Source: Psammoneis japonica (taxonomy: Eukaryota). From it: a stretch of DNA of 64,000 bases. The notes under the pieces are model-generated. The model saw nothing but the letters and a program-made list of their open reading frames with translations, had not been told where the DNA came from and did not search any database. Position numbers and translations under genes: made by a program. Within the stretch, counting starts at the first letter, position 1. Every line of letters begins with the position of its first letter. Below are positions 1 to 64,000 of this stretch, in pieces. The DNA lies in the NCBI GenBank assembly GCA_008632985.1, contig QPGO01000079.1:248001-312000 (forward strand). Reading direction: 5' to 3'.

Positions 1-679
1 CCTCGGCGTAAGCCAAGGTTTCGTCGGGAGTAGCAAAGTCGGGTTGTGGAAAGTTAATGACCGATTCACACAGCACCGCACGCATACCAGTCTGCTCCAC
101 CAACTTGGCCATGTCATCTTCGAAAAAGTACACATCGACAAAGGTCGTAGTGCCCGTTTGAAGCATCTCTGCCATGCCAAGAGTAAAAGCTGTATCGCAA
201 AACTCCTTTGTGACGAGCCGACCCTCGAGCGGAAAGATGACAGACGTGAGCCATTCCCAGACTTCCAGATCATTAGCCACATCACCCAGAGCTGTCATGC
301 AAACATGATTATGGGTATTGATAAGTCCCGGCATGACAATGTCTCCATCGTCCAACTGGAGGGTAAAATCAACATCAGGGTAGGCTTCTAGCATGTCTTT
401 GGTCGCTCCGATATCCGCAATACGTCCAAGAGTATCAATGTACAGGGCTGTATTGGTAAGGACGTCCATGTTGTCGTTGACTGTAATAAATGTGCCTCCC
501 ACAATCATCATGTCTTGAATGCTGGTTAAGTAAATCTCTTCTTCCTTGTTGTTGCCGTCCTTGTTGCATGTCAGTCCTACCGACAATCCAACGGCAAGAC
601 CCACAACAATCACCACGGCAGCCAACAACACGAAGAGTTTCCAAAATAAGTGCTTCTCTTGTTCTCTGGTGAGGTTCAT
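1..679 (-). CDS. Metal-dependent amidohydrolase, MTA/SAH deaminase (MtaD)-like, with N-terminal hydrophobic anchor; runs off the window edge
   Basis: Manual minus-strand translation from ATG at 679: MNLTREQEKHLFWKLFVLLAAVVIVVGLAVGLSVG...IVMPGLINTHNH...WEWLTSVIFPLE...AEMLQTGTTTFVDVYFFE. The PGLINxHxH and EMLxxGTTTF motifs are typical of this family. Not in the ORF track because it has no stop in the window. Confidence 0.85.
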   Translation of the reverse strand, partial: MNLTREQEKHLFWKLFVLLAAVVIVVGLAVGLSVGLTCNKDGNNKEEEIYLTSIQDMMIVGGTFITVNDNMDVLTNTALYIDTLGRIADIGATKDMLEAYPDVDFTLQLDDGDIVMPGLINTHNHVCMTALGDVANDLEVWEWLTSVIFPLEGRLVTKEFCDTAFTLGMAEMLQTGTTTFVDVYFFEDDMAKLVEQTGMRAVLCESVINFPQPDFATPDETLAYAE

Positions 680-1129
680 TGATGATTAACTATTGTTCGA
701 TCGTGTGCATATTTTTATGAGCAACTAGAGAGTCGTACGAATGAAAATGTTCGAAACGAGAAGCCAAGAAGCAATCGTGAGCGAGCGATGAATCCCCTCT
801 CTAGCGATTCCGTTTATTTCACATTTTGCGACTTGCTGCATGGCAGTTCCTTTGAAATCTCTAATACTATCAGATAGAAATAGACATATATCAGCCAGAA
901 TCAAGCAGAGCCAAGCAGCAAAGCAATACGATATCTTGGCTTTGTCTTTCTTGTCTCCTCAAGAGCTCAAGACTCAAGATTGACGGGCTGACGGGGGTGC
1001 GCGCGTCTCTCACAAAAAACATGATGGCAGCGGCGCGCCCTCCGCGCATGTCTCGGCTCCAGTTGACGCAGTTTTCTTTCTTTTCTCAACCGAGGCCATT
1101 TTTTTGTTTGACAAGGAACCCTTGTGAGG

Positions 1130-2615
1130 GCAGGATGGCAGCATGCAAAACAGATGGCACAAAAAATGCCACCAGCAAGAGCAAGCTGGAAAGATCTGAT
1201 CAACCAGGGTGTTGGCGAGAAAGCTTTTCAAGCTGAGGTTCTCAAATCTCTGCAGAGGTGACAAGGGCGGCTGCGGGAGAAATCCTGAAAGAGCGAGACT
1301 GTCCCAGCAAGACAATTGTTGGATTTGTCACTGAGACAGCTGTTGTGAAAGATGGGCTGCATCTGCTGGTGCTGGCTCAGATTGCAGCTGGAGGTGCAGC
1401 ACACTTGTTCCCAAGCTGGTTTTCATGCCGTTGACTCTCTTGCTGAAGAACAGCAATGTCCTCAAATGTGGTGTGGGCACACACCAGAACATGGTGGAGC
1501 CACAAGAGAAGTCAAGACATGTGCACCTTGGGAATTCGTGGATGTTGCTGACATTGCAACCTGTCAACTCAACATCAAGCTGCAAAGTTTGCAGGGCTTT
1601 GTTGGCATGCACTGTTGAACAGACAGCTGTCTCATGGCTTTCAAAGGAACAAATGGCATTGGGAGAAGAAAAACACAGCCCAGAGGCCAAGCCAGGGGAA
1701 AGTTTGCCATGACGTGGCAACCAGTGCCTGGGCAGGGCGGGAAGTGCACACACCAAGGCAAGCAACAAACATTGTGGCACAGATTGATGACAAGGAGGAC
1801 TCTCACCAGAGAGTGCAAAGCCATTGGAGAATCATGGAAGCAACAACACAGAAAACAAAGACAATGGGTGGGACACAAGCAAGGCTGTGACAGTGCCACT
1901 TGCCCAGCAGGGCAAGAGTCGACAAAGTCAGAATGCCGCGTGCTGAGGGCAAAGCGAAACGAGGCAGACAGGCGTGACAAGAATGACGCTTCACAGGATG
2001 CAATGGCTCACCAGCAAGAAAGTTGGCCAAGGTTGCTGATTGCTGAGACACACCTCCAAAGTGTGTGCTGACACACTGCAGCACCGCGCAAAGCGCCGAG
2101 GTGCGTCTTTTGGAGCAACTTTCGGAGAGCTGCACAAATGTCGCGGCACATGGTGCGCTGCTTGATGGCTGACAAACATCTCTCCATTGTCATGGATTGA
2201 AAGTCTGTTGAGAGGGCTCTGTTTGCTGCATCATGAGATCTGTGCTTTCTGTCCACATGAGACGAGCTGCTGCTGTTGGACAGCTGCCTCTCTGGGGCGA
2301 GGTGGCAGGTTGCACTGACAATTTCACAATCACGCTCCACTGGTGGTCGCACCCTGCTTGAAATAAAAAACATGTTCCGTTTTTGTCTTTACCCTTTCCC
2401 TTGTAGTGGGGCATCATTGCGAATTGCTTGTACGGCACCCATGATCTGGATCCTCGAATGATTCCTTCAGAAGATTGGGCCCTGCAATGCGGTGGCGTGC
2501 GAGGTTGGGTTTGGGGGAGCTCGAGCCATTATCTTCTACTCACGACAAGTTTCTGTAGAATCGTACTGATGAGCGCCATGGCGAAGCACAAAAAAGACCG
2601 CGAAAGCTGGAACGA
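1130..2615 (+). pseudogene. Degenerate duplicate of the second 3'-5' exonuclease domain and downstream DNA (paralog of about 25560-26964)
   Basis: Colinear similarity, e.g. gagacagctgttgtgaaaga here vs gagacggctatcgtgaaaga at about 25770, and cctgtcaactcaacatcaagc shared. Frameshifted. No TpA found by eye between about 935 and 2363. Confidence 0.85.
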
Positions 2616-2630
2616 GGTCGTGCGCAGACG

Positions 2631-3685
2631 ATGAGGTTACCGGTACGACCGTTGGCGCCGATTGGTGGTGTTGGATTGGTCATTCTCCTCTTGCTATCTT
2701 ATGTTGTTGCCTTTCGTACCATTGTCGTGGCTCGCTGGTGCTGCAATCGAAATGAGGAGAACAAGGATGGCTGTAATGAGAAAGCCATGCAGTGTGGCTG
2801 GGTTCATCTGAATGACGTTTTGGTGTCATACCTGGGCTTGATGATTCTGTTTCACTACTTCAGCACCATGTTTCGGTCTCCAGGAGTTGTAGTCACACAA
2901 CATGATCAGAGTTTTATGGCAGATGCCAATCAAGGCGGCATGCTATCATCCATCGCGAATTACAATTTACATCGCGAGAAGCATCTTGTTGGATTGTACG
3001 GACTTTTGTCGGCTAACAAGAATGTTACTGCTGCCGACGACGTTTTGTACATTCCAAGTCCGAATGCATCTTTCTGCCAAGTTTGTCAGCACGTGCGACC
3101 CCACGGTGTCATCACTGCTCAAAATGCCAACGTTGCGTGTTGCAGTACGATCACCACTGTGTTTGGGTAAACCAGTGTATCGGCTACAATAACTACCGCA
3201 ATTTCGTTTTAATGTTGGGATTCATTTCCGCTGGGTGCACATACGGTGTCGTGTTGCTCTCTGTCTTGTCTTACGAAAAAATTCTGAGACTTATTCGCGA
3301 AAATGGGTTGATACAAATGCTCTTCAAGCATGTTGGACGAGTCATAACGTTGGAGATGATTGCTAATCTCTACAGCGAGGGCAGCATCAGCCCCGAGCTT
3401 TGCATCAATCTTGTGTTCCCGCTTCTTTTGCTTCTGGGCTTGCTTCTGGGTTACTTTCTCATTGTTCATATCAAACTCATGAGCAAGCCTCTCACGACCT
3501 TAGAATTCAGGCAGCTGCGACGAACCAAAAGAGACGAAACGGGGGTTATTGTAGTCAATCCTTTTGACCAAGGGGCAGTTTCGAATATACAGCAGATTCT
3601 TGGACACAATCTGATATGGTGGTTCCTACCGATTCCCCAAGATCCTTTGCCACCGTTTTTGCCTATTACGAAAAAGATATCATGA
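2631..3685 (+). CDS. DHHC-type palmitoyltransferase (one apparent frameshift at about 3100)
   Basis: [44 protein letters not shown], flanking TM helices, TTLE and NPFDQG motifs. The two ORFs join if one C is added to the CCCC run near 3099-3102. Confidence 0.9.
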
Positions 3686-4072
3686 CGCAGGAGAGAATGT
3701 GTACACAAATTCGTGTAGTTGTTTTAATAGCTGTGAGACCTTGGCGAGACGTCGTCGATACTCGTTGTCAAGCAAGACTCCTCACGAGGTTTTCTTCTCG
3801 AAACAACGAAATAAATAGAGTCGAAACCGAATGAGACTTGATGAGCACCCCACGGATTTGCTAAGAGACTGGAGGATCAAATAACGATTACGTGCAGACT
3901 GCGCGTCTCTTCTTATCTTTGCTGTGCTTCATCCGTTTCGATTAAAAAAAGATACGTTACTAATTATGGAAGCTCAATAAAAGTTTTCATAGGGTATGAA
4001 ACAGATTTCATACCAAAAGCAAAAGATGCCTTCGGCTCTGATGAATGCTACAACTAAATCTGTACGACAACG

Positions 4073-4794
4073 TTACCTTTCCTCTTGGCAACACGTGTTA
4101 CAATCAGCCTCGTTTGTCCCAACCTTATAAAAAGAAAATGAGTATTCAGAAATCAGCATCTATCAACATTTGGCGAAATGCAAGATATGCAGAATGATGG
4201 ATGAAACCGAACACGAGGATACATAGGGACCTACCTGGCGCTGACAATGGGCGCAAATATGTTCTTTGTCCTTGCAGGATGGCATGACCAAAGGCAACCA
4301 AAAGAGAGGCCAAAAAAGCAACAGAAGAACCACCAAGGCAATGATTGCACAAACCCCAAACTGCTCTCTCACGTACGTGGGACCCGTGTGTTGACAAAAC
4401 TGGCAAGCGTGATTGGCAGGGAGTCGACCGAGCCTCGGAGCGACAGGAGGCGGCATCGCAGACCGAGCTGCTGATGCCGCAGCGGGGGGAAGGGCCGTCG
4501 TAGTGCCTGTGGTACAACAGTGTACAGTGTTAAGAAAGAAGTCAGTAACACTAGTGCCAGCGAGTGAATTTCACAACCATCAAACTCACCACCAGGGGGT
4601 ACGCTGCCTCCAGCCTTGTGCTCTGTTGTTGTGACTCGCCTAGTGCCATCTGGCATAACTTCTTCAACTGTCACCGTTTTGGTCCCATCAGCGAATACCG
4701 TCGTCGTTGTTGACTTCATCGAGTGAGGTTGAGCCGGTGGTTCTTTCAGACTGTCCCCTCCCATGGGCACTGCAGTGGCGTAAGGGGTGGACAT
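4073..4794 (-). CDS. LITAF-like zinc-ribbon membrane protein (spliced)
   Basis: CQFC - hydrophobic stretch - HICAHC layout, Pro-rich N-terminus. Last exon after ttttataag reads VGTNEADCNTCCQEER*. Confidence 0.8.
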
Positions 4795-5109
4795 AATGAC
4801 GCGCGATGTGTTTCGCCTTCAACAAAGAGTTTAACCTGGGCTATCCCAATGGTAAGAGGATAGTGAATGCTATCACGAAACTTCTGTCCTTGCTATAGCT
4901 GTTACGCTTGACGCGGTGAACTTCGGTAACAAGTGAGAGTACAGTTTGAAGTTCAGACTGTTTTTTCCGCGAAGTGTAGGTATCATACAAAGACTCGCGT
5001 GCTGCTGCTCTTGGGCCGTAGACCGCCCGCCCGCCCGACCGCAGTGCTACCTAATGCTGTTGAGTGGACTGAGTGGAGCGAAGATCTTCAGTGGCGACTG
5101 TTTTTCGAG

Positions 5110-6560
5110 TGTCACAAAGCTGTCGCCATCCCAACTCTTGTCTATCACCTCTCTCACAAGATCCATAACATGTTGCACCAAACACGGCATTCATCCCGCT
5201 CACCGGCGGCAATGTCTTTCATCTCCCTTCGAGCCGCTCTGGTGCCGCTCTCGGCTCATGTGGTCCAACCCACGCTCCACCCTTTCCCTCTGTCGCATCT
5301 TCCACCAATGCGCTCCCATTCTCCTTCAGTTTGACTCTCCTTCCTTCACTTCATTAACACACGCTGTCAAACACCACAACCTGCATGGTCTTCCACAGAG
5401 CGCTTCACCCACACATCATCATCACAAGACGAACACTCTCCCTCAGATCCTCGCCGATCCCTCCATGCAAGCAACCAGCCCTTCCATCTCTGCTGTCTCC
5501 ACTGACAAGCTTGTGCCTTCACTCCCTTTCCAAGCTCATGCCTCCAGCTGGCTCCCATCGAACTCATTTGCACTTCTTCTCCTTCACAAGCTGTGCCTCC
5601 CAACGATTCCCTTTGATCGGCTCCAATGCGACTGCCCATGTGGCCACACCCGCCCAGACCCTTGCAGAGACCATGCCTTTGAATGCTCCAAAATGCGTTG
5701 AGGCCCGCTGTCAAATCACATTTGCAACACCATTTGCACCATCATCGAAACACTGGCCCCCCTTTGCGGTCTGCGCCTTTCCCGCTAACAAGTCCACCTC
5801 AACCCTGCCGGCCTCTTGGCTGACCACCCCCTCAAACACCCTGCCAATGTTGGCGTTCAACTCACCCCTGGCTCCACACCACCAGGTGCCCCATTCAATC
5901 ACTTCTTGGCCATTGATGTCACTGTGCCGCCAGCTCCCCAGCCTCCTGCACCTGGTTTGCCCATCCCCGAAAACCCCCATTGAACAAGGCTCACCTCAGC
6001 CGCACACAGGACAAGCTTCTCTCAGTTGTTCTGTGCCATCTGCTCACAGCTCCGACATCATCAATGCCATCAATCAAGCCAGACTTTTCCTCCTCCCTTT
6101 CACATTTGACCACCTTGGTGGAATCTGTCTTCTTCTTCGGCACCTCTGCCACAACATCCTCCTCCATCCCACCCCTTCCTCCCAAACCACCCTGGACAAG
6201 CCCATCCTCCCTTTCCAACTCTCAAGCATCCTTCTCCACTTTCACCAACTCACTGCTTGCACCTTTCAACCTCCTTGCCCACTCCAATGTGGCCTGGAAA
6301 CAACTTTCACCGGACTGCTTTGGCTCCTCTTGTCACACCGTGACACCTCAACTCTGGGCCTCTCAAATCCTCAGCCTCAACTTCAGCTTTGCTCTCTCCA
6401 ACCATCTCTCCACATGCCAAGCTCTTCTTCTTTGCCATCCCACTGTTGCCAACAACTCTCCTCTTGACCGTCTGTCCACACTTTGGGTTCACCTTTTTCT
6501 CTCCATCCCCCCAAGCGTGCTCCGCGCAACCCTCCCACCACATGTTTCTCCAGATCAACC
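5110..6560 (+). mobile_element. 3' remnant of a CRE-like non-LTR retrotransposon (zinc knuckle plus restriction-like endonuclease), degenerate
   Basis: Across frames: CDCPCGHTRPDPCRDHAFEC (CxCG..DxxGDHxxxC-type knuckle), HPANVGV (RPAD-like), FLAIDVTV and LLPFTFDHLGGI, in the usual RLE order. TpA-depleted. Confidence 0.65.
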
Positions 6561-8496
6561 CTTTCCAACACCACAAACTTTCCAATTGTCAAAAGAAAGA
6601 GACATTGAAGTGTCTCAAGCACACTCGAGGGAAGAAGGTTTGGGGGGTCGAATTCTGTCTCAAACCAACTTGTCCAAAGATGTCATCAGATTTCCTCTGT
6701 GTCACAAATTGGAAGAGGCGTTGGATTTTTTTAACTGTGATGTCCACTGTCCATGGACACACAAAGGTGTTTTGAGCAAGGAGAAGAATTGCAGTGGTGG
6801 TCTGTCTGTGTGACAGTTTCCACATGCATTTTGTGCTGTCATCCATCCCCACCACCTCCAGCCTGATCCCAGTCACGTGTGTGCACAACTCCTCAAAACA
6901 ACGCCCGCTCCTGTGAGAATCAGAGTGGCACTTTGGACTGTTTTCAATCCTTTCAACAATGCCAATGCCATCTGCCAGTCTTTGCTGTCATGCAGAAGCA
7001 AGTTGCTTGTGACCAGCTGCAAGACAAAAACCAGGGCGCCCTTGTGTTGGTGCCATGGACCAATGCTTGCTTTGCTCTCTGCCACAATCCAGTCATGCTG
7101 TGCTTTTGTTTCATTGTCTTGCTCTGTTTTTTGATGTGGTTGTTGTCATCATTCATGCAGAGAGGCATCAGGTTCTGGTGTCAGCCCTGAGGAGGAGGAG
7201 CATCTGACAGCTTCTCCTGCCCACATCTGGCCTGCTCTGGCACAACCGGGCTTCTTCACATCAGCACAGCGGTGCTGCAGCGTGCTTGACACTCCAGTTC
7301 AGACAAAAACAAGCACCCCAAAACTCATGCCACCAATGACATTGATGGTGGCATGCGCATCGTCTGCACTGTCTGTTGATGGCAAGTGACCAATGAGTTG
7401 AGTTGGTTGCAGGTGATCATCCAACGACCAATGATGCACTTTTGCCACAGATGTTTTCACTCATCACAGGATGCATGGTTCCACAACATCTTAAATTTTG
7501 TTTCTTTTTGCCTTCTGATCTCCAAAGGAGGTCTGAGATGACTTGACCTGATTGACAATTGGGTTGCTGTTGTCAGGCCCACACTTTGGGACCCAATCAG
7601 ATGACAACAGTCAAGTCCATTTTTTGCAATGATGGAACCTCCACTGCAGAAGATGGGCAAATGCTCCAAACACTTTTCTTCTCTGAGTTGGCCCACATGA
7701 TGGGTTTCTGTGAGGTCAAGACCAGCCAGCATGCAAAGACTGTTGTTGCTTGTGCAGGATTGGCAGCACTTCTGAAGTCCCATCAAAGCACTGCATCATG
7801 CCTTTTGGTCACTCCCACCATTTCCTGTTGCACAGTCTGCAAACAGAAACATGTCCTTTCTGGTTCGTTGGGTGGCACTGGGGACACACAGAGACAAGCC
7901 TCTTTGTGATGAGCAACATCCCTGTGTGCAGATTGTGGTTTGACCTGCACAGCAGTCATGCACAAATCTGTTGGTCTGTGCCACAGGTTGCCACAATGCC
8001 TCTCTGGGTGTTTGAAGCAAAAGGTCTTCTTTCTTCCACCGGGTGTTCCTGCCACCAAGCAACCATTTTGGTGGTGTGCCCCCAGCTGGGAACTTGCCTT
8101 TGAACAACTCCTGTGCTTTTGGCTTCATGCTCAAATAAAGAGTGTCAAGTGAGAACCTGATCAGTCTGTGTGGCATGATGAGCTTGACAAAAAGAGGCAG
8201 AAAAAATCCAAAAAGGGCAGCAAGAGAGCAAACCTTGAGCAAGCAACTGCCAGCAGGCTCAAAAGAGTTGGGAAGGGAGAGTTTTGAAATGAGCGGGAGA
8301 ATCTCTCAATCTGGGGCCCAAGTTTGGCAATCTTGCTCTGCACAGACCATGTGTGCTGCACAGCACTTGGGTGCCTTCAGTGGCTTGCAACCCATCTTCT
8401 CCAGACAAAAAAAAGCTTGCTTGGTCTGCTGTGACAATGATGAGGGGAGAAGAGGTCGCTGCAGCTCAGAGGATGATTGGCTCAAATCCAATGAAG

Positions 8497-8730
8497 GCAA
8501 GGTCAAAAACAGGCTTGACAATCTGTGCAACTGAGCTGGAAAGCCAGCAGCCAATTTTTGAGGCACAAGCAGCAATTTTTTTTATCTCCAAACACGCAGC
8601 ACTGCCAGCAACTGCTTCTTGCTTGGCAGCAACATGGCAGTTGTGGTGTGACAAGGTCAAAAACAGGTGCACAACAACCTGCACAACTGAGTTGGAAAGC
8701 CAACAAAATCCATTTGTGCACCAGCAGCGC
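8497..8730 (+). repeat. About 155-bp tandem unit, second array at about 14183-14470
   Basis: aaggtcaaaaacagg...caactgagYtggaaagcca recurs at 8499 and 8653. Related units start at about 14187 and 14344. Confidence 0.75.
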
Positions 8731-8749
8731 CAACAGAAAATGTTGAAAC

Positions 8750-10930
8750 AAACCATGACCAACAATGCAGGGAACACTGAGAGTGTGGACAAACCACAGA
8801 AACCAGCTCAATGTGATGCTGGCAAGGAAGGTCTTGAAAAGTTTCCTTTGAATTCTTGGGGTGGAGCAGCAGAGGTTCTTGAGACAGCACAAGAAATGTG
8901 TGCAGCTTTGCAGCAATTCTCAAACAAAAGGACAGCAGTGGCAAGACAATCCTTGGTTTTGACACAGAGACCTTCTGTCTCAACTTCAGAGAAGGAGGTT
9001 TGGATCTAACAGCATTGGCTCAAGTTGCTGCTCAAGATGCAGTGGGTTTGTTTTGTGTCTGCATGCTTTGGTGGCATGCTTTTGCCCAGTTGATCCCTCA
9101 CTGGAACATGGCAATTTTCTCAAGTGCAGTGCAGGAGGCATCAGCTGGGATGTCACAGAGCTGCAAAAAGCCAAAGCATTCACCACAGGGGTTCACAAAG
9201 ATCACTGGCATCATGAGGTGGTGGTGGCACCTCAATGTCAAGACAGGAGGTTTGTGTGGTCTTGTCAGTTTCTTGCTGCATGGCTGGAAGCAGAGAACAA
9301 CAGAAAAATGGCTTGCACAAATCCTCCCAGCAATGTCGCCACCAAGTGAAGCAGACCAGAAGACAAGCTCAACAAAACATTGTCAAGAAAGACGTTTGTT
9401 GTCTTCTCCTGCTGTTTTTTGGAATGGGTGTGTTGAGGTTCTTGAAATGGCAAGGGTGACAAAGAAGGCCATGGATGAAATCATGAACAAAAAAGTGCAA
9501 GATTGCTGGAAGAAGACAACCCTTGGATTTGACACAGAGGTGGTCATTGCAAAAGAGGGGTGGCATCCACTGAGACACTGGCTCAGATTGTGGCTGAAGA
9601 CAAAGTGTGCCTTTGTTCAGGCTGTGGTCTTTCCAAGAAGCCCACTTTGACCCCCTTTGATTCTCTTGCTGGAGCAGCACAGCAATTTTCTCAAGAGTGG
9701 TGCAAACACATGCACAACCATGGCAGAGCTGAAAAAGTTGAAGCATTTGCTCCAAGCAGATTTGTTGCGATTGTTGACATTGCAAGCTGCCAGGTCAACA
9801 CATCAAGCCTCACAGTTTGTGGGGACTTGTTGGCATGTTGTTGAACAGTCAAAAAAGCAAGCAGGACTGGGAGAAAGCACACAGCATGGAACAAAAGGAA
9901 ATTTGACATGCTGCAACCAGCACATGGGTTGGCTGAGACTTGTGCACAAATGCATTTCAAGACCAGAGACAGAGCTGGGCCTGCCACCCACCATTTCTGA
10001 GATCGACTTCAAAGAAGTTGCAAGGAAGAAGGCAGCACAAGGAGGGATGAACAGCACAGACAAAGCAAAGGAAGAGGAGAAGAACAGAAAATGTTCCTCC
10101 CAGAACATCAGCAGCTCTGATGCCAGCACCAGCAAGAGAGCAAGCCAGAAAGGCATGCTTGGTGATGTGATGCTGGCACAAGAAAGCTGTTTGTGGTCTT
10201 TCTTCCATCTGGAATGGAAGAATTGAGGTTCTCAAAGCCACAGAGGCAATGAAGGCAGCTTTGGGAGAAATGCTGAAACAATGAGATTGTCCTGGCAAGA
10301 CAACTGTTGGATTTGACGCTGAGGTGGCTCTTGTGAAAGATGGGCAGCATCCACTGGCACTGGCTCAGATTGCAACTGGAACATTTGTCTCACATCTGCA
10401 AGCTTCTCAAGTCTCCTTTGATGTGCCATTGATTCCCTTGCTGAAGGCACAGGCATGTGCCAGGATTTGGCAGAGCCACAAGAAGTCAAGGCATGTGCCC
10501 CTTGGGAGCACTTGTGGATGTCACCTCCTGACATCACAACCTTTCAACTCAATGTCAAGGCACAAAGTTCGTGGGGTCTTGTTGGTGCACATTGTCAAAC
10601 AGACAGCTGTCTGACAGCTTTCAAAGAAGCAAATGGGGCTGAGAGAGAAAACACAAAGCCTGGAACCAGGAGAAATTTGCTGCACCAGGGCAGCCAATGC
10701 CTGGTGGCATGGTGGGGCAGGAAGTGTGCACTTGAAGAAGGCAAGCAACAAACTTGTGGCACAGACTGATGTTGAAAGCTGCCTGCCAGAGAGGGAAAAA
10801 GCTGGAGAAAAGAACACAGAAAAACAAAGAGAACAGGGAGGCACATGCAAACAAGACCATCACAACATTGACAGCACCACCTGCCCAGGGCAAAGACCAG
10901 CCAAAGCCAGGGCACTGCACTGAGGCAAAA
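8750..10930 (+). pseudogene. Heavily mutated copy of the 3'-5' exonuclease gene with remnants of three tandem exonuclease domains
   Basis: KTILGFDTET, KTTLGFDTEV and a third GFDAE remnant, plus linker ELGLPPTISEIDFKEVARKK matching ELGLPPVPDIDFKEVARRK of 24367-25539. Confidence 0.88.
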
Positions 10931-11169
10931 TGGAATGAGGCAGAGAGTTGACATGAATGGTGCTTCAGGAGCCACTGTGTTGGGGCATCTGGTGTGAGCG
11001 GGAAATGCAAGAGACCCAGAAGTGGATCCATTGAAGAGAGGATGCTTCAGATCCTGATGTGGTGGATCAGACAACACTTTAGAAATGAGTGCACATTTGT
11101 CACCAATCTCACCAACCTTCTTTTTAACTCACTCTTTGGAGCGAATCATCTGGTTTGCATGAAATGCAC

Positions 11170-13600
11170 TGTGGTGTCAGCAGGTGCCCCCATCACATTG
11201 TAAGATCGAAGTTTTTTGAGAGCTTCCAGGCAAACTGCAGCCACCACAGAGACCAGGACAGGTGTGATTAGCAGCACAGGAAGCCTTGGAGGACTCTCTT
11301 TTGGCACCATTGACCTGTCGGTTCAACGTTCACTCCAAAGAGTTGCAGGTGCTGCACTGGCGCACATGTGGCGCCAACCTCCTTTTTTGTCATCTGAGTC
11401 AGGAAACCTGCCCTTGGGAGCAGCAGAGGAGGAGGAGGAAGAATGAGTGCCAAAGGCCAAGGATGTGACCAAGGCAGGGGCAGCAGAGGACAGAAGTCTT
11501 GCTGTGACAAGAACAAGAAGACTGACCCCAAAAAAAGCTTTGAGCCAGAAATGAAGAATTTTCATCCGTCATCAATGAACAGCAACTCATGCAATGCAAT
11601 GTTTGAAGAAGTCAAGGAAAAGATTGTCAGCCAAGCACAGAAGGAGCATGATCAAGGCATGCATCTGGCAAGGTCCCCAGAAGACATGAAATGCATCATG
11701 TTCACCAGTGAGAAACCAGCACGAGCAATGGCATTGACGGCAGTGCCAGAAAGCTCAAAGGACAACCACAAGACCAAGAAAGATGAGAGGGCCAGAGAAG
11801 AAAGGCAACTGGAACATGAGCACAAGATCAAGTTGCATGACTGCAATGAGAAAGTCAAGAAGAAGCTCTTGAAGAAAACAAAAACACTGCCTTTGCAGCA
11901 ATCCCAGATGACTGCTGTGCCAAGATGATGAAGCAAAGAGTGCCGGCTGATTCCAGTTGTGCAGAGGGGCTCAGAGATGACCAGATCAACCTGCTGAGGC
12001 TGATCCAGCCACTCTTGTGTTTGACTCCATGAGGGGTTGACACCCGTTCCACATTCTCACCAAAAGTCCCTGAAGCACATTGTGGAAGTGAAGCAGTCAG
12101 AGGACAAGTTGCTGAATGACTGCCCGTTTGGATGCAAGAATCAATGGGATGCTGCAAGCAAAGGTCTCAGCAGTGAGATGTCAGATGGGCTCATCAAGAA
12201 TTCCAAGGAGTGCAAGGACTGCACTGAACCAGCAGATCAGAAAGTGCTGAAGGGCACTGCATTCAAGACATGGACAACACACCTGTCCATGGAAAACAAC
12301 AAGGACTGCTGCCACAAGAGTCTCAAGAAAAGCCTTGTGAGAGACTGCAGCCTGGGGAGGGATTTGCATCCAAAGACCCTCAAGAAGGCAATGAGTGTGT
12401 TGCTGAACCATCCAACAAGAGATGATTTTTCATGCAAGAGGCAGAGCAAGAAGAGTTGCAAGCATCAGAATGACAAGAAAGAGGACAAGGGTGATGACAA
12501 GCCCAAGAGCCCACAAGACCAGAGTCATGCACAGAGTGGCAAAGTGACGTGCCACTGTTGTCACAGAGCAAACCACAAGTCCCCAGATTGCAGATGCGAG
12601 GATGAGATCCCACAGAAGGACTGGCTCAAGAGCACCAGCAGGAAACTGGACACCAGGGGACAGAGTCATGCACAGAAAAACAAAGACACTTCATCAGCAA
12701 GCAGCAACAATGCCGGCGTTGGCACCTGCAGGTCAAGTTGATCTGTGAGCTCCACCAGCAGAAGAAATGTCACATGACATGGGTGTTCCAGTTAGATTGG
12801 CAAGCCAAACAAGGGCTGGAGATGAGTTTGAGCCAAGCTGATGCCAGCATTGAGTCAGATGAGATCATCCTTGACAATGATCTACCCCAGCAAGGCAGCA
12901 AGCCAGAGATTGGTGCACAATGTGTGACCAGCAAGGACCAAGATTGATCTTTCCACCAATGCAGGAGTGCACACTTCAGATGAAGACTGCAATGTGCCAG
13001 GATGGGGTGATGTGAAGCTTGGGCACAGAACATGACAACCAATGTCCTGAGCATCAAGGATGTGAAGAGCAAGTGCTGTGTCATGTGCAACAACCAAGTG
13101 GCGGATGAGTTCTGTCTGCTGGATGAGAAGACAGGCAAGCAGGTTGTGGTGTTCAAAGTTGACAACATCAGACTGTGTGCATTTTCACCAAGCCAGTGGT
13201 TCTTTGACCACTTGAAAGAACTCCAAGAAGATGAGTCACATGTGAGCATGCCATTGAAGGACAAGAAGGTTTTGAAGAAGACCAACATGTGAAGCACAAG
13301 AGTGCATCGGGGGAATTGTTGTTCCAACAGTGAAACAGAACATGAAAGGTCACACCAAACAAGAAGTGGCAAATGCTGAGGAAGCACTGAGACTGTGCTG
13401 CAAGGCTGAAATGCCAGTGTCAGGGATTTCAAGCCGTTCCTGCAATCCAATCAGGTGAAGAACCTGTCCATCCCACCTGAGGATGTGGACAGAATGGCGG
13501 CCATGTGGGGTCCACCAACGGATGTGCTCAAAGGCAAGACCAAGCATGCACACCATTTCCGTCCATGAGAGGAGCCATGTTGCCGATCAAGGCTAAAGTC
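11170..13600 (+). mobile_element. Truncated, degenerate Ty1/Copia (diatom CoDi-like) retrotransposon: gag, protease and start of the integrase region
   Basis: CHCCHRANHKSPDC knuckle (Cx2Cx4Hx4C), LGRDLHPKT, IILDN protease motif, NVLSIKDV, TVKQNMKGHTKQEVANA and WGPPTDVLKGKT. TGGTGTCAG at 11172 could be a mutated TGGTATCAG tRNA-Met primer site. Confidence 0.8.
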
Positions 13601-14182
13601 CAAGAAACATGACCATGTTTACAAAGCCTTGGACATGATTCTCCAACAGCACAACATGGCCCCATTTGAGATTCAAGGACATGCTGGCAGAAGTTGCAAA
13701 TGGCATGAACATCTGGAGCTTGTCTCTGCAAATGCCAAGGACCATGTTCCCAAAGTTGAGCAAAGCATTCAGACCACAAAGCAGTGAACCCATGCCACTG
13801 CACTCACTCTTGCACAAGTGTCGCACCCCCTCTGCCCCACTGTTGAAAATGTTGAGTCCAAGACTTGATGTGCTTGACATTGTGGAGGTGGGCAAAGATG
13901 AAAATGACTCCTGGGGCTCTCATCTAGAGCTCGTGTTCAGCCCTGAGTTTGGCAGCTGATTGTGTGTTGCCTCAACAAAGGTGTTGGATGCCTTCAATCC
14001 AGTCACTCCAAAAAAAGCAGTGCTCTTCTTGGCAGAGAAAAAATCAGCTGTGTCGGCATCCAGAAAATTTCTTCAGAGCAGTTGTCCCTGCCTGCCATCA
14101 GCGACATTGAAGTGCAGACACCAATGGAGCAAAGCCACAAGTTCCAGATGAAGCCACCACCACTGGCTTGAACCCAACCAAG

Positions 14183-14470
14183 AAAAGTCAAAGACAGGCT
14201 CAACAACTGGCACAGCTGAGTTGGAAAGTGATGACAGCAATCCATTTGTGGCAAATGGTGATTTTTTCTCTCCAGACACATGGCACTGTGCCAGCAAGTG
14301 CTTCTTGCTTGGCAGCGATGCAACAAACATGGTGCAACAAGAGGTCAAAGACAGGCTCAACAACCTGTGCAACTGAGCTGGAAAGCCAACATTCCATTTG
14401 TGGCAAGCATCAATTTTTCTCTGCCAGCATGCTGCGGTGCACCAGCAAGTGCTCCTTGCTTGGCGCCACC
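14183..14470 (+). repeat. Second array of the about 155-bp unit
   Basis: gtcaaagacaggctcaacaac at about 14187 and 14344; cttcttgcttggcagc shared with the 8.5-kb array. Confidence 0.75.
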
Positions 14471-15793
14471 AGCGGCGCAACAAATGTGGTGTGCACACTG
14501 TCAAATCCCTGTGTGCAGTCCCGCTCACATCCAATTGACCACCCATGTTTTCAAACTCATTCTTGCAAAAGATGCCTTCCTTCACAAGGGTGCACAATGA
14601 GTTCTTTGTCACAGGTCTGCAACCAAGTGAACATTTTCCAACACAGGACAGGTGTGTGTTGCTCTGTGCAATGTGCCACAATGCATGAATGATGCTCTGC
14701 TTGTGGTGCGCATTGCATCTGAGTGTCCATGCCAATTCACACATGCAGCATGTGCCACACACACTGCACCACCCCTGTGCAAGGGCTGCTGTGGGATGCA
14801 GGTGGGTGTGGTGTGTGATGACATCATCACATGCATTGAGTTGCAAATGTTCACATTTGCACTGACAATTGCATGTTGTCAAGCAACAGCTCCCATCCCA
14901 CAGCACCCCTGAATCTCTGACCACCAAACACTGACCCCAGCACTTGACCATTTTTCAGCCATTCTCACACCACCCAAACAACACATGTCACATCAACTCC
15001 ACCATGATGACATCTCCTTCTTTGTCACCAACAACTTGCCAGGACTCCATTCCTGCTGATGTTGTTGACATTGACACTGCTGCAAGAGGCAAGGATGTCG
15101 CTCCGGTTGTTGCACACCTTGTGCACCCCAAACAAGAATGTGCAAACCCGCCCACGCTGTCACTGCACCCATTGTGGAGGATGATGCCATTGCTCCGGTT
15201 GTCGTAACCCAGCCACAGACGCATTGCAATCCAGAAGATGTCAACATTTTTCTCCTGATGCAACACCTGGCACACAGTCTCAAGGCTGCAATTGGTCCAC
15301 CCTGGTCACAGCGTTGCCTGAACAACTTTCTTCTGAGCGTGTGCATCTGTTGTTGTGGCACTGCATTGGCTTGCCCTGTTTTCTGAGATGTTGCACACTG
15401 TGGCACAATGACGCAGTTTGCGGTGATCCAGTGTGGGGCAATGCCAACCACTGGAGCCACTTGGAGTGCTGGCAAAACAACAACTGCTTTCTCATTGTGC
15501 TCACTTTCTACAGTCGTCAAAAGCATTTCTGACAATTTCCCAAAACAAGGTGACCATCTTGCTTTTGTTCCCCTTGCGTTCACAGAGGCCCAAGCACTTG
15601 GTGCTTGCTGCCCAACCATCCTGTTCTGCTGGATCTTCAAAGCAGTGGGGAAACCCAGGACATGCTTGCAGAACTGTCTTGACAGGTGACTGGAAATTGT
15701 TTGTTGATCAAAAAGTGCTCGGCCCTTTCTCATCCGAGGAAGTAAACTGGGTGGTTGTCAGGCAGAAAATGTCTGGCGACAAGGCATGTCAGC

Positions 15794-16524
15794 TGACAGG
15801 ATTTGAACAGGATTTGGGTGCGTGCGAAATGTCGCGTGCTGTTTAGTTCACCGCGCACAGTTTTGTGCGCTCTTTAGTTCCGCGCGCACGCGTGCGATGC
15901 AGTTTGCTTTCAAGCCACACGGCTCACAAGAATGACAACAGCAGCCCGATCACACTGACTTGCACGTCTTTTGGCTCCTGTGACGGTCTCTGAGCGGAGA
16001 CTCATCTGCCATTTAGACAGCAGTGAGGAGTTGTTGTTTGAATTCTTGCCATTTGCCTTCAATTTCTGTCAGACATTGCGTGCGTGAGGCGATTGCCTCT
16101 GGTTGCCTTGAGTTCCACTTCATCAAAGGCTCCCGCAACCCTGCTGACATCCTCAGCAAGCATTGGGGTTGCTCCCAAATCTGGGACCTTCTCCGTCCCC
16201 TCATGTTTTGGAACTTCGTTCCATCCGAAGTCGAACCTGTTTCTGTGACTCCTCAAGCAAACTGGGGAGTGACAGGATTTGAACAGGATTTGGGTGCGCG
16301 CAAAAATGCACAGTTTTGTGTGCTCTTTAGTTCCGCGCACACGCGCGCGATGCAGTTTGCTTTTGAGCCACACGGCTCACAAGAATGACAACAGCAGCCC
16401 GATTGTGCCGACTTGCATGTCTTTCGGCTCCTGTGACGGTCTCTGAGTGGAGACTCATCTGCTGTTTAGACAGCAGCAAGGAGTTGTTGTTTGAATTCTT
16501 GCCGTTTGCCTTCAATTTCTGTCA
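15794..16524 (+). mobile_element. Miniature, internally deleted Copia element: two LTRs around an RNase H tail
   Basis: LTR1 15794-16071 and LTR2 16270-16524, both TGACAG...CTGTCA. 5-bp target-site duplication TCAGC (15789-15793, 16525-16529). Purine tract GGGGAG before LTR2. Internal part encodes HCVREAIASG...NPADILSKHWGCSQIWDLLRPLMFW. Confidence 0.93.
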
Positions 16525-17853
16525 TCAGCAAGAGAGATGTGGGCGGCAGTGAGGAGCAAGCTCAAGAGAGTGCACAACACATCAAATGCACCCATGCCAC
16601 TTGCTTCTCACTGGATTGACCATCATGCACAGTTGGTTTTGAGTTGATGAGAGCCAAAGCCCCTTGTCAGGATCAAAGATTTGTTTGCTTGCAAGTTGGA
16701 GCAATTCCCTGGTTGCACTGCTGGCATCAATGACAGGCTTGCCCAAGAGCTCAATCCGCCACAGCCACAGAAACATCCCCACCTGTCAAAACAGGTGCAG
16801 CAGTGTCAGCATTGGGTGCACCAATCCTGTGAAAGGCTGGCAATGTGCCAGCATTCATGACAGCATCTGTGGCAGGCTCTGCCACATCAGAAAAACAGCG
16901 TCAGTTTGCAGCACATCATTTTGGCTGTTTTTGGCATGAGAGAGGCAAAGCAACAACATTGTTGCCTCTTGCATCAGGTGCACTGGGAACAGCATCAGGT
17001 GTGGTGCTTGCGGGACATGGAGCCATGGCATTGTCATTCACAACAGAAGCTGTGGCAGGCACTGGAGTGTGAGAAACAGAGTGTCCGTGAATGAGCTCTA
17101 ATTTTGGAAGCAGCACCAGGTGCACGATGGCCACAGAAATGACATCACCTGATGCGCCAGTGTCATCATTGTCAGCATCAATGGGTGCCGCATTGTGGTG
17201 AGGTGTTGATGATGAATCACTTGACATCATCATGGTGGACTTCTGTTGGCGCCTTTTTTTGTGTGTTGCACGAGGAGAGAGGGAAAAATGGTCAAGTGCT
17301 GGCTGTCAGTGTTTGGTGGCCAGAGAATTGGGGGAGAGTGTGGATCAGGATTTTCCCTGATGCTCATGAGCATTTGTGTGCAAACAATGCAAAATTTCGT
17401 GAAATGACAGCATGCCACTCTTCCCTTGCACGCACATGTTTGACGGGTGGACAGACAAATTGCTGTGGCCGCCTTCAGAATCCGTTTTTCTTTGTCACGG
17501 CACAACCATGGGCCGCTCCGACAACACTGTCTTGTGAACGCCGCTGTTGAACAATTGCTCGAATCTACCCGACACTACTCACGCTCGTGACAACAAACAA
17601 GGGGAGCGTTTGTTGCATCAAGCAACATCCGGTTTTGGCCGCTTGCAATGGGCTCAGACTCCTCTTGCATTGACTGCGGTTTTTCTGTCTCGTGCCGCTC
17701 GCTCGCGGTCCAACCCATCACCTTCACTGGACGACTCATGTCTCCCTTTCCAATGCAAGCAGCTTGTCACCACTGGCGCTTGTGTTTGGCCTCTCCATCC
17801 TCTGCCTGCTGCAGTGGCATGCTTCCTGACACCTCGTGCTGCTGACAGCAACT

Positions 17854-20814
17854 GTGACAATCGAGAACGTGTGTGTTGATGTTCTGCACCGGCCAGAGTT
17901 TGACCTTGTTGATGACAAGCCGATGAACAATCAAGCAGAGCTGAGAGGAGAAAGTGTTGCAGTTGACATGTCCACACCACCGTGCAAGATTCTCATTGAT
18001 CCCACAGCTGCCAGGCAAGTCCATTCATCGCCCAAGATGCCTGTTGCCCAAGCTGCTAAACTGTTGGTGCGGCGACATGAGAGACTCTACAAAGCCAATG
18101 GTGTTGAAGCTGTGTGCACATTTGATGGCATGCACAATCCACTCAAATGGCAAACGGATGCCAAGCGCAAGGCCAGGAAAAAGCCAATTGAGGACAGAAT
18201 GTCATTTCTTCTTAAACAGAACAAACCTGAACAAGACCGCCTCGAGGTGCTGAACAAAAGGAAGAGTGTCGTTTGTCCTCAAGGAGACATCATGCTTCTG
18301 ATCAAGAAGGTGTTTGACCAAGAAGGAATGCCTCATGTTCAAGCTGCAGTTGAAGCTGAAGCACAGTGTGTGGAGATGCAAAATTCTGGGATCGTTGGAT
18401 GCATGGAATCCAAGGATGGTGACGTGCATGGGTGCAATTGCAAGAAATGGATCACAAACTTGAACCCCTTCAATGGCGACTGCTGCATCTTGGCAGCTTC
18501 TCAAATTGATGCTCGTGAGTGTGCGGGTGGTGGGCGCTGGAAGGATCACAAGCATGCTGCTCCTGCTTTTCAGAGCTGCGACTGCAATGTGAAGCCACAC
18601 AGTTTGCCGTTTGCCAAAACGATGGATGGATGCATCGCTGCCACAGATGAGAAAAAGCACCTCGAGGACATTGAGACCAATTTTAAGTGGCCGCCAAAAG
18701 CTCATGGTGCTGATGACAGAGGGCAGCCTGCAAAAGGATTCGCGTTGGAAGCCGGGCACACCATGAACATGTTCCTTGGTCACCCAGTCTTTTGGCTGTT
18801 GCCAAAGGAAGGTTTGGATAAAATTGATTTGTCAAAACTGCCAAGCAAGGATGCGCATGGCAGCATTGAGCTTGTGCCATCATGTGATTGCCCCCAATTT
18901 TCTGAGGATGGTGGCGAGGGATGGGGAAGATGCCTGGGATGCGACAAGTCACCGGCGGCTGTGCTCGGAGACATTCTACACAGCAATGGCATGGACAATT
19001 CTGACTGCTGTCCCTTGCTCTCAATGGAAATGTGGGCAAGGGGAGGAAAGCCACTTGAGCGAGAGGCAATTCCATGTCCTCAACACGACAACCGACACAT
19101 GATCAGCCACCTGGCAGAGCTCAACGTTGATCCAGACAAAGGCGGTGTTCCTCTCGGATTCCTTGATGTTGACCACATGAGAGCTTTTTTGCAGGAGCGG
19201 CGAAGCCTGCCACCATCTCATGCCGGGACCATCCCAAGTGCTCATCTTGAGGAAGCAGCGCGGGCCACTCCAGACAAAATGAAATGACCAAACGGTTTGC
19301 AGCTGGTGCCACGATCCTTGTCAGAGTCATGAAAAGATTCGGGAACTTTTTCTGTTGAGCAGGTGATGCTGCCTCCAGCAGGGCAACAGCGGCAGTGGGA
19401 TCATGAAAATGTCATGCAAAGAGTGCGAGGAGCAATGAAAATTGATGACAAATCCATCAACAACATGACACATCGGAAGAAGTGAGGTGGCGCAAGGTGC
19501 TGTGCTTGCCGACGCATTGATGGTGGCAACTGCAATGTCAACACATTCTCTGTGACAGAGGGAAGGCACAGGGAGACAAGACGCAGCGTTGTTCTCTTTC
19601 GCATGCTTGTGACCCCATCCCAGAAGTCGGACCCATGTTGGGCACATGTCGCATTTGACAAGGAGACAGGAGACTGTGTTCCATGTCCTGGATCGAGGTG
19701 TGAGTGCCCCGTGGTGGATGGGTGTTCCCACACCCTTGCTTTTCTTGGAGGTCCGATTTGCTTGGCGCAAACGAATGTCGAATGGACCGTGGACACTCTT
19801 GCTGAAGCAATGCTGGAGTCCATCAAGCCACACCAGTCATGTCCCATCCCTTTTGAGGCTGGAGCTTTTGAGTCTAGCAAAGTAGAGAAGGAGGTAAAAG
19901 CTGAGGGAAGAGCCACTCTGGCATTCCATGAGACCCATGGTTCCAGAGAAAGGGACAACGAAGACGAAAATGTTGAGACGGCGGCACAAAATGAAGAAGA
20001 TGATGATGGAACTCCCACAACACAAATGTGCGCCAACACAGAGGTCATGGTTGCAAAGGCTAAAAAGAGGGCCGAACTGACAGAGACTGAGCGAGATTTT
20101 GCTCATTGGGTTGCATTGGACAAGATGCGAGCCATGAACAAGGAAAAGCTTGAAGGCAAGGGCGGGCCAAATGAGTCTCTCGACTCAAAGCATGAACAAT
20201 TAGAGATGCTTGAGTGCCTGCATCAAGAAGTGAAGGTGGGAAACCTGCCACGGATGCTCCTCTCTCACTGCGCAGAAATTTCAAAGCCTTGCCATGATTG
20301 TTTGTTGAAGCAGCTGCCGCACGTGAAGGACCCATCCACAGTCCGCCAAAAACACCGTCTGCCAAAAATTGAAGAAGACGATCAAGCATGCGGCGACAAG
20401 AATTTCAACAATGCATCTTGCTTGCATCCCAATGGCAATGAGATGATCTGCCCAAAACACCTTGTTGGGAAGCACTGTGACATTGCTGAGGTGCGTGAGG
20501 ATGAAGGAATCAAATCGCTTCGATGGTCAAGTGAAGGTGTCTTCACGTGAGCAATTGATGATGCCCATGTTCAAGATGTCACAACCAGCGGTCATTTCCC
20601 TTGTCTGCATCATGCTGTCAACTGCTCTCAAGGGCGCACCAATCTCTGTGCCCCATGCCACGCCCCTGATCCAAACCTGCATCCAGCTGACAAATCTCAC
20701 TTTGTCGACTTTGAAGAAAAGAAATTGGCAGCTCGAAAGAGGAAAGAAAAAGCTCGGGATAACAGAGCAAAGAAGAAGGAGGCAGATTTACAAAATGTCA
20801 CAAAGGAAAATTAG
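17854..20814 (+). pseudogene. Transposon ORF: XPG/EXO1-family nuclease + SWIM finger + putative C-terminal half of a DDE transposase
   Basis: One reading frame broken only by a few TGA codons. Motifs: LRGESVAVDMS, TFDGMHNPLK, AAVEAEAQC, SKDGD, SCDC (GCDY-like), RCECPVVDGCSH, then RLPKI..GDKNF..PNGN..P..L.G..EV..D..I..LRWSSEGVF. Ends in TAG. Probable start ATG now reads GTG (ctATG->ctGTG). Confidence 0.78.
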
Positions 20815-20884
20815 TCCAGCTGACTGCCTCTCGTGTTTTGTGTTGCATGTGTGTTTGCTTCTTCTATTGTCAACACTGACATGG

Positions 20885-22560
20885 TTAGTGTGGCTCGTTG
20901 GCAAACAAAATTTGGTTTGCATCAACTGTTCCCCACAATTCTGTCAATCTGTTCTCAGGGCATCGTCCAAAGCAGAGCCCTGTGTGCTCAAACACTGAAC
21001 CAGTGGGAGCCAACCATGTCATTGTAAGCCCGTCACTCGAATCCGTCTTCTCATTGTACAGCAACCGATCAAGAGCAGCACAGACTCGAACTGTGTCTGT
21101 CACAAACATTTTGCCATCCACGACCGCCGCGATTTTTTCATGGCCTTTCTCCCCAAATGTTTTTGGCACCGCAGTTGTGATGTAAGAGGTGCATTGAGGT
21201 GGATTGCTTGTGGTTGAGTGTGGAACGTTGTCACTTGATGCAACGTCTTCTGGCAGGCAATCGTCCATGAAGTCCAAATCGAGCATGGACATGTAAAGCC
21301 CTGCTTTTCCAAGGCAAGGCATCCACATCTGTGCTGTCCGTGGAAACCAGCTGTTGCCTTCACGATGCCATGTCGACCCCAAAGTTGCCACCCGACAATC
21401 CCGGTGCACCGTCATTGTGCATGTCAGCACCTCTTTGACCGCCGTGAATTGCTCCTTTCCCTTGCCGTGTCTTTCCTCTACATCAGGAAACCAAACCTTT
21501 GTGATGCAGCAGATGGCTTCCTCAAATGTCCCCAATCCCCAAAGATGCTTTGCCATTTTGTCATGATCCTCGTGCCACTTGCCGCTCATCAGATTCTCCC
21601 TGCTAAGTCCACCCATCGCTTCAATCTCATCCTCCCGCTCCAAGCACACTTTCAACTTTTGAGCCTTGTCTGCTGGCTCTGATGACAGTTTGTCAGCTTT
21701 TTTCAATGCAATTTGAAGCAACTCATTCACATGCTCAAGCTCTGCTCGCAAGCTGACATTCTCCTTTCCTGCTCTATCTGGATCAAATGCGGGGCGTGCC
21801 TCTGTGCTGCTGCAACTTTTCGGACCATTGGCGGTGGACGAGGCAAGTCTCTTGCATTGTCATCCTCATCAAGACATGCTCCAATGGGGTCCAATGATGT
21901 GCGGGCTGACTTTGCATCTCGTGGATAATCTTTCTTGGTGCAGTTCAGTGCCGGGCAGCATGACATTTTTCCATTGCTCCGATCTCTTGCGTCACTTTTG
22001 TGAAAGCACAACAATTCTCCCGTCTCACAGTCCACATTTTCCAAGGGGCCTTTGTTGTCCTCTTTTAAAATGGCAGGATGGAAATGATTGAATCCAATGC
22101 ATTCACAATTGCCAGTGGGTTCCGGTGGCACACAAGAGTTCCCAACAAGATGCCGACACGCCACGACTCTCATGTCATTGTCACTGACACTGCCACCTCC
22201 ACATGGCCTTCTTTTGCTGGCACATGGAAGGTGGCAGCAACCACACCTTTTTTGTCACCAGCATCAATGAAGTCCTTTGTGCTTTGCTTGCACTCTTCCT
22301 TGTCACGGCAGATGCATGGGCAGAGCCGCACACCTTTGCAATGGTTTCTCTGGGGATCTCGCTTGCGTTTGGGAGGCGACGTCGCGCGGACGATTCTTCC
22401 GTCATTGCTGCAGCAGGCAGAGGAATGCCAAAGCTTGTAGATGTGCCAGTGGTGACGGGCTCCTGTCGACGGCAACGGAGACACACGTCTTCGAGTGGGT
22501 GTGATGGGCCGAGCTGTGACGGGAGCTGAAGAGAAGAAAAATGGGTTGATGCCGGTGCTG
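20885..22560 (-). pseudogene. Transposon ORF: THAP-like finger + coiled coil/HTH + N-terminal half of a DDE_Tnp_4-type transposase (frameshifted)
   Basis: CPCICRDKEEC..FHVP..HFHP, then AVVDGKMFVTDTVR..LYNEKT..LTMTWLAPTGSVFEHTGLCFGRCPENRLTELWG. Ends in TAA soon after, before the second catalytic Asp. Start position uncertain. Confidence 0.72.
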
Positions 22561-22889
22561 CCTGTGCCCGTGGAAAGGGCACACAACAAAGGATGTGACT
22601 TGCCGGATGTAAGGCTCTTACAGCAGTTTCTGTTGTTAATAGCGCCAGTGGTGTCAGGGAGAGTAAGCTTCTTGTTGAACAGTGGCAATGTCAAAAGAGG
22701 AGGTCGTCAGAGGCAATTCAGCGTCCGGGTCACGTCTGTGCATGCCGGCACATGCCATCGCCGGCCGGCCAGGCGCCAGGACTACTGTACGTACGTCAAC
22801 CGCATGACCGCGAGTGCGTCGGGCGGGCGTCGATCGACAGGGTTTTCACGGAAAAATTCAAGTCAGAAGTATAAAAAACATACCAGAGC

Positions 22890-23058
22890 CTACGCCACTA
22901 GTGGCGTAGAATGGTTCAGGGTGTACACAAATTTTGTACCACAGTGGCGTACGTGATTTTGATATAAGATTCTACATGCGCCTAGTGGCGTAGACCCAGT
23001 ACAAAAGCAATAAATTTTTGAAGTTTTGTGGCGTACAAAGTCAGTATGTTGTGGCGTA
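22890..23058. repeat. Subterminal GTGGCGTA repeat array with a perfect 20-bp palindrome
   Basis: CTACGCCACTAGTGGCGTAG at 22890-22909; GTGGCGTA at 22901, 22944, 22985, 23028 and 23051. Confidence 0.9.
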
Positions 23059-24366
23059 GATTCGACATCAACAAGACTTCGCGCAACACTCGCAACAACC
23101 AAGACAACAGAAAACCGCTCGCAAAATCTCGCTCCCACTTTACACGTTGCAGCTGATGTGGTGTTGTTCATTCGTCTCACTCGTTTTCATCGTGGAACCT
23201 CCTGATGACACAGGGTGTCTTTCAGGTGTGTGCATCGGTCTGATTGCCCCCCCCTCTTTGGGCAAGAATGGGGTGTGTGGTTTGCTTCTTGAAGACACCA
23301 GACCAGAGCCACAAGGAGCTTGCAGTGGAGAGCTGGCAAGCAAAGCACTGGGCTGCGCCACAAGGCACTGGCTGATGGGACAGCATTGGGCAAGCACAAC
23401 TGCAAGCATTTTCCTGAGGGCACTTTGCACCACATGTGACAAAGCCAGAAACATGGACTGAGAAACACAGACAGAGCCAGGTTTTGCTCAGCTGGCCACC
23501 CAGAATTCAAGCAGGGGTGCAGCCGGAATGAAGAAGGCTGCAGGTCAATTTGAGGTCCCAGTGGGAACTTGCTTTGCATGTTTGTTAATAGCCTGCTGCA
23601 GAAGCTGTGGCTGCACTGGAAACCCAAAGGTGGCGGTGCGTGATGGGGTGGATCTTGCAAATTCTCTCAAGATTTTGTGATGCATGGGGCCAAAATTTGG
23701 GTGCAGCATCCACAGATGCTTTGGGAGAGATGCTGTGAATTCGTCAAGGCAGGCACTTCTGACAGCATGGGTGGGGAAGGCCAGTGCTTGTTGCCAGGGA
23801 TCTTTGTGAAGATCTTTTAAAGAGGATGACACTGCGTTCTCTCACTTGGAAACTTCAGAGAATTGTTTGGACACAGCGTGGGGCCAAACCCGCCAAAGTG
23901 TGCACTGAATTTTGGAGAACAAAGAAGACACAGATCAGCGGCAGTGGCCACCAAGCTGGCAGGGCAAGGCTTGGAAAACAAGCTGCCCAAAAAGCCATGA
24001 TGGGCTGGCAGCAAAGCACTCCTCACAAAAGATGCCGCTGTCAAGCTGTGCCACAGACTGCACAACTCCACAGTTCTCCAGCACGCTGTGGGAGCTTTGC
24101 TGCCAAGCATGTAAAACCGCAGCACCTCAAGTCACAGACAAGCTGCTTTGCAGGCAGAAGCCCAGCCAAGGGCCGCAAGTTGACAGCCCCACAGCGTCTT
24201 CTCTTTTTCTCCTTTTTCCTTCTTTTCCTCTCTCTCTTCTCCTTTTCTCCTTTTCAGTTTATTCTTCTGGGCCGCCTCCGGCGGCCACCTCTTTCATTCT
24301 TCCCACATGCCGAAATCTCGTTGAAGGTCGACAGAAGAATTAGAAGACAGAAAATCGGAACAAACC

Positions 24367-25539
24367 ATGGCAGACAACACAGGGGATGAGCCGCAGAAAC
24401 CAGCGCAACGTGACATTAGCAAGGAAGATCTTGCAAAGCTCCCTTTGATTTCTTGGAATGGAGCGGTGGAGGTTCTCGAGACGGCGCAAGAAATGCATGC
24501 AGCTGTGCGGAGAATTCTCAAACAAAAAGACAGCAACAGCAAGACAATCCTCGGCTTTGACACAGAGACCCGCCCAAACTTTAGAAAAGGAGGTTGGAAT
24601 CCGACGGCGTTGGTTCAGGTTGCTACTCATGACACGGTGTACTTGTTCCGTATTTGTAAGCTTTGGCGGCATACTTTCACGCCGTTGATCCCTCTGCTAG
24701 AGCACAGTGATTTTCTCAAGTGCGGTGTGGGCATCAGCCAGGACGTCACGGAGCTACAAAAAGTCGAATCATTCACGCCACGGGGATTCATGGAGATTGT
24801 TGATTTTACGAGGTGGCAGCTCAACATCAAGCCGGGAGGTTTACGTAGTCTCGTCGGTTTCTTGCTGCATGGCCGGCTCTCCAAAGCGGCTCAAATGAGC
24901 AATTGGGCCAAGGACAAGCTCGAACCAAAAGAGATTCAGTATGCAGCAACTGATGCGTGGGTTGGACGAGAATTGTACGTAAAAGCAACTCAAGAGCAGG
25001 CGGAACTTGGTTTGCCGCCCGTTCCTGATATTGATTTCAAAGAAGTTGCACGGAGAAAAGCAGAGAGAGCGAAGAAGAAAGCAGAGGAGGCAAAGGAAGC
25101 GGAGAAAAACAGAAATATTGCTTCCATGAAAGTTGCCAACAAGAATGTCACTACAGTAGGTACCGAGAATAGGCCAGAAAGACCGGCTCAACGAGACCTA
25201 AGCAATATTCATGGTCTTCCATCCATTTCAAGGGCGAAGAGGAAAGCAGAGGATGCAAACGAAGCGAAGAACAATAGAAGAATTGCTTCTCCGAACATTG
25301 CCAGCAAGAATGCCACTACCAAGAGCGGGACAGAAAGACCGTCTCAACGAAATGTCAGCAAGAAAGCTATTCGTCATCTTCCATCCATTCCAAGGGAGAA
25401 CTTTGCCAGCAAGGATGCCACTGCCATGAGCGGGCCAGAAAGACCTTCTCAACGAAACGTTAGCAAGAAAGATATTCGTGGTGTTCGATCCATTTCAAGG
25501 TATAAGAACAAAGCAGAGAATGCAAAGGATGCGAAATAA
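24367..25539 (+). CDS. DEDDy 3'-5' exonuclease (WRN-exo/RNase D-like) with a repetitive basic tail
   Basis: ILGFDTETRP (Exo I), KCGVGISQD (Exo II), QMSNW...QYAATDAW (Exo III); 390-aa uninterrupted ORF. Confidence 0.9.
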   Translation: MADNTGDEPQKPAQRDISKEDLAKLPLISWNGAVEVLETAQEMHAAVRRILKQKDSNSKTILGFDTETRPNFRKGGWNPTALVQVATHDTVYLFRICKLWRHTFTPLIPLLEHSDFLKCGVGISQDVTELQKVESFTPRGFMEIVDFTRWQLNIKPGGLRSLVGFLLHGRLSKAAQMSNWAKDKLEPKEIQYAATDAWVGRELYVKATQEQAELGLPPVPDIDFKEVARRKAERAKKKAEEAKEAEKNRNIASMKVANKNVTTVGTENRPERPAQRDLSNIHGLPSISRAKRKAEDANEAKNNRRIASPNIASKNATTKSGTERPSQRNVSKKAIRHLPSIPRENFASKDATAMSGPERPSQRNVSKKDIRGVRSISRYKNKAENAKDAK

Positions 25540-25559
25540 ACAACAGAGAAATTGCTTCC

Positions 25560-26237
25560 ACAAACGTTGCCAGCAATGTCACTACCAAGAGCAGACCAGA
25601 AAGACCGGCTTCGACGAGTCATTGGCAAGAAAGGTATTAGCGATCTTCCTTCGATTTCTTGGAATGGACGTGTATAGTTCTTGAAACCGCAAGGCCAATG
25701 AAGGAGGCTGTGGATAAAATCCTGAAAGACAAAGACAACCGGAACAAGACAATCGTTGGATTTGTCACTGAGACGGCTATCGTGAAAGAGGGGCGGCATC
25801 CACCGGCGCTAGTTCAGATTGCATCTGAAGATACAGTGTACCTATTTCGCATCTGCAAGCTTCCCAAGTCTACTTTGACGCCATTGATCCCCTTGCTAGA
25901 GAACAGCGATATTCTCAAATGAGGTATACGCCAGAACGTGGCGGAGCTACAAAAAATCGAAGCCTATACACCTCGGGAATTCGTGCATATTACGGACATT
26001 ACCTCCTGTCAACTCAACATCAAGCCACAAAGCTTGCGGGGTCTTGTTGGCGTGTTGTTGAACAGACAGCTGTCTGATGGGTTTCAACGGAACAAATGGG
26101 ATTGGGAGAAAACACAAAGCCTGGAACCAGGGGAAGTTCGCCACACGGCAACAAAGGCCTGGGCAGGGCTGGAAGTGCACATCAAGGCAAGCGACGAATT
26201 GTCGCACAGGTTGATGTCGAGGAGGACTCACCAGTGA
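25560..26237 (+). pseudogene. Second, disrupted exonuclease domain downstream of the intact ORF
   Basis: KTIVGFVTET (catalytic D->V), PALVQIA, LIPLLENSDILK*, SLRGLVG, RHTATKAW; stops and frameshifts. Confidence 0.85.
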
Positions 26238-27090
26238 GTGAAAAGCCGGCGGAGAATCGCGGATGAAAGAACACGGAAAACAAAGAGAACAGGGGAGACA
26301 CAAACAAGACTGTCACAAAATCGACAGTGCTGCTTGCCCAGGGCAAGGATCAAAGTCAGAATGCTATGTGGAGGAAAAATGAAAAGGGGCGGAGAGGTGA
26401 CAAGAATGATGCCACAGGATCCAACGGGTCGCCAGCAAGAAAGGCGGCCAAGGTTGCTGACGCACACCTGCAAAGCGTGTGCTGATTTACTGCATTGTGC
26501 AAAAACGACGAGGTGCGACTTGGAGGGTTGCATGTTGGCACATTGCACTACATAATGGCCGACAGGCGTCTCTCTATTGCCATGGATCGAAAGCCTGTTG
26601 AGAAGACTCCGCCAGCTGTGTCACATTGGATTGCTGCGTCGTGAGACAGTGTAGATTGCACAGACAATTTCATAGTTCGACATGATGCATGCTAAGCATT
26701 TCATGTTCCACTCGATACAGTATGGTGCCCTTCTTGAAATGAAAGCGTGTTCCATTCTTGTCTTTACCAGGCCCCTTGCAGCGATGCCGCTTCATGGTGC
26801 TTCTCCTTAGCAGGCAAAGTTGAAGTACATAGAGAGGTTTGGTTTGTGGGAGCTCGAGCCGATGAAGTAGATGTGGTATAGATTCTACTTACGATCATTT
26901 GCGTAGCATCGTACTGATGACCGCCATGGCGAAGCACAAAAAAACCCCGCGAAAGCTGGAACGAACGCAGGCGCAGCCGTGCGACCCAAGAGCAAAGCAG
27001 CGGTGTGCGGAACGATATTCTAAAACATTTCTGTTGCTGCAGAGTGGAGATATACCTTTGCAACTCTCGTTTCATAAGTTGTTTTTGTCA

Positions 27091-30000
27091 ATGTCTGAGT
27101 TGCTTTCCGATCCGAGCGACGAAATGTACCAAAGTCCCTCCTGGAGCAACCGCGTCCACGTTGTGGTGCATCCGGTGCTGCAAATGTCGGTGGCGGCGGA
27201 TTCTCTGCCTCCTATTTTCTATTCTGTCTCGATCAATGGAAAACTTGCGGCCATGGCGCTGGTAGTTGGATATATAGCATTTTTGATCTGCTTGACCCCA
27301 ATGTGGCTTCTTTCCAAACTAATCACCGAAGCCGGAGTGTATGCGCTGATGGTCTGCACCGTCGTCTTCCTTGGAAGAGCTCTCGTGAGGTAAGCTGTGA
27401 ACCTGCCAGCATTTATTCAGGAATTGAATGGCAGGCTGAAGGATAAGAACTCACATTCTCTGTTACTGCAAACAGATTGCTTGTTTTTCCCGGATCATCT
27501 CACAAAGTGTATGGAGAAATCGAGACAGAGTTTGCTCGGTATTCTGTTCGAATGTTGCAAACGGCGTGTAATACATTTATGGATTTGTGTTCTTCTTTGT
27601 TAATGTTGAAGAATAAGGAGGTCACTGACTCTTCCTCAAATCTAGGCGGCGCTGTGTTGCATCGGGATGTCTCTGTGCTTTGGAAAAGGGCGTGTGCCTA
27701 TCGGAATCGAGTCATCAAAGTTTACGTGGAAGTATTGCAGTTTCTCCTCCGTGACAGCGAAGCGGAACCGTATCACCCTTTGGAGACATTGGAGACTTGG
27801 AAGGAGTTTCGGTAAGTTTCAAGGGCTTCTCTGATGAATTTACCCGAAATCAAAAGTCCTCACCTGATGCTGTTGTGGCGGAACGTTTCTCTTTCTATCC
27901 GTAGCTTCAAGCACAGGAGGATGCAAAAGTACTCCTGAGTCTCCTCCAGCGAGTGTTGCAGAATATCAACAAATTAGAAGAACAGGTGCCCTCTTTGAAG
28001 ACGAAAACTACCTCTTCAATTTCTAATGAAGCTCGGATCACTGCAAAAACACTTTTGGACGACACTACAGAATTGAGAGACATTGTAACGTCCTTTAGGC
28101 CACAAGGCTCACCGGATGACGAGGAACAGTCCGAGTATGGATCTGAAACCGAGGATCAAGAGCGAGACGGCAGCGCTTCTCTTCGGGACCAGCTACAAAG
28201 ACAGGGAGGATCTTCAGTGGATGCGGTCAAGTCTATATTCTCGTCCGTAGGATCAATGCTAGATCCTCCTCCTCACTCATCGATATTTGGCTTTGATGTC
28301 CTTCGGGGGTGCGTCTTGTCTAGATATCGGGGAGCTCAACAGTTTTGGGTGCATCGGCCAGGTGGTGGAATGATTGATGTGCTGTACATACCTTCTGTTT
28401 CTGCTGCAAACGACGCCGGTGCCAGAACAAGACGAAAAGCGGTGCTTTATTGCAACCCGAATGCCGGTCTGATTGAAGTAGCTGCGGGCATGAGTCTTGC
28501 GGGAGGAAATGTTGATCCAGACGAAGAGGGAGGGCCTGATGCGGGCTGGACTGACTTTTACATTGATAATGGCTATGACATGTATCTGTTCAATTACGCT
28601 GGGTTTGGCCGAAGTTTCGGTTCGAACTTGTGTTCCATACCCAACGTGAGCCCCAATGTTCCCGGATTGTTTGCACGTGTGAACCGCATCGTTCGATCAT
28701 GCTTCTTTGGTTTCAAGGTGAGTTCTCGTTATTCGGCTTACGTTTGTCGCCGCTCCCTTGACGAAAAGCTATCCGGTCGTCATAGCGATTCTAACTTTGC
28801 ACCTTTACTCGCCCGAATCTTTTCAGCCTTCACCTGATTCGTTACGTCAAGATGCTGCGACGGTGGGCAAACACATTATCACCGAGATTGGTGTAGAGTC
28901 CCTTGTCGTTCACGGTGAGAGTATCGGAGGGTTGGCGGCTGCAGGAGCTGCTCGTGAGCTTAGTACAACCTCAACGACTCGGGATGGGTTTTCTTTATTG
29001 GTTTGTGATCGAACGTTTTGTAATTTGGAAGGAGTTGCACAACGGCTTGTTGGTAAGTATACACTTCGAATACCGCACTTGCCTCGAGGACGGTGGATTC
29101 ATGCTATTTTTCAAAACGTCTTCTCTTGCCATAGGCAAATGGACGGGCCCTGCAATACGAATGCTTGTTCCATTCTGGAATACGGATATTGCCGCCGATT
29201 TTCTCTCCGTCGACGGTCCTAAAGTTATGGCAATTGACGCCGGAGATGCAATTATTGCGGATGCGTCTTCTCTGAAATCGGGGGTTGCGTTCGCAAAGGA
29301 GATTCTGAACGAGAGACAGACGAAGGATATATGTTGGATGTCGGACGCCCCGTTGGACTACCGAATGGCTGACTGGGAGAATGTGGGTGTCATTGGTGAG
29401 TTCGTAAGAAATGTTTTAAAGAAAGGTGGCCAACTGTATTCTCACTAGCGCTTTCTTTTGTTGTGGGTATCAAAGAATCCAAGTATGTGCAGTCGACCGG
29501 AACGCAGGTTCGGGCTCCCATGTGGCCCGCCGACAAACAAATTACGATCCAGGAAGCTTTCCACTTCGCCTCTTGTGCTCGGAGGGTCGGTAAGGTCGCA
29601 ACATCTGAAAAGCATGGTCTACCCTGTTCACCGAGAACAGAACAGTCTCAAGACGATGAAGAAGAGGGGATCGAGGTGACATCTCTTATTCTGGAAGTTG
29701 AAGAAGACACTAGCAACGGAAATATGCCGACCAGTCCAACCGGAGGCAATCAAGACCTTCAGAATGCGTGGAAGGCACTGGCTTGTTGTGATGGTCTTTG
29801 TGGAGCACCTCTAGGTTTGGCGGTGAAAGATGGTTCTGATTGTACTGTTTACTGGCTATGTTCCACTCTGACATTTGGCGGTCAAATTGTGGCCGAGGCC
29901 GCCGAGAAAAGAACAAGTATTGACACGGCACAAGGAGACAAGAAGGAGCCTGTTGCAATCAAAGCTGCAGATTTTGATTGCAGACCGTCGGGGTACGAAA

Positions 30001-30395
30001 AGGAAGAAAGTGGGGCGTTCGTTCATCCCATTCCGATTCCAACGGTCATTGACACATTGAAAGAGCTTCTAAACGGACGAAGCCTTGCAATAAGGAATGG
30101 TATGTCCTGTGCTTTTGTACGTACTCTATTGATAAACGCTATTGCTCATGAGTTTCTCTGCTCTTTCCGCTCTGAAAGTGGACCACGAGATTCGCTACTG
30201 TTTGAAAACGCTCGAGTATGTGGTAGCTCGACTCACATCTCGGCAGGTTGTGGAAGAGTCGCGAAGGAATTATCATTTGAGGGGTGCGTTACTTCTTTTT
30301 TGAACTTACATTGTGGGCATAACAATCAGTACTCGGCAGAAGAAAAGCTCAAGCTGAGAGCACTATTGCAGAGAGTGGATTCAGCGAACCGGTGA
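27091..30395 (+). CDS. Membrane-anchored alpha/beta-hydrolase (ABHD-like), multi-exon
   Basis: N-terminal TM helices; KAVLYCNPNAG, FNYAGFGRS, HGESIGG (GxSxG) and DRTFCNL motifs; several GT-AG introns. Confidence 0.8.
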
Positions 30396-30940
30396 ACGCG
30401 GGTTCTGTCGACTTTGAATTTGGAGAAATCACAGTCGTTCATAGACGGAGAAACTAGACTGGCTATTGAAACCATGTATTTCTTTCTTACAAACAGTATA
30501 ATGCAGGTTCCATCTTGCACAATAGTCAGTCCACAATTTGGAATGCATGTGATAAAAGATGTACCAACTGAGCGAGGTACCTGCGAGAGAGATTGACCAC
30601 TGACCACATTTTAGTGTGTAGGCCCTACCTACTTACCGATAGAGACAGAGCCTCCCTACTCTCTATCCATACTAGCGAGCTACTCTAGAGAGCTCTAGCT
30701 AGAGAGCTCCAGCTGGCTAGAGAGTAGAGAGAGAGAGAGAGAGAGTAGAGCGATAGCGAGCGAGCGAGCGAGATTGTGTATCCGTTCAGCCTGTCTGTCG
30801 ATCGTTCGACTCACGTAGAACCTACGGTGCTGGTACTACCGTATGGGCGATCTTTCATTTTTTTTCTTCTCGTCGCTCGTCGCATTGTTTTGCTGTTTCA
30901 GCAAGTGTTCGTTGCAGTGTTGTCTCCCGTCGCTCTCATC

Positions 30941-31394
30941 ATGTCTGAACAAGTCCGTGTCGCTCATTTACTTATCAAACACTCGGGTAGCCGCAATCCC
31001 ATCAGTCGTCGCACCGGTCAAAGCACAGAGAACGTGTCACCGCAAGCCGCGATGCAGGAACTGCAAACCATCAAGAAAAGATTCGCAGCGAGGGCGTGGA
31101 CAAGTGCTTTGCCACGTACGCCAGAGAGCGGTCAGATTGCGGATCCTTTCAAAAAGGAGGTGATTTGGGATACTTTGGTATGCCATCTGTCCCTGTTCAT
31201 ACCATTTTCTTGTACGTTGTTGATGATTTGCTTACTGCTTGTGTCTTGTTTGTCGTCGTGCCGATTGTGTGAAACAAGGTCGGGGCCAAATGCAAAAGCC
31301 CTTTGAGGATGCTTCGTTTGCGCTACACAAGGGTCAAATGAGTGAAATTATCATGACCGATTCGGGGTATCATCTAATTTATCGAATTGATTAG
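30941..31394 (+). CDS. Parvulin/Pin1-type peptidyl-prolyl isomerase without WW domain (one intron, one apparent frameshift)
   Basis: [46 protein letters not shown] and TDSGYHLI. Confidence 0.9.
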
Positions 31395-31619
31395 AGTGGA
31401 AATTCGAGGGTATTTAGAAAGTATGAGTGGAGTCGTCGTCATTGTTTCTTCCAGTACCGGTATGCAAAGGTACCGCCATACATATCTCCTTGATTGCACG
31501 AAAGTATGCAGTAAGAAATAAGGTCCATCACGCTCATAGAAATTGCCTTTGTGCTTCATTAACTTAGAAGCATTACTCCTCCAAAACCAGTTCTCTCTCA
31601 TGGACATCCCCAGTTCTGG

Positions 31620-32700
31620 AAGCTCATAGTGCGGGCGACTTGTTCCCTGCCTCCTGCCTCGTCGATTCTTCTGCCAGTGAAGCGAAAACAGCAATTTTAT
31701 ACGCCCACAAGAGCATAAACATACCCCGAGCATTCTTGCTGTTAGCCTCCCAACATTTGTATTATGCTTGGTACGACTCTGAAATATCCTTGCGGATCAC
31801 TCGATTTCCCGTTACTCACTTTCTCATAGTTAGCCTTTTTTTTTCTTTTTTTTTTTAAAGTTGATTGACTCTCGCAACAATTCAGTCTTGTGCCGATTCA
31901 CCTTGATGTTGCTTGACTGGAGGAGCTGTCCGTTCTTCGATCCAGTCACCAATGCATTCCAGTCGATTTCATTGGCTTGCGTTTCGTGTCAGACAAAAGC
32001 TCATCGTGTGTCGTTTCCAAGTCGCTGCTTAGTGATTGGATTGAGCATCGTAGTTGTCGATCATTTCGATGTTATCAATATGATGCGCTCAAGCTCTTTC
32101 CGCCTCGAAGCCGTGTAGCTCCTCTCGCACATTTACGTTTGAAGCCATTCCACTGAAATCTTCTCACTATGGACCATCTTGCGGCTATTCGTCCGCTTAT
32201 CCGGTGCCGTGACAAGGCTGTCAATATCCTCATCTTTCTTATACTTCTCATTCACCAACTCGTCCTGTTCCTTTTCCAAGGTTTCAACCTGCTTCCGATG
32301 TTTCTCTTCAATTGCTCCATCCATTGAGCTCTTTTCCATCTTTCGGGTTTCGACCGTCATTTTTTGTCAAAATCCACAACAAAAGGAGCTTCATGTTTCG
32401 CGCCCGAGCGGAGAACGGAGAATCAAAGGGATCCAGTTGAGGAGCTCAGGAGCCGGCACCCACTTCAGCGCTGTTCCTGGGAACACTGTGTTTTCAAAGC
32501 AAACAGTTTTGCTCCCTGCACCTCGAAGACGCTGCTCTTGAGCTGCACTCCTGCAAGGCCTTGCTTCTTGGGCTGAAACAGGCGTTTCGCACGGTCCATC
32601 TTTCTTTTGGTGGTGGGGATGGAAGCCGTGTGAACAAATTCAAAAGAATGCTTTCCCTCACAAACAGGAGCGCAGCAGATTGCTGAGGCTCATTTGTGGG
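31620..32700 (-). pseudogene. Degenerate paralog of the coiled-coil gene at 37900-40282
   Basis: Shared segments tctgaaatatcctt (about 31777 vs 38547), caattc.g.cttgtgccg and ttccagtcgatt; broken frames. Extent approximate. Confidence 0.6.
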
Positions 32701-33049
32701 AAACCCGAAATGCAAAGTGCAAAGTGTTGCAACAAACTGGTCGAATGTTTTGAAAACTGGCAGGAAAAAGCATACGATGGACTGTCATCGCTGCGACTGT
32801 CAGAAATCAAGGCATGAAACAATTGTCATTTTGTCTGACGTTGAGCACAGCACGAGGGGAAAGGGAGCCCTTGCGGACAGTGCTGCACCGAGTTTTTTCC
32901 CCACTGTCCATCTTGGTCTCACTCAATTCGAGCAAGGATCGAGTTGCGGCGGCTTTTGAACGCAAATCGTTGCAAAGATGGTGAAACTCGTCAGCACGGG
33001 AGTGCTCCTTCTTTTGGCTTCTATAAACCGCATGGTGGAAGTGCTCAAA

Positions 33050-36000
33050 TGATGGTGTGTGTGGCAAACACAAAATCGCTGTCCAAATCAAGTGCATCGT
33101 GCTTTTGTCGTGTCTTCCTTTTTGTCGTGGTCATCTGACAGTCTTGCAATTCTTGTGAACACGGCAGGGTGCATGTTGCAACCTGGGGGCCAACAACAAC
33201 AGGTGTGAACAACGGACTCAGTCAAGTTGCAGCACAGACATGGGCCAGTGGCAGGGACCTCTCACTGCTTGTGAAGGCTCACAGTCCAACCGTTGCCTGA
33301 AAGGTGCATGTTGCGAGGGGGACGGCCGTTGCCGTAACAGACGTCCTTTGAGTTGCGCTGGTACCGGCACTCACTTGGGCAACAACGTTGAATGTAGTGA
33401 TGACCCTTGCCCATGCCCCAACTCAGTAAGTGTGATGAATGCCAAACCAACTCACGTGTGTCTTGCACATATTTTCATGGTCATCGTAACTATAACACTG
33501 TTGTAACTATTTTGAAACTGGCAGGGCGCTTGTTGCTATAGAAACAATGCAAACGAACCAAGATGTCGAAATCGGAATGTGGGATTTTGCAGCGGTGTGT
33601 CCGGCCAATTCCAGGGCGTTGGCGAAAGATGCATCAACAGAAGTACATGCCCGACGACGCCCTCCCCAACTCCGAGCCCAACTCCAGCGCCGACGCCGTC
33701 ACCTACACCAGCGCCTACCCCGAGTCCAACACCTGCGCCGACGCCGTCACCTACTCCAGCACCTACACCTTCTCCAACCCCGAGTCCAACGCCGAGCCCA
33801 ACAATGGGCGCTTGCTGCCAAGGTATATATTGTCGAATTGCAGATCCACTTAACTGCCAAGGTCCTTACGAAAGCTACCAAGGAGATGACAGCCAGTGTT
33901 CTCACAATGGCATGTGCCCTAGTCCACCGCCAATGGCGCTTGCTGTAAAAAAAATGGAAGCTGTACAACTGAAAGTCCTCGTGATTGCCAAGGTCCTAAT
34001 GTACAGTACCAAGGAACTGGAAGCATGTGTTACAACGGCATGTGCCCTCGACCACCGCCAATGGGCGCTTGCTGTAAAAGAGATGGAAGCTGTACAACTG
34101 AAAGTCCTCGTGATTGCCAAGGTCCTAATGTACAGTACCAAGGAACTGGAAGCATGTGTTACAACGGCATGTGCCCTCGACCACCGCCAACGGGCGCTTG
34201 CTGCAAAAGAGATGGAAGCTGCACAATTGAAAGTCCTCGTGATTGCCAAGGTCCTGGTTTAGACTATCAAGGGAACGGCATTCGGTGCAACAATGGCATG
34301 TGCCCTCGACCACCGCCAATGGGCGCTTGCTGTAAAAGAGATGGAAGCTGTACAATTGAAAGTCCTCGTGATTGCCAAGGTCCTGGTTTAGACTACCAAG
34401 GAAATGGCAGCCGATGCATGAACGGCATGTGCCCTCGACCACCGCCAATGGGCGCTTGCTGCAAAAGAGATGGAAGCTGTACAATTGAAAGTCCTCGTGA
34501 TTGCCAAGGTCCTGGTTTAGACTACCAAGGAAACGGCATCAAGTGTAACAAAGGCATGTGCCCGACACCGTCGCCTACACCAGCTCCTACCCCGAGTCCT
34601 ACTCCAGCCCCGACACCTGCTCCGACGCCGTCACCGACCCCATCCCCAACACCAGCTCCGACGCCGTCCCCTACCCCAGCACCAACACCAGCCCCGACGC
34701 CGTCCCCAACACCAGCTCCAACGCCGAGTCCGACACCTGCTCCGACGCCGTCCCCAACACCAGCTCCGACACCAGCTCCGACGACGAGTCCAACACCTGT
34801 TCCGACGCCGTCCCCAACACCAGCTCCGACGACGAGTCCGACACCTGCTCCGACGCCGTCACCTACCCCAGCACCAACACCAGCTCCGACGACGAGTCCA
34901 ACACCTGTTCCGACGCCGTCCCCAACACCAGCTCCGACGACGAGTCGACACCTGCTCCGACGCCGTCCCCAACACCTGCTCCGACTCCAGCACTGACACT
35001 AGCACCAACGCCTGCTCCTACCCCAAGTCCGACACCAGCACCTACACCTGCTCCTACGCCGTCACCTACACCCGCGACACCGTCACCTACACCAGCACCG
35101 ACTCCTTCTCCGACCCCGAGCCCAACACCTGCACCTACGTCACCCTCCCGAGTTGGGAAGGGCGCTTGCTGCCCAAAAGCGGGCTCCAACAGGGTTTGCT
35201 TCAAGGGAACTATCGAAGAATGCATTGTTAACGGCGGAACCTTCCAAGGCAACGGTGTATTTTGTGAGGATGTGAAGTGCCCGACCTTGTCTCCCACCAC
35301 ATCTCCTACCGCGAGCCCTACCATGGCTCAACGACCCCGGCTCCAACCGCAGCTGCCACTCCGCCGGCTCCTACCAAAGCTCCTACTCTGCCACCAACGC
35401 AATTTGATCAGAGCCCTGGTGCGTGCTGCACCTTGTTTGATGGATGCAAGTTCTATTCGCAAGAGACGTGCGCGTTGGGTGGCGGCACTTTTCAGGGTCC
35501 CGGCAAACCGTGCAACGACGATTCAGTAGAATGTCCAATCAAGGGAGCTTGTTGTTTGGAGGATGGCTGCGAGATTACCTTCAAGAAGCAGTGTACCAAC
35601 CAAAATGGCATGTTCCAAGGATTTGGTGTAGAGTGTAAACTCGGTCTGTGCCCGACCAAACCTCCAACCCCGGCTCCTACCACCGCCAGGCCTACACAGA
35701 AACCCACCGTTATTCCTCCGCCGAATGGAGCGTGCTGTGACGTGGAGGAGGAAAGCTGTAAGGATTCTCCAGAGGACGACTGTTTTACAGGTGTATTCCT
35801 GGGACTGGGTTCCAAGTGCAAGCCAGGCATTTGTCCCACAAGGACATCCCCTGGTGCTTGTTGCCTCGCCAGTGGAGAGTGCCGCTTCTGGTCTCAAAAG
35901 ACCTGCGCTAAAAACGGACTACTCTTTCTGGGACCCGGTACAAGCTGTAAGAATGTTGTGTGCCCGGTACAGAAAGCAACGCCACCACCAACTCCTGCTG

Positions 36001-36571
36001 TTCAGACGAAACCGTTTGGAGCATGCTGCTTTCCAAATAGACTTTGTCGGAACCTCAGGCCGGGTGTTTGCAGGAAGAAGTACGGCGAGTTTCTGGGCTT
36101 GGGCACCGAGTGCAACCCCGACAATACGTGTCCTACCGCCAAGCCTCCGGCGCCGACTCCAGGAGCTGCAAGAAGGGCGCTTGTTGCCTCAAGAATGGCG
36201 TTTGCCGTTTCATCCCGCCTGGTAATTGCGAGAATAGGTACGGAAAGTTTGTGGGCCAAGGTGTCAAGTGTGGCCCCGGCAACTCGTGTCCTACCAATGA
36301 TCGCCCCGACACGGATAAGACCGGGTCGTGCTGCTTCTCCACGAAAGGAATTTGTAGGGTTTTTGTTGGAAGGAAGTGTATCGAAAAGGGAGGCCATTGG
36401 GGCGGTGCCAATACAGAGTGCTCTAGAAAGACATGTCCCGCGGCATATGGTGGCTGCTGCCTTCCTAGCGGACGGTGCAAGGTTGCGTCCGCCGCAGCTT
36501 GCAAACGTAAGAAGGGCTACCTTCAAGGACTGGGAACGACGTGCCGAAGAGTCAAGTGCGCTCCTTCCTGA
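33050..36571 (+). CDS. Cys-rich repeat / Pro-Thr mucin-like extracellular or cell-wall protein (several frameshifts, start uncertain)
   Basis: More than 12 GACC..G.C.......C....(F/Y)QG.G..C....CP modules separated by PTPSPTPA runs. Confidence 0.75.
33930..34560 (+). repeat. Five tandem 129-bp (43-aa) coding repeats
   Basis: ggaagctgYacaaYtgaaagtcctcgtgattgccaagg recurs every 129 bp. Confidence 0.92.
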
Positions 36572-37039
36572 TAAGCCAGGCACGTGTTGATGGAAGAATG
36601 GCAAGTGTTTCACGTTGACAAAGGCAAAATTGCGAAAGGAGGGGAGGTTTGTTCAAGGGGTAGTGCAAGAAATAATCAAGTGCGCGGCGTACACTCTTGA
36701 GGAGTCATCAGTTTTGAACTTTTCGTTCGCTCTAGAACACCAATATCTTGCCCTTTGGATTTTCATTTTCCAGACGAACTCATCCATCGATTACTTAATT
36801 TTGGAATTGCATGTTTACACATTTTCCGGTAGTAGAAATACTCGATAGAAGTGGAGTCAAGAATATATCAATCTGTCCAGGAACTAGTACACCTGGAAAC
36901 CGAAGAGAGCTGCTGATGAACGTGAGACATAGTATCAAGTAAACAGAACTAATCCAACTGCATTTTTGTTACCACGAATGTTTGGTGCTCTTACTTACTA
37001 TTGTAAACTGATTGATGTCTACGGTACTGTCTCTGCCTT

Positions 37040-37330
37040 ACACCGATGGACCAAATGGTGCTCGCCAATGAGTTCTCACGTCTTCCTGCAGGTTGAAGAT
37101 GCATCGCATGTGGACTTCCGCAAAATCTTGCAAACGTGAGAATGGTTACCCTCAAGGATTGAGCACGACATGCCGACGAGTCAATTGCGCCCTTCCGATT
37201 TGCAAGCCAGGCGCTTTGCTGCTGGAAGAATGGCAAGTGTCTTTCGTTAAATAGTCAAATTGCGAGACTATAGGCTTGTTCAAGGAATCTGGAACACCGA
37301 TGCCCTGCTTATCCCGGCGACAAGTGATCA
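37040..37330 (+). pseudogene. Decayed direct duplicate of the 3' end of the Cys-rich gene
   Basis: cttgcaaacgt..., gagtcaa.tgcgc and tggaagaatggcaagtgt match about 36497-36610. Confidence 0.7.
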
Positions 37331-37899
37331 TAGCCATCGATGATGTTCAAGACGTTTTCGTTTTTGAATATGATGGGTGTTTACACAAACATTCGGTTGG
37401 AAGGGTGCGGGGTACTCCACGGAAAGGAAACATGGAGCCAAAGAGAACTTTCAGAAAGAGTTAGAACTCAAGAACGTGGGACAAATGGAGTCCGGAGTGA
37501 AAAGAAATAAAAACTCGCAATAGGCTTGTCCCCGTGAAACAGGAGCATTCATGTTGTGCAGTGAAATTGGAGAAAATAACAAAAAATAAGATGAATAAAT
37601 TTTTTCTCTCTAGGAGAGCCCATCATGCATGCGGACAAGTACGGTACAGTAGAATAGAAAAGCGATCTGGAGATCGATTGTCAATTGTCATTACATCATG
37701 TCGAGTGTCGATTGAGATGGACAGCCGCAGGGAGAATTTTTCTTCTCCGGAGCTCGAACGGCGATAGCCGTCAAGGGCTCTCTACTATGGTAGAGAGAGC
37801 TCTCTACTAGACTCTAGAGCTAGAGAGATAGTAGTAGGGCCCTAGACTACATACAAATTCAAATTACGGTCAACAAGCTCAGAGACTCTATACTTCTAC

Positions 37900-40282
37900 T
37901 TAGTTTTTCTTCAAAAAGCTCTGAACCATGGCTTCTGTCTCTCTCATGGACCTCCCCAGGTCTGAAAGCACAGACGGCGAGTCGTCGACATCCTCCTCCT
38001 CATTGGATTGTTCTGCCCTCGACGACGCCTTGAGTGGTGACAAGCCGTCCCCCATTTCGGATGCAGCATACACGGAAACCTTGTCTGGAAAGAATTCCAA
38101 TGGACCCGAGACACATTGAGGAGATTTGTTGATCTTGTTTCGATCAAACACTTGGTTGCATTCCTGCTGTAAATTACAAATAATCCTGTTGCGTTCCTCC
38201 TCCCACCCCAGACGAAGAGACTGCAACTCGCGATCGTGGTTGGATTGAATTGATGCCATTTGTTCTTCATGTTCTTGCGCAAGTTGCGCCATGTCCAGTT
38301 CTAGCGCAAATCGCTCTTGCTCTTTTTCGTCCACTTGCGCTCGCATAGCCGAAATTTGCACCCTTGTATGCTCGGCAGCCTCTGCTTCCCTCGCCTCCGC
38401 TTCTTTTTGGAGCTGTAATCATGCGCAGAGAAAAGAAGCAGCGCTAAGACAACAACGTCAAAATAGCGGTGATACATATACACAATAGACATTTACATAC
38501 CTCGCGCATTCTTTCTCGCAACTCTTCAACCTTGGAATTACAAGATTCTGAAATATCCTTACGAATCGAATCGACTTCTTTCTGCTTGCTTTCTTGTAAT
38601 TTACACTTTTCGTTTTCATACGCTGTCTTGACTCGTAACAATTCCGCCTTGTGCCGTTTCTCCTCCTCCTGAAGCTTCTCTTGATGCTGTTTGATCAGGG
38701 TGGCCCGTTCGGCCGAGTCACGAATGCGTTCCAGTCGATTCATTGGCTTATTGCGCTCCTTGGCACGCAAAAGCTCACCGTGGGCCGTCTCCAAGTCGAT
38801 TCGTAGCGATTGAATGGTGCCTTGTAGGTCCTTCTTTTCGTTTCTCCATTCGTCTCGTTCCTTTTCAAACTCCTTCCGATATACATTCTTTTCGTTTGCC
38901 AACTCTTGTTTTTCCTCCTCCAACCACCGAGCTCGTTCAGCCTCGCGACCGTCAAACTCGTGTTGCGTAGTCTTTTGGTATTCCTTCCACTCATCTCGAG
39001 TGTCCATGTACTTTTTCTCGTACTCATCGCGTGCCCTCGCAAGCCTTTCAATCTCCTTTTCGTACGTATTCTTGTCATTCAACCACACTGCCCGTTCCTC
39101 TTCAAACTGATTCTGATTTTTCTCTTGTTGAACCATCCATTGAGCTCTTTCCGTCTCGAGGCTTTCAATTTGCTCCTCGTATTTCTTCTGCTCTTCCATA
39201 CATTGAGTCCTTTCCGTCTCGAGGCTTTCAATTTGCACCTTGTACTTTCTCTGTTCCTCTGTCCATTGAGCTCTTTCCGTCTCGAGGCTTTCAATTTGCC
39301 CCTTGTACTTTCTCTGTTCCTCTATCCATTCAGCTCTTTTCGTCTCGAGGCTTTCAATTTGCCCCGTGTACCTTTTCTGCTCCTCTATCCATTCAGTCCT
39401 TTCCGTCTCGAGGCTTTCTATTTGCTCCTCATATTTCTTCTGTTCCTCCGTCCACTGAGCTCTTTCCGTCTCGAGGCTTTCCATTTGCTCCTCATATTTC
39501 TTCTGTTCCTCCGTCCACTGAGCTCTTTCCGTCTCGAGGCTTTCCATTTGCTCCTTGTACTGTTTCTGCTCCTCCATCCATTGAGCTCTTTCCATCTCGA
39601 GTATTTCGACATGCTCCTTGAACTTTGTCTCCTCCTCCATCCATTGTTCTTGTTTGTGCAGAGCTTGTAGACGATCACTCTCTTGCTCCATTCGAGTCGC
39701 CTCGTCGTGTAGTAGTTGCGACTCGTTTTCAACACCAGCCATGTCGCCGTGACGACGCTCACTCGATTGCAGCGATGCATTCTCCAACAATAATTTGCGA
39801 TTGGTTTCTGTCAATTCGAGTGCAACTTGAGTCAAACGAGCCACCTCTTGTTCCAAACGAAGCGTCGGTTCTAAAAGAAACTTGTTGGAAGGATAATGTC
39901 GTGTTCGTTGTGGTGGTGAAGAAATGTTTGCGAGGGGTAATTGATGTTGCAGCGCACGGTGCAAACGCCGTTCCAAGGATCGATCGTCGTAAAAGGTATC
40001 ATTGTTTTGATTTTGAAAATCGCCGTCGTTGCTTGTGACACTCATGCCAATGGGTGATATGGAGGATGATGTAGATGGATCATGACTGGATGATGGTGGT
40101 GGAGAGGGTGCATAATCATAATAACGACTTGTTTCATGTTGTTGTTGTCGACTCGTTGTTTCGTCGTCAAAATGCCGTCGACGACTCGTCTCGTCGTTGT
40201 GCCGCTCATGATGATTCAACCTTGCATAGTTCGTGTCATTACTATAAGAATGCCGACTGTTGCTTCTCGAGTCGGACTCCAT
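37900..40282 (-). CDS. Long coiled-coil protein with 21-aa tandem repeats (one intron at about 38414-38500)
   Basis: E/K/Q-rich helical ORF; about 8 copies of ESLETERAQWxEEQKKYxxQI (63 bp). Confidence 0.8.
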
Positions 40283-40607
40283 GATGCTGTGTTGCAACAA
40301 TTCAAGTTTTTGTGTTGACAGGAACAGGACCGACACTGAACACCCAACAACATAAGGCGAGACGCGGCGAGACGATGCGATGAGAGATCGATGCGATCGC
40401 GGCTCGCTCGGCAGCAAGCGCGCCAAAAAAATATTTAGCTCGAATTCTGCTAGATTTTTAGTAGTACACCTTCTACATACACATATTAGTCGTACCTACA
40501 GTACATACATATTTGGGCGCGCGATTTGCGCGCAAAAAAGATACGCTCCGCCCGCCTTCACCTCTCCCGGTTTTTTCTGCGCCACAAAAAATAAACTGGC
40601 CACAAAA

Positions 40608-42864
40608 ATGGCGTCTCCACCACTCTCCAACGAGGAACGGCGCAAGCTTCTCAAACCCAACCCATCTCACAGTCAAGTCATTGACGTTATTCTAAAAAGT
40701 TACAAATGTACCAAGGTTGAAATTATCAAGCAACTCGATTCGTACGATGATTGCAATTACATGGTTCAACTCAATGATACTACTACACCGTATTTATGCA
40801 AAATTCACAATGGCGTCGAGTCGGCTGATTTTATCGAGGTGTACAACAAAACCCAAAATTATTATACATGCGGCACCAACAGTGTCATTCATTTACAAAA
40901 TGCATTAATGGAACACTTGAATCAACACGGTATTACGACATCACAACCACAACTCACCAAGGACCAAATCATCCCCCCGTATGTCTCCACGATTGCCTAC
41001 TACTTGTGGAACAACACAATTGCTCGTGGTACGGTTGTTGAGTTGGGTACCCGGTCGAATCATGGAATCGTTACCCATGTTGCCACTCGAGTGTTTGGCG
41101 GATGCGGGACGGTTCTTGGGAAACATGGATCACAAGCTTGATCTTTGGATCCCAATACCTATCCCGCATCCCAACGTCATCACGAATGGGACGGAAAGAA
41201 TACAAGTGGATTGCGACAGTTCTTGAATTGCATTCCAGACGCAAAACGACGCGGTCTTGTGGAATCTGTCATTTCAACGTTTGAACGCGATACCCACAAT
41301 GTAAAATTTCGGTGTGGCATGTTACAGGCGGATTTCAACAATGCCAATATTCTTGTCAATGACGATTTTCAAGTTTCGGGCATTATTGATTTTGGAGATT
41401 CCGTGGCAAGGTAAGCTACTTGTCTTTATCAATAAAATGCTCTTGCAACTAGAGTACCGACGGAAACTACATGGTTGACCGATTGACGTTCGAGTTGTCG
41501 GAAGCTATTTGTTTTTCATGTTCATATCGTGTACTTCATTTCGACGAGCAAAGTAAACCACGGAGTAAAGCACCGGAACGTCAACGCTATCATGGCTCTC
41601 CAGTCAATGGAGATGCTTTTTCCATGACGACGGCGTTCAAACAATTATTCTTGTTTTGTATGATTGTGGGTTTTGCTCTAATCAAAATTGTTTCTCACAA
41701 TTTCTTGTTTTCTCTTTTTTTTTTATACACAGTTGGAGAGTATTGGATATATCGGTCGCCATGATGTACGCCATGCTGACGTGTTATGGCAAGGCCCATC
41801 GACGATTGTCGGCTGCGTGTGCCGTATTGCGTGGATACCATTCCGTCTATCCACTCACGGAGCTCGAGTTGCAACATTTACACCTCTTGGTGGCGTGTCG
41901 ATTGGCATGTTCGGCAACTTTGGGAGCGTATTCGTACCAACAGAATCCTCAAAACAAGTATCTACTCTTACACGCGGAACCCGCGTGGAAGGCATTGGAG
42001 TTGATTTGGGGGTACAACGATGAGTATCGAAACAACATGAACCAAACGCTTGGTCGCATGTTTGATGTGGCGTGTAACCAATACACGGAACTAGAACACG
42101 GAGTCATTGATTGTTCTGACTTGAGCTTTCCGGATCCATATGTCAAGGATGTCATGGCACCCTTGCGAGGAAACAACAACGACGCGGCGGCTGCTCCCGC
42201 CGAAACCAATGGCGAAAGCAACAACAACAAGAAACCGACCATTACCTTTTGCACGGGCAACAAAAAGAAACTGGAAGAAGTCAAGCGCATTTTAAATGAT
42301 GGCACAAACACGTTGCCCTTTGATATTACAAACCAAAAAGTAGATCTTCCCGAACTCCAGGATGACGATCCATTGGATATTGCCAAGGAAAAATGTGCCG
42401 TGGCGGCTGTCCAAGTGGGTGGTGCCGTCATTACCGAAGATACATCCTTGTGCTTTACCGCACTCCACGGTTTGCCCGGCCCGTACATTAAATGGTTTTT
42501 GGAAAAGCTTGGACACGACGGTCTCAATGACATGATTGAATTCTCGGAGGACAAGACGGCGTACGCTCAAACGGTCGTTGCCTATTGTCCGGGACCGCAC
42601 CAACCCGTTCAAGTCTTTGATGGACGTGTTGCTGGTAAAATTGTGCGTCCGCGAGGCAGTCTCGACTTTGGGTGGGATCCCATTTTTGAACCCAACGAGA
42701 GCCATGGCAAGACCTTTGCGGAAATGTCGGCCGAGGACAAGGATGCCATTTCGCATCGTGGACGTGCTTTTGGGTTGTTGCGAGATTACTTTTTGAGTGA
42801 ATCGGAATCCATTGCGGCTGCATTGGCGGCGCCGCCTGCTGCCAAACGGCAAAAGGCGAGTTAA
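40608..42864 (+). CDS. ITPA: Fusion of a hydroxylysine-kinase/APH-like phosphotransferase and an inosine triphosphate pyrophosphatase (ITPase/HAM1)
   Basis: LDSYDDCNY, VRLLSWVPG, QADFNNANIL, GIIDFGDS; intron about 41411-41731; then TGNKKKLEE, DLPELQ, EDTSLCF, PGPYIKWF, FGWDPIF and ISHR. The kinase C-lobe and ITPase are in one ORF. Confidence 0.88.
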
Positions 42865-42923
42865 AAACGAAAATGTGAATAATACTACAGAGAATTATCG
42901 TGAAGTGAAAATTAGCTACTAGA

Positions 42924-43754
42924 CTATGGCGGTGTCACACAAGGCCCATCAAAGCCTTGAGCCGTAAGTCCGCCGTCCACTCCCAAACATTGTCCGGTAA
43001 TGTAACTACTCGCAGGCATGCACAAGAAGCAAATGGGTGCCGCCACTTCTTGGGGTGTGGCCAATCGGTGCATGGGCGTCCATGCGTGAGCCTTGTCGAG
43101 TTGGGACGGGTCCTTTTTGACCGCCTCCTCCAACATGGGTGTCATGGTCATCCATGGCACGACACTATTGACACGAATATTCTTCGAGGCCCATTCACAC
43201 GCCAAGCTCCGCGTTAATTGATTCATGGCAGCCTTGCTCATGCCGTACGCGGCGCCCGTGCCGGAACTCTGTACACCGGCAGCCGACGAGACATTGACAA
43301 TGGTCGAACCCCCGTTTTCGTCTTTTTCAAACAAATCATAAAATTCTCGACAAAGAAAATATGCCGAATCGACATTGGTTCTCATAATGGAAAAGTATTC
43401 GTCGGGTTGTTGTTCTAGAATGCTTTTGCGAATGTTTTGTCCGACATTGTTGATTAGTCCGTGAATTTTCGTAAATACGGTCCGAGTCCCCTGCACAAGA
43501 CGTGTACGTCCCTCGGAAGTGGATACATCACAATCAATGTGAACGCTCGTGGAGTTGGGATACTCTTCGTTCAACGAGTTGTCCAAGTCAGCGCAACTGG
43601 ATGATCGGGAACAAAACACCACTCCCGAGGCACCGTGTTCCAAGAGCGCTCGGACTGTTGCCAGACCAATTCCGTTGGCTCCGCCAGTGACTACAAAGTT
43701 TTTCGATTGGAGCGACCAAGACGATAACGCAGTCGCAGTACTACTGCTTGACAT
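42924..43754 (-). CDS. Tropinone-reductase-like short-chain dehydrogenase
   Basis: [28 protein letters not shown] (YxxxK), LACEWA and YITGQ. Confidence 0.92.
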
Positions 43755-44191
43755 GGTGTTTTGCTTTGTTATGATGGTTTTTACTTTGATGCTTTGCAAA
43801 AACTGTGTGGGGTATTGCACTTCCAACGCTTGGCGAAGATCTGGACCCGCGCTCAGCGATAATAATTGCGCGATCCACATGACGTCATCTACGAGCTACG
43901 AGGTCTGATCTAAGATTTAGATTACAGTCGTTACGAGTTTTGAGTTTTGAGTCCGTGCCGTGTGAGGAAGTGAGGACCATGGGATTTTTGCGACCGTCTT
44001 TCCACGCTGCCGCTGCATTTTTTGCTGGTCTCTATCAAACGCGCACTTAAATCAGAATCATTCCCACACTAGAATCTTGATTTTATGCAATGTCCGACAG
44101 CAGCAAACTTTGTGTGCAAGATCTTGCCGAGCGCCCCTGCCTGCTGCAGGTGATGCTGAATCATCGTCGACAGCGAAGGACTACCTTTCTC

Positions 44192-45429
44192 ATGTATACG
44201 AAACATGCTTGGTTCCTCTTGCTGCTTGTCTTGTCATCAGTCAAAGCAGCATCAACAAAACAACAGCAGCGACGAAGAACCAAGAGCAACTGCGAATGGA
44301 ACCGACCCCCTGCTTGCCACGGAGCACCGACCTTTGATATTCAGCTCTATTTTGTAAACAACAGCGACGATGCAGAGACGATCAACAACAACAACAACAA
44401 CACGATGACGACCAGCAGCACGACTCGTCCGTTTCCACAGGATTTGAAGGGTCCTGTGCAAGCAGCTGTCGAACTTTGGTCTCGTGCCATTGTAGGGAAG
44501 ACACAGAACAAGAGCAAGAAAACGTTGTCTTCTCGGCTACCTAATGCCGAATCATCTCAAAAGGTAAACCAAGCCTTTGAACGTGCCTGTGGGGATGTTC
44601 CCAGCAGCTTTGCTCGTTATTTCACACAAGACGGCAACAACAGTGCCTTACCGCTGTTTCTATGCGTACACTACGAGCCCATTATGAACTCGGCGTCTGC
44701 TTGCATGTCGCCAATTTTAATCAGCGACGGCTTGCCGATTTTGGTAAAGATTGTTTTGAACAGTCTAGTGTATGATATTGACAATTATGACTTTTGTGAC
44801 TGGGCCAACGTTGCAGCTCATGAAATCGGCCATGCCTTGGGCTTTTATTTTGACAAGGACTCGTCCCATCATTATCATGTGAGCAAAGTCACAAAATCCT
44901 TTCGTGGGTCGAATGCCAAACGTGAATGGAACAAGCTAGTTAGGAAAGTATACGACAAGGCTACTACCAATGCTACTACAAAAGTTACAACTCATCGGCG
45001 TGTTGCTCCACGTTACCCCCTTTGGAACGAGACGGAATTCATTGGTCGGGTCAGTGTTTTACGAATGAACTGATGCTACAGACATATGACAGCTCAAACA
45101 AGTATTCTCAACAGCGCCTTGTGGTATCACGACTGACGCTGGCAGTCTTGGAAGACATTGGATATCAAGTAAATTATGATTGCGCGGACGAATCATCCAT
45201 CATTATGCACCAAGCCTGTGCTGCCAACTATCCGTGGAGCCATCTGGCGTCGACTCTGCGAAAGAGATTCACTCGGATCAATCGAAAATGTCGAATCCTT
45301 TGGCGTAAGACACGGCGGCGCTTTTCTCGACTCAATCGAAAACGACGAATCGTTTGGCGTAAAGCAAAGCGAAACTTTGCTCGATGGAGGCGCAGACATT
45401 TTTTCTTCCGAGTAGTCATTGTTTCCTGA
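44192..45429 (+). CDS. Secreted zinc metalloprotease, leishmanolysin (M8)-like, with Arg-rich tail (apparent frameshift about 45020)
   Basis: Signal peptide, HEIGHALG, HW...ELM and SRLTLAVLEDIGYQV. Confidence 0.8.
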
Positions 45430-46161
45430 TCGCTGCTTCTACTGGCGAGAGCAATTCGATTGGGATGGTTAGTGACAAACAGCCGCGACAATAGGAAATC
45501 AAATCAACACTCAAAAGATCTGAACACGATGCTACACTATGTTGAAATGATGACGCTCGCATCTGCTCAATACTATTGCAACACCTTCGCATCTATATCA
45601 CTATTTCAACATTCTAGCCTTACAGCAATAGCATATTGCAATACAAAGTATTGCTCTGCTTTCTCGCTAGAGAGTCGGAATTACCATTTCAAAAACAAAC
45701 CAAAGAGTCTTTCATGATTCTTTCGTCTCTTTCTTCGTGAATATTTCGGCACCTCACTCTCTACGTATACACTCTTTGCCCTCAAAGATGAGCTGCCCAG
45801 AAAGCGGTACGAAGATTGCGTGAGGCTACGAGCTGAAGCCTCCTCGAGAGGTTGTGGAAGGTTCATTACATTGGGCATCCTTGTTCCTGAGATTTGCGTG
45901 ATCAGGCTTTAAATGCTCTCAAGAAAAACGACGTTTGAATTACCCCCAGGGGTAGCTAGTAGAGTCGTCCACGTCAATACACATGCCAGATCAAGTGTAA
46001 CAAAAATAAGAGGGGTCAGCAAAAACCATAGATCTACTGATCGATAAATGTTGTTTCTAGACTACCCTTGTCCAACGTCAGTTGTCAGTGCAAGCTCCAA
46101 GCTTACACCACATCCGATCTGCCATCTTTTCAGGTACTGCTGCCATGGTTTGCAGTGCAAC

Positions 46162-49100
46162 CTAAGCATCACGTTGCTCCTGAGCAATCTCATGGATCGC
46201 TTTGATTCGTCCAGCCAAACCGGTCAACCCAGAAGAGCTACAGAACTCTGTGCACAGCACTGATGCCTCCTCGACAAGGCCAGCTTCCACGTAGGACAGA
46301 ATAGACTGTGTAGCCAGCTCGATCGCGTCAGCAGAATCGGGGTCTTCCAGAAATGTCTCGCGAGCGGCGTACTGTAGCTTCAGTGCCGATAGATGCTTGC
46401 GAACGCGAGCCACAAGAAGAGGGTCGTCAGCCTTTTCAAAGTGAGCAATGGCGCGCTTCAAGTTGGACAAAGCGTCATCTGAATCCTCGTCGACGGCTAT
46501 GACCAAATCAATACCCTGAGCACGCCATTCATCTGAAGTCATGAGCTTCGAACTTTCTTGGATAATGGTGTCCATCTTCATAGGTTCGGCAAGGCGGCCG
46601 CACATAAGCCTGTTCCAAGCTTCGTACGCATCACTTCCCTTCGTCTCGATGAAGAGCAAACGATTCTGCGCACGCGTAATGGCCGTATAGAGAAGTTTGA
46701 TCTCCAACTCAAGAGCTTGAGGATTATCTGTGGAGGAATGATGCGCTGCGCTGGACGAAATATCCGAGATGGAAGAGACGAGAAGATTCTTCCAAGCCTT
46801 CTGCAGTTTCTTCTCTTTGCATCCTGAAAAGAAATCGACAATAATCACATCAGAAAACTCGAGCCCCTTGGCCTCAATGATTCCATACACCGCATACTCG
46901 AAGCCGGGGACATGCTCTAGGAACTGAGCCTTGGAGTCGTCGCGAACCAACACACGGATTCGTTCGTTCTTACGAAGAAGCTCGGGCAACTCCTTGTAGT
47001 CGCTGGTCAGCAGTCCTGGCCGGGGTCCTTTCAAACAAAACAAGGTAAAACAAGCCAATAGATGAACAAGTGATATTCGCGTTCGAGAATAGCAAAAGGT
47101 AACAGTTCGATGCACACTTAAAGCTCACCCTGAACAAGTCCCGTATCATGCTCCAGCTTCAACGCTGCTTCCGGAAAGGCCTTGAGTAGACAGTCCAATA
47201 CAGAATTAGCCACTTTCAGGATCCCCTCATGGCTACGAAAGTTGTGGTAGAGTTTCTGCCAACGCTCAATCTTCTCCCTGCCCTCGAAAATCATGTGAAC
47301 GACGGAACGGACCTCCTCGAAACGAAAGTCAACGCCCTGGGCCACAGCCTGAGCAGGGTCACCGGCTAGAAAGAGAGAATCAGGGCGATTTCCGCTCGCC
47401 AAAAATAGCAAACCGATCTCGGCTTGACTCATGTCTTGAACCTCGTCCACGTAAATCTTGTCGTAGAGAAGGCCGCGGTTACGGCAGTTGGCCTTGAACA
47501 AGCGCACAACTTCGATGACCCTGTCCATGTCATCCCACAGGCCCTTCTTGTTCAGAAGACTCTGATAGCGCTTGAAACACGCGTATGCCCTCCGACGATC
47601 TTCTTCACTCAAGCGGCAACGGTTCTTACTGAGGAGCTCAAACGACATGTACTCCTCTTCGGTAAGAGCCTCCTGCTTGATAGCCGCTTCGTATGAGCCC
47701 TTGATGAAGGATCGAATCTGCGTCCAGACGACCAGAGGATCAAGGTTTTTCTCCTTTCCTCGGATCTCGTCCCAGTGATTGCAAAAGTTGAGGTACAAAA
47801 ATCGACTCTGGTTCTTCCAAGTCCTACCACTCTCACCATCATCATACTGCTGACGCATTCTTCCACCCAATTCACCACCTGCTTGAACTCCAGGTTCTCA
47901 TTGATGGCCGTTGTCCCTTTGACCATGTTCTCGACGAAATTGCATAGATGCTTGGTACGTGCCACAAACAACTGACGAACGTGCTCTCCACGATCACGAT
48001 CGATTCTGCTGCACACGCACAGAGTCTTGCCGGTACCCGAACGACCCAAACCAATACCGTCCCGCCTTGACTCACAATGGCCTCCTCTTGAGCCGTGAGC
48101 TTGATGGGCGGGGTCCAATCGGAGTCTCTGACAAAGCGATCAATCTCAGACGTCTTCAACGAGTGAATCTTGAGGGGAGTATTAGAAAGTGGACTGGCCA
48201 ACATTTCCGGCTCTTGCGCTTCCATTTCGATGTCAGAGGCAGAATGGACTACGGTCAACTTGGCGTCGCCACTTTCCTGCTGCTTCTCAAGGACGCGATC
48301 ATAGGAAATGTTCACGCGCTCCACGCAACGACTAATATTATCGTGCTTGCATACGAACCTGGAGAGAACAATCACAAACAATGTTAGGGTTTCGTTTATG
48401 CTTCCAAAAATACAATACAGCCGTTTCACAACACAAAACGTACCAGATCAGAATTCCACCTTGCCACGGCGTCCAAATGATGCGTTGCCCCGCGTCAAGC
48501 TTGGCTTCGTAAATGAGACGATCCGAAGCCTCCAATCGCTTACAAAGAGTCTTGCTCCGTTCGCCTTGTGCTAGCTGCTGCAGTCGCTTCCGGAACAGAT
48601 CCTGCAGTCGCTCGTCCTTGAGGCTTCGCGTCCACTTGACGACATTGGCCGTGACTGATACAGAGGTCAAGACGGGTCCGGCGGACAATGTAGGAGAAGA
48701 CGACGACTCGGAACTGCAACTCGTCGTTACCAATGACATATCTTCAAGACTGTCTTGTTCTGTATCCGCAAAGGAACTGTCTTGAGCTGGAATCGCTTCT
48801 CCAACCTCGTCGAGCTCGTCACAAATGACAAATTCGGACTCTTGCTTGAGTTCCATGAAGGATGAGGCTCCGAGAAACTTGGGGATTCGACTGTTATCGA
48901 ATTCCATATCCAGAAGGGAAGAAACAAGGGGTAACCAAGCTTGATAGGAACAAGAGTCTCGAGGGTTGAGCTTCCTGGAAAGGTTGCCGCGAACACGAGC
49001 CTGCATATTGGTGGCAACTCGTTCTTTGCGCTTTACCGACTTTGCTTGGAGACCACTTAGAAGCTTTCTTGTTCGATCATTTGTTGCAAGATCAAGGGCG

Positions 49101-49879
49101 GTTTTGCCATTCTTGTCCGTGAGAGAGGGACAAATGAATCCCTCGTTGAATAGCAAGAGCGCAAAGACACCCTGGTCCATCTCGGCGGCGGCGTGGAGCA
49201 AGGTCTGTCCACCCGCACCTCGAAGCGCTCGAAGAGTCTTGGAGTCCACGGATTCCAAAAGAGCTTGAAACTGGTCTAGTGTCTGACGGTCGCTCTTCTT
49301 GTTCATGATGGATGTGAATTGCGACCAAAGAGGGTCGCTCGAGCCATCTCTCGAAGCGTCGGCGGAGAAGTCATTGGCCCCTTGAGATGCACGTGGGATT
49401 CGTGCGAGGCCGGTATTCTTCTCGTCGTTCTCAGTGGGTGTGGCGATGCCGGTAGAACTTGTATCAAACAATGCTCGTAGTTCGCGTCCTAGAAATCCGG
49501 GGATAGAGTCATCGACGGAGCGTTTCGGAGAAGAGTCCGGAGAAACGGCGCGCACCCGCGGCGTGGCGGAAAAGGGCGTTGCACCGCCGTTGGAGTTATC
49601 AGACGAGCCCAATTCAGTAGCGGTATCACGAGACATCTTTCGAATCATATCTTCGATTTCCTGTCTCGACTCCGCTCGTCCTTGACGGCCTCCGCTATGG
49701 GCGTTTGGCGCGGCGCGGCGGCGGTTCGCTTCGTCTGAAGAGGTGGAACAATAAGTAACGTGTCGAGGTCGGACCGACGGTACGGTTTCATCATCGTCTG
49801 AATCGTAGATATCAGAGTTCATGTAGCCGACAGTCGCCACGGAGCGCGGGTGTTGCGGTGTTTGCTGGGACGGCGCCAT
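46162..49879 (-). CDS. TRANK1-like ankyrin + UvrD/SF1 helicase protein (introns and apparent frameshifts)
   Basis: GQTLLHAAA/GKTALDLA ankyrins, IQ-like MQARVRG, GRSGTGKT, VDEVQD, GDPAQ, NFRSH, EAKGLEF and LYTAITRA. Confidence 0.85.
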
Positions 49880-50341
49880 GGCTTGATGCTTTGCTTCTGA
49901 TCGTTGCAGAAGATTGTGAGCCGATCTCTTTTTTTCAGCGCGCTGTCGAAAAACAAGTGAGGCGAAAGCGGCGGGCGTTCTGTGTATGCACTGGTACAAT
50001 TCCTACGGAGCTTCCATCCCTATTCGAATACATACAAAGATGGATACAAGATAAACATTTTACTTTTCCGGGTCTCTTCGTCGTACCCTTGACGCTGGTT
50101 GGCGGCTTTTGTAAAGCTTCCGCCATCATGGCGGATGATGAATTGCAGGAACCGTTCTGATTCAACATGACTGCAATGTTTCTTCTTCGCCATCGTCGAA
50201 GCGCTCGCTCGTTGCAACATCGATTTGCTTTGCTGATTTCTTTCTCCGCGTGGATCTCAGTACAAATTCTACGTTGAAATCTTTGATGACGTAATCTTAG
50301 AAGGGAATCTTTGAAAACGGAATCTTTCTTCTACAACCGGC

Positions 50342-50968
50342 ATGTCCATTCCGCCACCACTCACTCGTCGGAGGGAGATTTCAATTTCTTTGTCGGCCAT
50401 GACAAGCCACTCACGTTCTCACGAAACTCAAAAGCCGTCGTCTCAAGTAGTATCCGCTTCAGCTTCCACAACCATGTCACCTCCTGCAGCTTCGTTTGGC
50501 CTCGGACGAGCCGATAACAATGCATCCGCCTCCATAGCACCAATGGATTCCTCCACACCGTGGATGGCTGCATCCGACGGCAACCTGACGCTCCTCCAAT
50601 CGTCTCTTGCAGCACTCAACATTTCTCCAAGCGCGGCAGACGAAAACGGATACACCTTGTTGCATGCGGCATCGTCCTATGGTCAATTGCCCATTATGAA
50701 ATTCCTCTTGACAACACACCACGTGCCCGTGAATGCGGTGGATAATGATGGCGATTCGGCACTCCATCACGCCGAACGGGTAGACGCGACCAAGCTATTA
50801 GTGGAGCATGGTGCAAACCCACAACTCAGAAATCATGCCGACGAGACTCCACTGCAAGCCAAACAAGAAGAACTGGACGAACAAATGCAAGACGAGGATG
50901 ATGAAGATGAAGAAGAAGTTGAAACGCTGCGAGCTATGATTGAATACCTTTCAAGTCTGTCGTCGTGA
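50342..50968 (+). CDS. Small ankyrin-repeat protein with acidic tail (start could be a later ATG)
   Basis: DENGYTLLHAASSYG and DNDGDSALHHA. Confidence 0.85.
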   Translation: MSIPPPLTRRREISISLSAMTSHSRSHETQKPSSQVVSASASTTMSPPAASFGLGRADNNASASIAPMDSSTPWMAASDGNLTLLQSSLAALNISPSAADENGYTLLHAASSYGQLPIMKFLLTTHHVPVNAVDNDGDSALHHAERVDATKLLVEHGANPQLRNHADETPLQAKQEELDEQMQDEDDEDEEEVETLRAMIEYLSSLSS

Positions 50969-52084
50969 TTTGGGAAGGATGGAATGTAATTTTCTGAGCA
51001 GCAAAATAGCAAGGCATAATCCCTAGTATCGGAGTACAACGTTTAAATCCCGATTTAAAGACAAACGTGAGTGCGGATCCTAGGCCTACAAACTTCTTCG
51101 TGCACAGGCCGGGTGAGGGGGCGAAGGTGCGTTCGATTGAACGGCACGCTATGGTAGGATGAGGGTTAATCTTGTCCGCAGTACTCTGACATTAACAAAC
51201 GCGGTTAATTATGACTCGTGTATGCATGTATTCACCATGTATCACTCTATTGTACGACTACTACTCTGTTGACTTCTCCAGCGATCTTGGGCAAGAGACA
51301 AAGGAAGTAAAAGAAATCACAGAGTTAGAAAGTTATACACTACCACATTTCCGGGCTAGAGTAGAGACTATCGTCTCATGCTAGCACGTCACGAGCCTCT
51401 TGTGACGCGAGGACCATCTGCTTTGTGTGTCGTTGCTCGTTCCGGCTCGTCGGGTGCGACATTCAGAATTTGTCGTTTTGGCGCCAACGTGTTTGAAATT
51501 GTGGTGAACCAAAATGACCGTGTTGAAGGCGGTCATCATTGGTGGTCGCATTTCTCTACGGCGGGTTCAGTACGTGAGGTACAGCAATTAGGGAGAAACG
51601 TCCCGGCACATGAAACTTCGTGAATCAGTTGAAGTGATTCTCCGACCATTACCCGATAATGGTATCCTCATGCTGAATAATAAAGATATGGGTGACCAAA
51701 GCATTCAAATATCTTCATGAATAACATGATCCCACGACTCCAAAAGTTTACTAGGTTAAATAAATCGATGAGATCACTAAGTACATAAATGTTGCAACGT
51801 CATGTCATGATTGGGGAACGACCTCAGCCGGCTGCGGTGCAACAAGTGCAGTTTGTTCAGACGGAATCATAAACAAACCACCGCCGGTTCTAAGTGCTGA
51901 ATGTCCCACGTGAGCTGAAAGAGATCTTCTACGGCCCACGGAGGAATCAGTATTGAGGTGCGTCAGTAAGAATCGGCCGTGGGAAACACGTGGGCCAACT
52001 TTCCTGGCTCTCGCATCTCCGGTTCAACACAATTTCTTCCGCGCCGTCGTTTACAACGCAACCGCGGGAGATCTTCAAATCACC

Positions 52085-54558
52085 ATGACGCCCGTCTCTC
52101 CCTACCGAGACCGTTACAGCTACGACAGTCGTCTCTTGACATTGAGTAGCAACGCTCAGTACCGTCCACTGTATCGTCCGTCCGCCATGGTTGCGTCGAA
52201 CAAGTGGGGATACAGCACTTCCGCATCTCGTTCAGAAATGACAATGTATGGAACAAACCGGTTCTACACTTCTCCGTCGTCGTCCTTTATCCCTATTCTT
52301 CACCAAGAGGATATCAACGCCTTTGAGGCCTTCAAGGAGAATGTCTACGATGCCTCACCGTACGTCGCGGACAACAAAGCGTCTCCATCGTCTTTACGGA
52401 GTTCGCCTACCGGAGCTACGGATCTCTACATGACTCCCGACAGCTTCAGTACGGCCCGTCGTCTCTCCTTTTCCCCTACGAACTCCAGTTGGGCTCCACC
52501 ACCCTCCGGAAGGACGTATTGTCAAGTCATTGATTCTCAAGCAGTTTTGAGTCTCCGGCTCGTCGTCCGACACTCTACGTCGATGCTGTCAAGTCGCCTC
52601 GTCCATGGTCACCGCGCGAAGAACAAGATCCGATTCGGCGTTCCAAGATCAAGACGGAACTGTGTATGCACTATGAGACTACCAAGACGTGTCCCTTTGG
52701 AACCGGTTGTACCTATGCTCATGGCGAGGAAGAGCTTCAGTTGACCAAGCTCATGGATCTTGCTCGTGCCGGCTTGGTGGATGTTCAGACCTACCGTACC
52801 AAGCCATGCATCACGTGGGTTTCTACAGGATCCTGGTATGTAAAATTTGCGCGCGCTGCGGGTAGAATTCAAAAAGTGCTTGCAAGTGTCTTGTGCTTCA
52901 CCATGTCATGTTGAGCAATATTGTTGTATGGATTCGTGTCTCTTACAGCCCCCTCTATTTTATATCTCAATCTTATAGTCCATTCGGAAAGCGCTGTACG
53001 TCGCTTCACGACCCTCGTGTTGCTGGATCCACTCCGTCGTGGTTGCCTCATACGGAAACACAAGGCAACACGATTGCGACCGATATCAACGTGGACGGGC
53101 TCTATCAGAAGAAGAACCTTGCTATTCTTCATGATAATCCATTTGGAGAGTTGTTCTCGTTCGAGTACGACGACTACGAGTCGCTCTACAATCTCATATG
53201 CAACATCCCCAAGCACAGCAAGAGGCGACGTTCCAATCTGACGGAACGTCACAAGATCCAGATTGCCCTCGCCATGCGTGGAAATGCCGATTGGCAATAC
53301 AAGTTTCGTCCCCAGCACGTCATTCACGACGAGCTCTGCATGGTACTCCAGAACAAGGCGTTTCGCCTCAAGGACGAGGGTGCCGTGGAAATCGACGTTG
53401 CATCGTACGATAGCAGCCGCAGTGACCACGTGTTGGTTCGCGAGATTGCCTTTGGTCCCGATTCGGATCCTACCGTTCGTGGTGTCTCGCTGTGGTTCAA
53501 TATCGAAGACAAGGACTTGACGGTTTGTACTCCGCAACAGGCCAAGCGATACCGCTGGAAACGCGGTCTTACCAAGCAAGACGTCAACTCCAACAACAGC
53601 AAGGCGCCCAAGAGCAAATCTACAACAACGTCTCCCTTTGATAACAAGGAGTGCTTTGTCATGGTCCGTCCCATTGACGAAAAGGCCTTTCGTCTCACAA
53701 CGAATATCTTGAACCACCGTCTCAAGGTTCTTCGTGCCGGTCGCATCTCCAACATGCGTGGCAGGTTTACGGCCCTCAAGGCTCTAGAGGATGAAAATCT
53801 ACGCTTGCAAGAGGTCTTTGAGAATTGCCGCCGTTACTGGCTCTCGTGGGCATGGCCGGCCAACCGTGATCCTAATGAAGTCACGGACCGTACGCCTGCT
53901 CCCAAGGTGGACAGCTTGTACAAGCTTTCCAACGAGTTGGGCGATGAGTCTTGTGTGGACCGGGTTTGGAATTCCTTTGTCGACTTTGAAGAAAAGGAGC
54001 AGGAGATGGGTGAAGAGTCTTGTGTGGACCAGGTCTGGAATTCCTATGTCGTCTTTGAAAAGAATGAGCAGGAAAAAGAAGTAAGAATACCCTTGCTTGA
54101 CGTCAAATGACTGAATTGTACCAATACGCTTTCGACTCACGCTGTTCCGTTCCTTCTTGTTCTTTCTTTTCTATTAACAGGAATTGCTTTTTGGAGAGGA
54201 AAAGAAGACTGACGAGGGTGAGGAAAACGAGACGCCTAGGCTCTCCGTCTTTGTCAACCTTGCAAAAGGAGAAGCTGTCACGGATGACAGGTACGGTGTT
54301 TCAGCCGCTTTTGAGCTTGAGCCTTGCCCCCCTCTCTCACGAATGTATCTCTCTTTCTTTAGCACCTTGCCTCACATTGCTCCGACTTGGCCGTACGAGT
54401 CCAAGGACGCCACCAGCCCATTGGAGCAGAGTGAGCGCTGCTGGAGGGCTCTCCTTCTCGAGGAAGGATCCCTTACCGGGACCAACGAGTGGGATATGGT
54501 TCAAAAGCATTTCGAGTATTCCAGGAGCAAGAAGGTTCTTACCATCTTGCAAAGCTGA
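52085..54558 (+). CDS. Tandem CCCH zinc-finger (TIS11/ZFP36-like) RNA-binding protein, spliced
   Basis: [25 protein letters not shown] and [14 protein letters not shown][intron][11 protein letters not shown]. Confidence 0.88.
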
Positions 54559-54877
54559 AGCAACCGTAGGGGATTTTAGTTGAGTCTTTTGGCAATCGAA
54601 GGGCCGTTGATGCATATGATATTTAGTAGTCTGGCTTTAGAAAGAAAACATTGGGGGGATCATTTTATCGGACAAGAGTTGCACTCGGTTGACAACGATT
54701 CGTCAATCTGTTTGAGTGCACCGAAGTTGAGAACAACAGCGTCTCTATAGTTGAGTAATAATAGCAAGCAAATGTGAACTTAACAAGTCTATTTACAAGC
54801 AAAAGATGGATTCTCTAGGGTGCAATCACTGAGTTTCGCGAGACTTACGAAAGAACAATGGTACCATCCACCAAAAC

Positions 54878-56437
54878 TCAATGGAGCGTAAGACCACCAT
54901 TTGCTGCCCAAAGGAAAAAGACAGACGCAAGTCCCAATGCAAGGTAGAACGGATCGTCTCCGGATATTGCAAACTGTTTCTTTCGATAACCACCACCCTT
55001 GCCCGTTACAAACCGATCTTCTTCCACGTCTATTGTCTTTTCGTCAAGAAGCAATCTCTCGAAAACGCCAACTCCTTCGGAACGAAACTCTTGTCGCCTC
55101 GTCGTTTCATAGTCACCCATAATTCCTTGACCACTCACGTTCGTGCAAGTTTCTAGAGCGTAGATGCAATCCGCAACGGTTCCATCCTTTTCCATCACGT
55201 CTGCAAGAGCGTCCAGAGCACCTAAATGACGGCGAAGCTGGCTCAGTGCATAACCAATGGCAAAACGAATGCGATTGTCCATGTCACGCTCGTCCAGCTC
55301 CGGTTCTGCGCTGTTGAACAATTGACGCAACTGGCTAAAGTCGGCGTATCCACCCTCGGCGTTGCCAAATGCCAATATTTCAGCGCAAACTCCCGCAACG
55401 CTCACAACGGCGAGTTGATCAATCGTATCATGATCGAATCCGCGATACGGCCAGCCCTTGGTCGGGTCGTTCTGAGATGGCAGCTTCAGCATTGGGTTTT
55501 CGCGATAGTCCTTTTTCTCTCGAAAGACAGACTGGTTTGTTACTTGTGTACTCCCGCGTCCCTCTTTGCTAAAATATGGACGATCAGACTGTTCGAGTTC
55601 AACAGGATCGCTCTCGTAGTCGTCTCCTTTTCGATCGTCAAACCCAAGTAGTCGAGCTCTGTTTTGACCTGCATCCTTGTCGGAGAGCGGATAAAACTCT
55701 ACCGCATTCTTTACAGCATTCGCAGTGTATTCCTTAACTGGTAAGCCAAGAAGATGTCCCATTAACATGTGACCTGCCTCGTGTTGAATCATTCGTTTTC
55801 GATATGTAGGGAAAAGGTTGCGCTGAACATCCACCAAGAAAGTCTGCAGCTCGTCTGGCGTTGCAATCCCATACCCAACAAACGCCAGGGGCGCAAAGCT
55901 AAACAACCAAACCACAACAAAGCGCAATATTTCAGGACCAGGAAGATTCTGATTGGCCACGAGGGCGGACAGAGTGCTACCCACAAAAACGCCAAGCAAA
56001 CCAAGTGATGCTCGATCGGCGTCTCGATCACCGTTCAATTCAATCAAATCCATCACACTGTATCTGGCATTAATATTCTTGGTCTGAATAGCAAGGTCCC
56101 CATCCGATATTCTCTTGTCGGATGCTCCGCGGGGAATTGACACCGAGGCAAACAAAGGCTTGTTGTCTCGGTCGGTGTCATCCGCCACCAGCGTCTTTTC
56201 CAGTACCTTGTATGCGGCAGCACCGCTTTTGCATTGCTTCAGTTCTCGGTTCAAAACTTTTACATCAATTTCTTTCGATGAAGCATTACGAGAAGGCCTC
56301 GTTGTTGTGGAATAGAGAACTGAGCCTCTTGCATAATTACCATTGGTGAGTACAGTAGTAAAGGTCAACCCAACTGGGAGGTCGGCGGCGAGGAGGAGTA
56401 TCGCGAACAGCCACAAGTTCATTCTAGGTTTTGGCAT
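54878..56437 (-). CDS. Probably plastid-targeted M41/FtsH-protease-domain-like membrane protein
   Basis: Signal peptide, TM pair, RMIQHEAGH..GHLLGLPV, AGVCAE and GGYAD; no AAA domain. Confidence 0.8.
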   Translation of the reverse strand: MPKPRMNLWLFAILLLAADLPVGLTFTTVLTNGNYARGSVLYSTTTRPSRNASSKEIDVKVLNRELKQCKSGAAAYKVLEKTLVADDTDRDNKPLFASVSIPRGASDKRISDGDLAIQTKNINARYSVMDLIELNGDRDADRASLGLLGVFVGSTLSALVANQNLPGPEILRFVVVWLFSFAPLAFVGYGIATPDELQTFLVDVQRNLFPTYRKRMIQHEAGHMLMGHLLGLPVKEYTANAVKNAVEFYPLSDKDAGQNRARLLGFDDRKGDDYESDPVELEQSDRPYFSKEGRGSTQVTNQSVFREKKDYRENPMLKLPSQNDPTKGWPYRGFDHDTIDQLAVVSVAGVCAEILAFGNAEGGYADFSQLRQLFNSAEPELDERDMDNRIRFAIGYALSQLRRHLGALDALADVMEKDGTVADCIYALETCTNVSGQGIMGDYETTRRQEFRSEGVGVFERLLLDEKTIDVEEDRFVTGKGGGYRKKQFAISGDDPFYLALGLASVFFLWAANGGLTLH

Positions 56438-56883
56438 TCTTCTTCAATTTTTCAATTCCAATCTTCTTCAAGCGTTTCAGGCTGTTTACAGTGTTAGCTA
56501 CTTCGTCTTCGCCACTGCCAACTCTTCCACAGAACTACACTGCTTGGTGATGATGCATCGTGCATTCGTGCATCGTCAGGCCCCACGCACAAAAAGTGAG
56601 GCGAGAGAAAACGAAAAAATTCGACCACGTCATCAACGATTCATCATAATTTTTCTTCAATGTTGAAAAATAGTACATCGAAATGTTATCACAGACAGGG
56701 TGGCGAGCTTCTTAGACATGTCAGTCACGACCTCAATCACGAGTGTATCGAGTCTGAGAGAAAAACGGTCGCAAACCATCACGATGGACACGATCGATGC
56801 TCTCCAATCTCCGACACGGCAGAAAACGAGGGACAAAGGACACAATCTGATTTTCTGACAAAAAGAAAGACACCACGGTCACC

Positions 56884-57609
56884 ATGATGCAGGTTGTTTC
56901 TCGTCGCTCAAAAGCCACCGTGATTTTTGCGTTTCTGCTCTTGTCGCAGCAGATGCGAGTTGTAAAAGCGGAAGGAAGGAAAGACCTTGTTCGATCGATC
57001 AGCTCGCTCTCCCTCTTTTCTGATGGTCCCACTGAAGACGCGCTCGCTGACGATGACGATTCTTCTGTTTTGAGCAAGGCCACCACCAAGGCGGTTCGTA
57101 TGGTTGTGAACAATTACGTTGCACCCAGTTCTTCTGCTTCTGCTTCTGCTTCTGCTTCCGCTTCAGGTCCCAGCAAAGACTCTTCATCCTCAGGTTTCTC
57201 CATGCCCCAAACTCCTTTTGAATGGACCAGGTTTGTCATCAAGTATGGGCCGATGGCTGGGCAGGGGTTGCATGGTTTGTATTCATGGTTCTCTGGAACA
57301 GAGGCAGAGGACCCCAAGGACGCAAAAATCGAGGAACTTGAGGCCGCAGTTCAGGCTCGTGATGTGCAACTTGAGGTTCAAAAGGTGCAACTTGAGGCTC
57401 AAAATGAACGAATTCAACGGTTGGAAGATGCAGTCTTAACAACGAAAAAAGGAGAAGGTGTTGATCAAGATGATGATGATCCTGAATGGTTTAGTGAGGA
57501 CCGTGATGTCTCACCATGGGCTATCATTTGTAAAAGCCTTTTCGGCACACTCCTTTTGGGCATACTCAGCCCAGGCTTAGCCCAGTGGAAAAGCAAACTG
57601 ATGATGTAG
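56884..57609 (+). CDS. Hypothetical protein with signal peptide, coiled coil and C-terminal hydrophobic segment
   Basis: 241-aa ORF with protein-like composition; no recognised family. Confidence 0.6.
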   Translation: MMQVVSRRSKATVIFAFLLLSQQMRVVKAEGRKDLVRSISSLSLFSDGPTEDALADDDDSSVLSKATTKAVRMVVNNYVAPSSSASASASASASGPSKDSSSSGFSMPQTPFEWTRFVIKYGPMAGQGLHGLYSWFSGTEAEDPKDAKIEELEAAVQARDVQLEVQKVQLEAQNERIQRLEDAVLTTKKGEGVDQDDDDPEWFSEDRDVSPWAIICKSLFGTLLLGILSPGLAQWKSKLMM

Positions 57610-58012
57610 CCCTCTTTACTAAAGATAGAAACCTGGTAAACATTCAGATGACATGCACGCTTTCGCAGTTTTTTCGTCGGAGAGGTTAGCGAATTGGTGT
57701 CAAGTTGGAGGTGACTTTGCAAGGACTTGGACAAATTCTACTTTGTTTACCAGGACGAGGTCATAATCTACACTTTCAACTTCCATAAGATTCTACTCTC
57801 GCCGTTTGAATGGATACTACCGGTTTCTACGGTATCAGCACGCGTGTCTCGGCACTTAATCTATTTCACAAAGTAGCCTCGGGATGTTTTTCTAGAATCT
57901 CTAGAGATGCATTCCTTGCTACCTTACAACACGTGATCCTGCCGCAAAAGTTTAGCTCTGCAGTCACGATTATCTGTCCCGAGTTTCATACCGGTATAAA
58001 AGATAAGTAATT

Positions 58013-58543
58013 CTAACAAAAGAAACTGCCGTGGCACTTCACAATCCTCCAAAATAAAAGAAAGTCCGTAGTTCCCAGCATGGCAATTATCATATAAAGT
58101 CGTCGTTTCTTTCTTCGATTTGCTGCTTCAAGATCAGCCAATTCTCGTTTGGCCATTGCGGTAGCTTCCCGTGTTTGCCATACATCGTCGTGAGCATTTT
58201 GTATCTGACTACGTTGCGCATTCATCTGGCTCATTACGGCCGCAGCGGTCCCCTCAGCTTCATAATGAGCCTTGACTGTATCATGTAGGATATCAGTTTG
58301 TTGCTCTGCATAGGTTTGTCCTGGTGGAACATAGGATCCTCCAGCCTGTTGGTATGAGTTGAAGCGCTACGTCAGAAGCGAATTAGTATCATGGTGAGAC
58401 CCGGCACAGGCATCACAAAAAGCTAGAGCACACCAAGAACTCATAAGTCAACATACATTATTCAATCCAGAACTGCTGTTTCCACTCGAAGTATTAGGGC
58501 CGTCTCCGCCTTTGCTCCAATCTGGTTTTCCTGAACCAAACAT
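58013..58543 (-). CDS. Small tail-anchored SNARE-like protein (one intron)
   Basis: Heptad region MSQMNAQRSQIQNAHDDV, basic RRKKRR, then C-terminal TM. Confidence 0.6.
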
Positions 58544-59153
58544 GATCTGGATGTGTGGTCGAAGGTGTCGCGGGAAAACGGATTCGTGGATTGATGAATC
58601 GGCTATCCGAAAGCAAAAAAAAAGCCCTAAGAGATTGCGTCGGCTATTGAGAGACAAAATCCCGAATACCCTCTTGATATGTCAAGCTACTGTATGGCAG
58701 AGCCTTTCCTTTGACGAAGAGCGGAGAGCGGCAATGCGGTGCTGCCGCAAAAGAGGTTAAGAGCGAGGCGCGGCGGCATGCTATTTGCGCGTTTTCGTTC
58801 GTTTGCTGGCTATTTTGGTTCAAACATCACAAAATTTTGTTTTTATTGGCATTTTATCGAATTTTTGGCACTTCACCTTGTCCCCCACACCGTGCACCAA
58901 CCATGTGACGACGCTCTAACCTTACTCTGCTACCCAACATACAGCTGTAGCTAGCTACGACTCTACTACAAGTAGAGACTGCCACACACAAGAGTCTCTC
59001 TCTCTAGTAAATCAATAGTAGCTACCATGATGACTATTCAGCATTTATTCGTAAACGCCTATCAATCTTCACTTCCAGAGTGTACAGGTGCGAACACCGC
59101 CACTTCAACGTATTTACAAAATGTTTCATCCGTGGAGAGGCCCGAACAGCGAA

Positions 59154-62100
59154 TTACCTTTTGACTCCATATCTCTCGTTGTACTTATCTAGCTGGTTGA
59201 TCTTGTACATTCCAAAAGGAACTCTTGAACCCACCAATGCGGCGGCAACAAATAGTGCTCGACTTATCGGAACAGCGGCACTTAGTCCTGCACCGGCAGT
59301 GAGAAGACATATCCCAGTGTTGAGGAACAAACCGGCCGCTACCGCATTGAAAGTGTTCTTCTCGACCAACCGACTTCTTGCCAACTGTCGTTCGACCTCG
59401 AGGGCCCGCACTCGTAGTTTAAAGTCCCCTTGTTCCAGCCTAGGGTTAGGTAACAAGACAAAGGATTGAGTAAGCTATCACTATTCAACTGGCACCATCG
59501 ACAAGTTATAGAACTCACCTTGTTGCGATATCTTCTACTTTTGCGGTTTTTCTTGGCTGTGAAACAGCTGCATATATATCCTCCGGTCGTAGCCCGAAGC
59601 GTTTGGCCACACGAAGAAACGACGTTTTGAAAACGTTGCCATCTTTCAAGTCCAGCAGTTCCTTCAGGTACGGGGCAGTGATCCTTGTTAGATCATAGTT
59701 CGGGTTCAACGTCTTCCCAATGCCGTCGAGCGAAAAAAATGCTCGAAAAACAAACGTCCAAGTTGGAGGAAATACAAACGGCGAATCCTCGTTAAGAGAC
59801 AAGAATTCTTCGCCGAGCTGCTTTCTTCTCTGGCGGTTGATCTGTTTGCGTTCTTCCTCTGACAGATCGTTCTCCCATTCTCTACCTGACTTGAGAGTTT
59901 CTTGGAAACGATCAATAAAGTCCTTTCCCACCCTTTCGACCGCAATCCTGTCAACGTCGGGTCCCAGACGCAACATGCCCAGTCTCTCCAAAGCATCACA
60001 CGCATCTTTCACATCGGCGTCGTAATACACGGCGAAGAAAAAATCGACAAGTCCCTTTCGTTCTGTGGGACCAAACGAGTCCATCATGCCAAAATCGTAA
60101 AATATTATCCTTGTTTCGCCACGAACTCTCTCCACTGCCAAGTTTCCGGGGTGAGGATCGCTATGCTAGAATGAGAAAGCGGCAGAAAGAAGCACATTAG
60201 AAAAGCCTGCGTAAAACAGCAATCTCCAATCGACAGCGTCTTGACTCACAAAAAACCCATGTCGACAAAGCTGTTCCAGGAACGAATTGGCAGATTTGAT
60301 ACTGATATCTACCGGATCAATACCGGCCTCGACCAGCTTGTCAATGTCAGTAATTTTGATTCCAGGAAGATACTCCATGGCCAATACTTTTTCCGTCGTG
60401 AACTCCGGATACACCTTAGGAACCTTGATCCAGCGAAACTTGGGAGTGTCGAAATTCTTTCTAAACCTCTGACAATTTTCCATTTCATTAATGTAGTCAA
60501 TTTCTTCATACAACAGTCGCTTGCTTTCCTCGTACACGCTAACCCAGCTCCTTTTTGTGTTTCGGTCCAACAGCCCACCTTCAGACTGCAGATCCAATGC
60601 GTCCGCAAACACAGCAACCTGTCGCAACTGTCCAAGATCAACATCAAAAAGCTCTCTCAGATACTGACGCTGTACCTTTATTGCTATCTTGTCCTTTCCT
60701 TTTGTAGCAATATGCACCTGTCCCAAGGAAGCAGCTGCTAGAGAGGTTTTGTTGAAACTGTCAAACACTTCATCTATTGGTTTCCCCAGTTCTTCCTCGA
60801 TGATCTTAACAGCCAGATCACCCGAGAAAGGAGGCACCTGGTCTTGTAACAGCCGAAGCTGCTCAATATATTCCTTAGGTACAATGTCGATTCGCGTTGA
60901 AAACAATTGTCCACCTGTAGCACGAGACAGTATAAACGGGCCATCAGAAAAGATCGCTGACATTCAAGATATAGCTATTGTGGTTGATATCTTACCTTGA
61001 TGAACGTTGGTCCCAGCTTCAAAAGATTTTGAGTAATCTCTGCGCCCAGCTTAGAACGTTCCGCCGAAAATCTCTCTTTAGACCATCTGCCACTGTTGAG
61101 CTTGTTGATCATTCTCCGCTCCTTCAAATAAAATGAACTGAAGTATGCCCAGACCTCCGCGGAACGCCGTAGAATCGCCCACTTGCGTGCCATCCTTCCT
61201 TTTGCTGCAATGGCTCCAGTCCGTTTCCATCCTGCCTGCATCAGCTCGGCGCTCTTGACGTATTCCTCGTATGACGTAGTTTCTGGTTCCTTCTTCTTAC
61301 GCAATATTCGTCGTTTCTTCTTTGCTTTCGGTGACTTGGTTTTGATCAAGGATGCCATTGACTTGAAGAAGGCAAGAAAGTATATTTTTGGGTAGCTCAC
61401 CTTGCGAACCCACCGGAGTAAGAGTGCAAAAGTGTAGTAGAGAGGGGCGACATTTAGGTTGCGAAGTAGATCCCTTGTCCTCATCGTGCGTGTTTCCGCA
61501 AGAGTTGAGTTTTCTCCGTAAAGTACAAGCCGACTTCTGTGTTCTGCACGGTCACGGGAATCTACGGAGTCTTTATCTGAAGTTTTATTTCCGCTCTTGG
61601 CCTTGGGTGGGGACTCTTTTTCGTAAAGGACAGCGTCGGAGAAAGCAAAATCCTCAAGAGGTCTAACAAACCGTTTTTCAAGCTCCAAAAGCTGGCGCTC
61701 AAGCTCCCTCTTTTGAGTTTCTTGAATTTGTTCAGTCAATTCTTCAACAAACTTGTTGAGTTCAGAAGCCTGTTCACCGGGAAGTCCCACCATTTTCTCC
61801 TCCATGACTTCCGTCATGTTTCCAAACAACTCGTTCGAGCCATCTGTCACCCGACGATTGATCTCGTCCATAAGTTCAACAACATCCTCAGCAGCTTTGG
61901 CCATTGCGTCGTCCGTATTCACAGCTAAGTTGTGCTCTTCCATCGACGTCTCACTTTCTTTATGCGACTTTATATCTATTGGTTTGCTTCTATGCTCCAC
62001 TGTAATTTGTTCTCCGTTTACTGGTTCTCCTTCGTTCAACAGCTTTTCTTTCGTCTTGCGCTTTCCCCTCTTTAAAACGAATCGCTCCGTCCGACTGCCG

Positions 62101-62237
62101 TACCCACTTCTTCTTGTGCATAAAGGCTTGCGAAGCTTCAGGATTGATATTCTAGACGGAGGTATGAGACTGTACACATCAGACACACATAGCAAACAGA
62201 AGAGCATCACGCAAGTCCCGCATCGCATCATTCTCAT
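59154..62237 (-). CDS. ABC1/UbiB atypical kinase, plastid ABC1K7/8-like, multi-exon
   Basis: [55 protein letters not shown] and YDFGMM. Confidence 0.93.
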
Positions 62238-63004
62238 GGTGTTGGAGAAAGAAATCAGCGCGACCAGAATCAACTTTTGTAGAAGCAATCGAACAATGCC
62301 GCCCTCTCCGAAACAGCTTGTACCAGCGAGCGTCCTTGTCTAGTTGAACTAACTGCTGCTATTTAGGGCTAGACTAACGTTCAAAGCTTTCGGGTGTCGG
62401 CGCCAATACTTGTCTTTTCTCTTCTCGCTTCTCGACTTGAACATTGAACAAGGCAAACTCCAAACCAAAACTGCATCCGATGCTGACAGCGCACACGCAC
62501 AATGTGTCACCGTATGGTTCATACGTAGGTTCTACATACGTTGCAACTCACGAGAGCGGCAGATAGATGATTATTCCGCTCCAGCCACCCGCGCGCAAAC
62601 GACAGTCCTTCCGTCATACGAAACGTCCGGGTTTGCAGGTTCGAGGTCGCCGACGATTTCACGCAACCGCACGGTGCTTATTTCGGCGACATAGTAGCGT
62701 AGAAATATTAACGTTGTACCACAGATATAAATGTATGAATAATATATTTCACTGCTGCAGGCCAACGCAAAAAACAAATTTTTCCACACTTTCACCGCGA
62801 CAAAACAAAATGGTGAGTGCCGCTGCTGTTGACGATGTCGTTTGTCGAAAGTAATGTGTTCAACGCCGATGTTTTGGCGTAGTATTGCTCTTATATGACA
62901 TTACTAACATTGCGTGCCAAAACATCGCCATCATATTATACAGGAGACGGGAAATAACAACTCTACTTTGGCTGTCGCAGCAGCTCCGACGGCAGCCGCC
63001 AACA

Positions 63005-64000
63005 ATGGCCTGGAAGCCCTCAAAAGGGATATTAGCACCCGTCTTCGAGTGTTTGTCACTCATGTCCAAGACCCCAATCGACATACAACATTTCAGCCGG
63101 GAAAGAAGTGGTTCCTTGTCTCAAGTGGTAAAAACGCTCGAAAGGAGCACCCTGACGCCGTTCACATTCTTGATCAAATCGGCGTCGCGGAAGACGATAT
63201 GTTACTGGCATATAAGACGAAATGGATGAATCACCTTTTCTTCCCCTTCTCTGAGTTAGAAACAAGGCCCATTGGAAAATGGTTCTTCGTCACCGTGAAG
63301 ATGAGCCACGAGGACTCCGGGTATGGCGACACCAGCACCGCCCCCCACTATCATGACTTCAGCGCTAGCGATCCTACCAATCCAGTCAAGGTCTTCTGTA
63401 CAGTAGTATCCAAAACAAAGGATGAGAGAGCAGTTAGCCGCCTCCTTAGAGATGTAAATAATGCATCTAGCATTACTTCTTGGAGACTTGAGACAAAAAT
63501 TGGAAAAAAGACACCCCAAGACCCAGCTGGTGCATCAACCTCACCGTCTCCCCAACAAGACGCAGCAGATGCTTCTACTGCTATGGCAAGGAGCGACACG
63601 GCACCATCATCATCTGCGATTGGCGAAATGAAGAAGATGCCTTTAGCGGCACAAGCTGCAGTAGACTCGTCTAATGACACTACTAGAAGCAACAGTACGC
63701 AATCTCTAGACAGTTTGTTAGAGTATGCTAAAGGTTTGCGAACGACGGAACTTGACTCGTCAGATCTGCAAAAAGTCAAGTACATTGCACACGAATTAGT
63801 GACTATCCTTCGTGGCCCAGATTTAAGTAATGTCGTCAAACTGAATGGCCAAGTTGGTCAGGGGTCCGATTGGATGCGAATCAAGGCTTCCAGAGGTGGC
63901 ACGAGCAGTCGGACAAAGCAGAGGGACGTTGTGTCAACGGCTAGTGCAGTATCCAAAACACTTTCTCATGCGGACAATAGCACAAAGAATGAGATAATGA
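63005..64000 (+). CDS. Hypothetical protein, partial (runs off window)
   Basis: One frame stays open from about 63227 to the window end; 5' part is in another frame; no recognisable motif. Confidence 0.4.

Follow-up and report, generated by a model that had tools for sequence, protein, structure and literature searches.

A nest of transposons in the nuclear genome of the diatom Psammoneis japonica has probably been rewritten in place by two transition processes, each specific for one dinucleotide. In the window analysed here, a stretch of 64,000 nucleotides (contig QPGO01000079.1, positions 248,001 to 312,000), the rewritten regions would comprise 5.2–22.6 kb and three smaller blocks. The first process would convert TpA into TpG or CpA, which corresponds to A:T>G:C on either strand, and would be almost complete, having removed about 92% of the TpA to be expected. 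The second would convert CpG into TpG or CpA and would have removed about 40–50% of CpG in younger and about 85–90% in older parts, as expected of CpG-methylated transposons decaying via 5-methylcytosine deamination; CpG is the main methylation context in diatoms (PMC5124317). A diatom host had already been proposed in a preliminary description made from the sequence alone, and 13 of the 14 organism-named homologue matches of one gene agree with it.

Purged blocks and their edges

The following blocks were delimited within the window, none of them with an assigned strand:

5167..22609: main purged island, probably nested transposon relics; TpA nearly gone, CpG reduced
933..2363: isolated TA-free block with copy C (1234-2219) of an exonuclease-like unit; dinucleotide counts
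23142..24340: third purged block, immediately upstream of an intact exonuclease ORF; dinucleotide counts
26001..26364: short TA-free stretch on the 3' side of the exonuclease unit; TA-free gap 26000-26365
32201..33400: possible TpA-poor block with near-normal CpG; TA o/e 0.12, CG 0.72, TG 1.35, CA 1.52

Dinucleotide counts confirm the near-absence of TpA alongside abundant TG/CA that had been noticed before: the observed/expected ratio (o/e) of TpA is 0.05 in the main island versus 0.57 in the flanking genes, with CG at 0.31–0.33 and TG/CA at about 1.7. Every 1-kb bin from 5001 to 22000 has a TpA o/e of 0.00–0.15. Outside the island, low values were found at 1001-2000 (0.0) and 23001-24000 (0.13), further low ones at 24001-25000 (0.30), 26001-27000 (0.36) and 32001-33000 (0.20), and the remaining bins of the window lie mostly at 0.4–0.8. 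The block 5356-22437 (17,082 nt) contains 51 TA, whereas 200 mononucleotide shuffles averaged 1069 and never fell below 1013; its o/e values are 0.05 (TA), 0.31 (CG), 1.78 (TG) and 1.67 (CA), versus 0.57, 1.03, 1.12 and 1.13 in 36,405 nt of ordinary DNA of the same window. Per kb, ordinary DNA holds 38.5 TA, 59.1 CG, 70.0 TG and 70.0 CA, and the island 3.0, 19.5, 103.3 and 112.2, so that a loss of 75.1 TA+CG is balanced by a gain of 75.5 TG+CA. The share of YpR steps among all dinucleotides is 23.8% in either case, and the GC content of the island is unchanged at 0.50. With 1764 TG and 1917 CA in the island, both strands are about equally affected. As a control, we used 1-kb windows from 80 unrelated metagenome loci (734,891 nt): a TA o/e below 0.2 together with a mean TG/CA o/e above 1.4 occurred in 0 of 1356 windows there and in 39 of 127 here.

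The domain edges are sharp and lie near expressed host genes. Dense TA ends at 5166 on the left of the island and resumes at 22610 on its right; TA positions and repeat structure thus bear out the earlier claim that the TpA process is limited to the transposon island. The block 933-2363 has 0 TA in 1431 nt (CG o/e 0.43), with 27 TA in the preceding and 16 in the following 500 nt, and is flanked by host genes with Pfam matches to amidohydrolase (2-685) and DHHC (3017-3682). Block 23142-24340 has 5 TA in 1199 nt (o/e 0.07; CG 0.31), and a 500-nt window at the stretch 26001-26364 gives 0.08 for TA and 0.64 for CG. Whether 32201-33400 is a further purged block is uncertain, and its TpA poverty may reflect coding bias.

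TpA loss runs ahead of CpG loss. TpA is equally low where 4–15 CpG per kb remain (6.3–15.3 kb) and where mostly 30–41 do (15.3–22.4 kb). One 1-kb bin within the latter part has 16 CpG per kb. This decoupling bears on the idea of a single machine for both palindromic YpR steps, either a dual A/C deaminase or one complex recruiting both activities. Both losses do occur in the same blocks with the same sharp edges, and ADAT2 enzymes from Trypanosoma and amphioxus are able to use cytosine in DNA as a substrate (bioRxiv 10.64898/2026.01.13.699255). However, besides the unequal degree of the two losses, A:T>G:C changes account for 210 of the 211 mutations found in the giant-virus (NCLDV) region of Bigelowiella natans (same preprint), and methylation of CpG followed by deamination is an ordinary process that would suffice for the CpG loss, which makes a shared machine rather improbable in our view.

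Authenticity of the purged sequence

K-mer contigs of a public run (X1) match the purged blocks exactly over 2443, 660, 559 and 531 nt at depths of 34–60; the longest, at depth 34, has 0 differences from 9089-11531. Run X1 is probably the assembly's own sample and hence not independent, and its platform is not on record, which is what could still be said for an artefact of base-calling or assembly on chemically modified DNA. The exact matches rule out random assembly error and make a base-calling artefact unlikely. Moreover, the decayed copies B and C described below also carry frameshifts, indels and 4–9% transversions, the losses of TpA and of CpG vary from block to block, and two TAs are kept at matching places of both long terminal repeats (LTRs) of one element. 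An artefact is thus almost certainly not the explanation.

Among the listed differences between the window and run X1 contigs (40 of 1307), 16 of 36 located in 5356-24000 have TA or CG in the other copy where the window has TG or CA, and 3 show the reverse. The summed word depth of these contigs over the island ranges from 35 to 144,000, a poor measure of copy number that hints at low-copy stretches lying beside repeated ones; on the same poor measure, depth is about 1000 at 22677-24000 versus 35–96 in the least-covered bins. The earlier claim of repeat targeting holds only in part: portions of the island that appear low-copy by word depth (35–96, a poor copy-number measure) are equally purged.

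Direction and context of the changes

Three sequences of the window, together with copy C, allowed us to read the direction of change:

24367..25539, + strand: copy A, an intact ORF of 390 aa containing a 3'-5' exonuclease domain (Pfam DNA_pol_A_exo1, E 1e-15)
8794..10974, + strand: copy B, decayed and frameshifted paralogue of the exonuclease unit within the island; paralogue comparison
17836..19287, + strand: relic ORF of an XPG/FEN1-superfamily nuclease (Pfam XPG_I, E 1.4e-9; XPG_N, E 1e-3)

Copy A, whose nearest homologues are 57% identical, matches the consensus of outside homologues at conserved positions and served as the less-mutated reference for substitution counts. A second, broken exonuclease-like segment lies downstream of it (25588-26609); the copy C block is 72.6% identical to 25703-26609 over 980 aligned columns. 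Copy B holds 1 TA and 6 CG versus 58 TA and 110 CG in copy A, and the TA sites of copy A appear in copy B as TG 19 times, as CA 13 times and as TA 0 times. Conserved Arg codons have changed from CGN to TGN: codons 69, 95, 160 and 170 of copy B are TGN, where copy A and 9–10 of 10 outside homologues have Arg. The 42-mers 24835-24876 and 9246-9287, on which direction had originally been read, differ at exactly the six positions reported, two TA>TG and four CG>TG/CA.

The XPG relic has 149 homologues in the representative library and an EXO1/FEN1 match in PDB at E 5e-5. At nine columns that are mostly Tyr in its homologues, it never has Tyr: five are Cys (TGY), one is His (CAC), two are Leu and one is Lys. 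The low Tyr counts given earlier were reproduced as well (1 in the 483 aa of the ORF at 17836, 0 in the 332 aa of the ORF at 19552). Paralogues and outside homologues together show the direction to be TA>TG/CA and CG>TG/CA, as first proposed.

With copy A as the starting state, A>G per A in copies B and C is 0.47 at TpA (n=83) versus 0.13 at CpA, ApA and GpA, while C>T is 0.41 at CpG (n=200) versus 0.09–0.12 in other contexts, at transversion rates of 0.04–0.09. A second process, A:T>G:C at TpA only and on both strands, had been postulated, and these counts support it. They speak against one agent then suggested for it, error-prone patch synthesis of the pol-eta type recruited to heterochromatin. 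Pol-eta errors are indeed A>G-biased, but the hotspot of the polymerase is WA, so ApA should also be raised, whereas A>G at ApA is as low as at GpA and CpA. We give this proposal very little credence.

Changes after insertion

Evidence for the timing comes from a small LTR element and from inserts with inverted-repeat bounds:

15789..16529, + strand: small LTR element (TRIM-like), read from sequence; direct repeats D1/D8
17714..22508, no strand assigned: possible 4.8-kb element carrying the XPG-like ORF; weak inverted repeat I1
14906..17334, no strand assigned: nested insertion with long, degenerate inverted repeats (I2-I4) on both sides

The LTRs of the small element (15794-16071 and 16270-16524) both have intact TG...CA ends and are framed by a 5-bp target-site duplication, TCAGC, at 15789-15793 and 16525-16529. 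With a summed word depth of 43,000–144,000 versus 35–96 in the least-covered bins, a poor copy-number measure, the family of this element appears to have a very high copy number. Over 259 aligned nt its LTRs differ by 19 transitions and 0 transversions: 11 are CpG versus TG/CA, 5 are CA/TG-discordant steps and 3 are other transitions. By comparison, transversions number 8/103, 27/577 and 18/451 in tandem repeats of the window's ordinary DNA, where discordant steps number 0, 0 and 3. An LTR pair is identical at insertion by the mechanism of LTR retrotransposition, and 16 of the 19 differences at CpG or discordant steps thus place the action after insertion and in place, as previously claimed. 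Action in place at TpA itself is suggested by the 5 discordant steps if these are taken as TA descendants; double hits at CpG would give about 1.7 of them, as estimated from the LTR counts.

The arms of I1 (17714-17777 and 22445-22508) are 64 nt long and 72% complementary; we call it weak because of 10 transversions between the arms in 64 aligned nt. Its right arm sits at the right edge of the island. Contigs of run X1 bridge from ~14857 to ~17367 and from ~14911 to ~17138, each time with about 30 other letters between the sides, so copies related to the 14906-17334 region may lack the insert.

Sharp block edges, one of them at an inverted-repeat arm, would also fit elements that were TA- and CG-poor before arrival, be it through RNA editing before reverse transcription or long-term avoidance by their families. 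Within the LTR element, among the differences listed (40 of 1307), only two are family-majority differences from the TA-poor copy, and source copies of this family may already have been TpA-poor. On the other side, besides the divergence of the LTR pair after insertion, the purge extends over unrelated kinds of sequence, namely the LTR element, the inserts between inverted repeats and pseudogenic copies of a gene nearby; editing of a single transcript strand would not yield both TG and CA in the numbers counted; ORFs are broken at conserved residues; and other copies keep TA or CG. We therefore judge poverty before arrival very unlikely and favour rewriting in place, the island being, in all likelihood, composed of nested dead transposons together with pseudogene copies.

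Candidate agents

As agent of the TpA process we tentatively favour a nuclear polynucleotide adenine deaminase acting on DNA, whose product, inosine in place of A, would be read as G. An A>G change looks like T>C when the opposite strand is read, and TG and CA both arise often, which would also suit a thymine chemistry: a JBP/TET-type oxygenase could oxidise the T of TpA on either strand to 5-hydroxymethyl- or 5-formyl-uracil, and mispairing of the modified base with G would then lead to T>C. Of these two bases, 5-formyluracil promotes T>C mutation, and 5hmU is enriched at TpA in dinoflagellates. Nothing in the sequence separates the two chemistries. We know of no JBP/TET-type oxygenase or 5hmU/5fU base in diatoms. 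The authors of the B. natans study prefer deamination (bioRxiv 10.64898/2026.01.13.699255), and thymine chemistry seems to us unlikely. The deaminase would be targeted to silenced chromatin, in which case it would serve as a genome defence that cripples ORFs by turning Tyr into Cys or His and by removing TAA/TAG stops.

Comparison with known systems

Like RIP (repeat-induced point mutation) in filamentous fungi, the process seen here is a hypermutation by transitions in a particular sequence context, which disables repeated or foreign DNA where it resides and within local limits. RIP, however, changes C:G to T:A, for the most part at CpA, and thereby generates TpA and makes the DNA AT-rich (PMC2621366, PMC7296669), while here TpA is destroyed at a GC content of 0.50. 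Decay of 5-methylcytosine shares the change of CpG to TpG/CpA on both strands and its confinement to the repeat island, but accounts for the CpG half only and cannot remove TpA. Animal ADAR/APOBEC editing is likewise deaminase-driven hypermutation in defence against viral and retroelement nucleic acids; it acts on RNA or single-stranded replication intermediates and marks one strand, whereas here both strands of resident DNA are affected, including the inverted-repeat-bounded inserts. ADAR favours a 3' G, in contrast to the best-surviving TAs here, which are purine-followed on both strands (YTAR, mostly CTAA/TTAG). A point in common with the TpA process is the preference of ADAR for U before the edited A (bioRxiv 10.64898/2026.01.13.699255).

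The closest counterpart is found in B. natans, where 230 of 231 de novo mutations in two hypermutable viral regions were A>G or T>C on TpA, measured directly in mutation-accumulation lines at about 6e-7 per site per generation, and where 124 clusters of TpA-poor, CpA+TpG-rich windows mark the genome (Mettrop et al., bioRxiv 10.64898/2026.01.13.699255). TpA hypermutation of foreign DNA is proposed there as a defence, so the earlier impression that no such defence system had been described does not stand, and this kind of hypermutation was already known. Both cases share A:T>G:C at TpA alone, giving TpG or CpA by strand, in discrete non-host blocks that leave TpA-poor, CpA+TpG-rich clusters behind. 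If our o/e equals the Rho of that preprint, sixteen consecutive 1-kb bins of the island, 6001 to 21001, fall within its cut-offs (TpA <=0.43, CpA+TpG >=1.52). Yet B. natans is a chlorarachniophyte (rhizarian) and our host a diatom (stramenopile); its targets are integrated giant-virus and virophage DNA, while here the purge affects relics of transposons along with pseudogene copies, among which no viral hallmark was found; and its giant-virus region retains a TpA o/e of 0.45, compared to near saturation at 0.05 here. New mutations were measured there, whereas we read a historical footprint. CpG decay is strong in the island, while the available text of the preprint has 0 occurrences of 'CpG' and reports almost no C>T in the hypermutable regions, so the coupling with CpG loss is without a counterpart in that account.

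The footprint of a TpA-specific DNA mutator has so far been reported only from B. natans, in that 2026 preprint. The diatom adds a second, unrelated lineage, in which the footprint is far more saturated, is apparently directed at transposons and goes together with CpG decay.

Results

In 1-kb bins, the observed/expected ratio (o/e) of TpA ranges from 0.00 to 0.15 across 5001-22000, reaches 0.0 at 1001-2000 and 0.13 at 23001-24000, and lies at 0.4-0.8 in most other bins. Within the main TpA-purged block, a stretch of nested transposon relics at 5167-22609 (referred to here as the island), we counted 51 TA steps between 5356 and 22437; across 200 mononucleotide shuffles, the mean was 1069 and the lowest count 1013. 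These counts and shuffles uphold the preliminary description, which had claimed an absence of TpA along with an abundance of TG/CA over about 17 kb; the 42-mer pair and the tyrosine counts reported there were exact on recount. Over 5356-22437, o/e was 0.05 for TA, 0.31 for CG, 1.78 for TG and 1.67 for CA (island totals: 1764 TG, 1917 CA), compared to 0.57, 1.03, 1.12 and 1.13, respectively, in 36,405 nt of ordinary DNA from the same window. Per kb, the island has 75.1 fewer TA+CG and 75.5 more TG+CA than ordinary DNA, so that the balance closes; the share of pyrimidine-purine (YpR) steps is 23.8% of dinucleotides in both, GC content is unchanged at 0.50, and the remaining twelve dinucleotides show a much smaller shift. 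The signature was present in 39 of 127 1-kb windows here and in 0 of 1356 in 80 unrelated metagenome loci, which are the mostly bacterial-looking surroundings of exonuclease relatives and served as a control only.

Merging of windows with a TA o/e below 0.2 delimited 901-2500, 5101-22600, 23001-24600, 26001-26500 and 32201-33400, and weakly 56701-57500. Edges are sharp (932/2364, 5166/5355, 22438/22610): TA is absent from 933-2363, with 27 TA in the preceding and 16 in the following 500 nt, while the island sets in past 5166 and TA density is back at 22610. Inverted repeats were sought at 933/2363 and at the outer island edges, and none were found.

An artefact of base calling or assembly is a highly improbable source of this pattern. 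Run X1, a public sequencing run with no platform on record, contains 84% of the words sampled from 6001-16000 and is probably the sample behind the assembly. Its k-mer contigs (word depth about 30-60) show zero differences over 9089-11531 (2443 nt) and are also difference-free over 11833-12492, 17407-17965 and 22346-22876. At such depth, accurate reads yield exact contigs, and modified bases are then reported as their parent base. The decayed repeat copies additionally show frameshifts, indels and 4-9% transversions.

The island is flanked by ordinary eukaryotic host genes. A short-chain dehydrogenase gene (42924-43880) has 120 listed homologues with 61-74% identity, plus one plant entry at 42%; among the organism-named entries listed, 13 of 14 come from diatoms and the other from a plant, in agreement with the diatom host proposed at the outset, and none of the 120 is near-identical. 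The host is thus a diatom with no proteins in that library, and not Bigelowiella. The LITAF-like gene (4001-4975, minus strand) ends about 200-400 nt away from the left island edge. One contig of run X2, another public run, omits 4122-4232 and 4506-4588 of this gene; these gaps of 111 and 83 nt look like two short introns and make run X2 resemble RNA. Among the listed runs that contain the stretch, none is recorded as RNA. A near-identical run X2 contig within the island was not found, a blank that we do not take as silence. An Rfam search and a tRNA scan of the window gave no match.

Flanking genes and other features in ordinary DNA
Flanking genes: amidohydrolase; DHHC palmitoyltransferase; LITAF-like; Ham1/ITPase; UvrD-type helicase; ankyrin and CCCH proteins; ABC1 kinase
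33600-35140: GC-rich tandem array within a long ORF, about 130-nt copy spacing, weak match to acidic repeat proteins
39110-39650: tandem array, about 63-nt copy spacing, within a 660-aa ORF (38444-40426)
41656-42864 (+): Ham1/ITPase-family gene (Pfam E 8e-50), ORF with about 195 extra aa before the domain

ITPase removes deaminated purine nucleotides, but its location in one window with an apparent footprint of adenine deamination is probably a coincidence.

The island itself holds LTR elements, inverted-repeat elements and pseudogenes. The least-covered bins have a summed run X1 word depth of 35-96, others have 200-1700, and 15.3-16.7 kb, which includes the LTR element listed below, stands at 43,000-144,000. 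Although word depth reflects copy number poorly, it suggests that low-copy parts are mixed with repeated parts, and hints that the family of the LTR element is very high-copy. The parts with a word depth of 35-96 are purged as well.

Elements in and around the island
1234-2219: copy C, decayed paralogue of copy A
8794-10974: copy B, decayed paralogue of copy A
14906-17334: insert between long degenerate inverted repeats
15789-16529: TRIM-like LTR element (731 nt) within this insert, structurally intact
15794-16071 and 16270-16524: its LTRs (278 and 255 nt), with TG...CA ends
17714-22508: candidate single element with weak inverted repeats of 64 nt (72% complementary; the arms differ by 10 transversions)
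24367-26609: copy A, least-mutated two-part exonuclease unit, intact 390-aa ORF with 3'-5' exonuclease domain

Contigs of run X1 connect both flanks of the insert at 14906-17334 with about 30 other letters in between, thus related copies may lack it. The stretch at 17714-22508 may be one element; its right arm sits at the right island edge and it carries a relic ORF of an XPG/FEN1-type nuclease. Academ transposons carry XPG nucleases. Searches with the XPG-like ORF against proteins of similar length and against viral_contigs gave no match, and no viral hallmark was found in the island with viral_contigs, Atlas and Pfam. From the ORF starting at 19552, Atlas pointed to viral alkaline exonuclease/YqaJ with a score of 0.78, too low to be useful, and Pfam had no hit even at E<=10; the ORF at 20888-21859 had no usable match in Atlas. 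Three long ORFs without family match are free of tyrosine and rich in Cys/His (5385-6467, 360 aa; 14073-14951, 292 aa; 19552-20550, 332 aa). Since only TGA can stop translation in TA-free DNA, long ORFs are expected by chance. Tyrosine-free homologues, as expected from purged relatives elsewhere, were sought among 389 proteins and none were found.

Next to the island, a 0.4-kb patch at 22740-23140 is high in TA and CG and flanked by two purged blocks. The motif GTGGCGTA(G/C) occurs in it about six times and its summed word depth is about 400-1100; the patch was either spared by the purge or arrived later. At 32201-33400, TpA o/e is 0.12, CpG is near normal (0.72) and TG/CA is raised only mildly; the paralogue pair of this block lies mostly outside it. 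Perhaps the purge has only begun here, or the pattern merely reflects coding bias.

The direction of the changes can be read from the exonuclease copies. TA drops from 58 in copy A to 1 in copy B, and CG from 110 to 6. Among the aligned TA steps of copy A, 32 have become TG (19) or CA (13) in copy B and not one persists; CG sites of copy A appear as CA (32) or TG (31). Polarity is fixed by outside homologues: arginine codons common to copy A and 9-10 of 10 of them read TGN in copy B, and at nine columns that are mostly Tyr in 13 homologues, the XPG relic never has Tyr but Cys (TGY) in five cases, His (CAC) in one, Leu in two and Lys in one. Of its 483 residues, Cys and His account for 21 each and Tyr for just 1, compared to 2.3-5% Tyr in the homologues.

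Transitions by context, copy A to copies B and C
A>G at TpA: n = 83, 0.47 per site, about 94% of TpA steps
A>G at CpA, ApA and GpA: 0.13 per site each
C>T at CpG: n = 200, 0.41 per site
C>T in other contexts: 0.09-0.12 per site (CpA 0.10, equal to background)

These rates point to two separate dinucleotide-specific transition processes. Together with the TG and CA products they support the second process that had been proposed, namely A:T>G:C at TpA on both strands. The hotspot motif of pol-eta is WA; an origin from error-prone synthesis of this type, suggested as one example in the preliminary description, is disfavoured because the A>G rate at ApA is no higher than at CpA and GpA. ADAR-type RNA hyperediting fixed by reverse transcription would strike the transcript strand only; gains of TG and CA are near equal in most 1-kb bins and non-retro elements are affected as well, both of which speak against this candidate. 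CpG transitions show a flank bias (YCG), the pyrimidine-preceded cytosine being changed 37 times compared to 19 for the other strand (copy A 24391-26620, copy B 8794-10974, copy C 1234-2225). At 48 aligned TA sites, the 3' neighbour as decider of the struck strand gave a weak 15 versus 10 in the predicted direction; a composition-based version of this test is confounded, since the CpG changes carry their own flank bias.

Did these processes act at the present location of the elements? The LTR element carries a 5-bp target-site duplication (TCAGC) and a purine tract ahead of the 3' LTR, and the two LTRs of such an element are identical at insertion. In their alignment (259 nt, one 23-nt gap), 11 sites are CG in one LTR and TG or CA in the other, five steps are CA in one and TG in the other, and three further transitions lie near the gap and the alignment end. 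Thus, 16 differences at YpR steps compare to 0 transversions. In tandem repeats from ordinary DNA of the window, transversions amount to 8/103, 27/577 and 18/451 with 0, 0 and 3 CA/TG-discordant steps, while older repeat pairs in the island have 9/192, 6/142 and 10/234 such discordances. A CA/TG discordance is the residue of two independent changes at one ancestral TA (or CG). From CpG alone, estimated with the small numbers of kept and half-lost CpG, about 1.7 discordant LTR steps were expected and five were seen. Given the identity of LTRs at insertion, at least the CpG process therefore acted at this locus afterwards, and the TpA process probably did likewise.

The two processes differ in their timing. 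TpA is purged to the same degree at 6.3-15.3 kb, where CpG stands at 4-15 per kb, as at 15.3-22.4 kb, where CpG is mostly 30-41 per kb (one bin at 16), and 933-2363 has zero TA though its CpG o/e is 0.43. TpA loss thus runs ahead of CpG loss and the processes are separable.

Contexts of TA steps surviving in the island and of TA steps in ordinary DNA
YTAR (mainly CTAA/TTAG): 26 of 51 surviving; 210 of 1402 ordinary
RTAY: 1 of 51 surviving; 448 of 1402 ordinary
Mixed NTAN contexts: 24 of 51 surviving; 744 of 1402 ordinary

The surviving TA steps are thus a non-random set. Two TTTAG sites occupy matching places in both LTRs and are therefore old survivors rather than new mutations, which favours a refractory context in which the A precedes a purine on each strand (YTAR). 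New TAs created by YC>YT changes could produce a similar skew, and some of the surviving sites are repeat copies of one another.

Discussion

The footprint in the island is true and striking, and the core reading of the preliminary description was right; the enzyme and the targeting signal are what we infer from this footprint. As a kind, the process is no longer undescribed, since the same TpA-only process is reported from the alga Bigelowiella natans: according to the preprint, 231 of 302 nuclear mutations in mutation-accumulation lines fell into an integrated giant virus and virophage, and 230 of these 231 were A>G or T>C on TpA (bioRxiv 10.64898/2026.01.13.699255). The rate given is about 6e-7 per site per generation, around 1000-fold over background and in some lines only; windows poor in TpA and rich in CpA+TpG form 124 clusters in the genome, and Mettrop et al. 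propose an ADAT2-like deaminase (bioRxiv 10.64898/2026.01.13.699255). A full-text literature search for TpA purging in diatoms found no report, with this preprint as the sole match, and a term search of its text gave no mention of CpG or diatoms (bioRxiv 10.64898/2026.01.13.699255). A further paper, PMC9258296, proved irrelevant in a term search. Our island shares with B. natans (i) A:T>G:C transitions limited to TpA, (ii) action on both strands with TpG and CpA as products and (iii) discrete non-host blocks, here transposon relics and pseudogenes between host genes. If our o/e equals their Rho, sixteen consecutive 1-kb bins of it (6001-21001) pass the cut-offs for B. natans clusters. New compared to B. 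natans are the distant second host lineage, transposons instead of viruses as the apparent targets, the near-saturation, a TpA purge that is coupled to CpG decay yet kinetically separate, the LTR-based evidence of action in place and a possible extended sequence preference.

Fungal RIP works in the opposite sense, as it changes C>T at CpA and thereby creates TpA, while TpA o/e is 0.05 here at a GC content of 0.50. Since C>T at CpA is only at background and TpA is lost rather than made, a defining feature of RIP is missing. The CpG half of the signature resembles decay by 5mC deamination, with TpG and CpA formed on both strands both in the exonuclease copies and at the 11 CpG-type LTR differences. 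CpG is the main methylation context in diatoms (PMC5124317), and such methylation would suffice for this half.

Tentatively, and with more doubt than confidence, we suggest that the TpA mutator is an old arm of genome defence common to at least stramenopiles and rhizarians, which would be read from a silent-chromatin mark that bears CpG methylation and to which YTAR sites (e.g. TTAG) are perhaps refractory. A natural context-specific A:T>G:C mutator against invading DNA would mirror fungal RIP and APOBEC defence; up to now, the only account of one is a preprint on a rhizarian alga. For annotation, purged relics would mislead gene callers, because TAA and TAG stops are missing from TA-free DNA, which leaves long spurious ORFs without Tyr and with much Cys/His. 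The diatom footprint suggests that the process is not peculiar to one species or to viral inserts and links it to transposon islands in which CpG has decayed too. Diatoms are ecologically dominant algae, some with genetic tools, in which the enzyme could be sought. If our suggestion is true, they would be a genetically tractable group for finding the first natural adenine deaminase of chromosomal DNA.

Follow-up and report, generated by a model that had tools for sequence, protein, structure and literature searches.

Transposon DNA in the genome of the diatom Psammoneis japonica loses its TpA steps after insertion, by transitions on either strand that turn them into TpG or CpA, and CpG steps of the same DNA are lost alongside. 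The pattern is observed directly in its direction, its TpA specificity, its action on both strands, the independence of paired LTRs, its chromosomal location, a lag in 5' LTRs, a correlation with CpG loss and an inflated LTR divergence, and we regard it as practically certain. To explain it, we propose that two processes with the same products act on silenced transposon DNA within the chromosome. One would be the usual decay of CpG into TpG/CpA. The other, much faster, would convert TpA to TpG on either strand (seen as TG or CA) by a single hit per site, favoured when C or T lies 3' of the A. Its lesion would be deamination of A to inosine by a host TadA/ADAT-type enzyme recruited to methylated or heterochromatic domains, where it would leave scattered single hits. 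Missense changes, for instance of the tyrosine in the YVDD motif of reverse transcriptase (RT), could disable the elements and serve genome defence, or else be a by-product. We lean towards this account as a whole, the two processes and the TadA/ADAT-type enzyme class included.

The starting point was one element in a window of 64,000 nucleotides, the whole stretch that was analysed (contig QPGO01000079.1, positions 248,001 to 312,000). Positions 15789-16529 hold, on the forward strand, an internally deleted copia-type LTR element of 731 bp with the 5-bp target duplication TCAGC on each side, the left one at 15789-15793 and an identical right one at 16525-16529. Both LTRs are bounded by TG...CA. 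The left (5') LTR, 15794-16071, has 278 bp, and 15 of its 18 TA-class steps are changed; the right (3') LTR, 16270-16524, has 255 bp after loss of 23 nt, and 12 of its 14 aligned TA-class steps are changed. Between them, the 198-bp internal remnant (16072-16269) retains no TA and consists of the C-terminal stretch of RNase H and a purine tract ending GGGGAG, lacking gag, the primer site and the bulk of pol. It matches, at 92-95%, sequence directly upstream of the 3' LTR in other copies. Its deletion junction was found at 0 of 136 other loci, and the remnant alone gave no Pfam match over the cut-off. As long copies of the family, only elements with an inner length of 6.4-6.6 kb were used (27 or 26 depending on the analysis); all 26 examined for it have RT upstream of RNase H in their 3' part, an RVT_2 match (copia-type RT, E 8.6e-25) was obtained for one of five ORF pieces from one long copy, and no integrase match was found in the long copies searched. 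The TG...CA LTRs, the 5-bp target duplication and the order RVT_2 then RNase H in long copies are traits of Ty1/copia elements, unlike which, in their full form, the window copy has only 198 bp between its LTRs. Diatom elements of this kind go by the label 'CoDi'.

The element sits in a TA-stripped, CpG-poor repeat domain of about 17 kb (5200-22500, approximate limits from TA counts and profiles). TpA loss is concentrated in these repeats, the observed/expected ratio (o/e) of TpA being 0.03 upstream of the element (19 TA in 10,489 bp) and 0.08 downstream (27 in 5,471 bp), compared with 0.56 where the window is rich in genes. Read evidence was taken from run X1, runs X2-X4, which contain small shares only, being left out; among the runs listed, none of RNA contains the locus. 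An X1 contig at single-copy-like depth (38.5) connects 15793 to 16549 with the element absent and the target site present once; the element is therefore probably on one homologue only, the alternative being a near-identical paralogue, of which none was found in the assembly. An allelic haplotig was rejected, since queries with element and flank (40 candidates scored each) returned no second copy of the locus in the own genome and the best flank match was 84%. The host genome also gave 24 silicon-transporter matches, on which its assignment to the diatoms rests; a kinase homologue search added no more than a Bacillariaceae hit at 75%.

A sequencing or assembly artefact is a barely conceivable source of the pattern. 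X1 is the only run with the locus and may be the assembly's own sample, which limits the agreement of its short-read contigs with the flanks (seven of eight listed pieces without any differing letter), and none of the listed pieces spans the element, although a joint at depth 35 is consistent with the right-LTR deletion. Against an artefact, the read contigs match the TA-free flanks, the pattern varies with position, context and copy, and an unrelated metagenome contig agrees with it.

Beside the 23-nt deletion, alignment of the two LTRs over 255 positions shows 22 substitutions, all of them transitions. Twenty-one of these fall in pyrimidine-purine (YR) steps, which cover 132 of the 255 positions (P = 1.1e-5 for at least 21 of 22 there by chance), and the remaining one lies at the deletion edge. 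An earlier note, based on inspection of this DNA, had described an intact target duplication and LTR pair whose differences were, one indel aside, essentially all transitions in YR steps, and both descriptions hold. The differences comprise eight of TA class, 11 of CG class (at 10 steps), two where CA or TG reads CG, and the one at the deletion edge. The four double differences quoted in that note are all present and correspond to five steps resolved as CA in one LTR and TG in the other (15911, 15951, 15953, 16010 and 16024). Its suggestion that such sites descend from TA or CG proved right on both counts, four being of TA class and one of CG class, so that alignment with other genomic copies gives CG at only one of the five.

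Among 29 copies, the four TA-class steps read TA in 5, 5, 1 and 4, and never CG. Two of them adjoin (15951-15954; TA in 5 of 29 copies and CG in 0 of 29 at each). The third, at 16010-16011, reads CA in 23, TG in 5 and TA in 1 copy, and keeps its TA class in the larger set of 102 copies; the fourth, at 16024-16025, reads TG in 12, CA in 13 and TA in 4. The CG-class step at 15911-15912 reads CG in 25 of the 29 copies and TA in none, corresponding to CpG decay on opposite strands. The visible differences understate TA loss: 14 TA-class steps can be compared between the two LTRs, and 12 of them were lost in both, eight of the 12 by the identical change. Every TA left in the window LTRs is in the slow T-TA-G context, as at 15875-15876, where it is present in both, and likewise at 16014-16015.

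Ancestral states were read from 102 other LTR copies, which are the top-ranked matches of two own-genome queries (about 950 candidates) together with partner LTRs and do not form a random sample; alignment columns with more than 10% gaps (39 of 315) were dropped. Over 18 TA-class steps the cells read TA 766, CA 459, TG 600 and CG 1 times. A step that shows TA, CA and TG with no CG must have TA as the hub state. At 22 CG-class steps the counts are CG 1942, CA 133, TG 146 and TA 0, and at 32 steps fixed as CA or TG fewer than 1% of cells are changed. Two processes therefore act on the LTRs, CpG decay and TpA loss, and yield identical products. The RT motif of 26 long copies, YVDD in 19, CVDD in four and HVDD in three, points to TA as starting state in the same manner.

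These counts bear on methyl-CpG decay alone, which is refuted as sole cause, and highly improbable in that role, while it stays as the second process. It is half of the pair's differences (11 of 22), one CA/TG double included, and fits the CG-class changes. It cannot act on TA: the four CA/TG steps above derive from TA and never from CG, and CG occurs in one cell over the 18 TA-class steps. CG-class changes are also about eightfold fewer (78 changed cells per 1000 versus 627 for TA class, in 27 long copies), and metagenome relatives poor in CpG (CpG o/e 0.04-0.25) still have TpA o/e of at least 0.46.

Away from TA and CG steps the same 27 copies show 2.8 private A>G changes per 1000 cells versus 1.9 G>A. 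By context, private A>G amounts to 3.9 at AAY, 3.0 at CAY and 2.8 at GAY, and transversions to 0.3-0.4 per 1000 cells. Errors of polymerase eta-like enzymes turn WA to WG, with TA as the best context, and such an error-prone polymerase copying or repairing heterochromatin would predict scattered A>G on either strand, in keeping with the slight excess of private A>G. Yet the rate at AA is not raised over those at CA and GA and lies more than 100-fold below TA, and transversions are at the low rate just given. The flat rate at AA excludes a WA-type signature and largely refutes this explanation, which we consider quite improbable.

Loss of TA depends on its neighbours. Over 187 sites, per-site retention is 0.56 for Y-TA-R and 0.15 for R-TA-Y (P 5e-6), with the fastest loss where a pyrimidine follows the A (TAY); A-TA-R is an exception, fast despite the purine 3' of the A (0.77-0.78). 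Context also bears on which strand is hit, the TG share being 0.76 at Y-TA-Y and 0.35 at R-TA-R (P 5e-7). Overall there is an excess of about 57:43 towards TG on the sense strand (600 TG versus 459 CA at TA-class steps), which context explains partly, not wholly; at R-TA-Y sites, good context on both strands, TG exceeds CA at 33 of 52. Strand symmetry, which the earlier note had made a point to check, is thus imperfect, although both strands are indeed mutated. CA and TG are both present in 86 of the 102 copies with no strand overdispersion (P 0.16), and the strand correlation between hits is 0.07 within 20 bp and about zero farther away, with no runs.

The timing of the changes was assessed on LTR pairs, 40 of 48 candidate pairings being kept (target duplications exact in 38 and differing at a YR step only in two). 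The eight dropped were extra pairings in three-LTR loci or had target duplications that did not match or were missing; in one of these the only difference is CA/TG. Two elements have identical target duplications, but their flanks do not match, and they are separate insertions. Among steps lost in both LTRs of the 40 pairs, 102 of 271 are discordant, against 100.7 +/- 7.7 expected if the two LTRs mutated independently; the window pair has 4 of 12 discordant versus 4.8 expected. Had the changes come from an already mutated parent element or from RNA editing, the two LTRs would agree more often than by chance, where independence is observed. Three target duplications differ at a YR step only (TACGA/TGCGA, CTCAT/CTTGT and CAAGA/TGAGA); being host DNA, they cannot owe their alteration to a retroelement intermediate. 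Independence of paired LTRs and alteration of target duplications together support mutation in the chromosome after insertion, by independent hits and not in the RNA or cDNA, as the earlier note had deduced from the double differences. Loss of TA extends to three paralogous blocks of the window that are not LTRs and that retain no TA of their partner copies (12, 18 and 19 steps, with CA/TG at 11, 10 and 16).

ADAR- or APOBEC-like editing of RNA or cDNA before integration is refuted for the bulk of the changes and is very improbable as their origin. It resembles what we see in being context-specific hypermutation of retroelements, and it draws some support from A>G after T, akin to the 5' preference of ADAR, from the 57:43 sense excess and from resolved body states common to some long copies (one pair is discordant at 4 of 35 steps; over 351 pairs the median share is 0.36). 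The sense excess and these common states speak against a purely post-insertion and symmetric process, and part of the body TA loss may come from partly mutated source copies, or from misclassed sites. Such editing acts on intermediates, and it is hard to reconcile with hits on both strands and without runs, with independent paired LTRs, and with altered target duplications and non-LTR repeats. The strand bias of 57:43 also compares with a more than tenfold, clustered bias reported for APOBEC editing of LTR retroelements in the accessible part of PMC4866542.

Post-insertion mutation does not reach both LTRs equally. In 33 of 40 pairs, TA losses are fewer in the 5' LTR than in the 3' LTR (three reverse, four ties), a count inflated by the selection of copies; among the 20 pairs anchored by the TA-poor query, 14 show this lag (two reverse, four ties; P 0.005). 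LTRs most similar to a TA-rich 3' LTR were themselves 5' LTRs in 25 of 29 cases. The window element departs from this lag, its own 5' LTR being unprotected, with three TA left versus two in the 3' LTR. CpG loss lags in 5' LTRs too, and TA loss correlates with CG loss across the 27 long copies (rho 0.67). The common lag and the correlation suggest targeting via silent chromatin shared by both processes.

Several observations bear on the nature of the lesion. ADAR prefers a G 3' of the edited A. A change of A to G at TA that favours a 3' pyrimidine is a better match for TadA-derived editors, which prefer TAC according to the portion of PMC8065034 at hand. Genes for C5 methyltransferases are present in the genome, as are two ADAT1/ADAR-family domains that stand alone. 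It also has genes that we label TadA-, ADAT2- and ADAT3-like, partly on the basis of motifs. ADAT2-like and TadA-like genes are expected in any alga, and the deaminase set looks like an ordinary housekeeping one in which no member stands out. No fusion of a chromatin reader to a deaminase was present among the 28 ORF pieces scanned. One fusion of a deaminase with a 2OG-Fe(II) oxygenase was set aside as candidate enzyme on its motif, which we take to resemble that of a free base or nucleoside deaminase.

The same targeting and spectrum could instead follow from a modified base at TpA, either an A that is methylated and subsequently deaminated or a T altered so as to pair with G, made by an enzyme of methyltransferase fold in a kind of 'reverse RID'. 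TpA is palindromic as CpG is, so a symmetric mark is possible, and the 5' LTR lag common to TA and CG loss fits one. No chemistry known to us would let a C5 methyltransferase convert T to C, which counts against this alternative, and none of four candidates matched the N6/N4 methyltransferase family PF01555, a result that does not imply its absence. The change of TpA to CpA is the exact inverse of CpA to TpA in RIP, and diatoms possess a RID-related DNMT4, of unknown function in the consulted part of PMC9998398. In motif VI, one methyltransferase of this genome has EMV where ENV is usual, and its four closest relatives among 120 listed share the change; it recalls RID/Masc1, whose motif VI is also deviant but with other residues (EQT/EET in the accessible text of PMC6709928). 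In the survey of PMC9998398, as far as its available text goes, DNMT4 is found only in diatoms, yet the signature occurs also in Bigelowiella. We judge a modified base unlikely, if clearly less remote than the polymerase.

The deaminase reading that we favour has a close counterpart. In Bigelowiella natans, according to a preprint, NCLDV and virophage DNA integrated in the genome undergoes TpA-only A:T to G:C hypermutation, measured de novo, with a rate raised about 1000-fold and active in some lines only (bioRxiv 10.64898/2026.01.13.699255). In the sections available to us, its TpA-poor clusters are enriched for transposon domains, transposons are suspected targets, and an ADAT2-type deaminase is proposed, unproven. 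Both cases share TpA to TpG/CpA change on either strand, nearly exclusive and confined to foreign or mobile DNA. They differ in that Bigelowiella is a rhizarian with integrated viruses, while the present case concerns a stramenopile, with multi-copy LTR elements and other repeats, and is read through LTR pairs. Loss is near saturation here (o/e 0.03), against 0.45 in the Bigelowiella NCLDV region given in the preprint's accessible part. The 3' pyrimidine preference, the 5' LTR lag and the coupling to CpG loss are found here; the portion of the preprint text available contains 'diatom', 'LTR' and 'CpG' zero times.

The likeness extends to RIP of ascomycetes, which depends on RID/DNMT4 and is set off before meiosis by sequence duplication. 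There, too, inserted repeats undergo dinucleotide-specific transitions on either strand, the changes extend into neighbouring DNA, and LTR divergence is inflated. Unlike the diatom process, which removes TpA, RIP creates it from CpA/TpG; here only 3 cells read TA at the 32 fixed CA/TG steps of the 102 copies. CG methylation of silenced transposons, DNMT5-dependent, is described for Phaeodactylum in the part of PMC9998398 consulted. GC-gaining mutation in Purpureocillium was dropped as precedent, as the accessible text of PMC4949223 did not bear it out. Our search for TpA hypermutation in diatoms, from which subscription journals were mostly outside, retrieved no report. The window element is good evidence of TpA hypermutation aimed at repeats and superimposed on CpG decay. 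We found such a process reported once before, in the Bigelowiella preprint on an unrelated alga, and diatom transposons extend it.

What the diatom elements add is direct evidence for action on the chromosome after insertion, together with handles on the enzyme: the TAY preference, the scattered single hits, the 5' LTR lag and the covariation with CpG loss. A broader proposal, possible in our view but falling short of probable, is that a host enzyme of TadA/ADAT line would be a natural DNA adenine base editor, steered to silenced chromatin and acting at TAY on both strands to defend the genome by mutation of transposons and viruses. Such an enzyme would be common to or convergent in stramenopiles and rhizarians, patchy in diatoms, and the mirror image of fungal RIP. 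If true, a natural DNA adenine deaminase working on chromatin would be relevant both to genome defence and to base editing.

A practical consequence concerns LTR dating, which the earlier note had expected to be inflated. This is so: the 40 pairs diverge at 632 of 11,007 cells (5.7%) overall and at 35 of 5,267 (0.66%) outside YR steps, the naive divergence being about ninefold above that at other positions. The window pair diverges by 8.6% overall and at 0-1 of about 124 positions outside YR steps (upper bound 2.4-3.8%); the element is old-looking and probably young. LTR divergence also saturates, since parallel hits such as those at eight of the 12 doubly lost TA steps of the window pair are invisible. 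LTR dating, codon analyses and repeat annotation are biased in such genomes.

All targets examined here were repeats or DNA adjacent to repeats. The spread of the process was followed in metagenome loci with related RNase H, the best 80 of 359 being retained. TpA o/e lies between 0.33 and 0.99 in 79 of them, and the median of all 80 is 0.66. The one TA-erased locus has 3 TA in 2,766 nt, carries a CVDD motif and is 67% identical to the closest of 40 scored copies from the present genome. On the basis of this one contig, the process is rare among relatives and probably not unique to P. japonica.

The window, in whose TA-stripped part repeats have lost TpA to TpG or CpA, holds a family of paralogous blocks in three copies (1266-2219, 8794-10974 and 24325-26609), one of which carries a 3'-5' exonuclease domain. 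TA is absent and CpG scarce in two of the copies, and the third retains both dinucleotides. The LTR element at 15789-16529 inserted into an older repeat that has degenerate inverted repeats (14906-15098 and 16956-17334), whose paralogue on contig C56 is about 75-80% alike and likewise TA-poor. A long open frame of the TA-stripped block (17830-19287, forward strand) matches the XPG I-region. Long frames in such DNA call for caution because TA loss also erases TAA and TAG stops. Coding tandem repeats with units of 12, 129 and 63 nt (33500-35100 and 39009-39701) lie in the gene-rich part of the window, where CpG is kept. Elsewhere in the genome, locus L021 (G000:C82:46015-48297) has three LTRs in tandem spaced by about 1,003 bp, each preceded by an RNase H tail.

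Among enzyme candidates for TA loss, the C5 methyltransferase gene L116 (G000:C59:372250-376194, ORF 211-2469, forward strand) has EMV in motif VI where ENV is usual, as do its four closest relatives among 120 listed. Motif VI is also non-standard in the fungal RID/Masc1 enzymes (PMC6709928). Several related C5 methyltransferase copies (L119-L121, on G000:C301 and C297), some with stops, sit within TA-stripped DNA with a TpA observed/expected ratio of 0.07-0.10. They are possibly cargo of mobile elements or duplicates that subsequently came under mutational attack. At L122 (G000:C34:42155-45664) a C5 methyltransferase domain follows a chromodomain-like exon scoring slightly below the Pfam cut-off, an order that PMC9998398 reports for some diatom DNMT4 proteins.

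Two ADAT1/ADAR-family deaminase domains are found at L226 (G000:C40) and L227 (G000:C79), with no RNA-binding domain evident by eye in their listed ORFs. At L128:313-1785 (G000:C79, reverse strand) a single reading frame joins a zinc deaminase to a DIOX_N/2OG-Fe(II) oxygenase, and this fusion protein probably has a role in base or nucleoside catabolism.

The metagenome contig L139 (2,766 nt), a distant copia relative, has a total of three TA and a CVDD motif, the altered form of the reverse transcriptase YVDD. It bears the same signature as the Psammoneis japonica repeats, probably in another host organism.

Follow-up and report, generated by a model that had tools for sequence, protein, structure and literature searches.

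A candidate Harbinger/ISL2EU-like transposon in Psammoneis japonica with a DDE domain divided between two convergent genes

PIF/Harbinger transposons are two-gene elements in which both proteins are needed. Hallmarks of PHIS transposons (PIF/Harbinger, ISL2EU) are one contiguous DDE domain preceded by HTH_Tnp_4, terminal inverted repeats and a short AT-rich target duplication (TWA or AT, with AT and GG termini in ISL2EU); target duplications of Academ elements are 3-4 bp. In Tn7, a DDE enzyme (TnsB) works with a second, unrelated nuclease (TnsA), so that both strands can be cut, and each of the two proteins has its own complete active site. To our knowledge, the catalytic domain of DDE transposases and integrases is regarded as residing in a single chain. 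ISL2EU (PHIS) elements are described, in the available parts of two sources, as having two ORFs, one for a DDE/HTH transposase with an N-terminal zinc-finger-type DNA-binding part and one for a nuclease instead of the Myb protein (Han et al. 2015, PMC4482050; PMC9179366); the mean length of autonomous elements is about 4.8 kb, and their TIRs reach up to 259 bp (PMC4482050, PMC9179366). Academ (AcademX) elements, according to an excerpt of PMC10045372, encode an XPG nuclease alongside a DDE transposase, and their RNase H-like domain is reported in the available part of PMC5751038 to be without detectable Pfam similarity.

We analyzed a stretch of 64,000 nucleotides of Psammoneis japonica DNA (the window), in which two convergent genes lie at 17.7-22.5 kb between the arms of an inverted repeat. 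In our estimate (probability about 0.6), this element is a Harbinger/ISL2EU-like two-gene transposon whose catalytic domain would be assembled from two polypeptides. Its features, in window coordinates, are:

17714..17814, no strand: left arm of the inverted repeat bracketing the two-gene unit, just upstream of gene B
17836..20814, plus strand: gene B, pseudogene with four in-frame TGA codons, ending at TAG 20812-20814
17938..18480, plus strand: XPG nuclease domain (Pfam; XPG_N 17938-18183, XPG_I 18325-18480)
19696..19731, plus strand: SWIM-like motif RCECPVVDGCSH (CxCx5CxH), a sequence motif
19954..20010, plus strand: acidic linker (DNEDENVETAAQNEEDDDG), with an acidic stretch at the equivalent place in P0175-P0177 and P0179
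20110..20316, plus strand: helical block (GKGGPNES...HEQLEMLE...LLSH; own profile E 2.7e-7; BLASTP to P0021 and P0017)
20353..20670, plus strand: C-half of the DDE domain, from strand beta-4 onward (own profile E 4.4e-18; BLASTP)
20815..20884, no strand: spacer of 70 bp between the two convergent stop codons
20885..22385, minus strand: gene A, pseudogene with stop TAA 20885-20887 and two frameshifts (near 22252 and 21791)
20927..21187, minus strand: N-core of the DDE domain, beta-1 to alpha-1 (own profile E 4.8e-13)
22408..22508, no strand: right arm of the inverted repeat, just upstream of gene A

A minus-strand ORF of 288 aa (20885-21751) encodes the first part of a DDE domain of the RNase H type (VVDGK...ELWG) and reads ...AAVVDGKMFVTDT...YNEK...APTG...GRCPENRLTELWGTVDANQILFANEPH up to the stop TAA (TTA on the plus strand, 20885-20887). 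The first Asp (VVDGK) is codon 21116-21118, and the N-core ends in ...GRCPENRLTELWG. The remainder of the domain (GDKNF, LRWSSE) is on the opposite strand, at plus-strand 20110-20670, where it continues the frame of an XPG-SWIM gene; in the frame of 17836 it reads ...RLPKIEEDDQACGDKNF...LRWSSEGVFT... and runs to the TAG. Codons 20395-20397 and 20533-20535 encode its second Asp (GDKNF) and its Glu (LRWSSE), respectively. The D-G-K column was invariant in alignments A3 and A6, and the second-Asp and Glu columns of the C-half in alignments A4 and A6. An earlier sequence-only reading had reported the first-Asp region on the minus strand up to TAA 20885, and what looked like the missing remainder behind the XPG-SWIM ORF up to TAG 20814, 70 bp away; everything it quoted was found in place. 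The plus frame is not open, a point absent from that reading: in-frame TGA codons occur at 19285, 19330, 19483 and 20548, the last directly after LRWSSEGVFT and aligned with Arg in three of three relatives.

A phmmer search with the 288-aa ORF among 1.84 billion proteins obtained 184 proteins at E<=1e-3 and 55 at E<=1e-10. The plus-strand piece matched the C-terminal ends of P0021, P0017 and P0014, three of the same proteins, in BLASTP (E 9e-17, 5e-10 and 2e-13, respectively), and each of our own profiles (N-core, helical block and C-half) had a single match in the six frames of the window. For the window pieces, Pfam found XPG alone and no DDE match, which would suit the idea that the plus-strand motifs resemble a DDE C-half by chance only. 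However, that idea is contradicted by the pairwise E-values and the single C-half profile match, and we find it scarcely credible. Both pieces are homologous to one protein family, whose contiguous members reach Pfam DDE_Tnp_4. A lack of similarity in the plus-strand segment had been named as grounds for rejecting a split domain; the segment proved homologous to the missing half.

The guess that the family was PIF/Harbinger/ISL2EU, with a DDE_Tnp_4 domain, was borne out by four of six contiguous relatives, which were at or over the Pfam cut-off of 24.8 bits (P0022 32.8, P0034 32.7, P0058 28.3, P0089 25.8); P0014 was just under it (24.5), and gene A of L005 had no DDE_Tnp_4 match in Pfam. A comparison of the two halves with this profile, which the earlier reading had proposed, succeeded in relatives, where the N-core of P0021 occupied positions 1-61 and the C-half of P0176 positions 56-128, but left the window pieces unmatched. 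HTH_Tnp_4 was over its cut-off only in P0058 (28.3 vs 27), with weak matches in L004 gene A (19.0), P0022 (16.0) and P0014 (13.1) and no match in the other eight proteins tested, L001 gene A included. Atlas neighbours of the L001 protein all carried DDE_Tnp_4 at a score of 0.90, which is a lead only.

Gene A of L005, a contiguous form, was modelled with AF2 at pLDDT 83.8. The model has an RNase H-like fold, in which D70 is on beta-1, D147 directly follows beta-4 and E194 belongs to a helix, and the break point corresponds to its predicted alpha-1/beta-4 loop. The best structural match of this model was Tn5 transposase (Z 8.2); among the 34 matches listed at Z >=5, 33 were transposases or integrases and one was the UvrC RNase H-type endonuclease domain. 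Foldseek alone gave no match to the model at E<=0.001. For P0027, a permuted protein, the AF2 model was unusable (pLDDT 49.7).

Gene A consists of a Cys-rich N-terminus, an HFHP motif, a coiled coil, an HTH-like region and the DDE N-core, in this order; no start codon was identified in the window copy. Residues 13-511 of the intact L001 protein (511 aa) were collinear with it across three frames in tblastn, and the last 301 residues were 61% identical without gaps and ended at the same residue (...FATEPY* in L001, ...FANEPH* in the window). Among relatives this stop and short tail were kept at 61-64% identity. As the sequence-only reading had supposed, the stop of the minus-strand gene is original, since L001 stops at the homologous codon. 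Beyond the C-half the tail differs from one relative to the next, so that this comparison does not extend to the stop of the plus-strand gene.

Gene B runs from an XPG-type nuclease through a SWIM-like zinc finger, an acidic linker, a helical block and the DDE C-half to a basic tail, and is collinear with P0176, P0177 and P0179 (alignment A8). The closest match of its XPG part was P0046 (E 5.3e-33), and that of its helical and C-half part was P0027 (E 3.5e-27). In Pfam, XPG_I was well over its cut-off (E 1.4e-9, 38.7 bits against 24.9), and XPG_N was under it (E 0.001, 19.9 bits against 22); both were found in P0176. The SWIM-like piece of the window had no Pfam SWIM match of its own, and that of P0176 was under the cut-off (E 0.017); the surrounding 180 aa matched L005 gene B (3.2e-13) and P0179 (7.7e-13) in their SWIM parts. 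The helical block always stands before the C-half in relatives, or closes gene B. No YqaJ match was found in the second gene at the thresholds used. A word-indexed search with residues 560-992 of gene B (TGA read as X) gave no match among 4880 candidates, because the copy is too decayed for such a search.

With four TGA stops and two frameshifts, the copy at 17.7-22.5 kb cannot work. It is heavily mutated and lies within repeat-rich DNA. The local loss of TpA noted earlier was confirmed (0-6 per 500 bp across 5001-22500 vs 12-29 in unaffected parts). The longest inverted pair in 16800-23400 was 64 nt at 72% (17714-17777 with 22445-22508), adjoined by a perfect 17-nt pair (17798-17814 with 22408-22424), and a looser colinear likeness of the arms extends out to about 17541 on the left and about 22695 on the right. 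The two-gene unit between the arms is about 4.8-5.2 kb, with each arm 100-290 bp long.

The sequence-only reading had offered two explanations, a two-chain transposase or an internal inversion of about 0.9 kb. Confined to the window copy, such an inversion, or else an assembly error, would be compatible with the mutated state of the copy and its repeat-rich surroundings. However, a 378-nt contig of run X1 covers 20598-20975, bridging the two stops, with zero differences and no joints reported (X1, the sole DNA sequencing run with the window sequence, may be the window's own sample; no RNA run was listed), and there is no sign of misassembly at the junction. Depth and variant letters in X1 suggest that further copies exist. 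Furthermore, the layout recurs elsewhere, as the sequence-only reading had proposed to check. L004, a contig at about 33% identity, has the same convergent arrangement with both genes open (gene A 445 aa, gene B 707 aa, stops converging 89 bp apart), and its gene B carries SWIM, a helical block and VLADRGF...LRYTSE. Four further clusters of XPG-SWIM-helical-C-half fusion proteins were found (P0175, P0176, P0177 and P0182; P0175 has 79 member sequences on 22 contigs), and in-frame fusion of the C-half to XPG-SWIM is seen in five independent proteins. Given L004, the L001 stop and the fusion proteins, a one-off inversion or misassembly is excluded in practice, and we consider it very improbable. 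The segment that such an inversion would have turned around (acidic, helical and C-half parts, about 19950-20814) measures about 0.87 kb and fits the 0.9 kb of the earlier reading; as an evolutionary origin an inversion is the most economical account, one that would be old and family-wide. As judged from sequence, a two-chain enzyme is the favoured reading.

The split layout is a trait of a lineage rather than of the window copy alone, and diverged relatives retain both halves as open frames with the catalytic residues. The related loci were searched for with the smaller alignments A2 and A7 as seeds; most relatives are on short contigs, which may be DNA or RNA. The intact relatives come from marine samples. 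In prokaryote genomes and in viral contigs, none of 83 and 55 pattern matches, respectively, was confirmed as a relative. Among 142 N-core proteins, 28 have at least 150 residues before the N-core and end within 35 residues after it, and some proteins counted as split-like in this way are probably truncated models (e.g., P0025 and P0041, placed among contiguous or long forms). An AU test of all split forms as one clade gave p 0.18; the split may have arisen once or several times. In the clade of the window element, a C-half could be demonstrated in no gene B other than that of the window.

Other module arrangements were also detected. In L005 the DDE domain is contiguous, gene B closes at the helical block and the genes are convergent; P0179 combines XPG, SWIM, helical block, C-half, linker and N-core in one circularly permuted chain of 1131 aa. 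The covalent order of the modules is free, with split, contiguous, long-insert and permuted forms in various lineages. Contiguous forms (41/142 N-core proteins) and forms with a long insert at the break point (25/142) are common, and P0046 and P0104 are deletion derivatives in which XPG and the N-core are directly fused. The close relative L003 shares the conserved gene-A stop, but a C-half is absent from both strands of the 970 nt downstream; either the partner is not always adjacent, or the L003 contig is a transcript. These observations would fit split elements that are crippled or regulatory derivatives, in which the N-half is a repressor or helper, the C-half is a passenger remnant and contiguous transposases act in trans. 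However, both L004 genes are open, the gene-A stop and short tail are conserved, and the C-half is the best-conserved block of the four diverged fusions (pairwise identity 53-66%, with XPG at 31-43% and the acidic part at 16-36%), with invariant Asp and Glu columns, which points to selection on the C-half. Such conservation is not what one would expect of a passenger remnant, so that reading is disfavoured, and we regard the derivative explanation as unlikely overall.

The layouts differ by apparent simple inversions around the convergent junction, and L002 has another inverted junction. From this it might be supposed that the halves are rejoined before translation, by trans-splicing of convergent transcripts or programmed DNA inversion, to give an ordinary contiguous transposase. 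However, the C-half block has no flanking inverted repeats above chance level in the window, L004 or L005 (best 24 nt, 79%), the element has no recombinase gene, gene A closes with a conserved tail and stop and no splice donor, and the five in-frame fusions also speak against it, so we hold rejoining to be quite improbable.

Under the two-chain reading, the window element would be a decayed cut-and-paste DNA transposon of the PHIS, DDE_Tnp_4 kind. Gene A would supply the DNA-binding parts (Cys-rich, coiled coil, HTH) and, of the catalytic fold, only the initial third (beta-1 to alpha-1, including the first Asp), and gene B the XPG/FEN1-type nuclease, SWIM-like finger, acidic linker and helical block, followed by beta-4 onward with the second Asp and Glu. 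In intact elements the two proteins would associate, their chains jointly forming a single DDE active site, and the transposase would then be an obligate heteromer physically carrying a second (XPG) nuclease, much like TnsB with TnsA. The various layouts may have arisen from inversions of 3' modules across the convergent junction. To the broader proposition, that one DDE site comes from two chains, that modules have been moved repeatedly by inversion and that split, reciprocal-split, long-insert and permuted versions all work, we give even odds.

If true, this would be the first RNase H-type transposase to be found in nature in a split or permuted form, a ready-made two-part enzyme, and would mean that separate chains can together complete an RNase H fold in nature; it could serve as a natural design for split, inducible transposases. 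A flap-type nuclease would also be physically tied to the transposase, which bears on the role of the second ORF in Harbinger/ISL2EU-type elements, called unknown in the available part of PMC4482050. Profile-based transposon surveys that need an intact DDE domain will miss or misclassify such elements, because neither DDE half in the window matches Pfam. In the literature covered, which does not include Repbase Reports, we found no description of this layout (XPG with transposon or Harbinger; split, permuted or heteromeric transposase); among the matches listed on split or heteromeric transposases, only 'heteromeric transposase' was represented, nearly always for Tn7 and its relatives.

Compared with known systems, the element shares with Academ an element-encoded XPG nuclease, but its family reaches DDE_Tnp_4, a distinction from Academ that is drawn from the published description only, as far as its available part goes. 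Tn7 is a working analogy only: one RNase H-type site from two chains is proposed here, and there is no sequence relation. The likeness to PIF/Harbinger lies in the contiguous relatives that reach DDE_Tnp_4 and, in P0058, HTH_Tnp_4, whereas the partner here is a nuclease and not a Myb/SANT protein, and the catalytic domain is non-contiguous. With ISL2EU, as described in the available parts of the sources, the element shares two ORFs for a transposase and a nuclease, a similar size of unit and arms, and the placement of D on a strand, D at a strand-to-helix transition and E in a helix, in agreement with the L005 model. It differs from ISL2EU, on the same descriptions, in that the second gene is of XPG/FEN1 type with a SWIM-like finger where ISL2EU has a YqaJ exonuclease, in that the hosts are marine protists and not animals, and in that the DDE domain of the window's lineage is divided between two genes.

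Judging from the sequence comparisons below, two convergent pseudogenes carry the halves of one DDE domain: the minus-strand gene A ends in the N-core (beta-1 to alpha-1, with the first Asp), and the plus-strand gene B ends in the C-half (beta-4 onward, with the second Asp and the Glu). The stop codons of the two genes are 70 bp apart. Inverted arms bracket both genes, each arm directly upstream of one of them, and pair over 64 nt at 72% plus 17 nt perfectly.

Features of the element in the window
17714-17814: left inverted arm (looser likeness out to about 17541)
17836-20814, plus strand: gene B reading frame (stop TAG 20812-20814), with XPG, SWIM-like, acidic, helical and C-half regions in series
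In the gene B frame, plus strand: XPG nuclease domain (XPG_I, E = 1.4e-9; XPG_N, E = 0.001, under its cut-off)
19696-19731, plus strand: SWIM-like motif CxCx5CxH, gene B frame
19954-20010, plus strand: acidic stretch, gene B frame
Helical block and C-half of gene B, plus strand: ...GKGGPNES...RLPKIEEDDQACGDKNF...LRWSSEGVFT...
20395-20397, plus strand: codon of the second Asp, kept by gene B
20533-20535, plus strand: codon of the Glu, kept by gene B
20885-21751, minus strand: gene A ORF, 288 aa, near its end ...AAVVDGKMFVTDT...YNEK...GRCPENRLTELWGTVDANQILFANEPH, stop TAA 20885-20887
21116-21118, minus strand: codon of the first Asp, kept by gene A
22408-22508: right inverted arm (looser likeness out to about 22695)

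A phmmer search of 1.84 billion representatives with the 288-aa ORF gave 184 matches at E<=1e-3 (55 at <=1e-10 and 5 at <=1e-30), among them contiguous proteins with both halves in one chain, such as P0014 (...VDGK...ATETSLVKLWS...LADRGF...LRYTAETSF). The translated plus strand of 19900-20811 matched the C-terminal ends of P0021 (E = 9e-17), P0017 (5e-10) and P0014 (2e-13). Profiles built in this analysis each had a single match in the six-frame window, for the N-core at 20927-21187 (minus), the helical block at 20110-20316 (plus) and the C-half at 20353-20670 (plus). These searches confirmed the claim of the sequence-only reading that the DDE pieces are divided between two convergent genes.

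Gene A is collinear with residues 13-511 of the protein at L001, a related locus on a metagenome contig, over 22385-20888, except for two frameshifts near 22252 and 21791. The gene B frame is not open but contains four in-frame TGA codons (19285, 19330, 19483 and 20548). Because the residue aligned with TGA 20548 is Arg in all three relatives, this codon fits a CGA-to-TGA change; the remaining three fall in poorly aligned stretches. TpA occurs 0-6 times per 500 bp across 5001-22500, compared with 12-29 in unaffected parts of the window, so TAA and TAG are rare there in every frame, and the coding frame at gene B is recognised by low TGA density and homology, not by mere openness.

The same near absence of TpA was observed at 1001-2500, 23001-24500 and 26001-26500. 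TG and CA are raised in the TpA-poor blocks, and 6001-15000 is very poor in CpG as well. When a TpA-poor paralogue (8780-10100) was roughly aligned, at only 56% identity, with a normal paralogue (24380-25700), 20 of 34 TA sites were TG or CA, 43 of 61 CG sites were CA or TG, and 22 of 107 CA sites were TG. The pattern resembles that of a repeat-directed, transition-rich mutator removing TpA and CpG, for TpA the opposite of fungal RIP. At least four copies of one gene, by its motifs a putative 3'-5' exonuclease domain gene, are present (1266-1680, 8811-10685, 24367-26146; repeat families D4-D14); those at 8.8-10.7 kb are TpA-depleted, and at 24367-25539 the reading frame is open over 390 aa. 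The window has 7 copies of the octamer GTGGCGTA (0.73 expected, maximum 3 in 100 shuffles), one at 4775 and six within 170 bp (22891-23058), immediately beyond the right inverted arm, where TpA content is normal; this cluster could be an array of binding sites or could belong to another element. Tandem arrays lie within 33638-35108 and 39009-39701.

Tandem arrays in the window
33935-34579: 129-nt period
about 34522-34977: 12-nt period
39009-39701: 63-nt period

A 378-nt contig from X1, the one public DNA sequencing run that contains the window's DNA, spans 20598-20975 with zero differences and no joints reported; as X1 possibly comes from the same sample as the window, the contig speaks only against an assembler artefact. 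Misassembly was excluded by this bridge together with the conservation of the split layout in relatives. In the X1 contigs at 22247 and 19923-21699 depth was uneven (2 to 172) and variant letters were mostly A>G and T>C; an extra T follows 22247 in about half of the depth, a few bases from the gene A frameshift near 22252. Further copies of the element are probably present in the same genome, perhaps in part without this frameshift.

A pattern scan of metagenome contigs revealed five loci (L001-L005). L001 has an intact gene A of 511 aa, to which the window's gene A is 61% identical without gaps over the last 301 residues, and their C-termini coincide (...FATEPY in L001, ...FANEPH in the window). 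The window's layout recurs in L004, whose N-core is about 33% identical to the window's and where both reading frames are open: gene A, of 445 aa, stops soon after ...LVKLWG, and a convergent 707-aa ORF, ending 89 bp beyond that stop, encodes the helical block and VLADRGF...CQLRYTSETHF behind a SWIM-like finger and an acidic stretch. An XPG-like ORF precedes it; since the two overlap at 4115-4146 in different frames, a short intron or frameshift is suggested there, and P0176 and P0177 have XPG and the rest of gene B in a single open frame. Protein searches returned four XPG-SWIM-helical-C-half fusions (P0175, P0176, P0177 and P0182), of which P0175 is the L004 protein, with 79 member sequences on 22 contigs. 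The same split layout is thus found in related elements and is conserved; a one-off inversion in the window copy, the other possibility that had been raised, is excluded by L004 and by the shared stop residue in L001.

Other arrangements were also found. In L005, N-core and C-half are contiguous, and the convergent XPG-SWIM-acidic-helical gene ends without a C-half. L003 has the conserved gene A end (...ELWGTVDPNQIALN and stop), but its 970 nt of downstream sequence encode no C-half in either orientation, which counts against universal adjacency of the two genes. P0179 (1131 aa) carries XPG, SWIM, acidic region, helical block, C-half, linker and N-core in one chain, with the same short C-terminal tail as gene A proteins; P0027, P0120 and P0123 are fragments of this permuted kind. 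P0046 and P0104, with XPG joined to the N-core, look like internal-deletion derivatives. In the short L002 (1-1080), a partial N-core (plus, 620-838) and a partial C-half (minus, 442-633) extend in opposite directions from one point; L002 is either chimeric or rearranged in yet another way. P0108 (HTH region, then C-half, without N-core) and P0075 (helical block, then N-core) could be a reciprocal split; with L002, they may represent a reciprocal way of dividing the same domain.

Layouts among 142 proteins with a near-complete N-core
Contiguous: 41/142
Long insert at the break: 25/142
At least 150 residues before the N-core and an end at most 35 residues after it: 28/142
Permuted: 3/142
Helical block then N-core: 5/142
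N-core then helical block: 1/142
Short fragments ending there too: 18/142
Unclassified: 21/142

Truncated models surely account for some of the 28 split-like proteins; P0025 and P0041, for example, fall within clades of contiguous or long forms.

Among the blocks of four diverged fusion proteins, conservation is highest in the C-half (53-66% pairwise identity, against 31-43% for XPG, 25-36% for the middle region, 31-42% for SWIM, 23-44% for the helical block and 16-36% for the acidic part), and neither the Asp nor the Glu column varies among fusion and long forms. N-core trees, from 101 columns only, were poorly resolved. The window clusters with L001, P0002 and P0003 (SH-like support 95 in FastTree; unstarred in the IQ-TREE quick tree), and the L004 group of seven gene A proteins lies elsewhere, adjoining contiguous forms. 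Layout changes numbered 9 on the best tree (minimum 4), and constraining all 18 well-supported split forms together was not rejected (AU p = 0.18); both one origin and several are possible. The nearest relatives of the window's gene B are of permuted type (P0027 for helical block and C-half, 3.5e-27; P0046 for XPG, 5.3e-33).

The proposed DDE_Tnp_4 assignment was borne out through relatives: four of six contiguous forms tested were at or above the Pfam cut-off, P0014 was 0.3 bit under it, and the contiguous gene A of L005 had no DDE_Tnp_4 match in the Pfam search. P0058 passes HTH_Tnp_4 in addition. The P0021 N-core and the P0176 C-half, both under the cut-off, cover profile positions 1-61 and 56-128. 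An AlphaFold2 model of the L005 protein (28-row alignment, pLDDT 83.8) predicts beta-1 with D70, beta-2, beta-3 and helix alpha-1 (124-137), then beta-4 (143-145), D147, and E194 within a helix. Foldseek found no structure at E<=0.001, its weak rows being transposases and integrases; an independent structure search ranked Tn5 transposase first (187 residues aligned, Z 8.2, a value of about 8 being middling by the tool's own note), followed by integrases, ISCth4, TnsB and Mos1. Going by this model, the break between the window's two pieces lies in the alpha-1/beta-4 loop. Column invariance, model positions and the PHIS superfamily description in PMC4482050 point to Asp, Asp and Glu as a putative catalytic triad.

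Because the genes converge, end modules inverted across the junction move, in reading order, to the other gene's end. A C-half flip would convert the L005 layout into that of the window and L004, a flip of acidic, helical and C-half regions (about 0.87 kb in the window) would give the long-insert form, and an N-core flip the permuted form. No flanking inverted repeats indicating a programmed switch were found. The best-supported reading from sequences and model, with a probability of about 0.6, is that both chains together would make up a single functional enzyme, since the split is conserved, covalent module order is free among relatives, and the break lies in a surface loop tolerating large inserts.

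In the literature searched, Repbase Reports lying outside it, nothing was found that describes a DDE domain as circularly permuted or as divided between two genes. According to PMC4482050 and PMC9179366, PHIS transposons have two genes, the function of the second ORF is described as unknown, and ISL2EU (average about 4.8 kb, TIRs up to 259 bp) combines a THAP/HTH/DDE transposase with a YqaJ exonuclease. By that account the window's family is the same in kind as ISL2EU, with XPG-SWIM as its nuclease in place of YqaJ. Academ elements also carry XPG (PMC10045372), but their transposase reportedly lacks any Pfam similarity (PMC5751038), whereas the window's family matches DDE_Tnp_4.

What the first reader, a model, noticed from the sequence alone, without database searches (positions are those of the whole stretch)
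17854..19800. Transposon carries an XPG/FEN1/EXO1-family nuclease in place of the usual YqaJ exonuclease
Known: ISL2EU-type elements pair a THAP-DDE transposase with a second ORF containing a SWIM finger and a YqaJ (lambda-exonuclease-like) domain. Seen: here the SWIM finger (CECPVVDGCSH) is preceded by XPG N- and I-region motifs, and I see no YqaJ motif. Inference: replacement by an unrelated 5' nuclease, suggesting 5' end processing is needed for transposition and possibly defining a distinct lineage.
Basis: partly seen in the sequence, partly recalled or inferred. Interest (0 to 1): 0.75.

Follow-up and report, generated by a model that had tools for sequence, protein, structure and literature searches.

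The report
Dead transposon with XPG-SWIM nuclease gene
This is a mutated, dead copy of a two-gene jumping element whose transposase travels with its own flap-nuclease-like enzyme, and in this lineage the nuclease gene also encodes half of the transposase's catalytic core.

Summary
Window 17830-20712 (+) is one reading frame with XPG-N, XPG-I and a CxCx5CxH SWIM-like motif, and it has no YqaJ match.

It is not a host EXO1. It sits between degenerate ~300-nt inverted repeats (17516-17814 and 22408-22712), convergent with a divergent DDE_Tnp_4/HTH_Tnp_4 (PHIS-type) transposase gene. Relatives of the two genes are neighbours in 13 of 31 metagenome loci. The source DNA run holds many diverged copies.

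This copy is dead:
- four in-frame TGA stops in the nuclease gene;
- at least two frameshifts in the transposase gene;
- near-total TpA loss (Tyr 0.1%).

No THAP domain was found, and no ISL2EU-type termini or target-site duplication could be read. I therefore file it at PHIS superfamily level, not as ISL2EU.

A new point is that the transposase's second Asp and its Glu lie at the C-terminal end of the XPG-SWIM frame, on the opposite strand from the gene carrying the first Asp. Intact relatives show this split form (P0010, L029), a permuted single-protein form (L018) and an ordinary collinear form (L006, L017).

This scan reported the XPG-SWIM/PHIS pairing before, in Ostreococcus genomes. My paper searches found no description of it.

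The parts
17516..17814 (.). Left arm of a degenerate ~300-nt inverted repeat (TIR-like). The outer boundary is uncertain by some bases.
   Evidence: Local alignment of 17516-17814 with the reverse complement of 22408-22712. It includes a perfect 17-nt core, 17798-17814 against 22408-22424.
17830..20712 (+). XPG-SWIM-(DDE C-terminal half) pseudogene. One frame with four in-frame TGA stops (19285, 19330, 19483, 20548) and no ATG at the aligned N-terminus.
   Evidence: Translation. Alignment along its whole length with P0010 and other 813-1030 aa relatives. At 20548 other copies in run X1 read C, giving CGA instead of TGA.
17938..18480 (+). XPG-N (17938-18183) and XPG-I (18325-18480) nuclease core, with the acidic residues kept.
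   Evidence: Pfam, PDB phmmer hits to EXO1 and FEN1, motif coordinates.
19177..19203 (+). Possible HeH/SAP-like motif (MRAFLQERR...). Weakly supported.
   Evidence: Sub-threshold Pfam Ish1/HeH hits in relatives P0050, P0068 and the L006 XPG ORF (E 0.001-0.003). The window row ends at these columns in alignment A3. No Pfam hit in the window itself.
19699..19731 (+). SWIM-like zinc motif CECPVVDGCSH.
   Evidence: Conserved as CxCx6CxH in relatives. Pfam SWIM E 6.9e-4, 19.5 bits against a cutoff of 19.6, in the L008 relative only.
20344..20709 (+). Second half of the DDE_Tnp_4 catalytic domain. The second Asp is in GDKNF (20392-20406) and the Glu in WSSEGVF (20524-20544). It is in frame with XPG-SWIM.
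   Evidence: tblastn E 9e-14 on the + strand only. Alignment A6 has D, F, PN.N, P and E invariant in 7 of 7 rows. Coordinates.
20888..22706 (-). Transposase N-part pseudogene, in three frame segments (22706-22173, 22254-21730, 21859-20888), so at least two frameshifts. It contains a Cys cluster CPCICRDKEEC (22290-22322), a region aligned to the coiled-coil and HTH part of relatives, and the first catalytic Asp in VVDGKMF (21104-21124). A stop follows directly after 20888.
   Evidence: P0001 is 61% identical over 301 residues and 45% over 130. Alignment A2. Relatives hit HTH_Tnp_4 and DDE_Tnp_4. Coordinates.
22408..22712 (.). Right arm of the inverted repeat. Contigs of other copies diverge from the window just after 22706.
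   Evidence: Loose ends at 22706 in run X1.

Best explanation
Window ~17516-22712 is a dead, hypermutated copy of a ~5.2-kb cut-and-paste DNA transposon of the PHIS (IS5/Harbinger/ISL2EU-like, DDE_Tnp_4) kind. The element carries two convergent genes.

- Gene 1 (minus strand) encodes a Cys cluster, a coiled coil, an HTH_Tnp_4-type helix-turn-helix and the first third of the RNase-H-like catalytic domain, with the first Asp. It then stops.
- Gene 2 (plus strand) encodes a divergent FEN1/EXO1-type XPG nuclease, a SWIM-like zinc module and, at its C-terminus, the rest of the catalytic domain, with the second Asp and the Glu.

Shown: the domain identities, the gene order, the conservation of this split in intact relatives, the linkage of the two genes across lineages, the multicopy state in the source genome, and the decay of this copy.

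Inferred mechanism: the two proteins must assemble to form one active DDE site, which makes an obligate heteromeric transposase. The DDE site would cut one strand at each element end. The tethered XPG nuclease, a structure-specific 5' nuclease, would cut or trim the complementary strand. This is comparable to TnsA working beside TnsB in Tn7 (recalled from general knowledge), and to the role guessed for YqaJ in ISL2EU.

Rough odds:
- transposon with an XPG-SWIM partner gene: 0.9
- the split architecture is real and under selection: 0.75
- heteromeric reconstitution with the XPG domain cutting the second strand: about 0.45
For: XPG identity:
- Pfam XPG_I E 1.4e-9. EXO1 and FEN1 are the best PDB matches.
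- An exhaustive HMMER search found 149 proteins at E<=1e-3, the best at 2.7e-36.
- 36 of the 40 I scanned have XPG_I.
- 13 of the 149 carry a CxCxnCxH-type motif beyond residue 300 (regex).

Not EXO1:
- In a 92-row tree, the 26-row clade holding the rows named 'Rad2 nuclease' and 'Exonuclease 1' has SH-aLRT 99 and excludes the window.
- The window sits in the 50-row half that holds 15 of the 16 SWIM-motif rows.

Transposase identity:
- P0001 family, 9 proteins.
- HTH_Tnp_4: P0157 27.8 bits against a cutoff of 27.
- DDE_Tnp_4: E 3.7e-5 in L006 and 2.1e-5 in L017 (23.9 and 24.7 bits against 24.8).

Linkage:
- 12 of 31 loci have P0001-family hits beside the XPG-SWIM gene.
- L023 adds one more through its D2-E segment.
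- After collapsing near-identical loci these are about 9 lineages.

Mobility:
- L018 has 98-nt TIRs, 95% alike, bounding 5.16 kb.
- The window has ~300-nt degenerate inverted repeats.
- 365 contig pieces of run X1 lie on 17000-23200. Of these, 288 are under 99% alike, and the differences are mostly transitions.

Split catalytic domain:
- The D2-E segment is on the + strand, in frame with XPG-SWIM, in the window, L028/L029 and P0010.
- Four near-identical ORFs of 1027-1030 aa carry this tail.
- Seven P0001-family proteins, 29-62% identical to the first row, end at the same point after LVELWG. The window and L029 frames stop there too.
- No D2-E-like sequence on the minus strand of the window or L029 at E<=1e-3.
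- L018 has one 1171-aa ORF reading XPG-SWIM-D2/E-D1. Its tail matches DDE_Tnp_4 profile positions 72-137 at E 0.0031.
- L006 and L017 have the ordinary collinear order.

Decay of this copy:
- Four in-frame TGA stops and at least two frameshifts.
- TA observed/expected 0.05-0.12.
- Tyr 0.1% against 1.6-3.7% in relatives.
- 10 of the 16 aligned P0001 Tyr positions are Cys in the window.
Against: - All DDE_Tnp_4 matches fall just below Pfam's gathering score, and the window's own frames give no DDE, HTH or SWIM Pfam hit.
- No target-site duplication or clean terminus could be read in the window, L006 or L018.
- No structural support for a reconstituted or permuted RNase H fold. Both AlphaFold models were of low confidence, pLDDT 42 and 49.
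- Some XPG-SWIM genes have no transposase on their contig. L001/L003 (P0050) are examples, with contigs of 4.6 and 9.1 kb.
- The branch separating the SWIM-bearing half from the EXO1 half has only SH-aLRT 81. The window's own branch is long (1.87), and one SWIM-motif row (P0126) falls in the other half.
- The tree contains only hits to this query. It has no labelled FEN1, GEN1 or XPG references.
- The cutting roles assigned to the two nucleases are inference only.
- No whole genome is held for this window, so I could not look for the host's own EXO1.
Confidence: 0.75

Rival explanations
1. The XPG-SWIM gene is a true transposon passenger or accessory gene, but the split and permuted DDE arrangements are rearranged, non-functional copies. 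Active elements would always carry a collinear transposase.
For: Collinear forms exist in L006, L017, L030 and L023. P0007 and L021/L022 look like deletion or rearrangement derivatives. Contigs of other copies in run X1 show internal deletions and one opposite-strand joint. No structural support for reassembly of the halves.
Against: Split-type ORFs are intact in several separate lineages. Four P0010-cluster ORFs of 1027-1030 aa differ from P0010 by 3, 4 and 35 residues. L029 has an intact 489-aa minus ORF and a plus ORF ending in D2-E. Seven P0001-family proteins at 29-62% identity all end at the same point, and the tail TVDP..I.FA is conserved among the five closest. The catalytic D and E are invariant in the plus-strand tails.
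Confidence: 0.15
2. The nuclease is the host's EXO1, FEN1 or GEN1 repair gene, or a decayed paralogue of it, and lies next to a transposon by chance.
For: The best PDB matches are EXO1 and FEN1. The XPG acidic residues are kept.
Against: It is excluded from the EXO1 clade. It has the family-specific SWIM region and the DDE tail. Its relatives neighbour the same transposase family in 13 of 31 loci. It lies between inverted repeats and is multicopy in run X1.
Confidence: 0.02
3. It is a member of the AcademX lineage, the Academ-superfamily transposons that encode a nuclease.
For: A transposon-borne second nuclease is already described for AcademX. PMC10045372 (passage read) says that the Academ lineages AcademH and AcademX encode a helicase and a nuclease. 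I could not read the primary paper.
Against: The transposase here matches HTH_Tnp_4 and DDE_Tnp_4, the PHIS families. The ancestral-looking form has two separate genes (L006, L017).
Confidence: 0.03
4. The gene pair is a domesticated host module derived from a transposon and is no longer mobile.
For: XPG-SWIM genes without a transposase on their contig exist (L001/L003). Long intact ORFs persist in many lineages.
Against: L018 has near-perfect 98-nt TIRs. The source run holds many diverged copies. The window copy itself is decayed, which fits a repeat better than a maintained host gene.
Confidence: 0.05

Closest known systems
ISL2EU group of the PHIS superfamily (Han et al. 2015, PMC4482050, passages read; Han et al. 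2014, PMC4122938, search listing only)
   Same: A two-gene cut-and-paste element. It has a DDE_Tnp_4-type transposase with an HTH, and a second gene encoding a nuclease joined to a DNA- or zinc-binding module.
   Different: The second gene has an XPG/FEN1-type nuclease instead of YqaJ. No THAP domain was detected. The L018 termini start TTGTGG, not GG, and no AT target duplication could be read. In the window's lineage the second gene also carries the second Asp and the Glu of the transposase.
PIF/Harbinger elements (PHIS superfamily)
   Same: A DDE_Tnp_4 transposase and a requirement for a second element-encoded protein. In the L018 form the DNA-binding part (Zn cluster plus HTH) is a separate protein from the catalytic part. 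This resembles the Harbinger division of labour, which I recall from general knowledge.
   Different: The partner is a nuclease with a SWIM-like motif. PMC4482050 (passage) reports a Myb/SANT protein as the usual partner. I did not test for the 3-bp target duplication.
AcademX (Academ superfamily)
   Same: A eukaryotic DNA transposon that encodes a second nuclease beside the transposase. PMC10045372 (passage) states that AcademX encodes a nuclease. That it is of XPG type is recalled.
   Different: The transposase family differs: PHIS-type HTH_Tnp_4/DDE_Tnp_4 here. The basic layout is two genes. A SWIM-like module is present.
Tn7 TnsA/TnsB heteromeric transposase (recalled from general knowledge, not looked up here)
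   Same: A working analogy: a DDE enzyme and a second, unrelated nuclease each cut one strand at the element ends.
   Different: The system is bacterial. TnsA is a restriction-enzyme-like nuclease, not an XPG nuclease. The DDE domain of TnsB is not split.
Eukaryotic EXO1/FEN1 (XPG/Rad2 family)
   Same: XPG-N and XPG-I regions with the conserved acidic residues. EXO1 and FEN1 are the best PDB matches.
   Different: A separate clade. The XPG_I match is cut at profile position 53 of 89 in the window and several relatives. There is a long family-specific middle region, a SWIM-like module, a transposon context and, in some lineages, a DDE tail.

Membership tests
XPG/Rad2 (FEN1/EXO1) nuclease superfamily | XPG-I region | tested here: met
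   Pfam XPG_I E 1.4e-9, 38.7 bits against 24.9 in the window ORF, but only profile positions 1-53 of 89. 36 of 40 scanned relatives hit XPG_I.
XPG/Rad2 (FEN1/EXO1) nuclease superfamily | XPG-N region | tested here: inconclusive
   The window scores 19.9 bits, below the cutoff of 22. Many relatives pass, for example P0003 at 39.1 bits and P0013 at 39.9 bits.
XPG/Rad2 (FEN1/EXO1) nuclease superfamily | Conserved acidic active-site residues | tested here: met
   The columns nearly invariant in A3 (D34, D86, E164, D185, D187, D243 in P0050 numbering) are all Asp or Glu in the window row. The EAEAQ motif is also kept. That these correspond to the FEN1 catalytic set is recalled.
XPG/Rad2 (FEN1/EXO1) nuclease superfamily | Orthology to EXO1 | tested here: not met
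   The EXO1 clade (26 rows, SH-aLRT 99, with rows named 'Rad2 nuclease' and 'Exonuclease 1') excludes the window.
SWIM zinc finger (PF04434) | CxCxnCxH signature | tested here: met
   CECPVVDGCSH at 19699-19731. Aligned with CxCx6CxH in relatives.
SWIM zinc finger (PF04434) | Profile match | tested here: inconclusive
   No hit in the window or in the 40 relatives at E<=0.01. The L008 relative scores 19.5 bits against a cutoff of 19.6, E 6.9e-4.
PHIS superfamily (DDE_Tnp_4 transposases) | DDE_Tnp_4 catalytic domain | tested here: inconclusive
   L006 scores 23.9 bits and L017 24.7 bits against a cutoff of 24.8, E 2-4e-5. The L018 tail gives E 0.0031. No hit in the window frames. DGK, DRGF and E columns are conserved.
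PHIS superfamily (DDE_Tnp_4 transposases) | HTH_Tnp_4 upstream of the DDE domain | tested here: met
   P0157 scores 27.8 bits against 27. P0156 scores 25.2 bits. The L018 minus ORF gives E 3.5e-4. These are relatives of the window gene, not the window copy itself.
ISL2EU group | THAP domain in the transposase | tested here: not met
   No Pfam THAP hit at E<=1 or looser in the window frames, P0001, P0151-P0157, or the L002, L018, L029 and L030 ORFs, nor at E<=0.1 in the L006 and L017 ORFs. A different Cys cluster (CIC..EC) is conserved instead.
ISL2EU group | Second ORF with a YqaJ exonuclease domain | tested here: not met
   No YqaJ or Viral_alk_exo hit in the window frames or in the 40 relatives. 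An XPG nuclease is present instead.
ISL2EU group | 2-bp (AT) target duplication and TIRs starting GG (PMC4482050, passage) | tested here: inconclusive
   The L018 TIRs read TTGTGGCTGG..., and no duplication could be read at the flanks. The L006 and window ends are unclear. No empty sites were available.
PIF/Harbinger | Myb/SANT-like second ORF | tested here: not met
   No Myb/SANT Pfam hit in any of the 19 scanned frame segments of the element or in the relatives' ORFs.
AcademX | Academ-type transposase joined to the nuclease | not testable with these tools
   No Academ profile or reference sequence was available, and the primary paper is not held. The transposase here matches PHIS families instead.

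The most novel reading that the evidence does not exclude
In one clade of these elements the RNase-H-fold DDE active site is built from two polypeptides encoded on opposite strands. The DNA-binding protein supplies the first Asp. The XPG-SWIM nuclease supplies the second Asp and the Glu. The result would be an obligate heteromeric transposase that physically couples a flap-type 5' nuclease to the strand-transfer site. A sister lineage carries the same pieces as a circularly permuted domain within a single 1171-aa protein. If true, this would be a natural split and a natural permutation of a DDE transposase core, and a eukaryotic counterpart of two-nuclease transposases.
Probability: 0.45. Interest if true: 0.85.

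Novelty: new variant of a known kind. Interest (0 to 1): 0.68.

Why it matters
How PHIS-type (IS5/Harbinger/ISL2EU) transposases cut the second DNA strand is not settled. PMC4482050 (passage) calls the role of their second ORFs unknown.

A lineage that always carries a flap-type 5' nuclease argues that a second nuclease is part of the transposition chemistry. The case is stronger where the transposase's own active site is divided between the two proteins. This gives a directly testable system: two genes and seven or more point mutants.

A naturally split and a naturally permuted RNase-H-fold catalytic core would also bear on how DDE enzymes assemble, and on engineering controllable transposases.

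The window copy itself adds two things. It shows the family in a genome that earlier notes call diatom-like. It also gives a clear example of TpA/CpG-depleting hypermutation of repeats, with Tyr turned into Cys.

Tried and rejected
- Complex prediction on the D1 half (P0001 residues 290-428) with the D2-E half (P0010 residues 838-972) gave no answer. The score was 0.00, my alignments were not used, and the partner's own fold was uncertain. This is no evidence either way.
- AlphaFold2 of P0050 with a 4-row alignment gave pLDDT 42. AlphaFold2 of the L018 D2-E/D1 tail with 13 rows gave pLDDT 49. Both are too poor to use, so I ran no fold search.
- The search for homologous proteins with the window XPG ORF found none among 5643 candidates. 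The word index probably fails on the mutated sequence, because the exhaustive search did find relatives.
- Protein atlas: no usable hit for the minus-strand ORF. The SWIM ORF gave only sub-0.9 leads, to animal SWIM/YqaJ clusters.
- PDB phmmer with the L006 transposase found nothing meaningful; the best E was 0.063, to an unrelated protein.
- Inverted repeats flanking the D2-E segment, which would be expected for an invertible switch: only short pairs of 10-21 nt at 71-92% were found. I do not take these as support.
- The window holds no second copy of the element.
- No whole genome is held for this window.
- Target duplications and exact termini could not be read in the window, L006 or L018.
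- The search for related loci failed on alignments that were too diverse. With the narrower A8 alignment, viral contigs gave no relative.
- Sequencing runs: one DNA holder, and no RNA holder listed.
- Papers: Kojima 2020 (PMC7165386) is not held. Searches for ISL2EU+XPG, Academ+XPG+Kolobok, Harbinger+XPG+transposase, 'XPG nuclease'+transposase (3 unrelated papers) and 'DDE transposase'+'circular permutation' found no description. The library lacks most subscription journals and Repbase Reports.
Full report
**Setting**

The window is eukaryotic and no whole genome is held for it. Earlier notes of this scan call it diatom-like; I did not test that.

From about 6 kb to 22.8 kb the DNA is almost free of TpA (observed/expected 0.02-0.12). 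It is poor in CpG (0.07-0.55) and rich in TG/CA (1.5-2.0). With TAA and TAG nearly absent, long open frames appear on all six frames. An open frame here therefore says nothing about coding. Every claim below rests on similarity to other sequences.

**The observation**

The frame 17830-19287 (+) matches Pfam XPG_I at E 1.4e-9 (38.7 bits, profile positions 1-53 of 89). It matches XPG_N weakly at E 0.001 (19.9 bits, under the cutoff of 22). Its best solved relatives by sequence are human EXO1 (4.7e-5) and FEN1 (5.9e-5).

The same frame runs on through three TGA codons (19285, 19330, 19483) into 19486-20550. That segment holds CECPVVDGCSH at 19699-19731. None of the 19 frame segments I scanned across 17538-22706 gives a YqaJ match at E up to 10.

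I first suspected the Cys motif was a mutation artefact. In the neighbouring gene the relative P0001 reads YEY where the window reads CEC. Ten of the 16 aligned Tyr positions of P0001 are Cys in the window. The window's XPG-SWIM frames have 0.1% Tyr and 5.0% Cys, against 1.6-3.7% Tyr and 1.6-2.2% Cys in relatives.

Intact relatives settle the point. They carry CxCx6CxH at the aligned position: P0010 CQCPVGRYFCSH, P0025 CDCPNGYLFCSH, P0050 CDCPNGWLFCSH and P0021 CQCKNGRVFCSH. The motif is a feature of the family. Pfam's SWIM model is only borderline, and only in one relative (L008, 19.5 bits against 19.6).

**A family of XPG-SWIM proteins, distinct from EXO1**

The word-indexed search found nothing. 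The exhaustive HMMER search found 149 proteins at E<=1e-3, 21 at <=1e-10, and a best hit of 2.7e-36.

- 36 of the 40 proteins I scanned have XPG_I. None has SWIM, YqaJ or DDE hits at E<=0.01.
- A regular expression finds a CxCxnCxH-type motif beyond residue 300 in 13 of the 149.
- The window frames align along the whole length of the 813-1030 aa members. The nearly invariant acidic columns (D34, D86, E164, D185, D187, D243 in P0050 numbering) are kept in the window row.

I built a 92-row tree from hits of 300 aa or more, plus the window and three loci (P0072 dropped as an unrelated repeat protein). IQ-TREE quick mode was used.

- The clade holding the rows that their sources name 'Rad2 nuclease' and 'Exonuclease 1' has 26 rows and SH-aLRT 99. 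It excludes the window.
- The window lies in the other half (50 rows) with 15 of the 16 SWIM-motif rows. Its nearest rows by path are P0006, P0007, P0009, P0002 and P0043; P0010, L008 and L018 share its 12-row subclade.
- Weak points: the branch dividing the two halves has only SH-aLRT 81. The window's own branch is long (1.87). One SWIM-motif row (P0126) falls in the other half. There are no labelled FEN1, GEN1 or XPG references.

**The neighbouring gene is a PHIS-type transposase**

The minus-strand frames 22706-22173, 22254-21730 and 21859-20888 have no Pfam hit. They match P0001 at 61% over 301 residues and 45% over 130. Three frames mean at least two frameshifts.

Searching with P0001 gave nine proteins.

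- P0157 reaches HTH_Tnp_4 (27.8 bits against 27), and P0156 nearly does (25.2 bits).
- In metagenome loci the uninterrupted homologues L006:7744-9675(-) and L017:4508-5341(-) match DDE_Tnp_4 at E 3.7e-5 and 2.1e-5. These scores (23.9 and 24.7 bits) are just under the cutoff of 24.8.
- No THAP hit appeared in any of them. A different Cys cluster (CIC..EC) is conserved near the N-terminus.

I therefore place the transposase in the PHIS assemblage and not specifically in ISL2EU.

**Linkage and mobility**

A scan of JGI metagenome contigs with four XPG-SWIM proteins returned 31 loci.

- P0001-family proteins hit 12 of the 31 next to the XPG-SWIM gene: L002, L006, L008, L015, L017, L018, L019, L021, L022, L028, L029 and L030.
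- L023 adds a thirteenth through its DDE C-terminal segment.
- Many of the others are contigs of 1-2.5 kb.
- After collapsing near-identical loci, the linked loci represent about nine lineages.
- Gene order varies: head-to-head in L002 and L006, and convergent, as in the window, in L015, L017, L018, L021, L029 and L030.

L018 has 98-nt terminal inverted repeats, 95% alike, bounding 5.16 kb. L029 is a 5.56-kb contig with 578-nt perfect inverted ends. The window has a degenerate inverted repeat of about 300 nt, 17516-17814 against 22712-22408, enclosing 5.2 kb.

On the one public DNA run that holds the stretch, 365 contig pieces lie on 17000-23200 at 80% identity or more. The identity classes are 77 at 99+, 63 at 95-99, 104 at 90-95 and 121 under 90. 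Differences are mostly transitions: 139-159 per type against 15-33 per transversion type. The family is therefore multicopy and diverged in this genome.

Six contigs read C at 20548, making CGA where the window has TGA. This marks that stop as a CpG-to-TpG mutation of this copy. I could not read a target-site duplication anywhere.

**The catalytic domain is divided between the two genes**

All seven aligned P0001-family proteins (29-62% identical to the first row) end at the same place. That place is about 60-75 residues after the DGK motif that holds the first Asp, and 0-16 residues past LVELWG. The window frame (stop directly after 20888) and the L029 frame end there too.

The collinear L006 and L017 proteins continue from that point with ...MLSDRGF... 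and ...RYTCEVAF..., the second Asp and the Glu.

In the window that continuation is on the other strand. tblastn places it at 20344-20709 (+), E 9e-14, in frame with XPG-SWIM. Nothing comparable lies on the minus strand. The motifs are GDKNF (20392-20406) and WSSEGVF (20524-20544).

- The same tail ends the intact 1030-aa P0010 (CDRGFANT...CEVRYGSE). Three more cluster members of 1027-1030 aa differ from P0010 by 3, 4 and 35 residues.
- The same tail also ends the plus ORF of L029 (LGDKGF...AVETVFSR). There the minus ORF of 489 aa stops about 100 nt away, after the first-Asp region.
- In the seven-row alignment of these tails with the collinear versions, D, F, PN.N, P and E are invariant.

L018/L019 show a third state. 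One 1171-aa plus ORF reads XPG, SWIM, then D2-E, then the D1 region (LLMDGKDCVTDTVR...LVEYWGG). The 513-aa minus ORF keeps only the Cys cluster, coiled coil and HTH. The L018 tail matches DDE_Tnp_4 profile positions 72-137 at E 0.0031. The minus ORF matches HTH_Tnp_4 at E 3.5e-4.

L008 shows XPG-SWIM followed directly by the D1 region, at the contig edge. The window, P0010, L008 and L018 share one 12-row subclade of the XPG tree (SH-aLRT 85). The collinear L006 lies in another subclade. This fits a single lineage in which pieces of the catalytic domain moved onto the nuclease gene.

I found no inverted repeats that would suggest a DNA switch.

**How it most likely works**

Shown: the architecture, its conservation in intact ORFs, and the linkage of the two genes.

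Inferred: the two proteins assemble so that the first Asp (gene 1) and the second Asp and Glu (gene 2 tail) form one RNase-H-like site. The DDE site nicks and transfers one strand. The attached XPG domain, a structure-specific 5' nuclease by family, cuts or trims the other strand. The SWIM-like module, and a possible HeH-like motif (sub-threshold hits in relatives), would bind DNA or the partner protein.

The analogy with Tn7 TnsA/TnsB is recalled from general knowledge. Neither structure model reached a usable confidence.

**State of this copy**

It is dead. The nuclease gene has four in-frame TGA stops and no ATG at the aligned N-terminus. The transposase gene has at least two frameshifts. 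Tyr codons are almost entirely lost.

**Comparison with what is known**

- ISL2EU elements are described as a transposase with DDE, HTH and THAP domains plus a second ORF with a YqaJ domain, AT target duplications and GG termini (PMC4482050, passages). Here the THAP and YqaJ tests fail, and the termini are inconclusive.
- AcademX elements encode a nuclease beside an Academ transposase (PMC10045372, passage). That the nuclease is of XPG type is recalled, because the primary paper is not held. The transposase family here is different.
- This scan has already reported XPG-SWIM genes paired with Harbinger/ISL2EU-type transposases in Ostreococcus-type genomes. I treat those notes as leads. My linkage and domain results agree with them independently, on other DNA.
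- My paper searches found no description of the pairing. The library lacks most subscription journals and Repbase Reports.

**Verdict**

The locus is a decayed member of a PHIS-type transposon group that carries an XPG-SWIM nuclease. As far as I could search, this group is undescribed in print. In this lineage the DDE catalytic domain is split between the two genes.

Noticed in passing
window 6000-22800 and 23000-24250: Extreme TpA depletion (observed/expected 0.02-0.12) with CpG depletion and TG/CA excess, ending near the element's right end. A short stretch of normal composition lies at about 22500-23000. Copies in run X1 differ mainly by transitions.
   Followed up: partly
window 24367-26350 and 10041-10900: The ORF at 24367-25539 has a 3'-5' exonuclease domain (DNA_pol_A_exo1, E 1e-15) followed by internal 105-165-nt repeats. 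A second partial copy follows at 25600-26350. Segments at 10041-10900 are 79-82% alike, at a constant offset of about 15450 nt, and they lie inside the hypermutated zone.
   Followed up: no
window 14906-15098 and 16956-17334: Several inverted-repeat pairs bound about 2.4 kb directly left of the element. They include a perfect 20-nt pair, 14937-14956 against 17283-17302, and a 44-nt match at 93%. This may be another, non-autonomous element. A 217-nt direct repeat (15855-16071 and 16308-16524, 92%) lies inside it.
   Followed up: no
L001, L003, L004 (P0050 lineage): An intact 835-aa XPG-SWIM gene with no transposase on contigs of 4.6 and 9.1 kb. Its closest relative (L002, 87% nt) has the transposase head-to-head. 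L003 ends in a 94-nt inverted copy of 6301-6394, which may be an assembly fold-back. The gene could be a non-autonomous or domesticated copy.
   Followed up: partly
L021/L022 and P0007: These look like deletion or rearrangement derivatives. In L021/L022 an XPG N-terminal part abuts the transposase N-part. In P0007 an XPG N-terminal 400 aa is fused in frame to the D1 region.
   Followed up: no
window 22796-23200: Summed contig depth in run X1 rises to about 1500-1700 here, against 90-500 over the element. This suggests a much more abundant repeat just to the right of the element.
   Followed up: no
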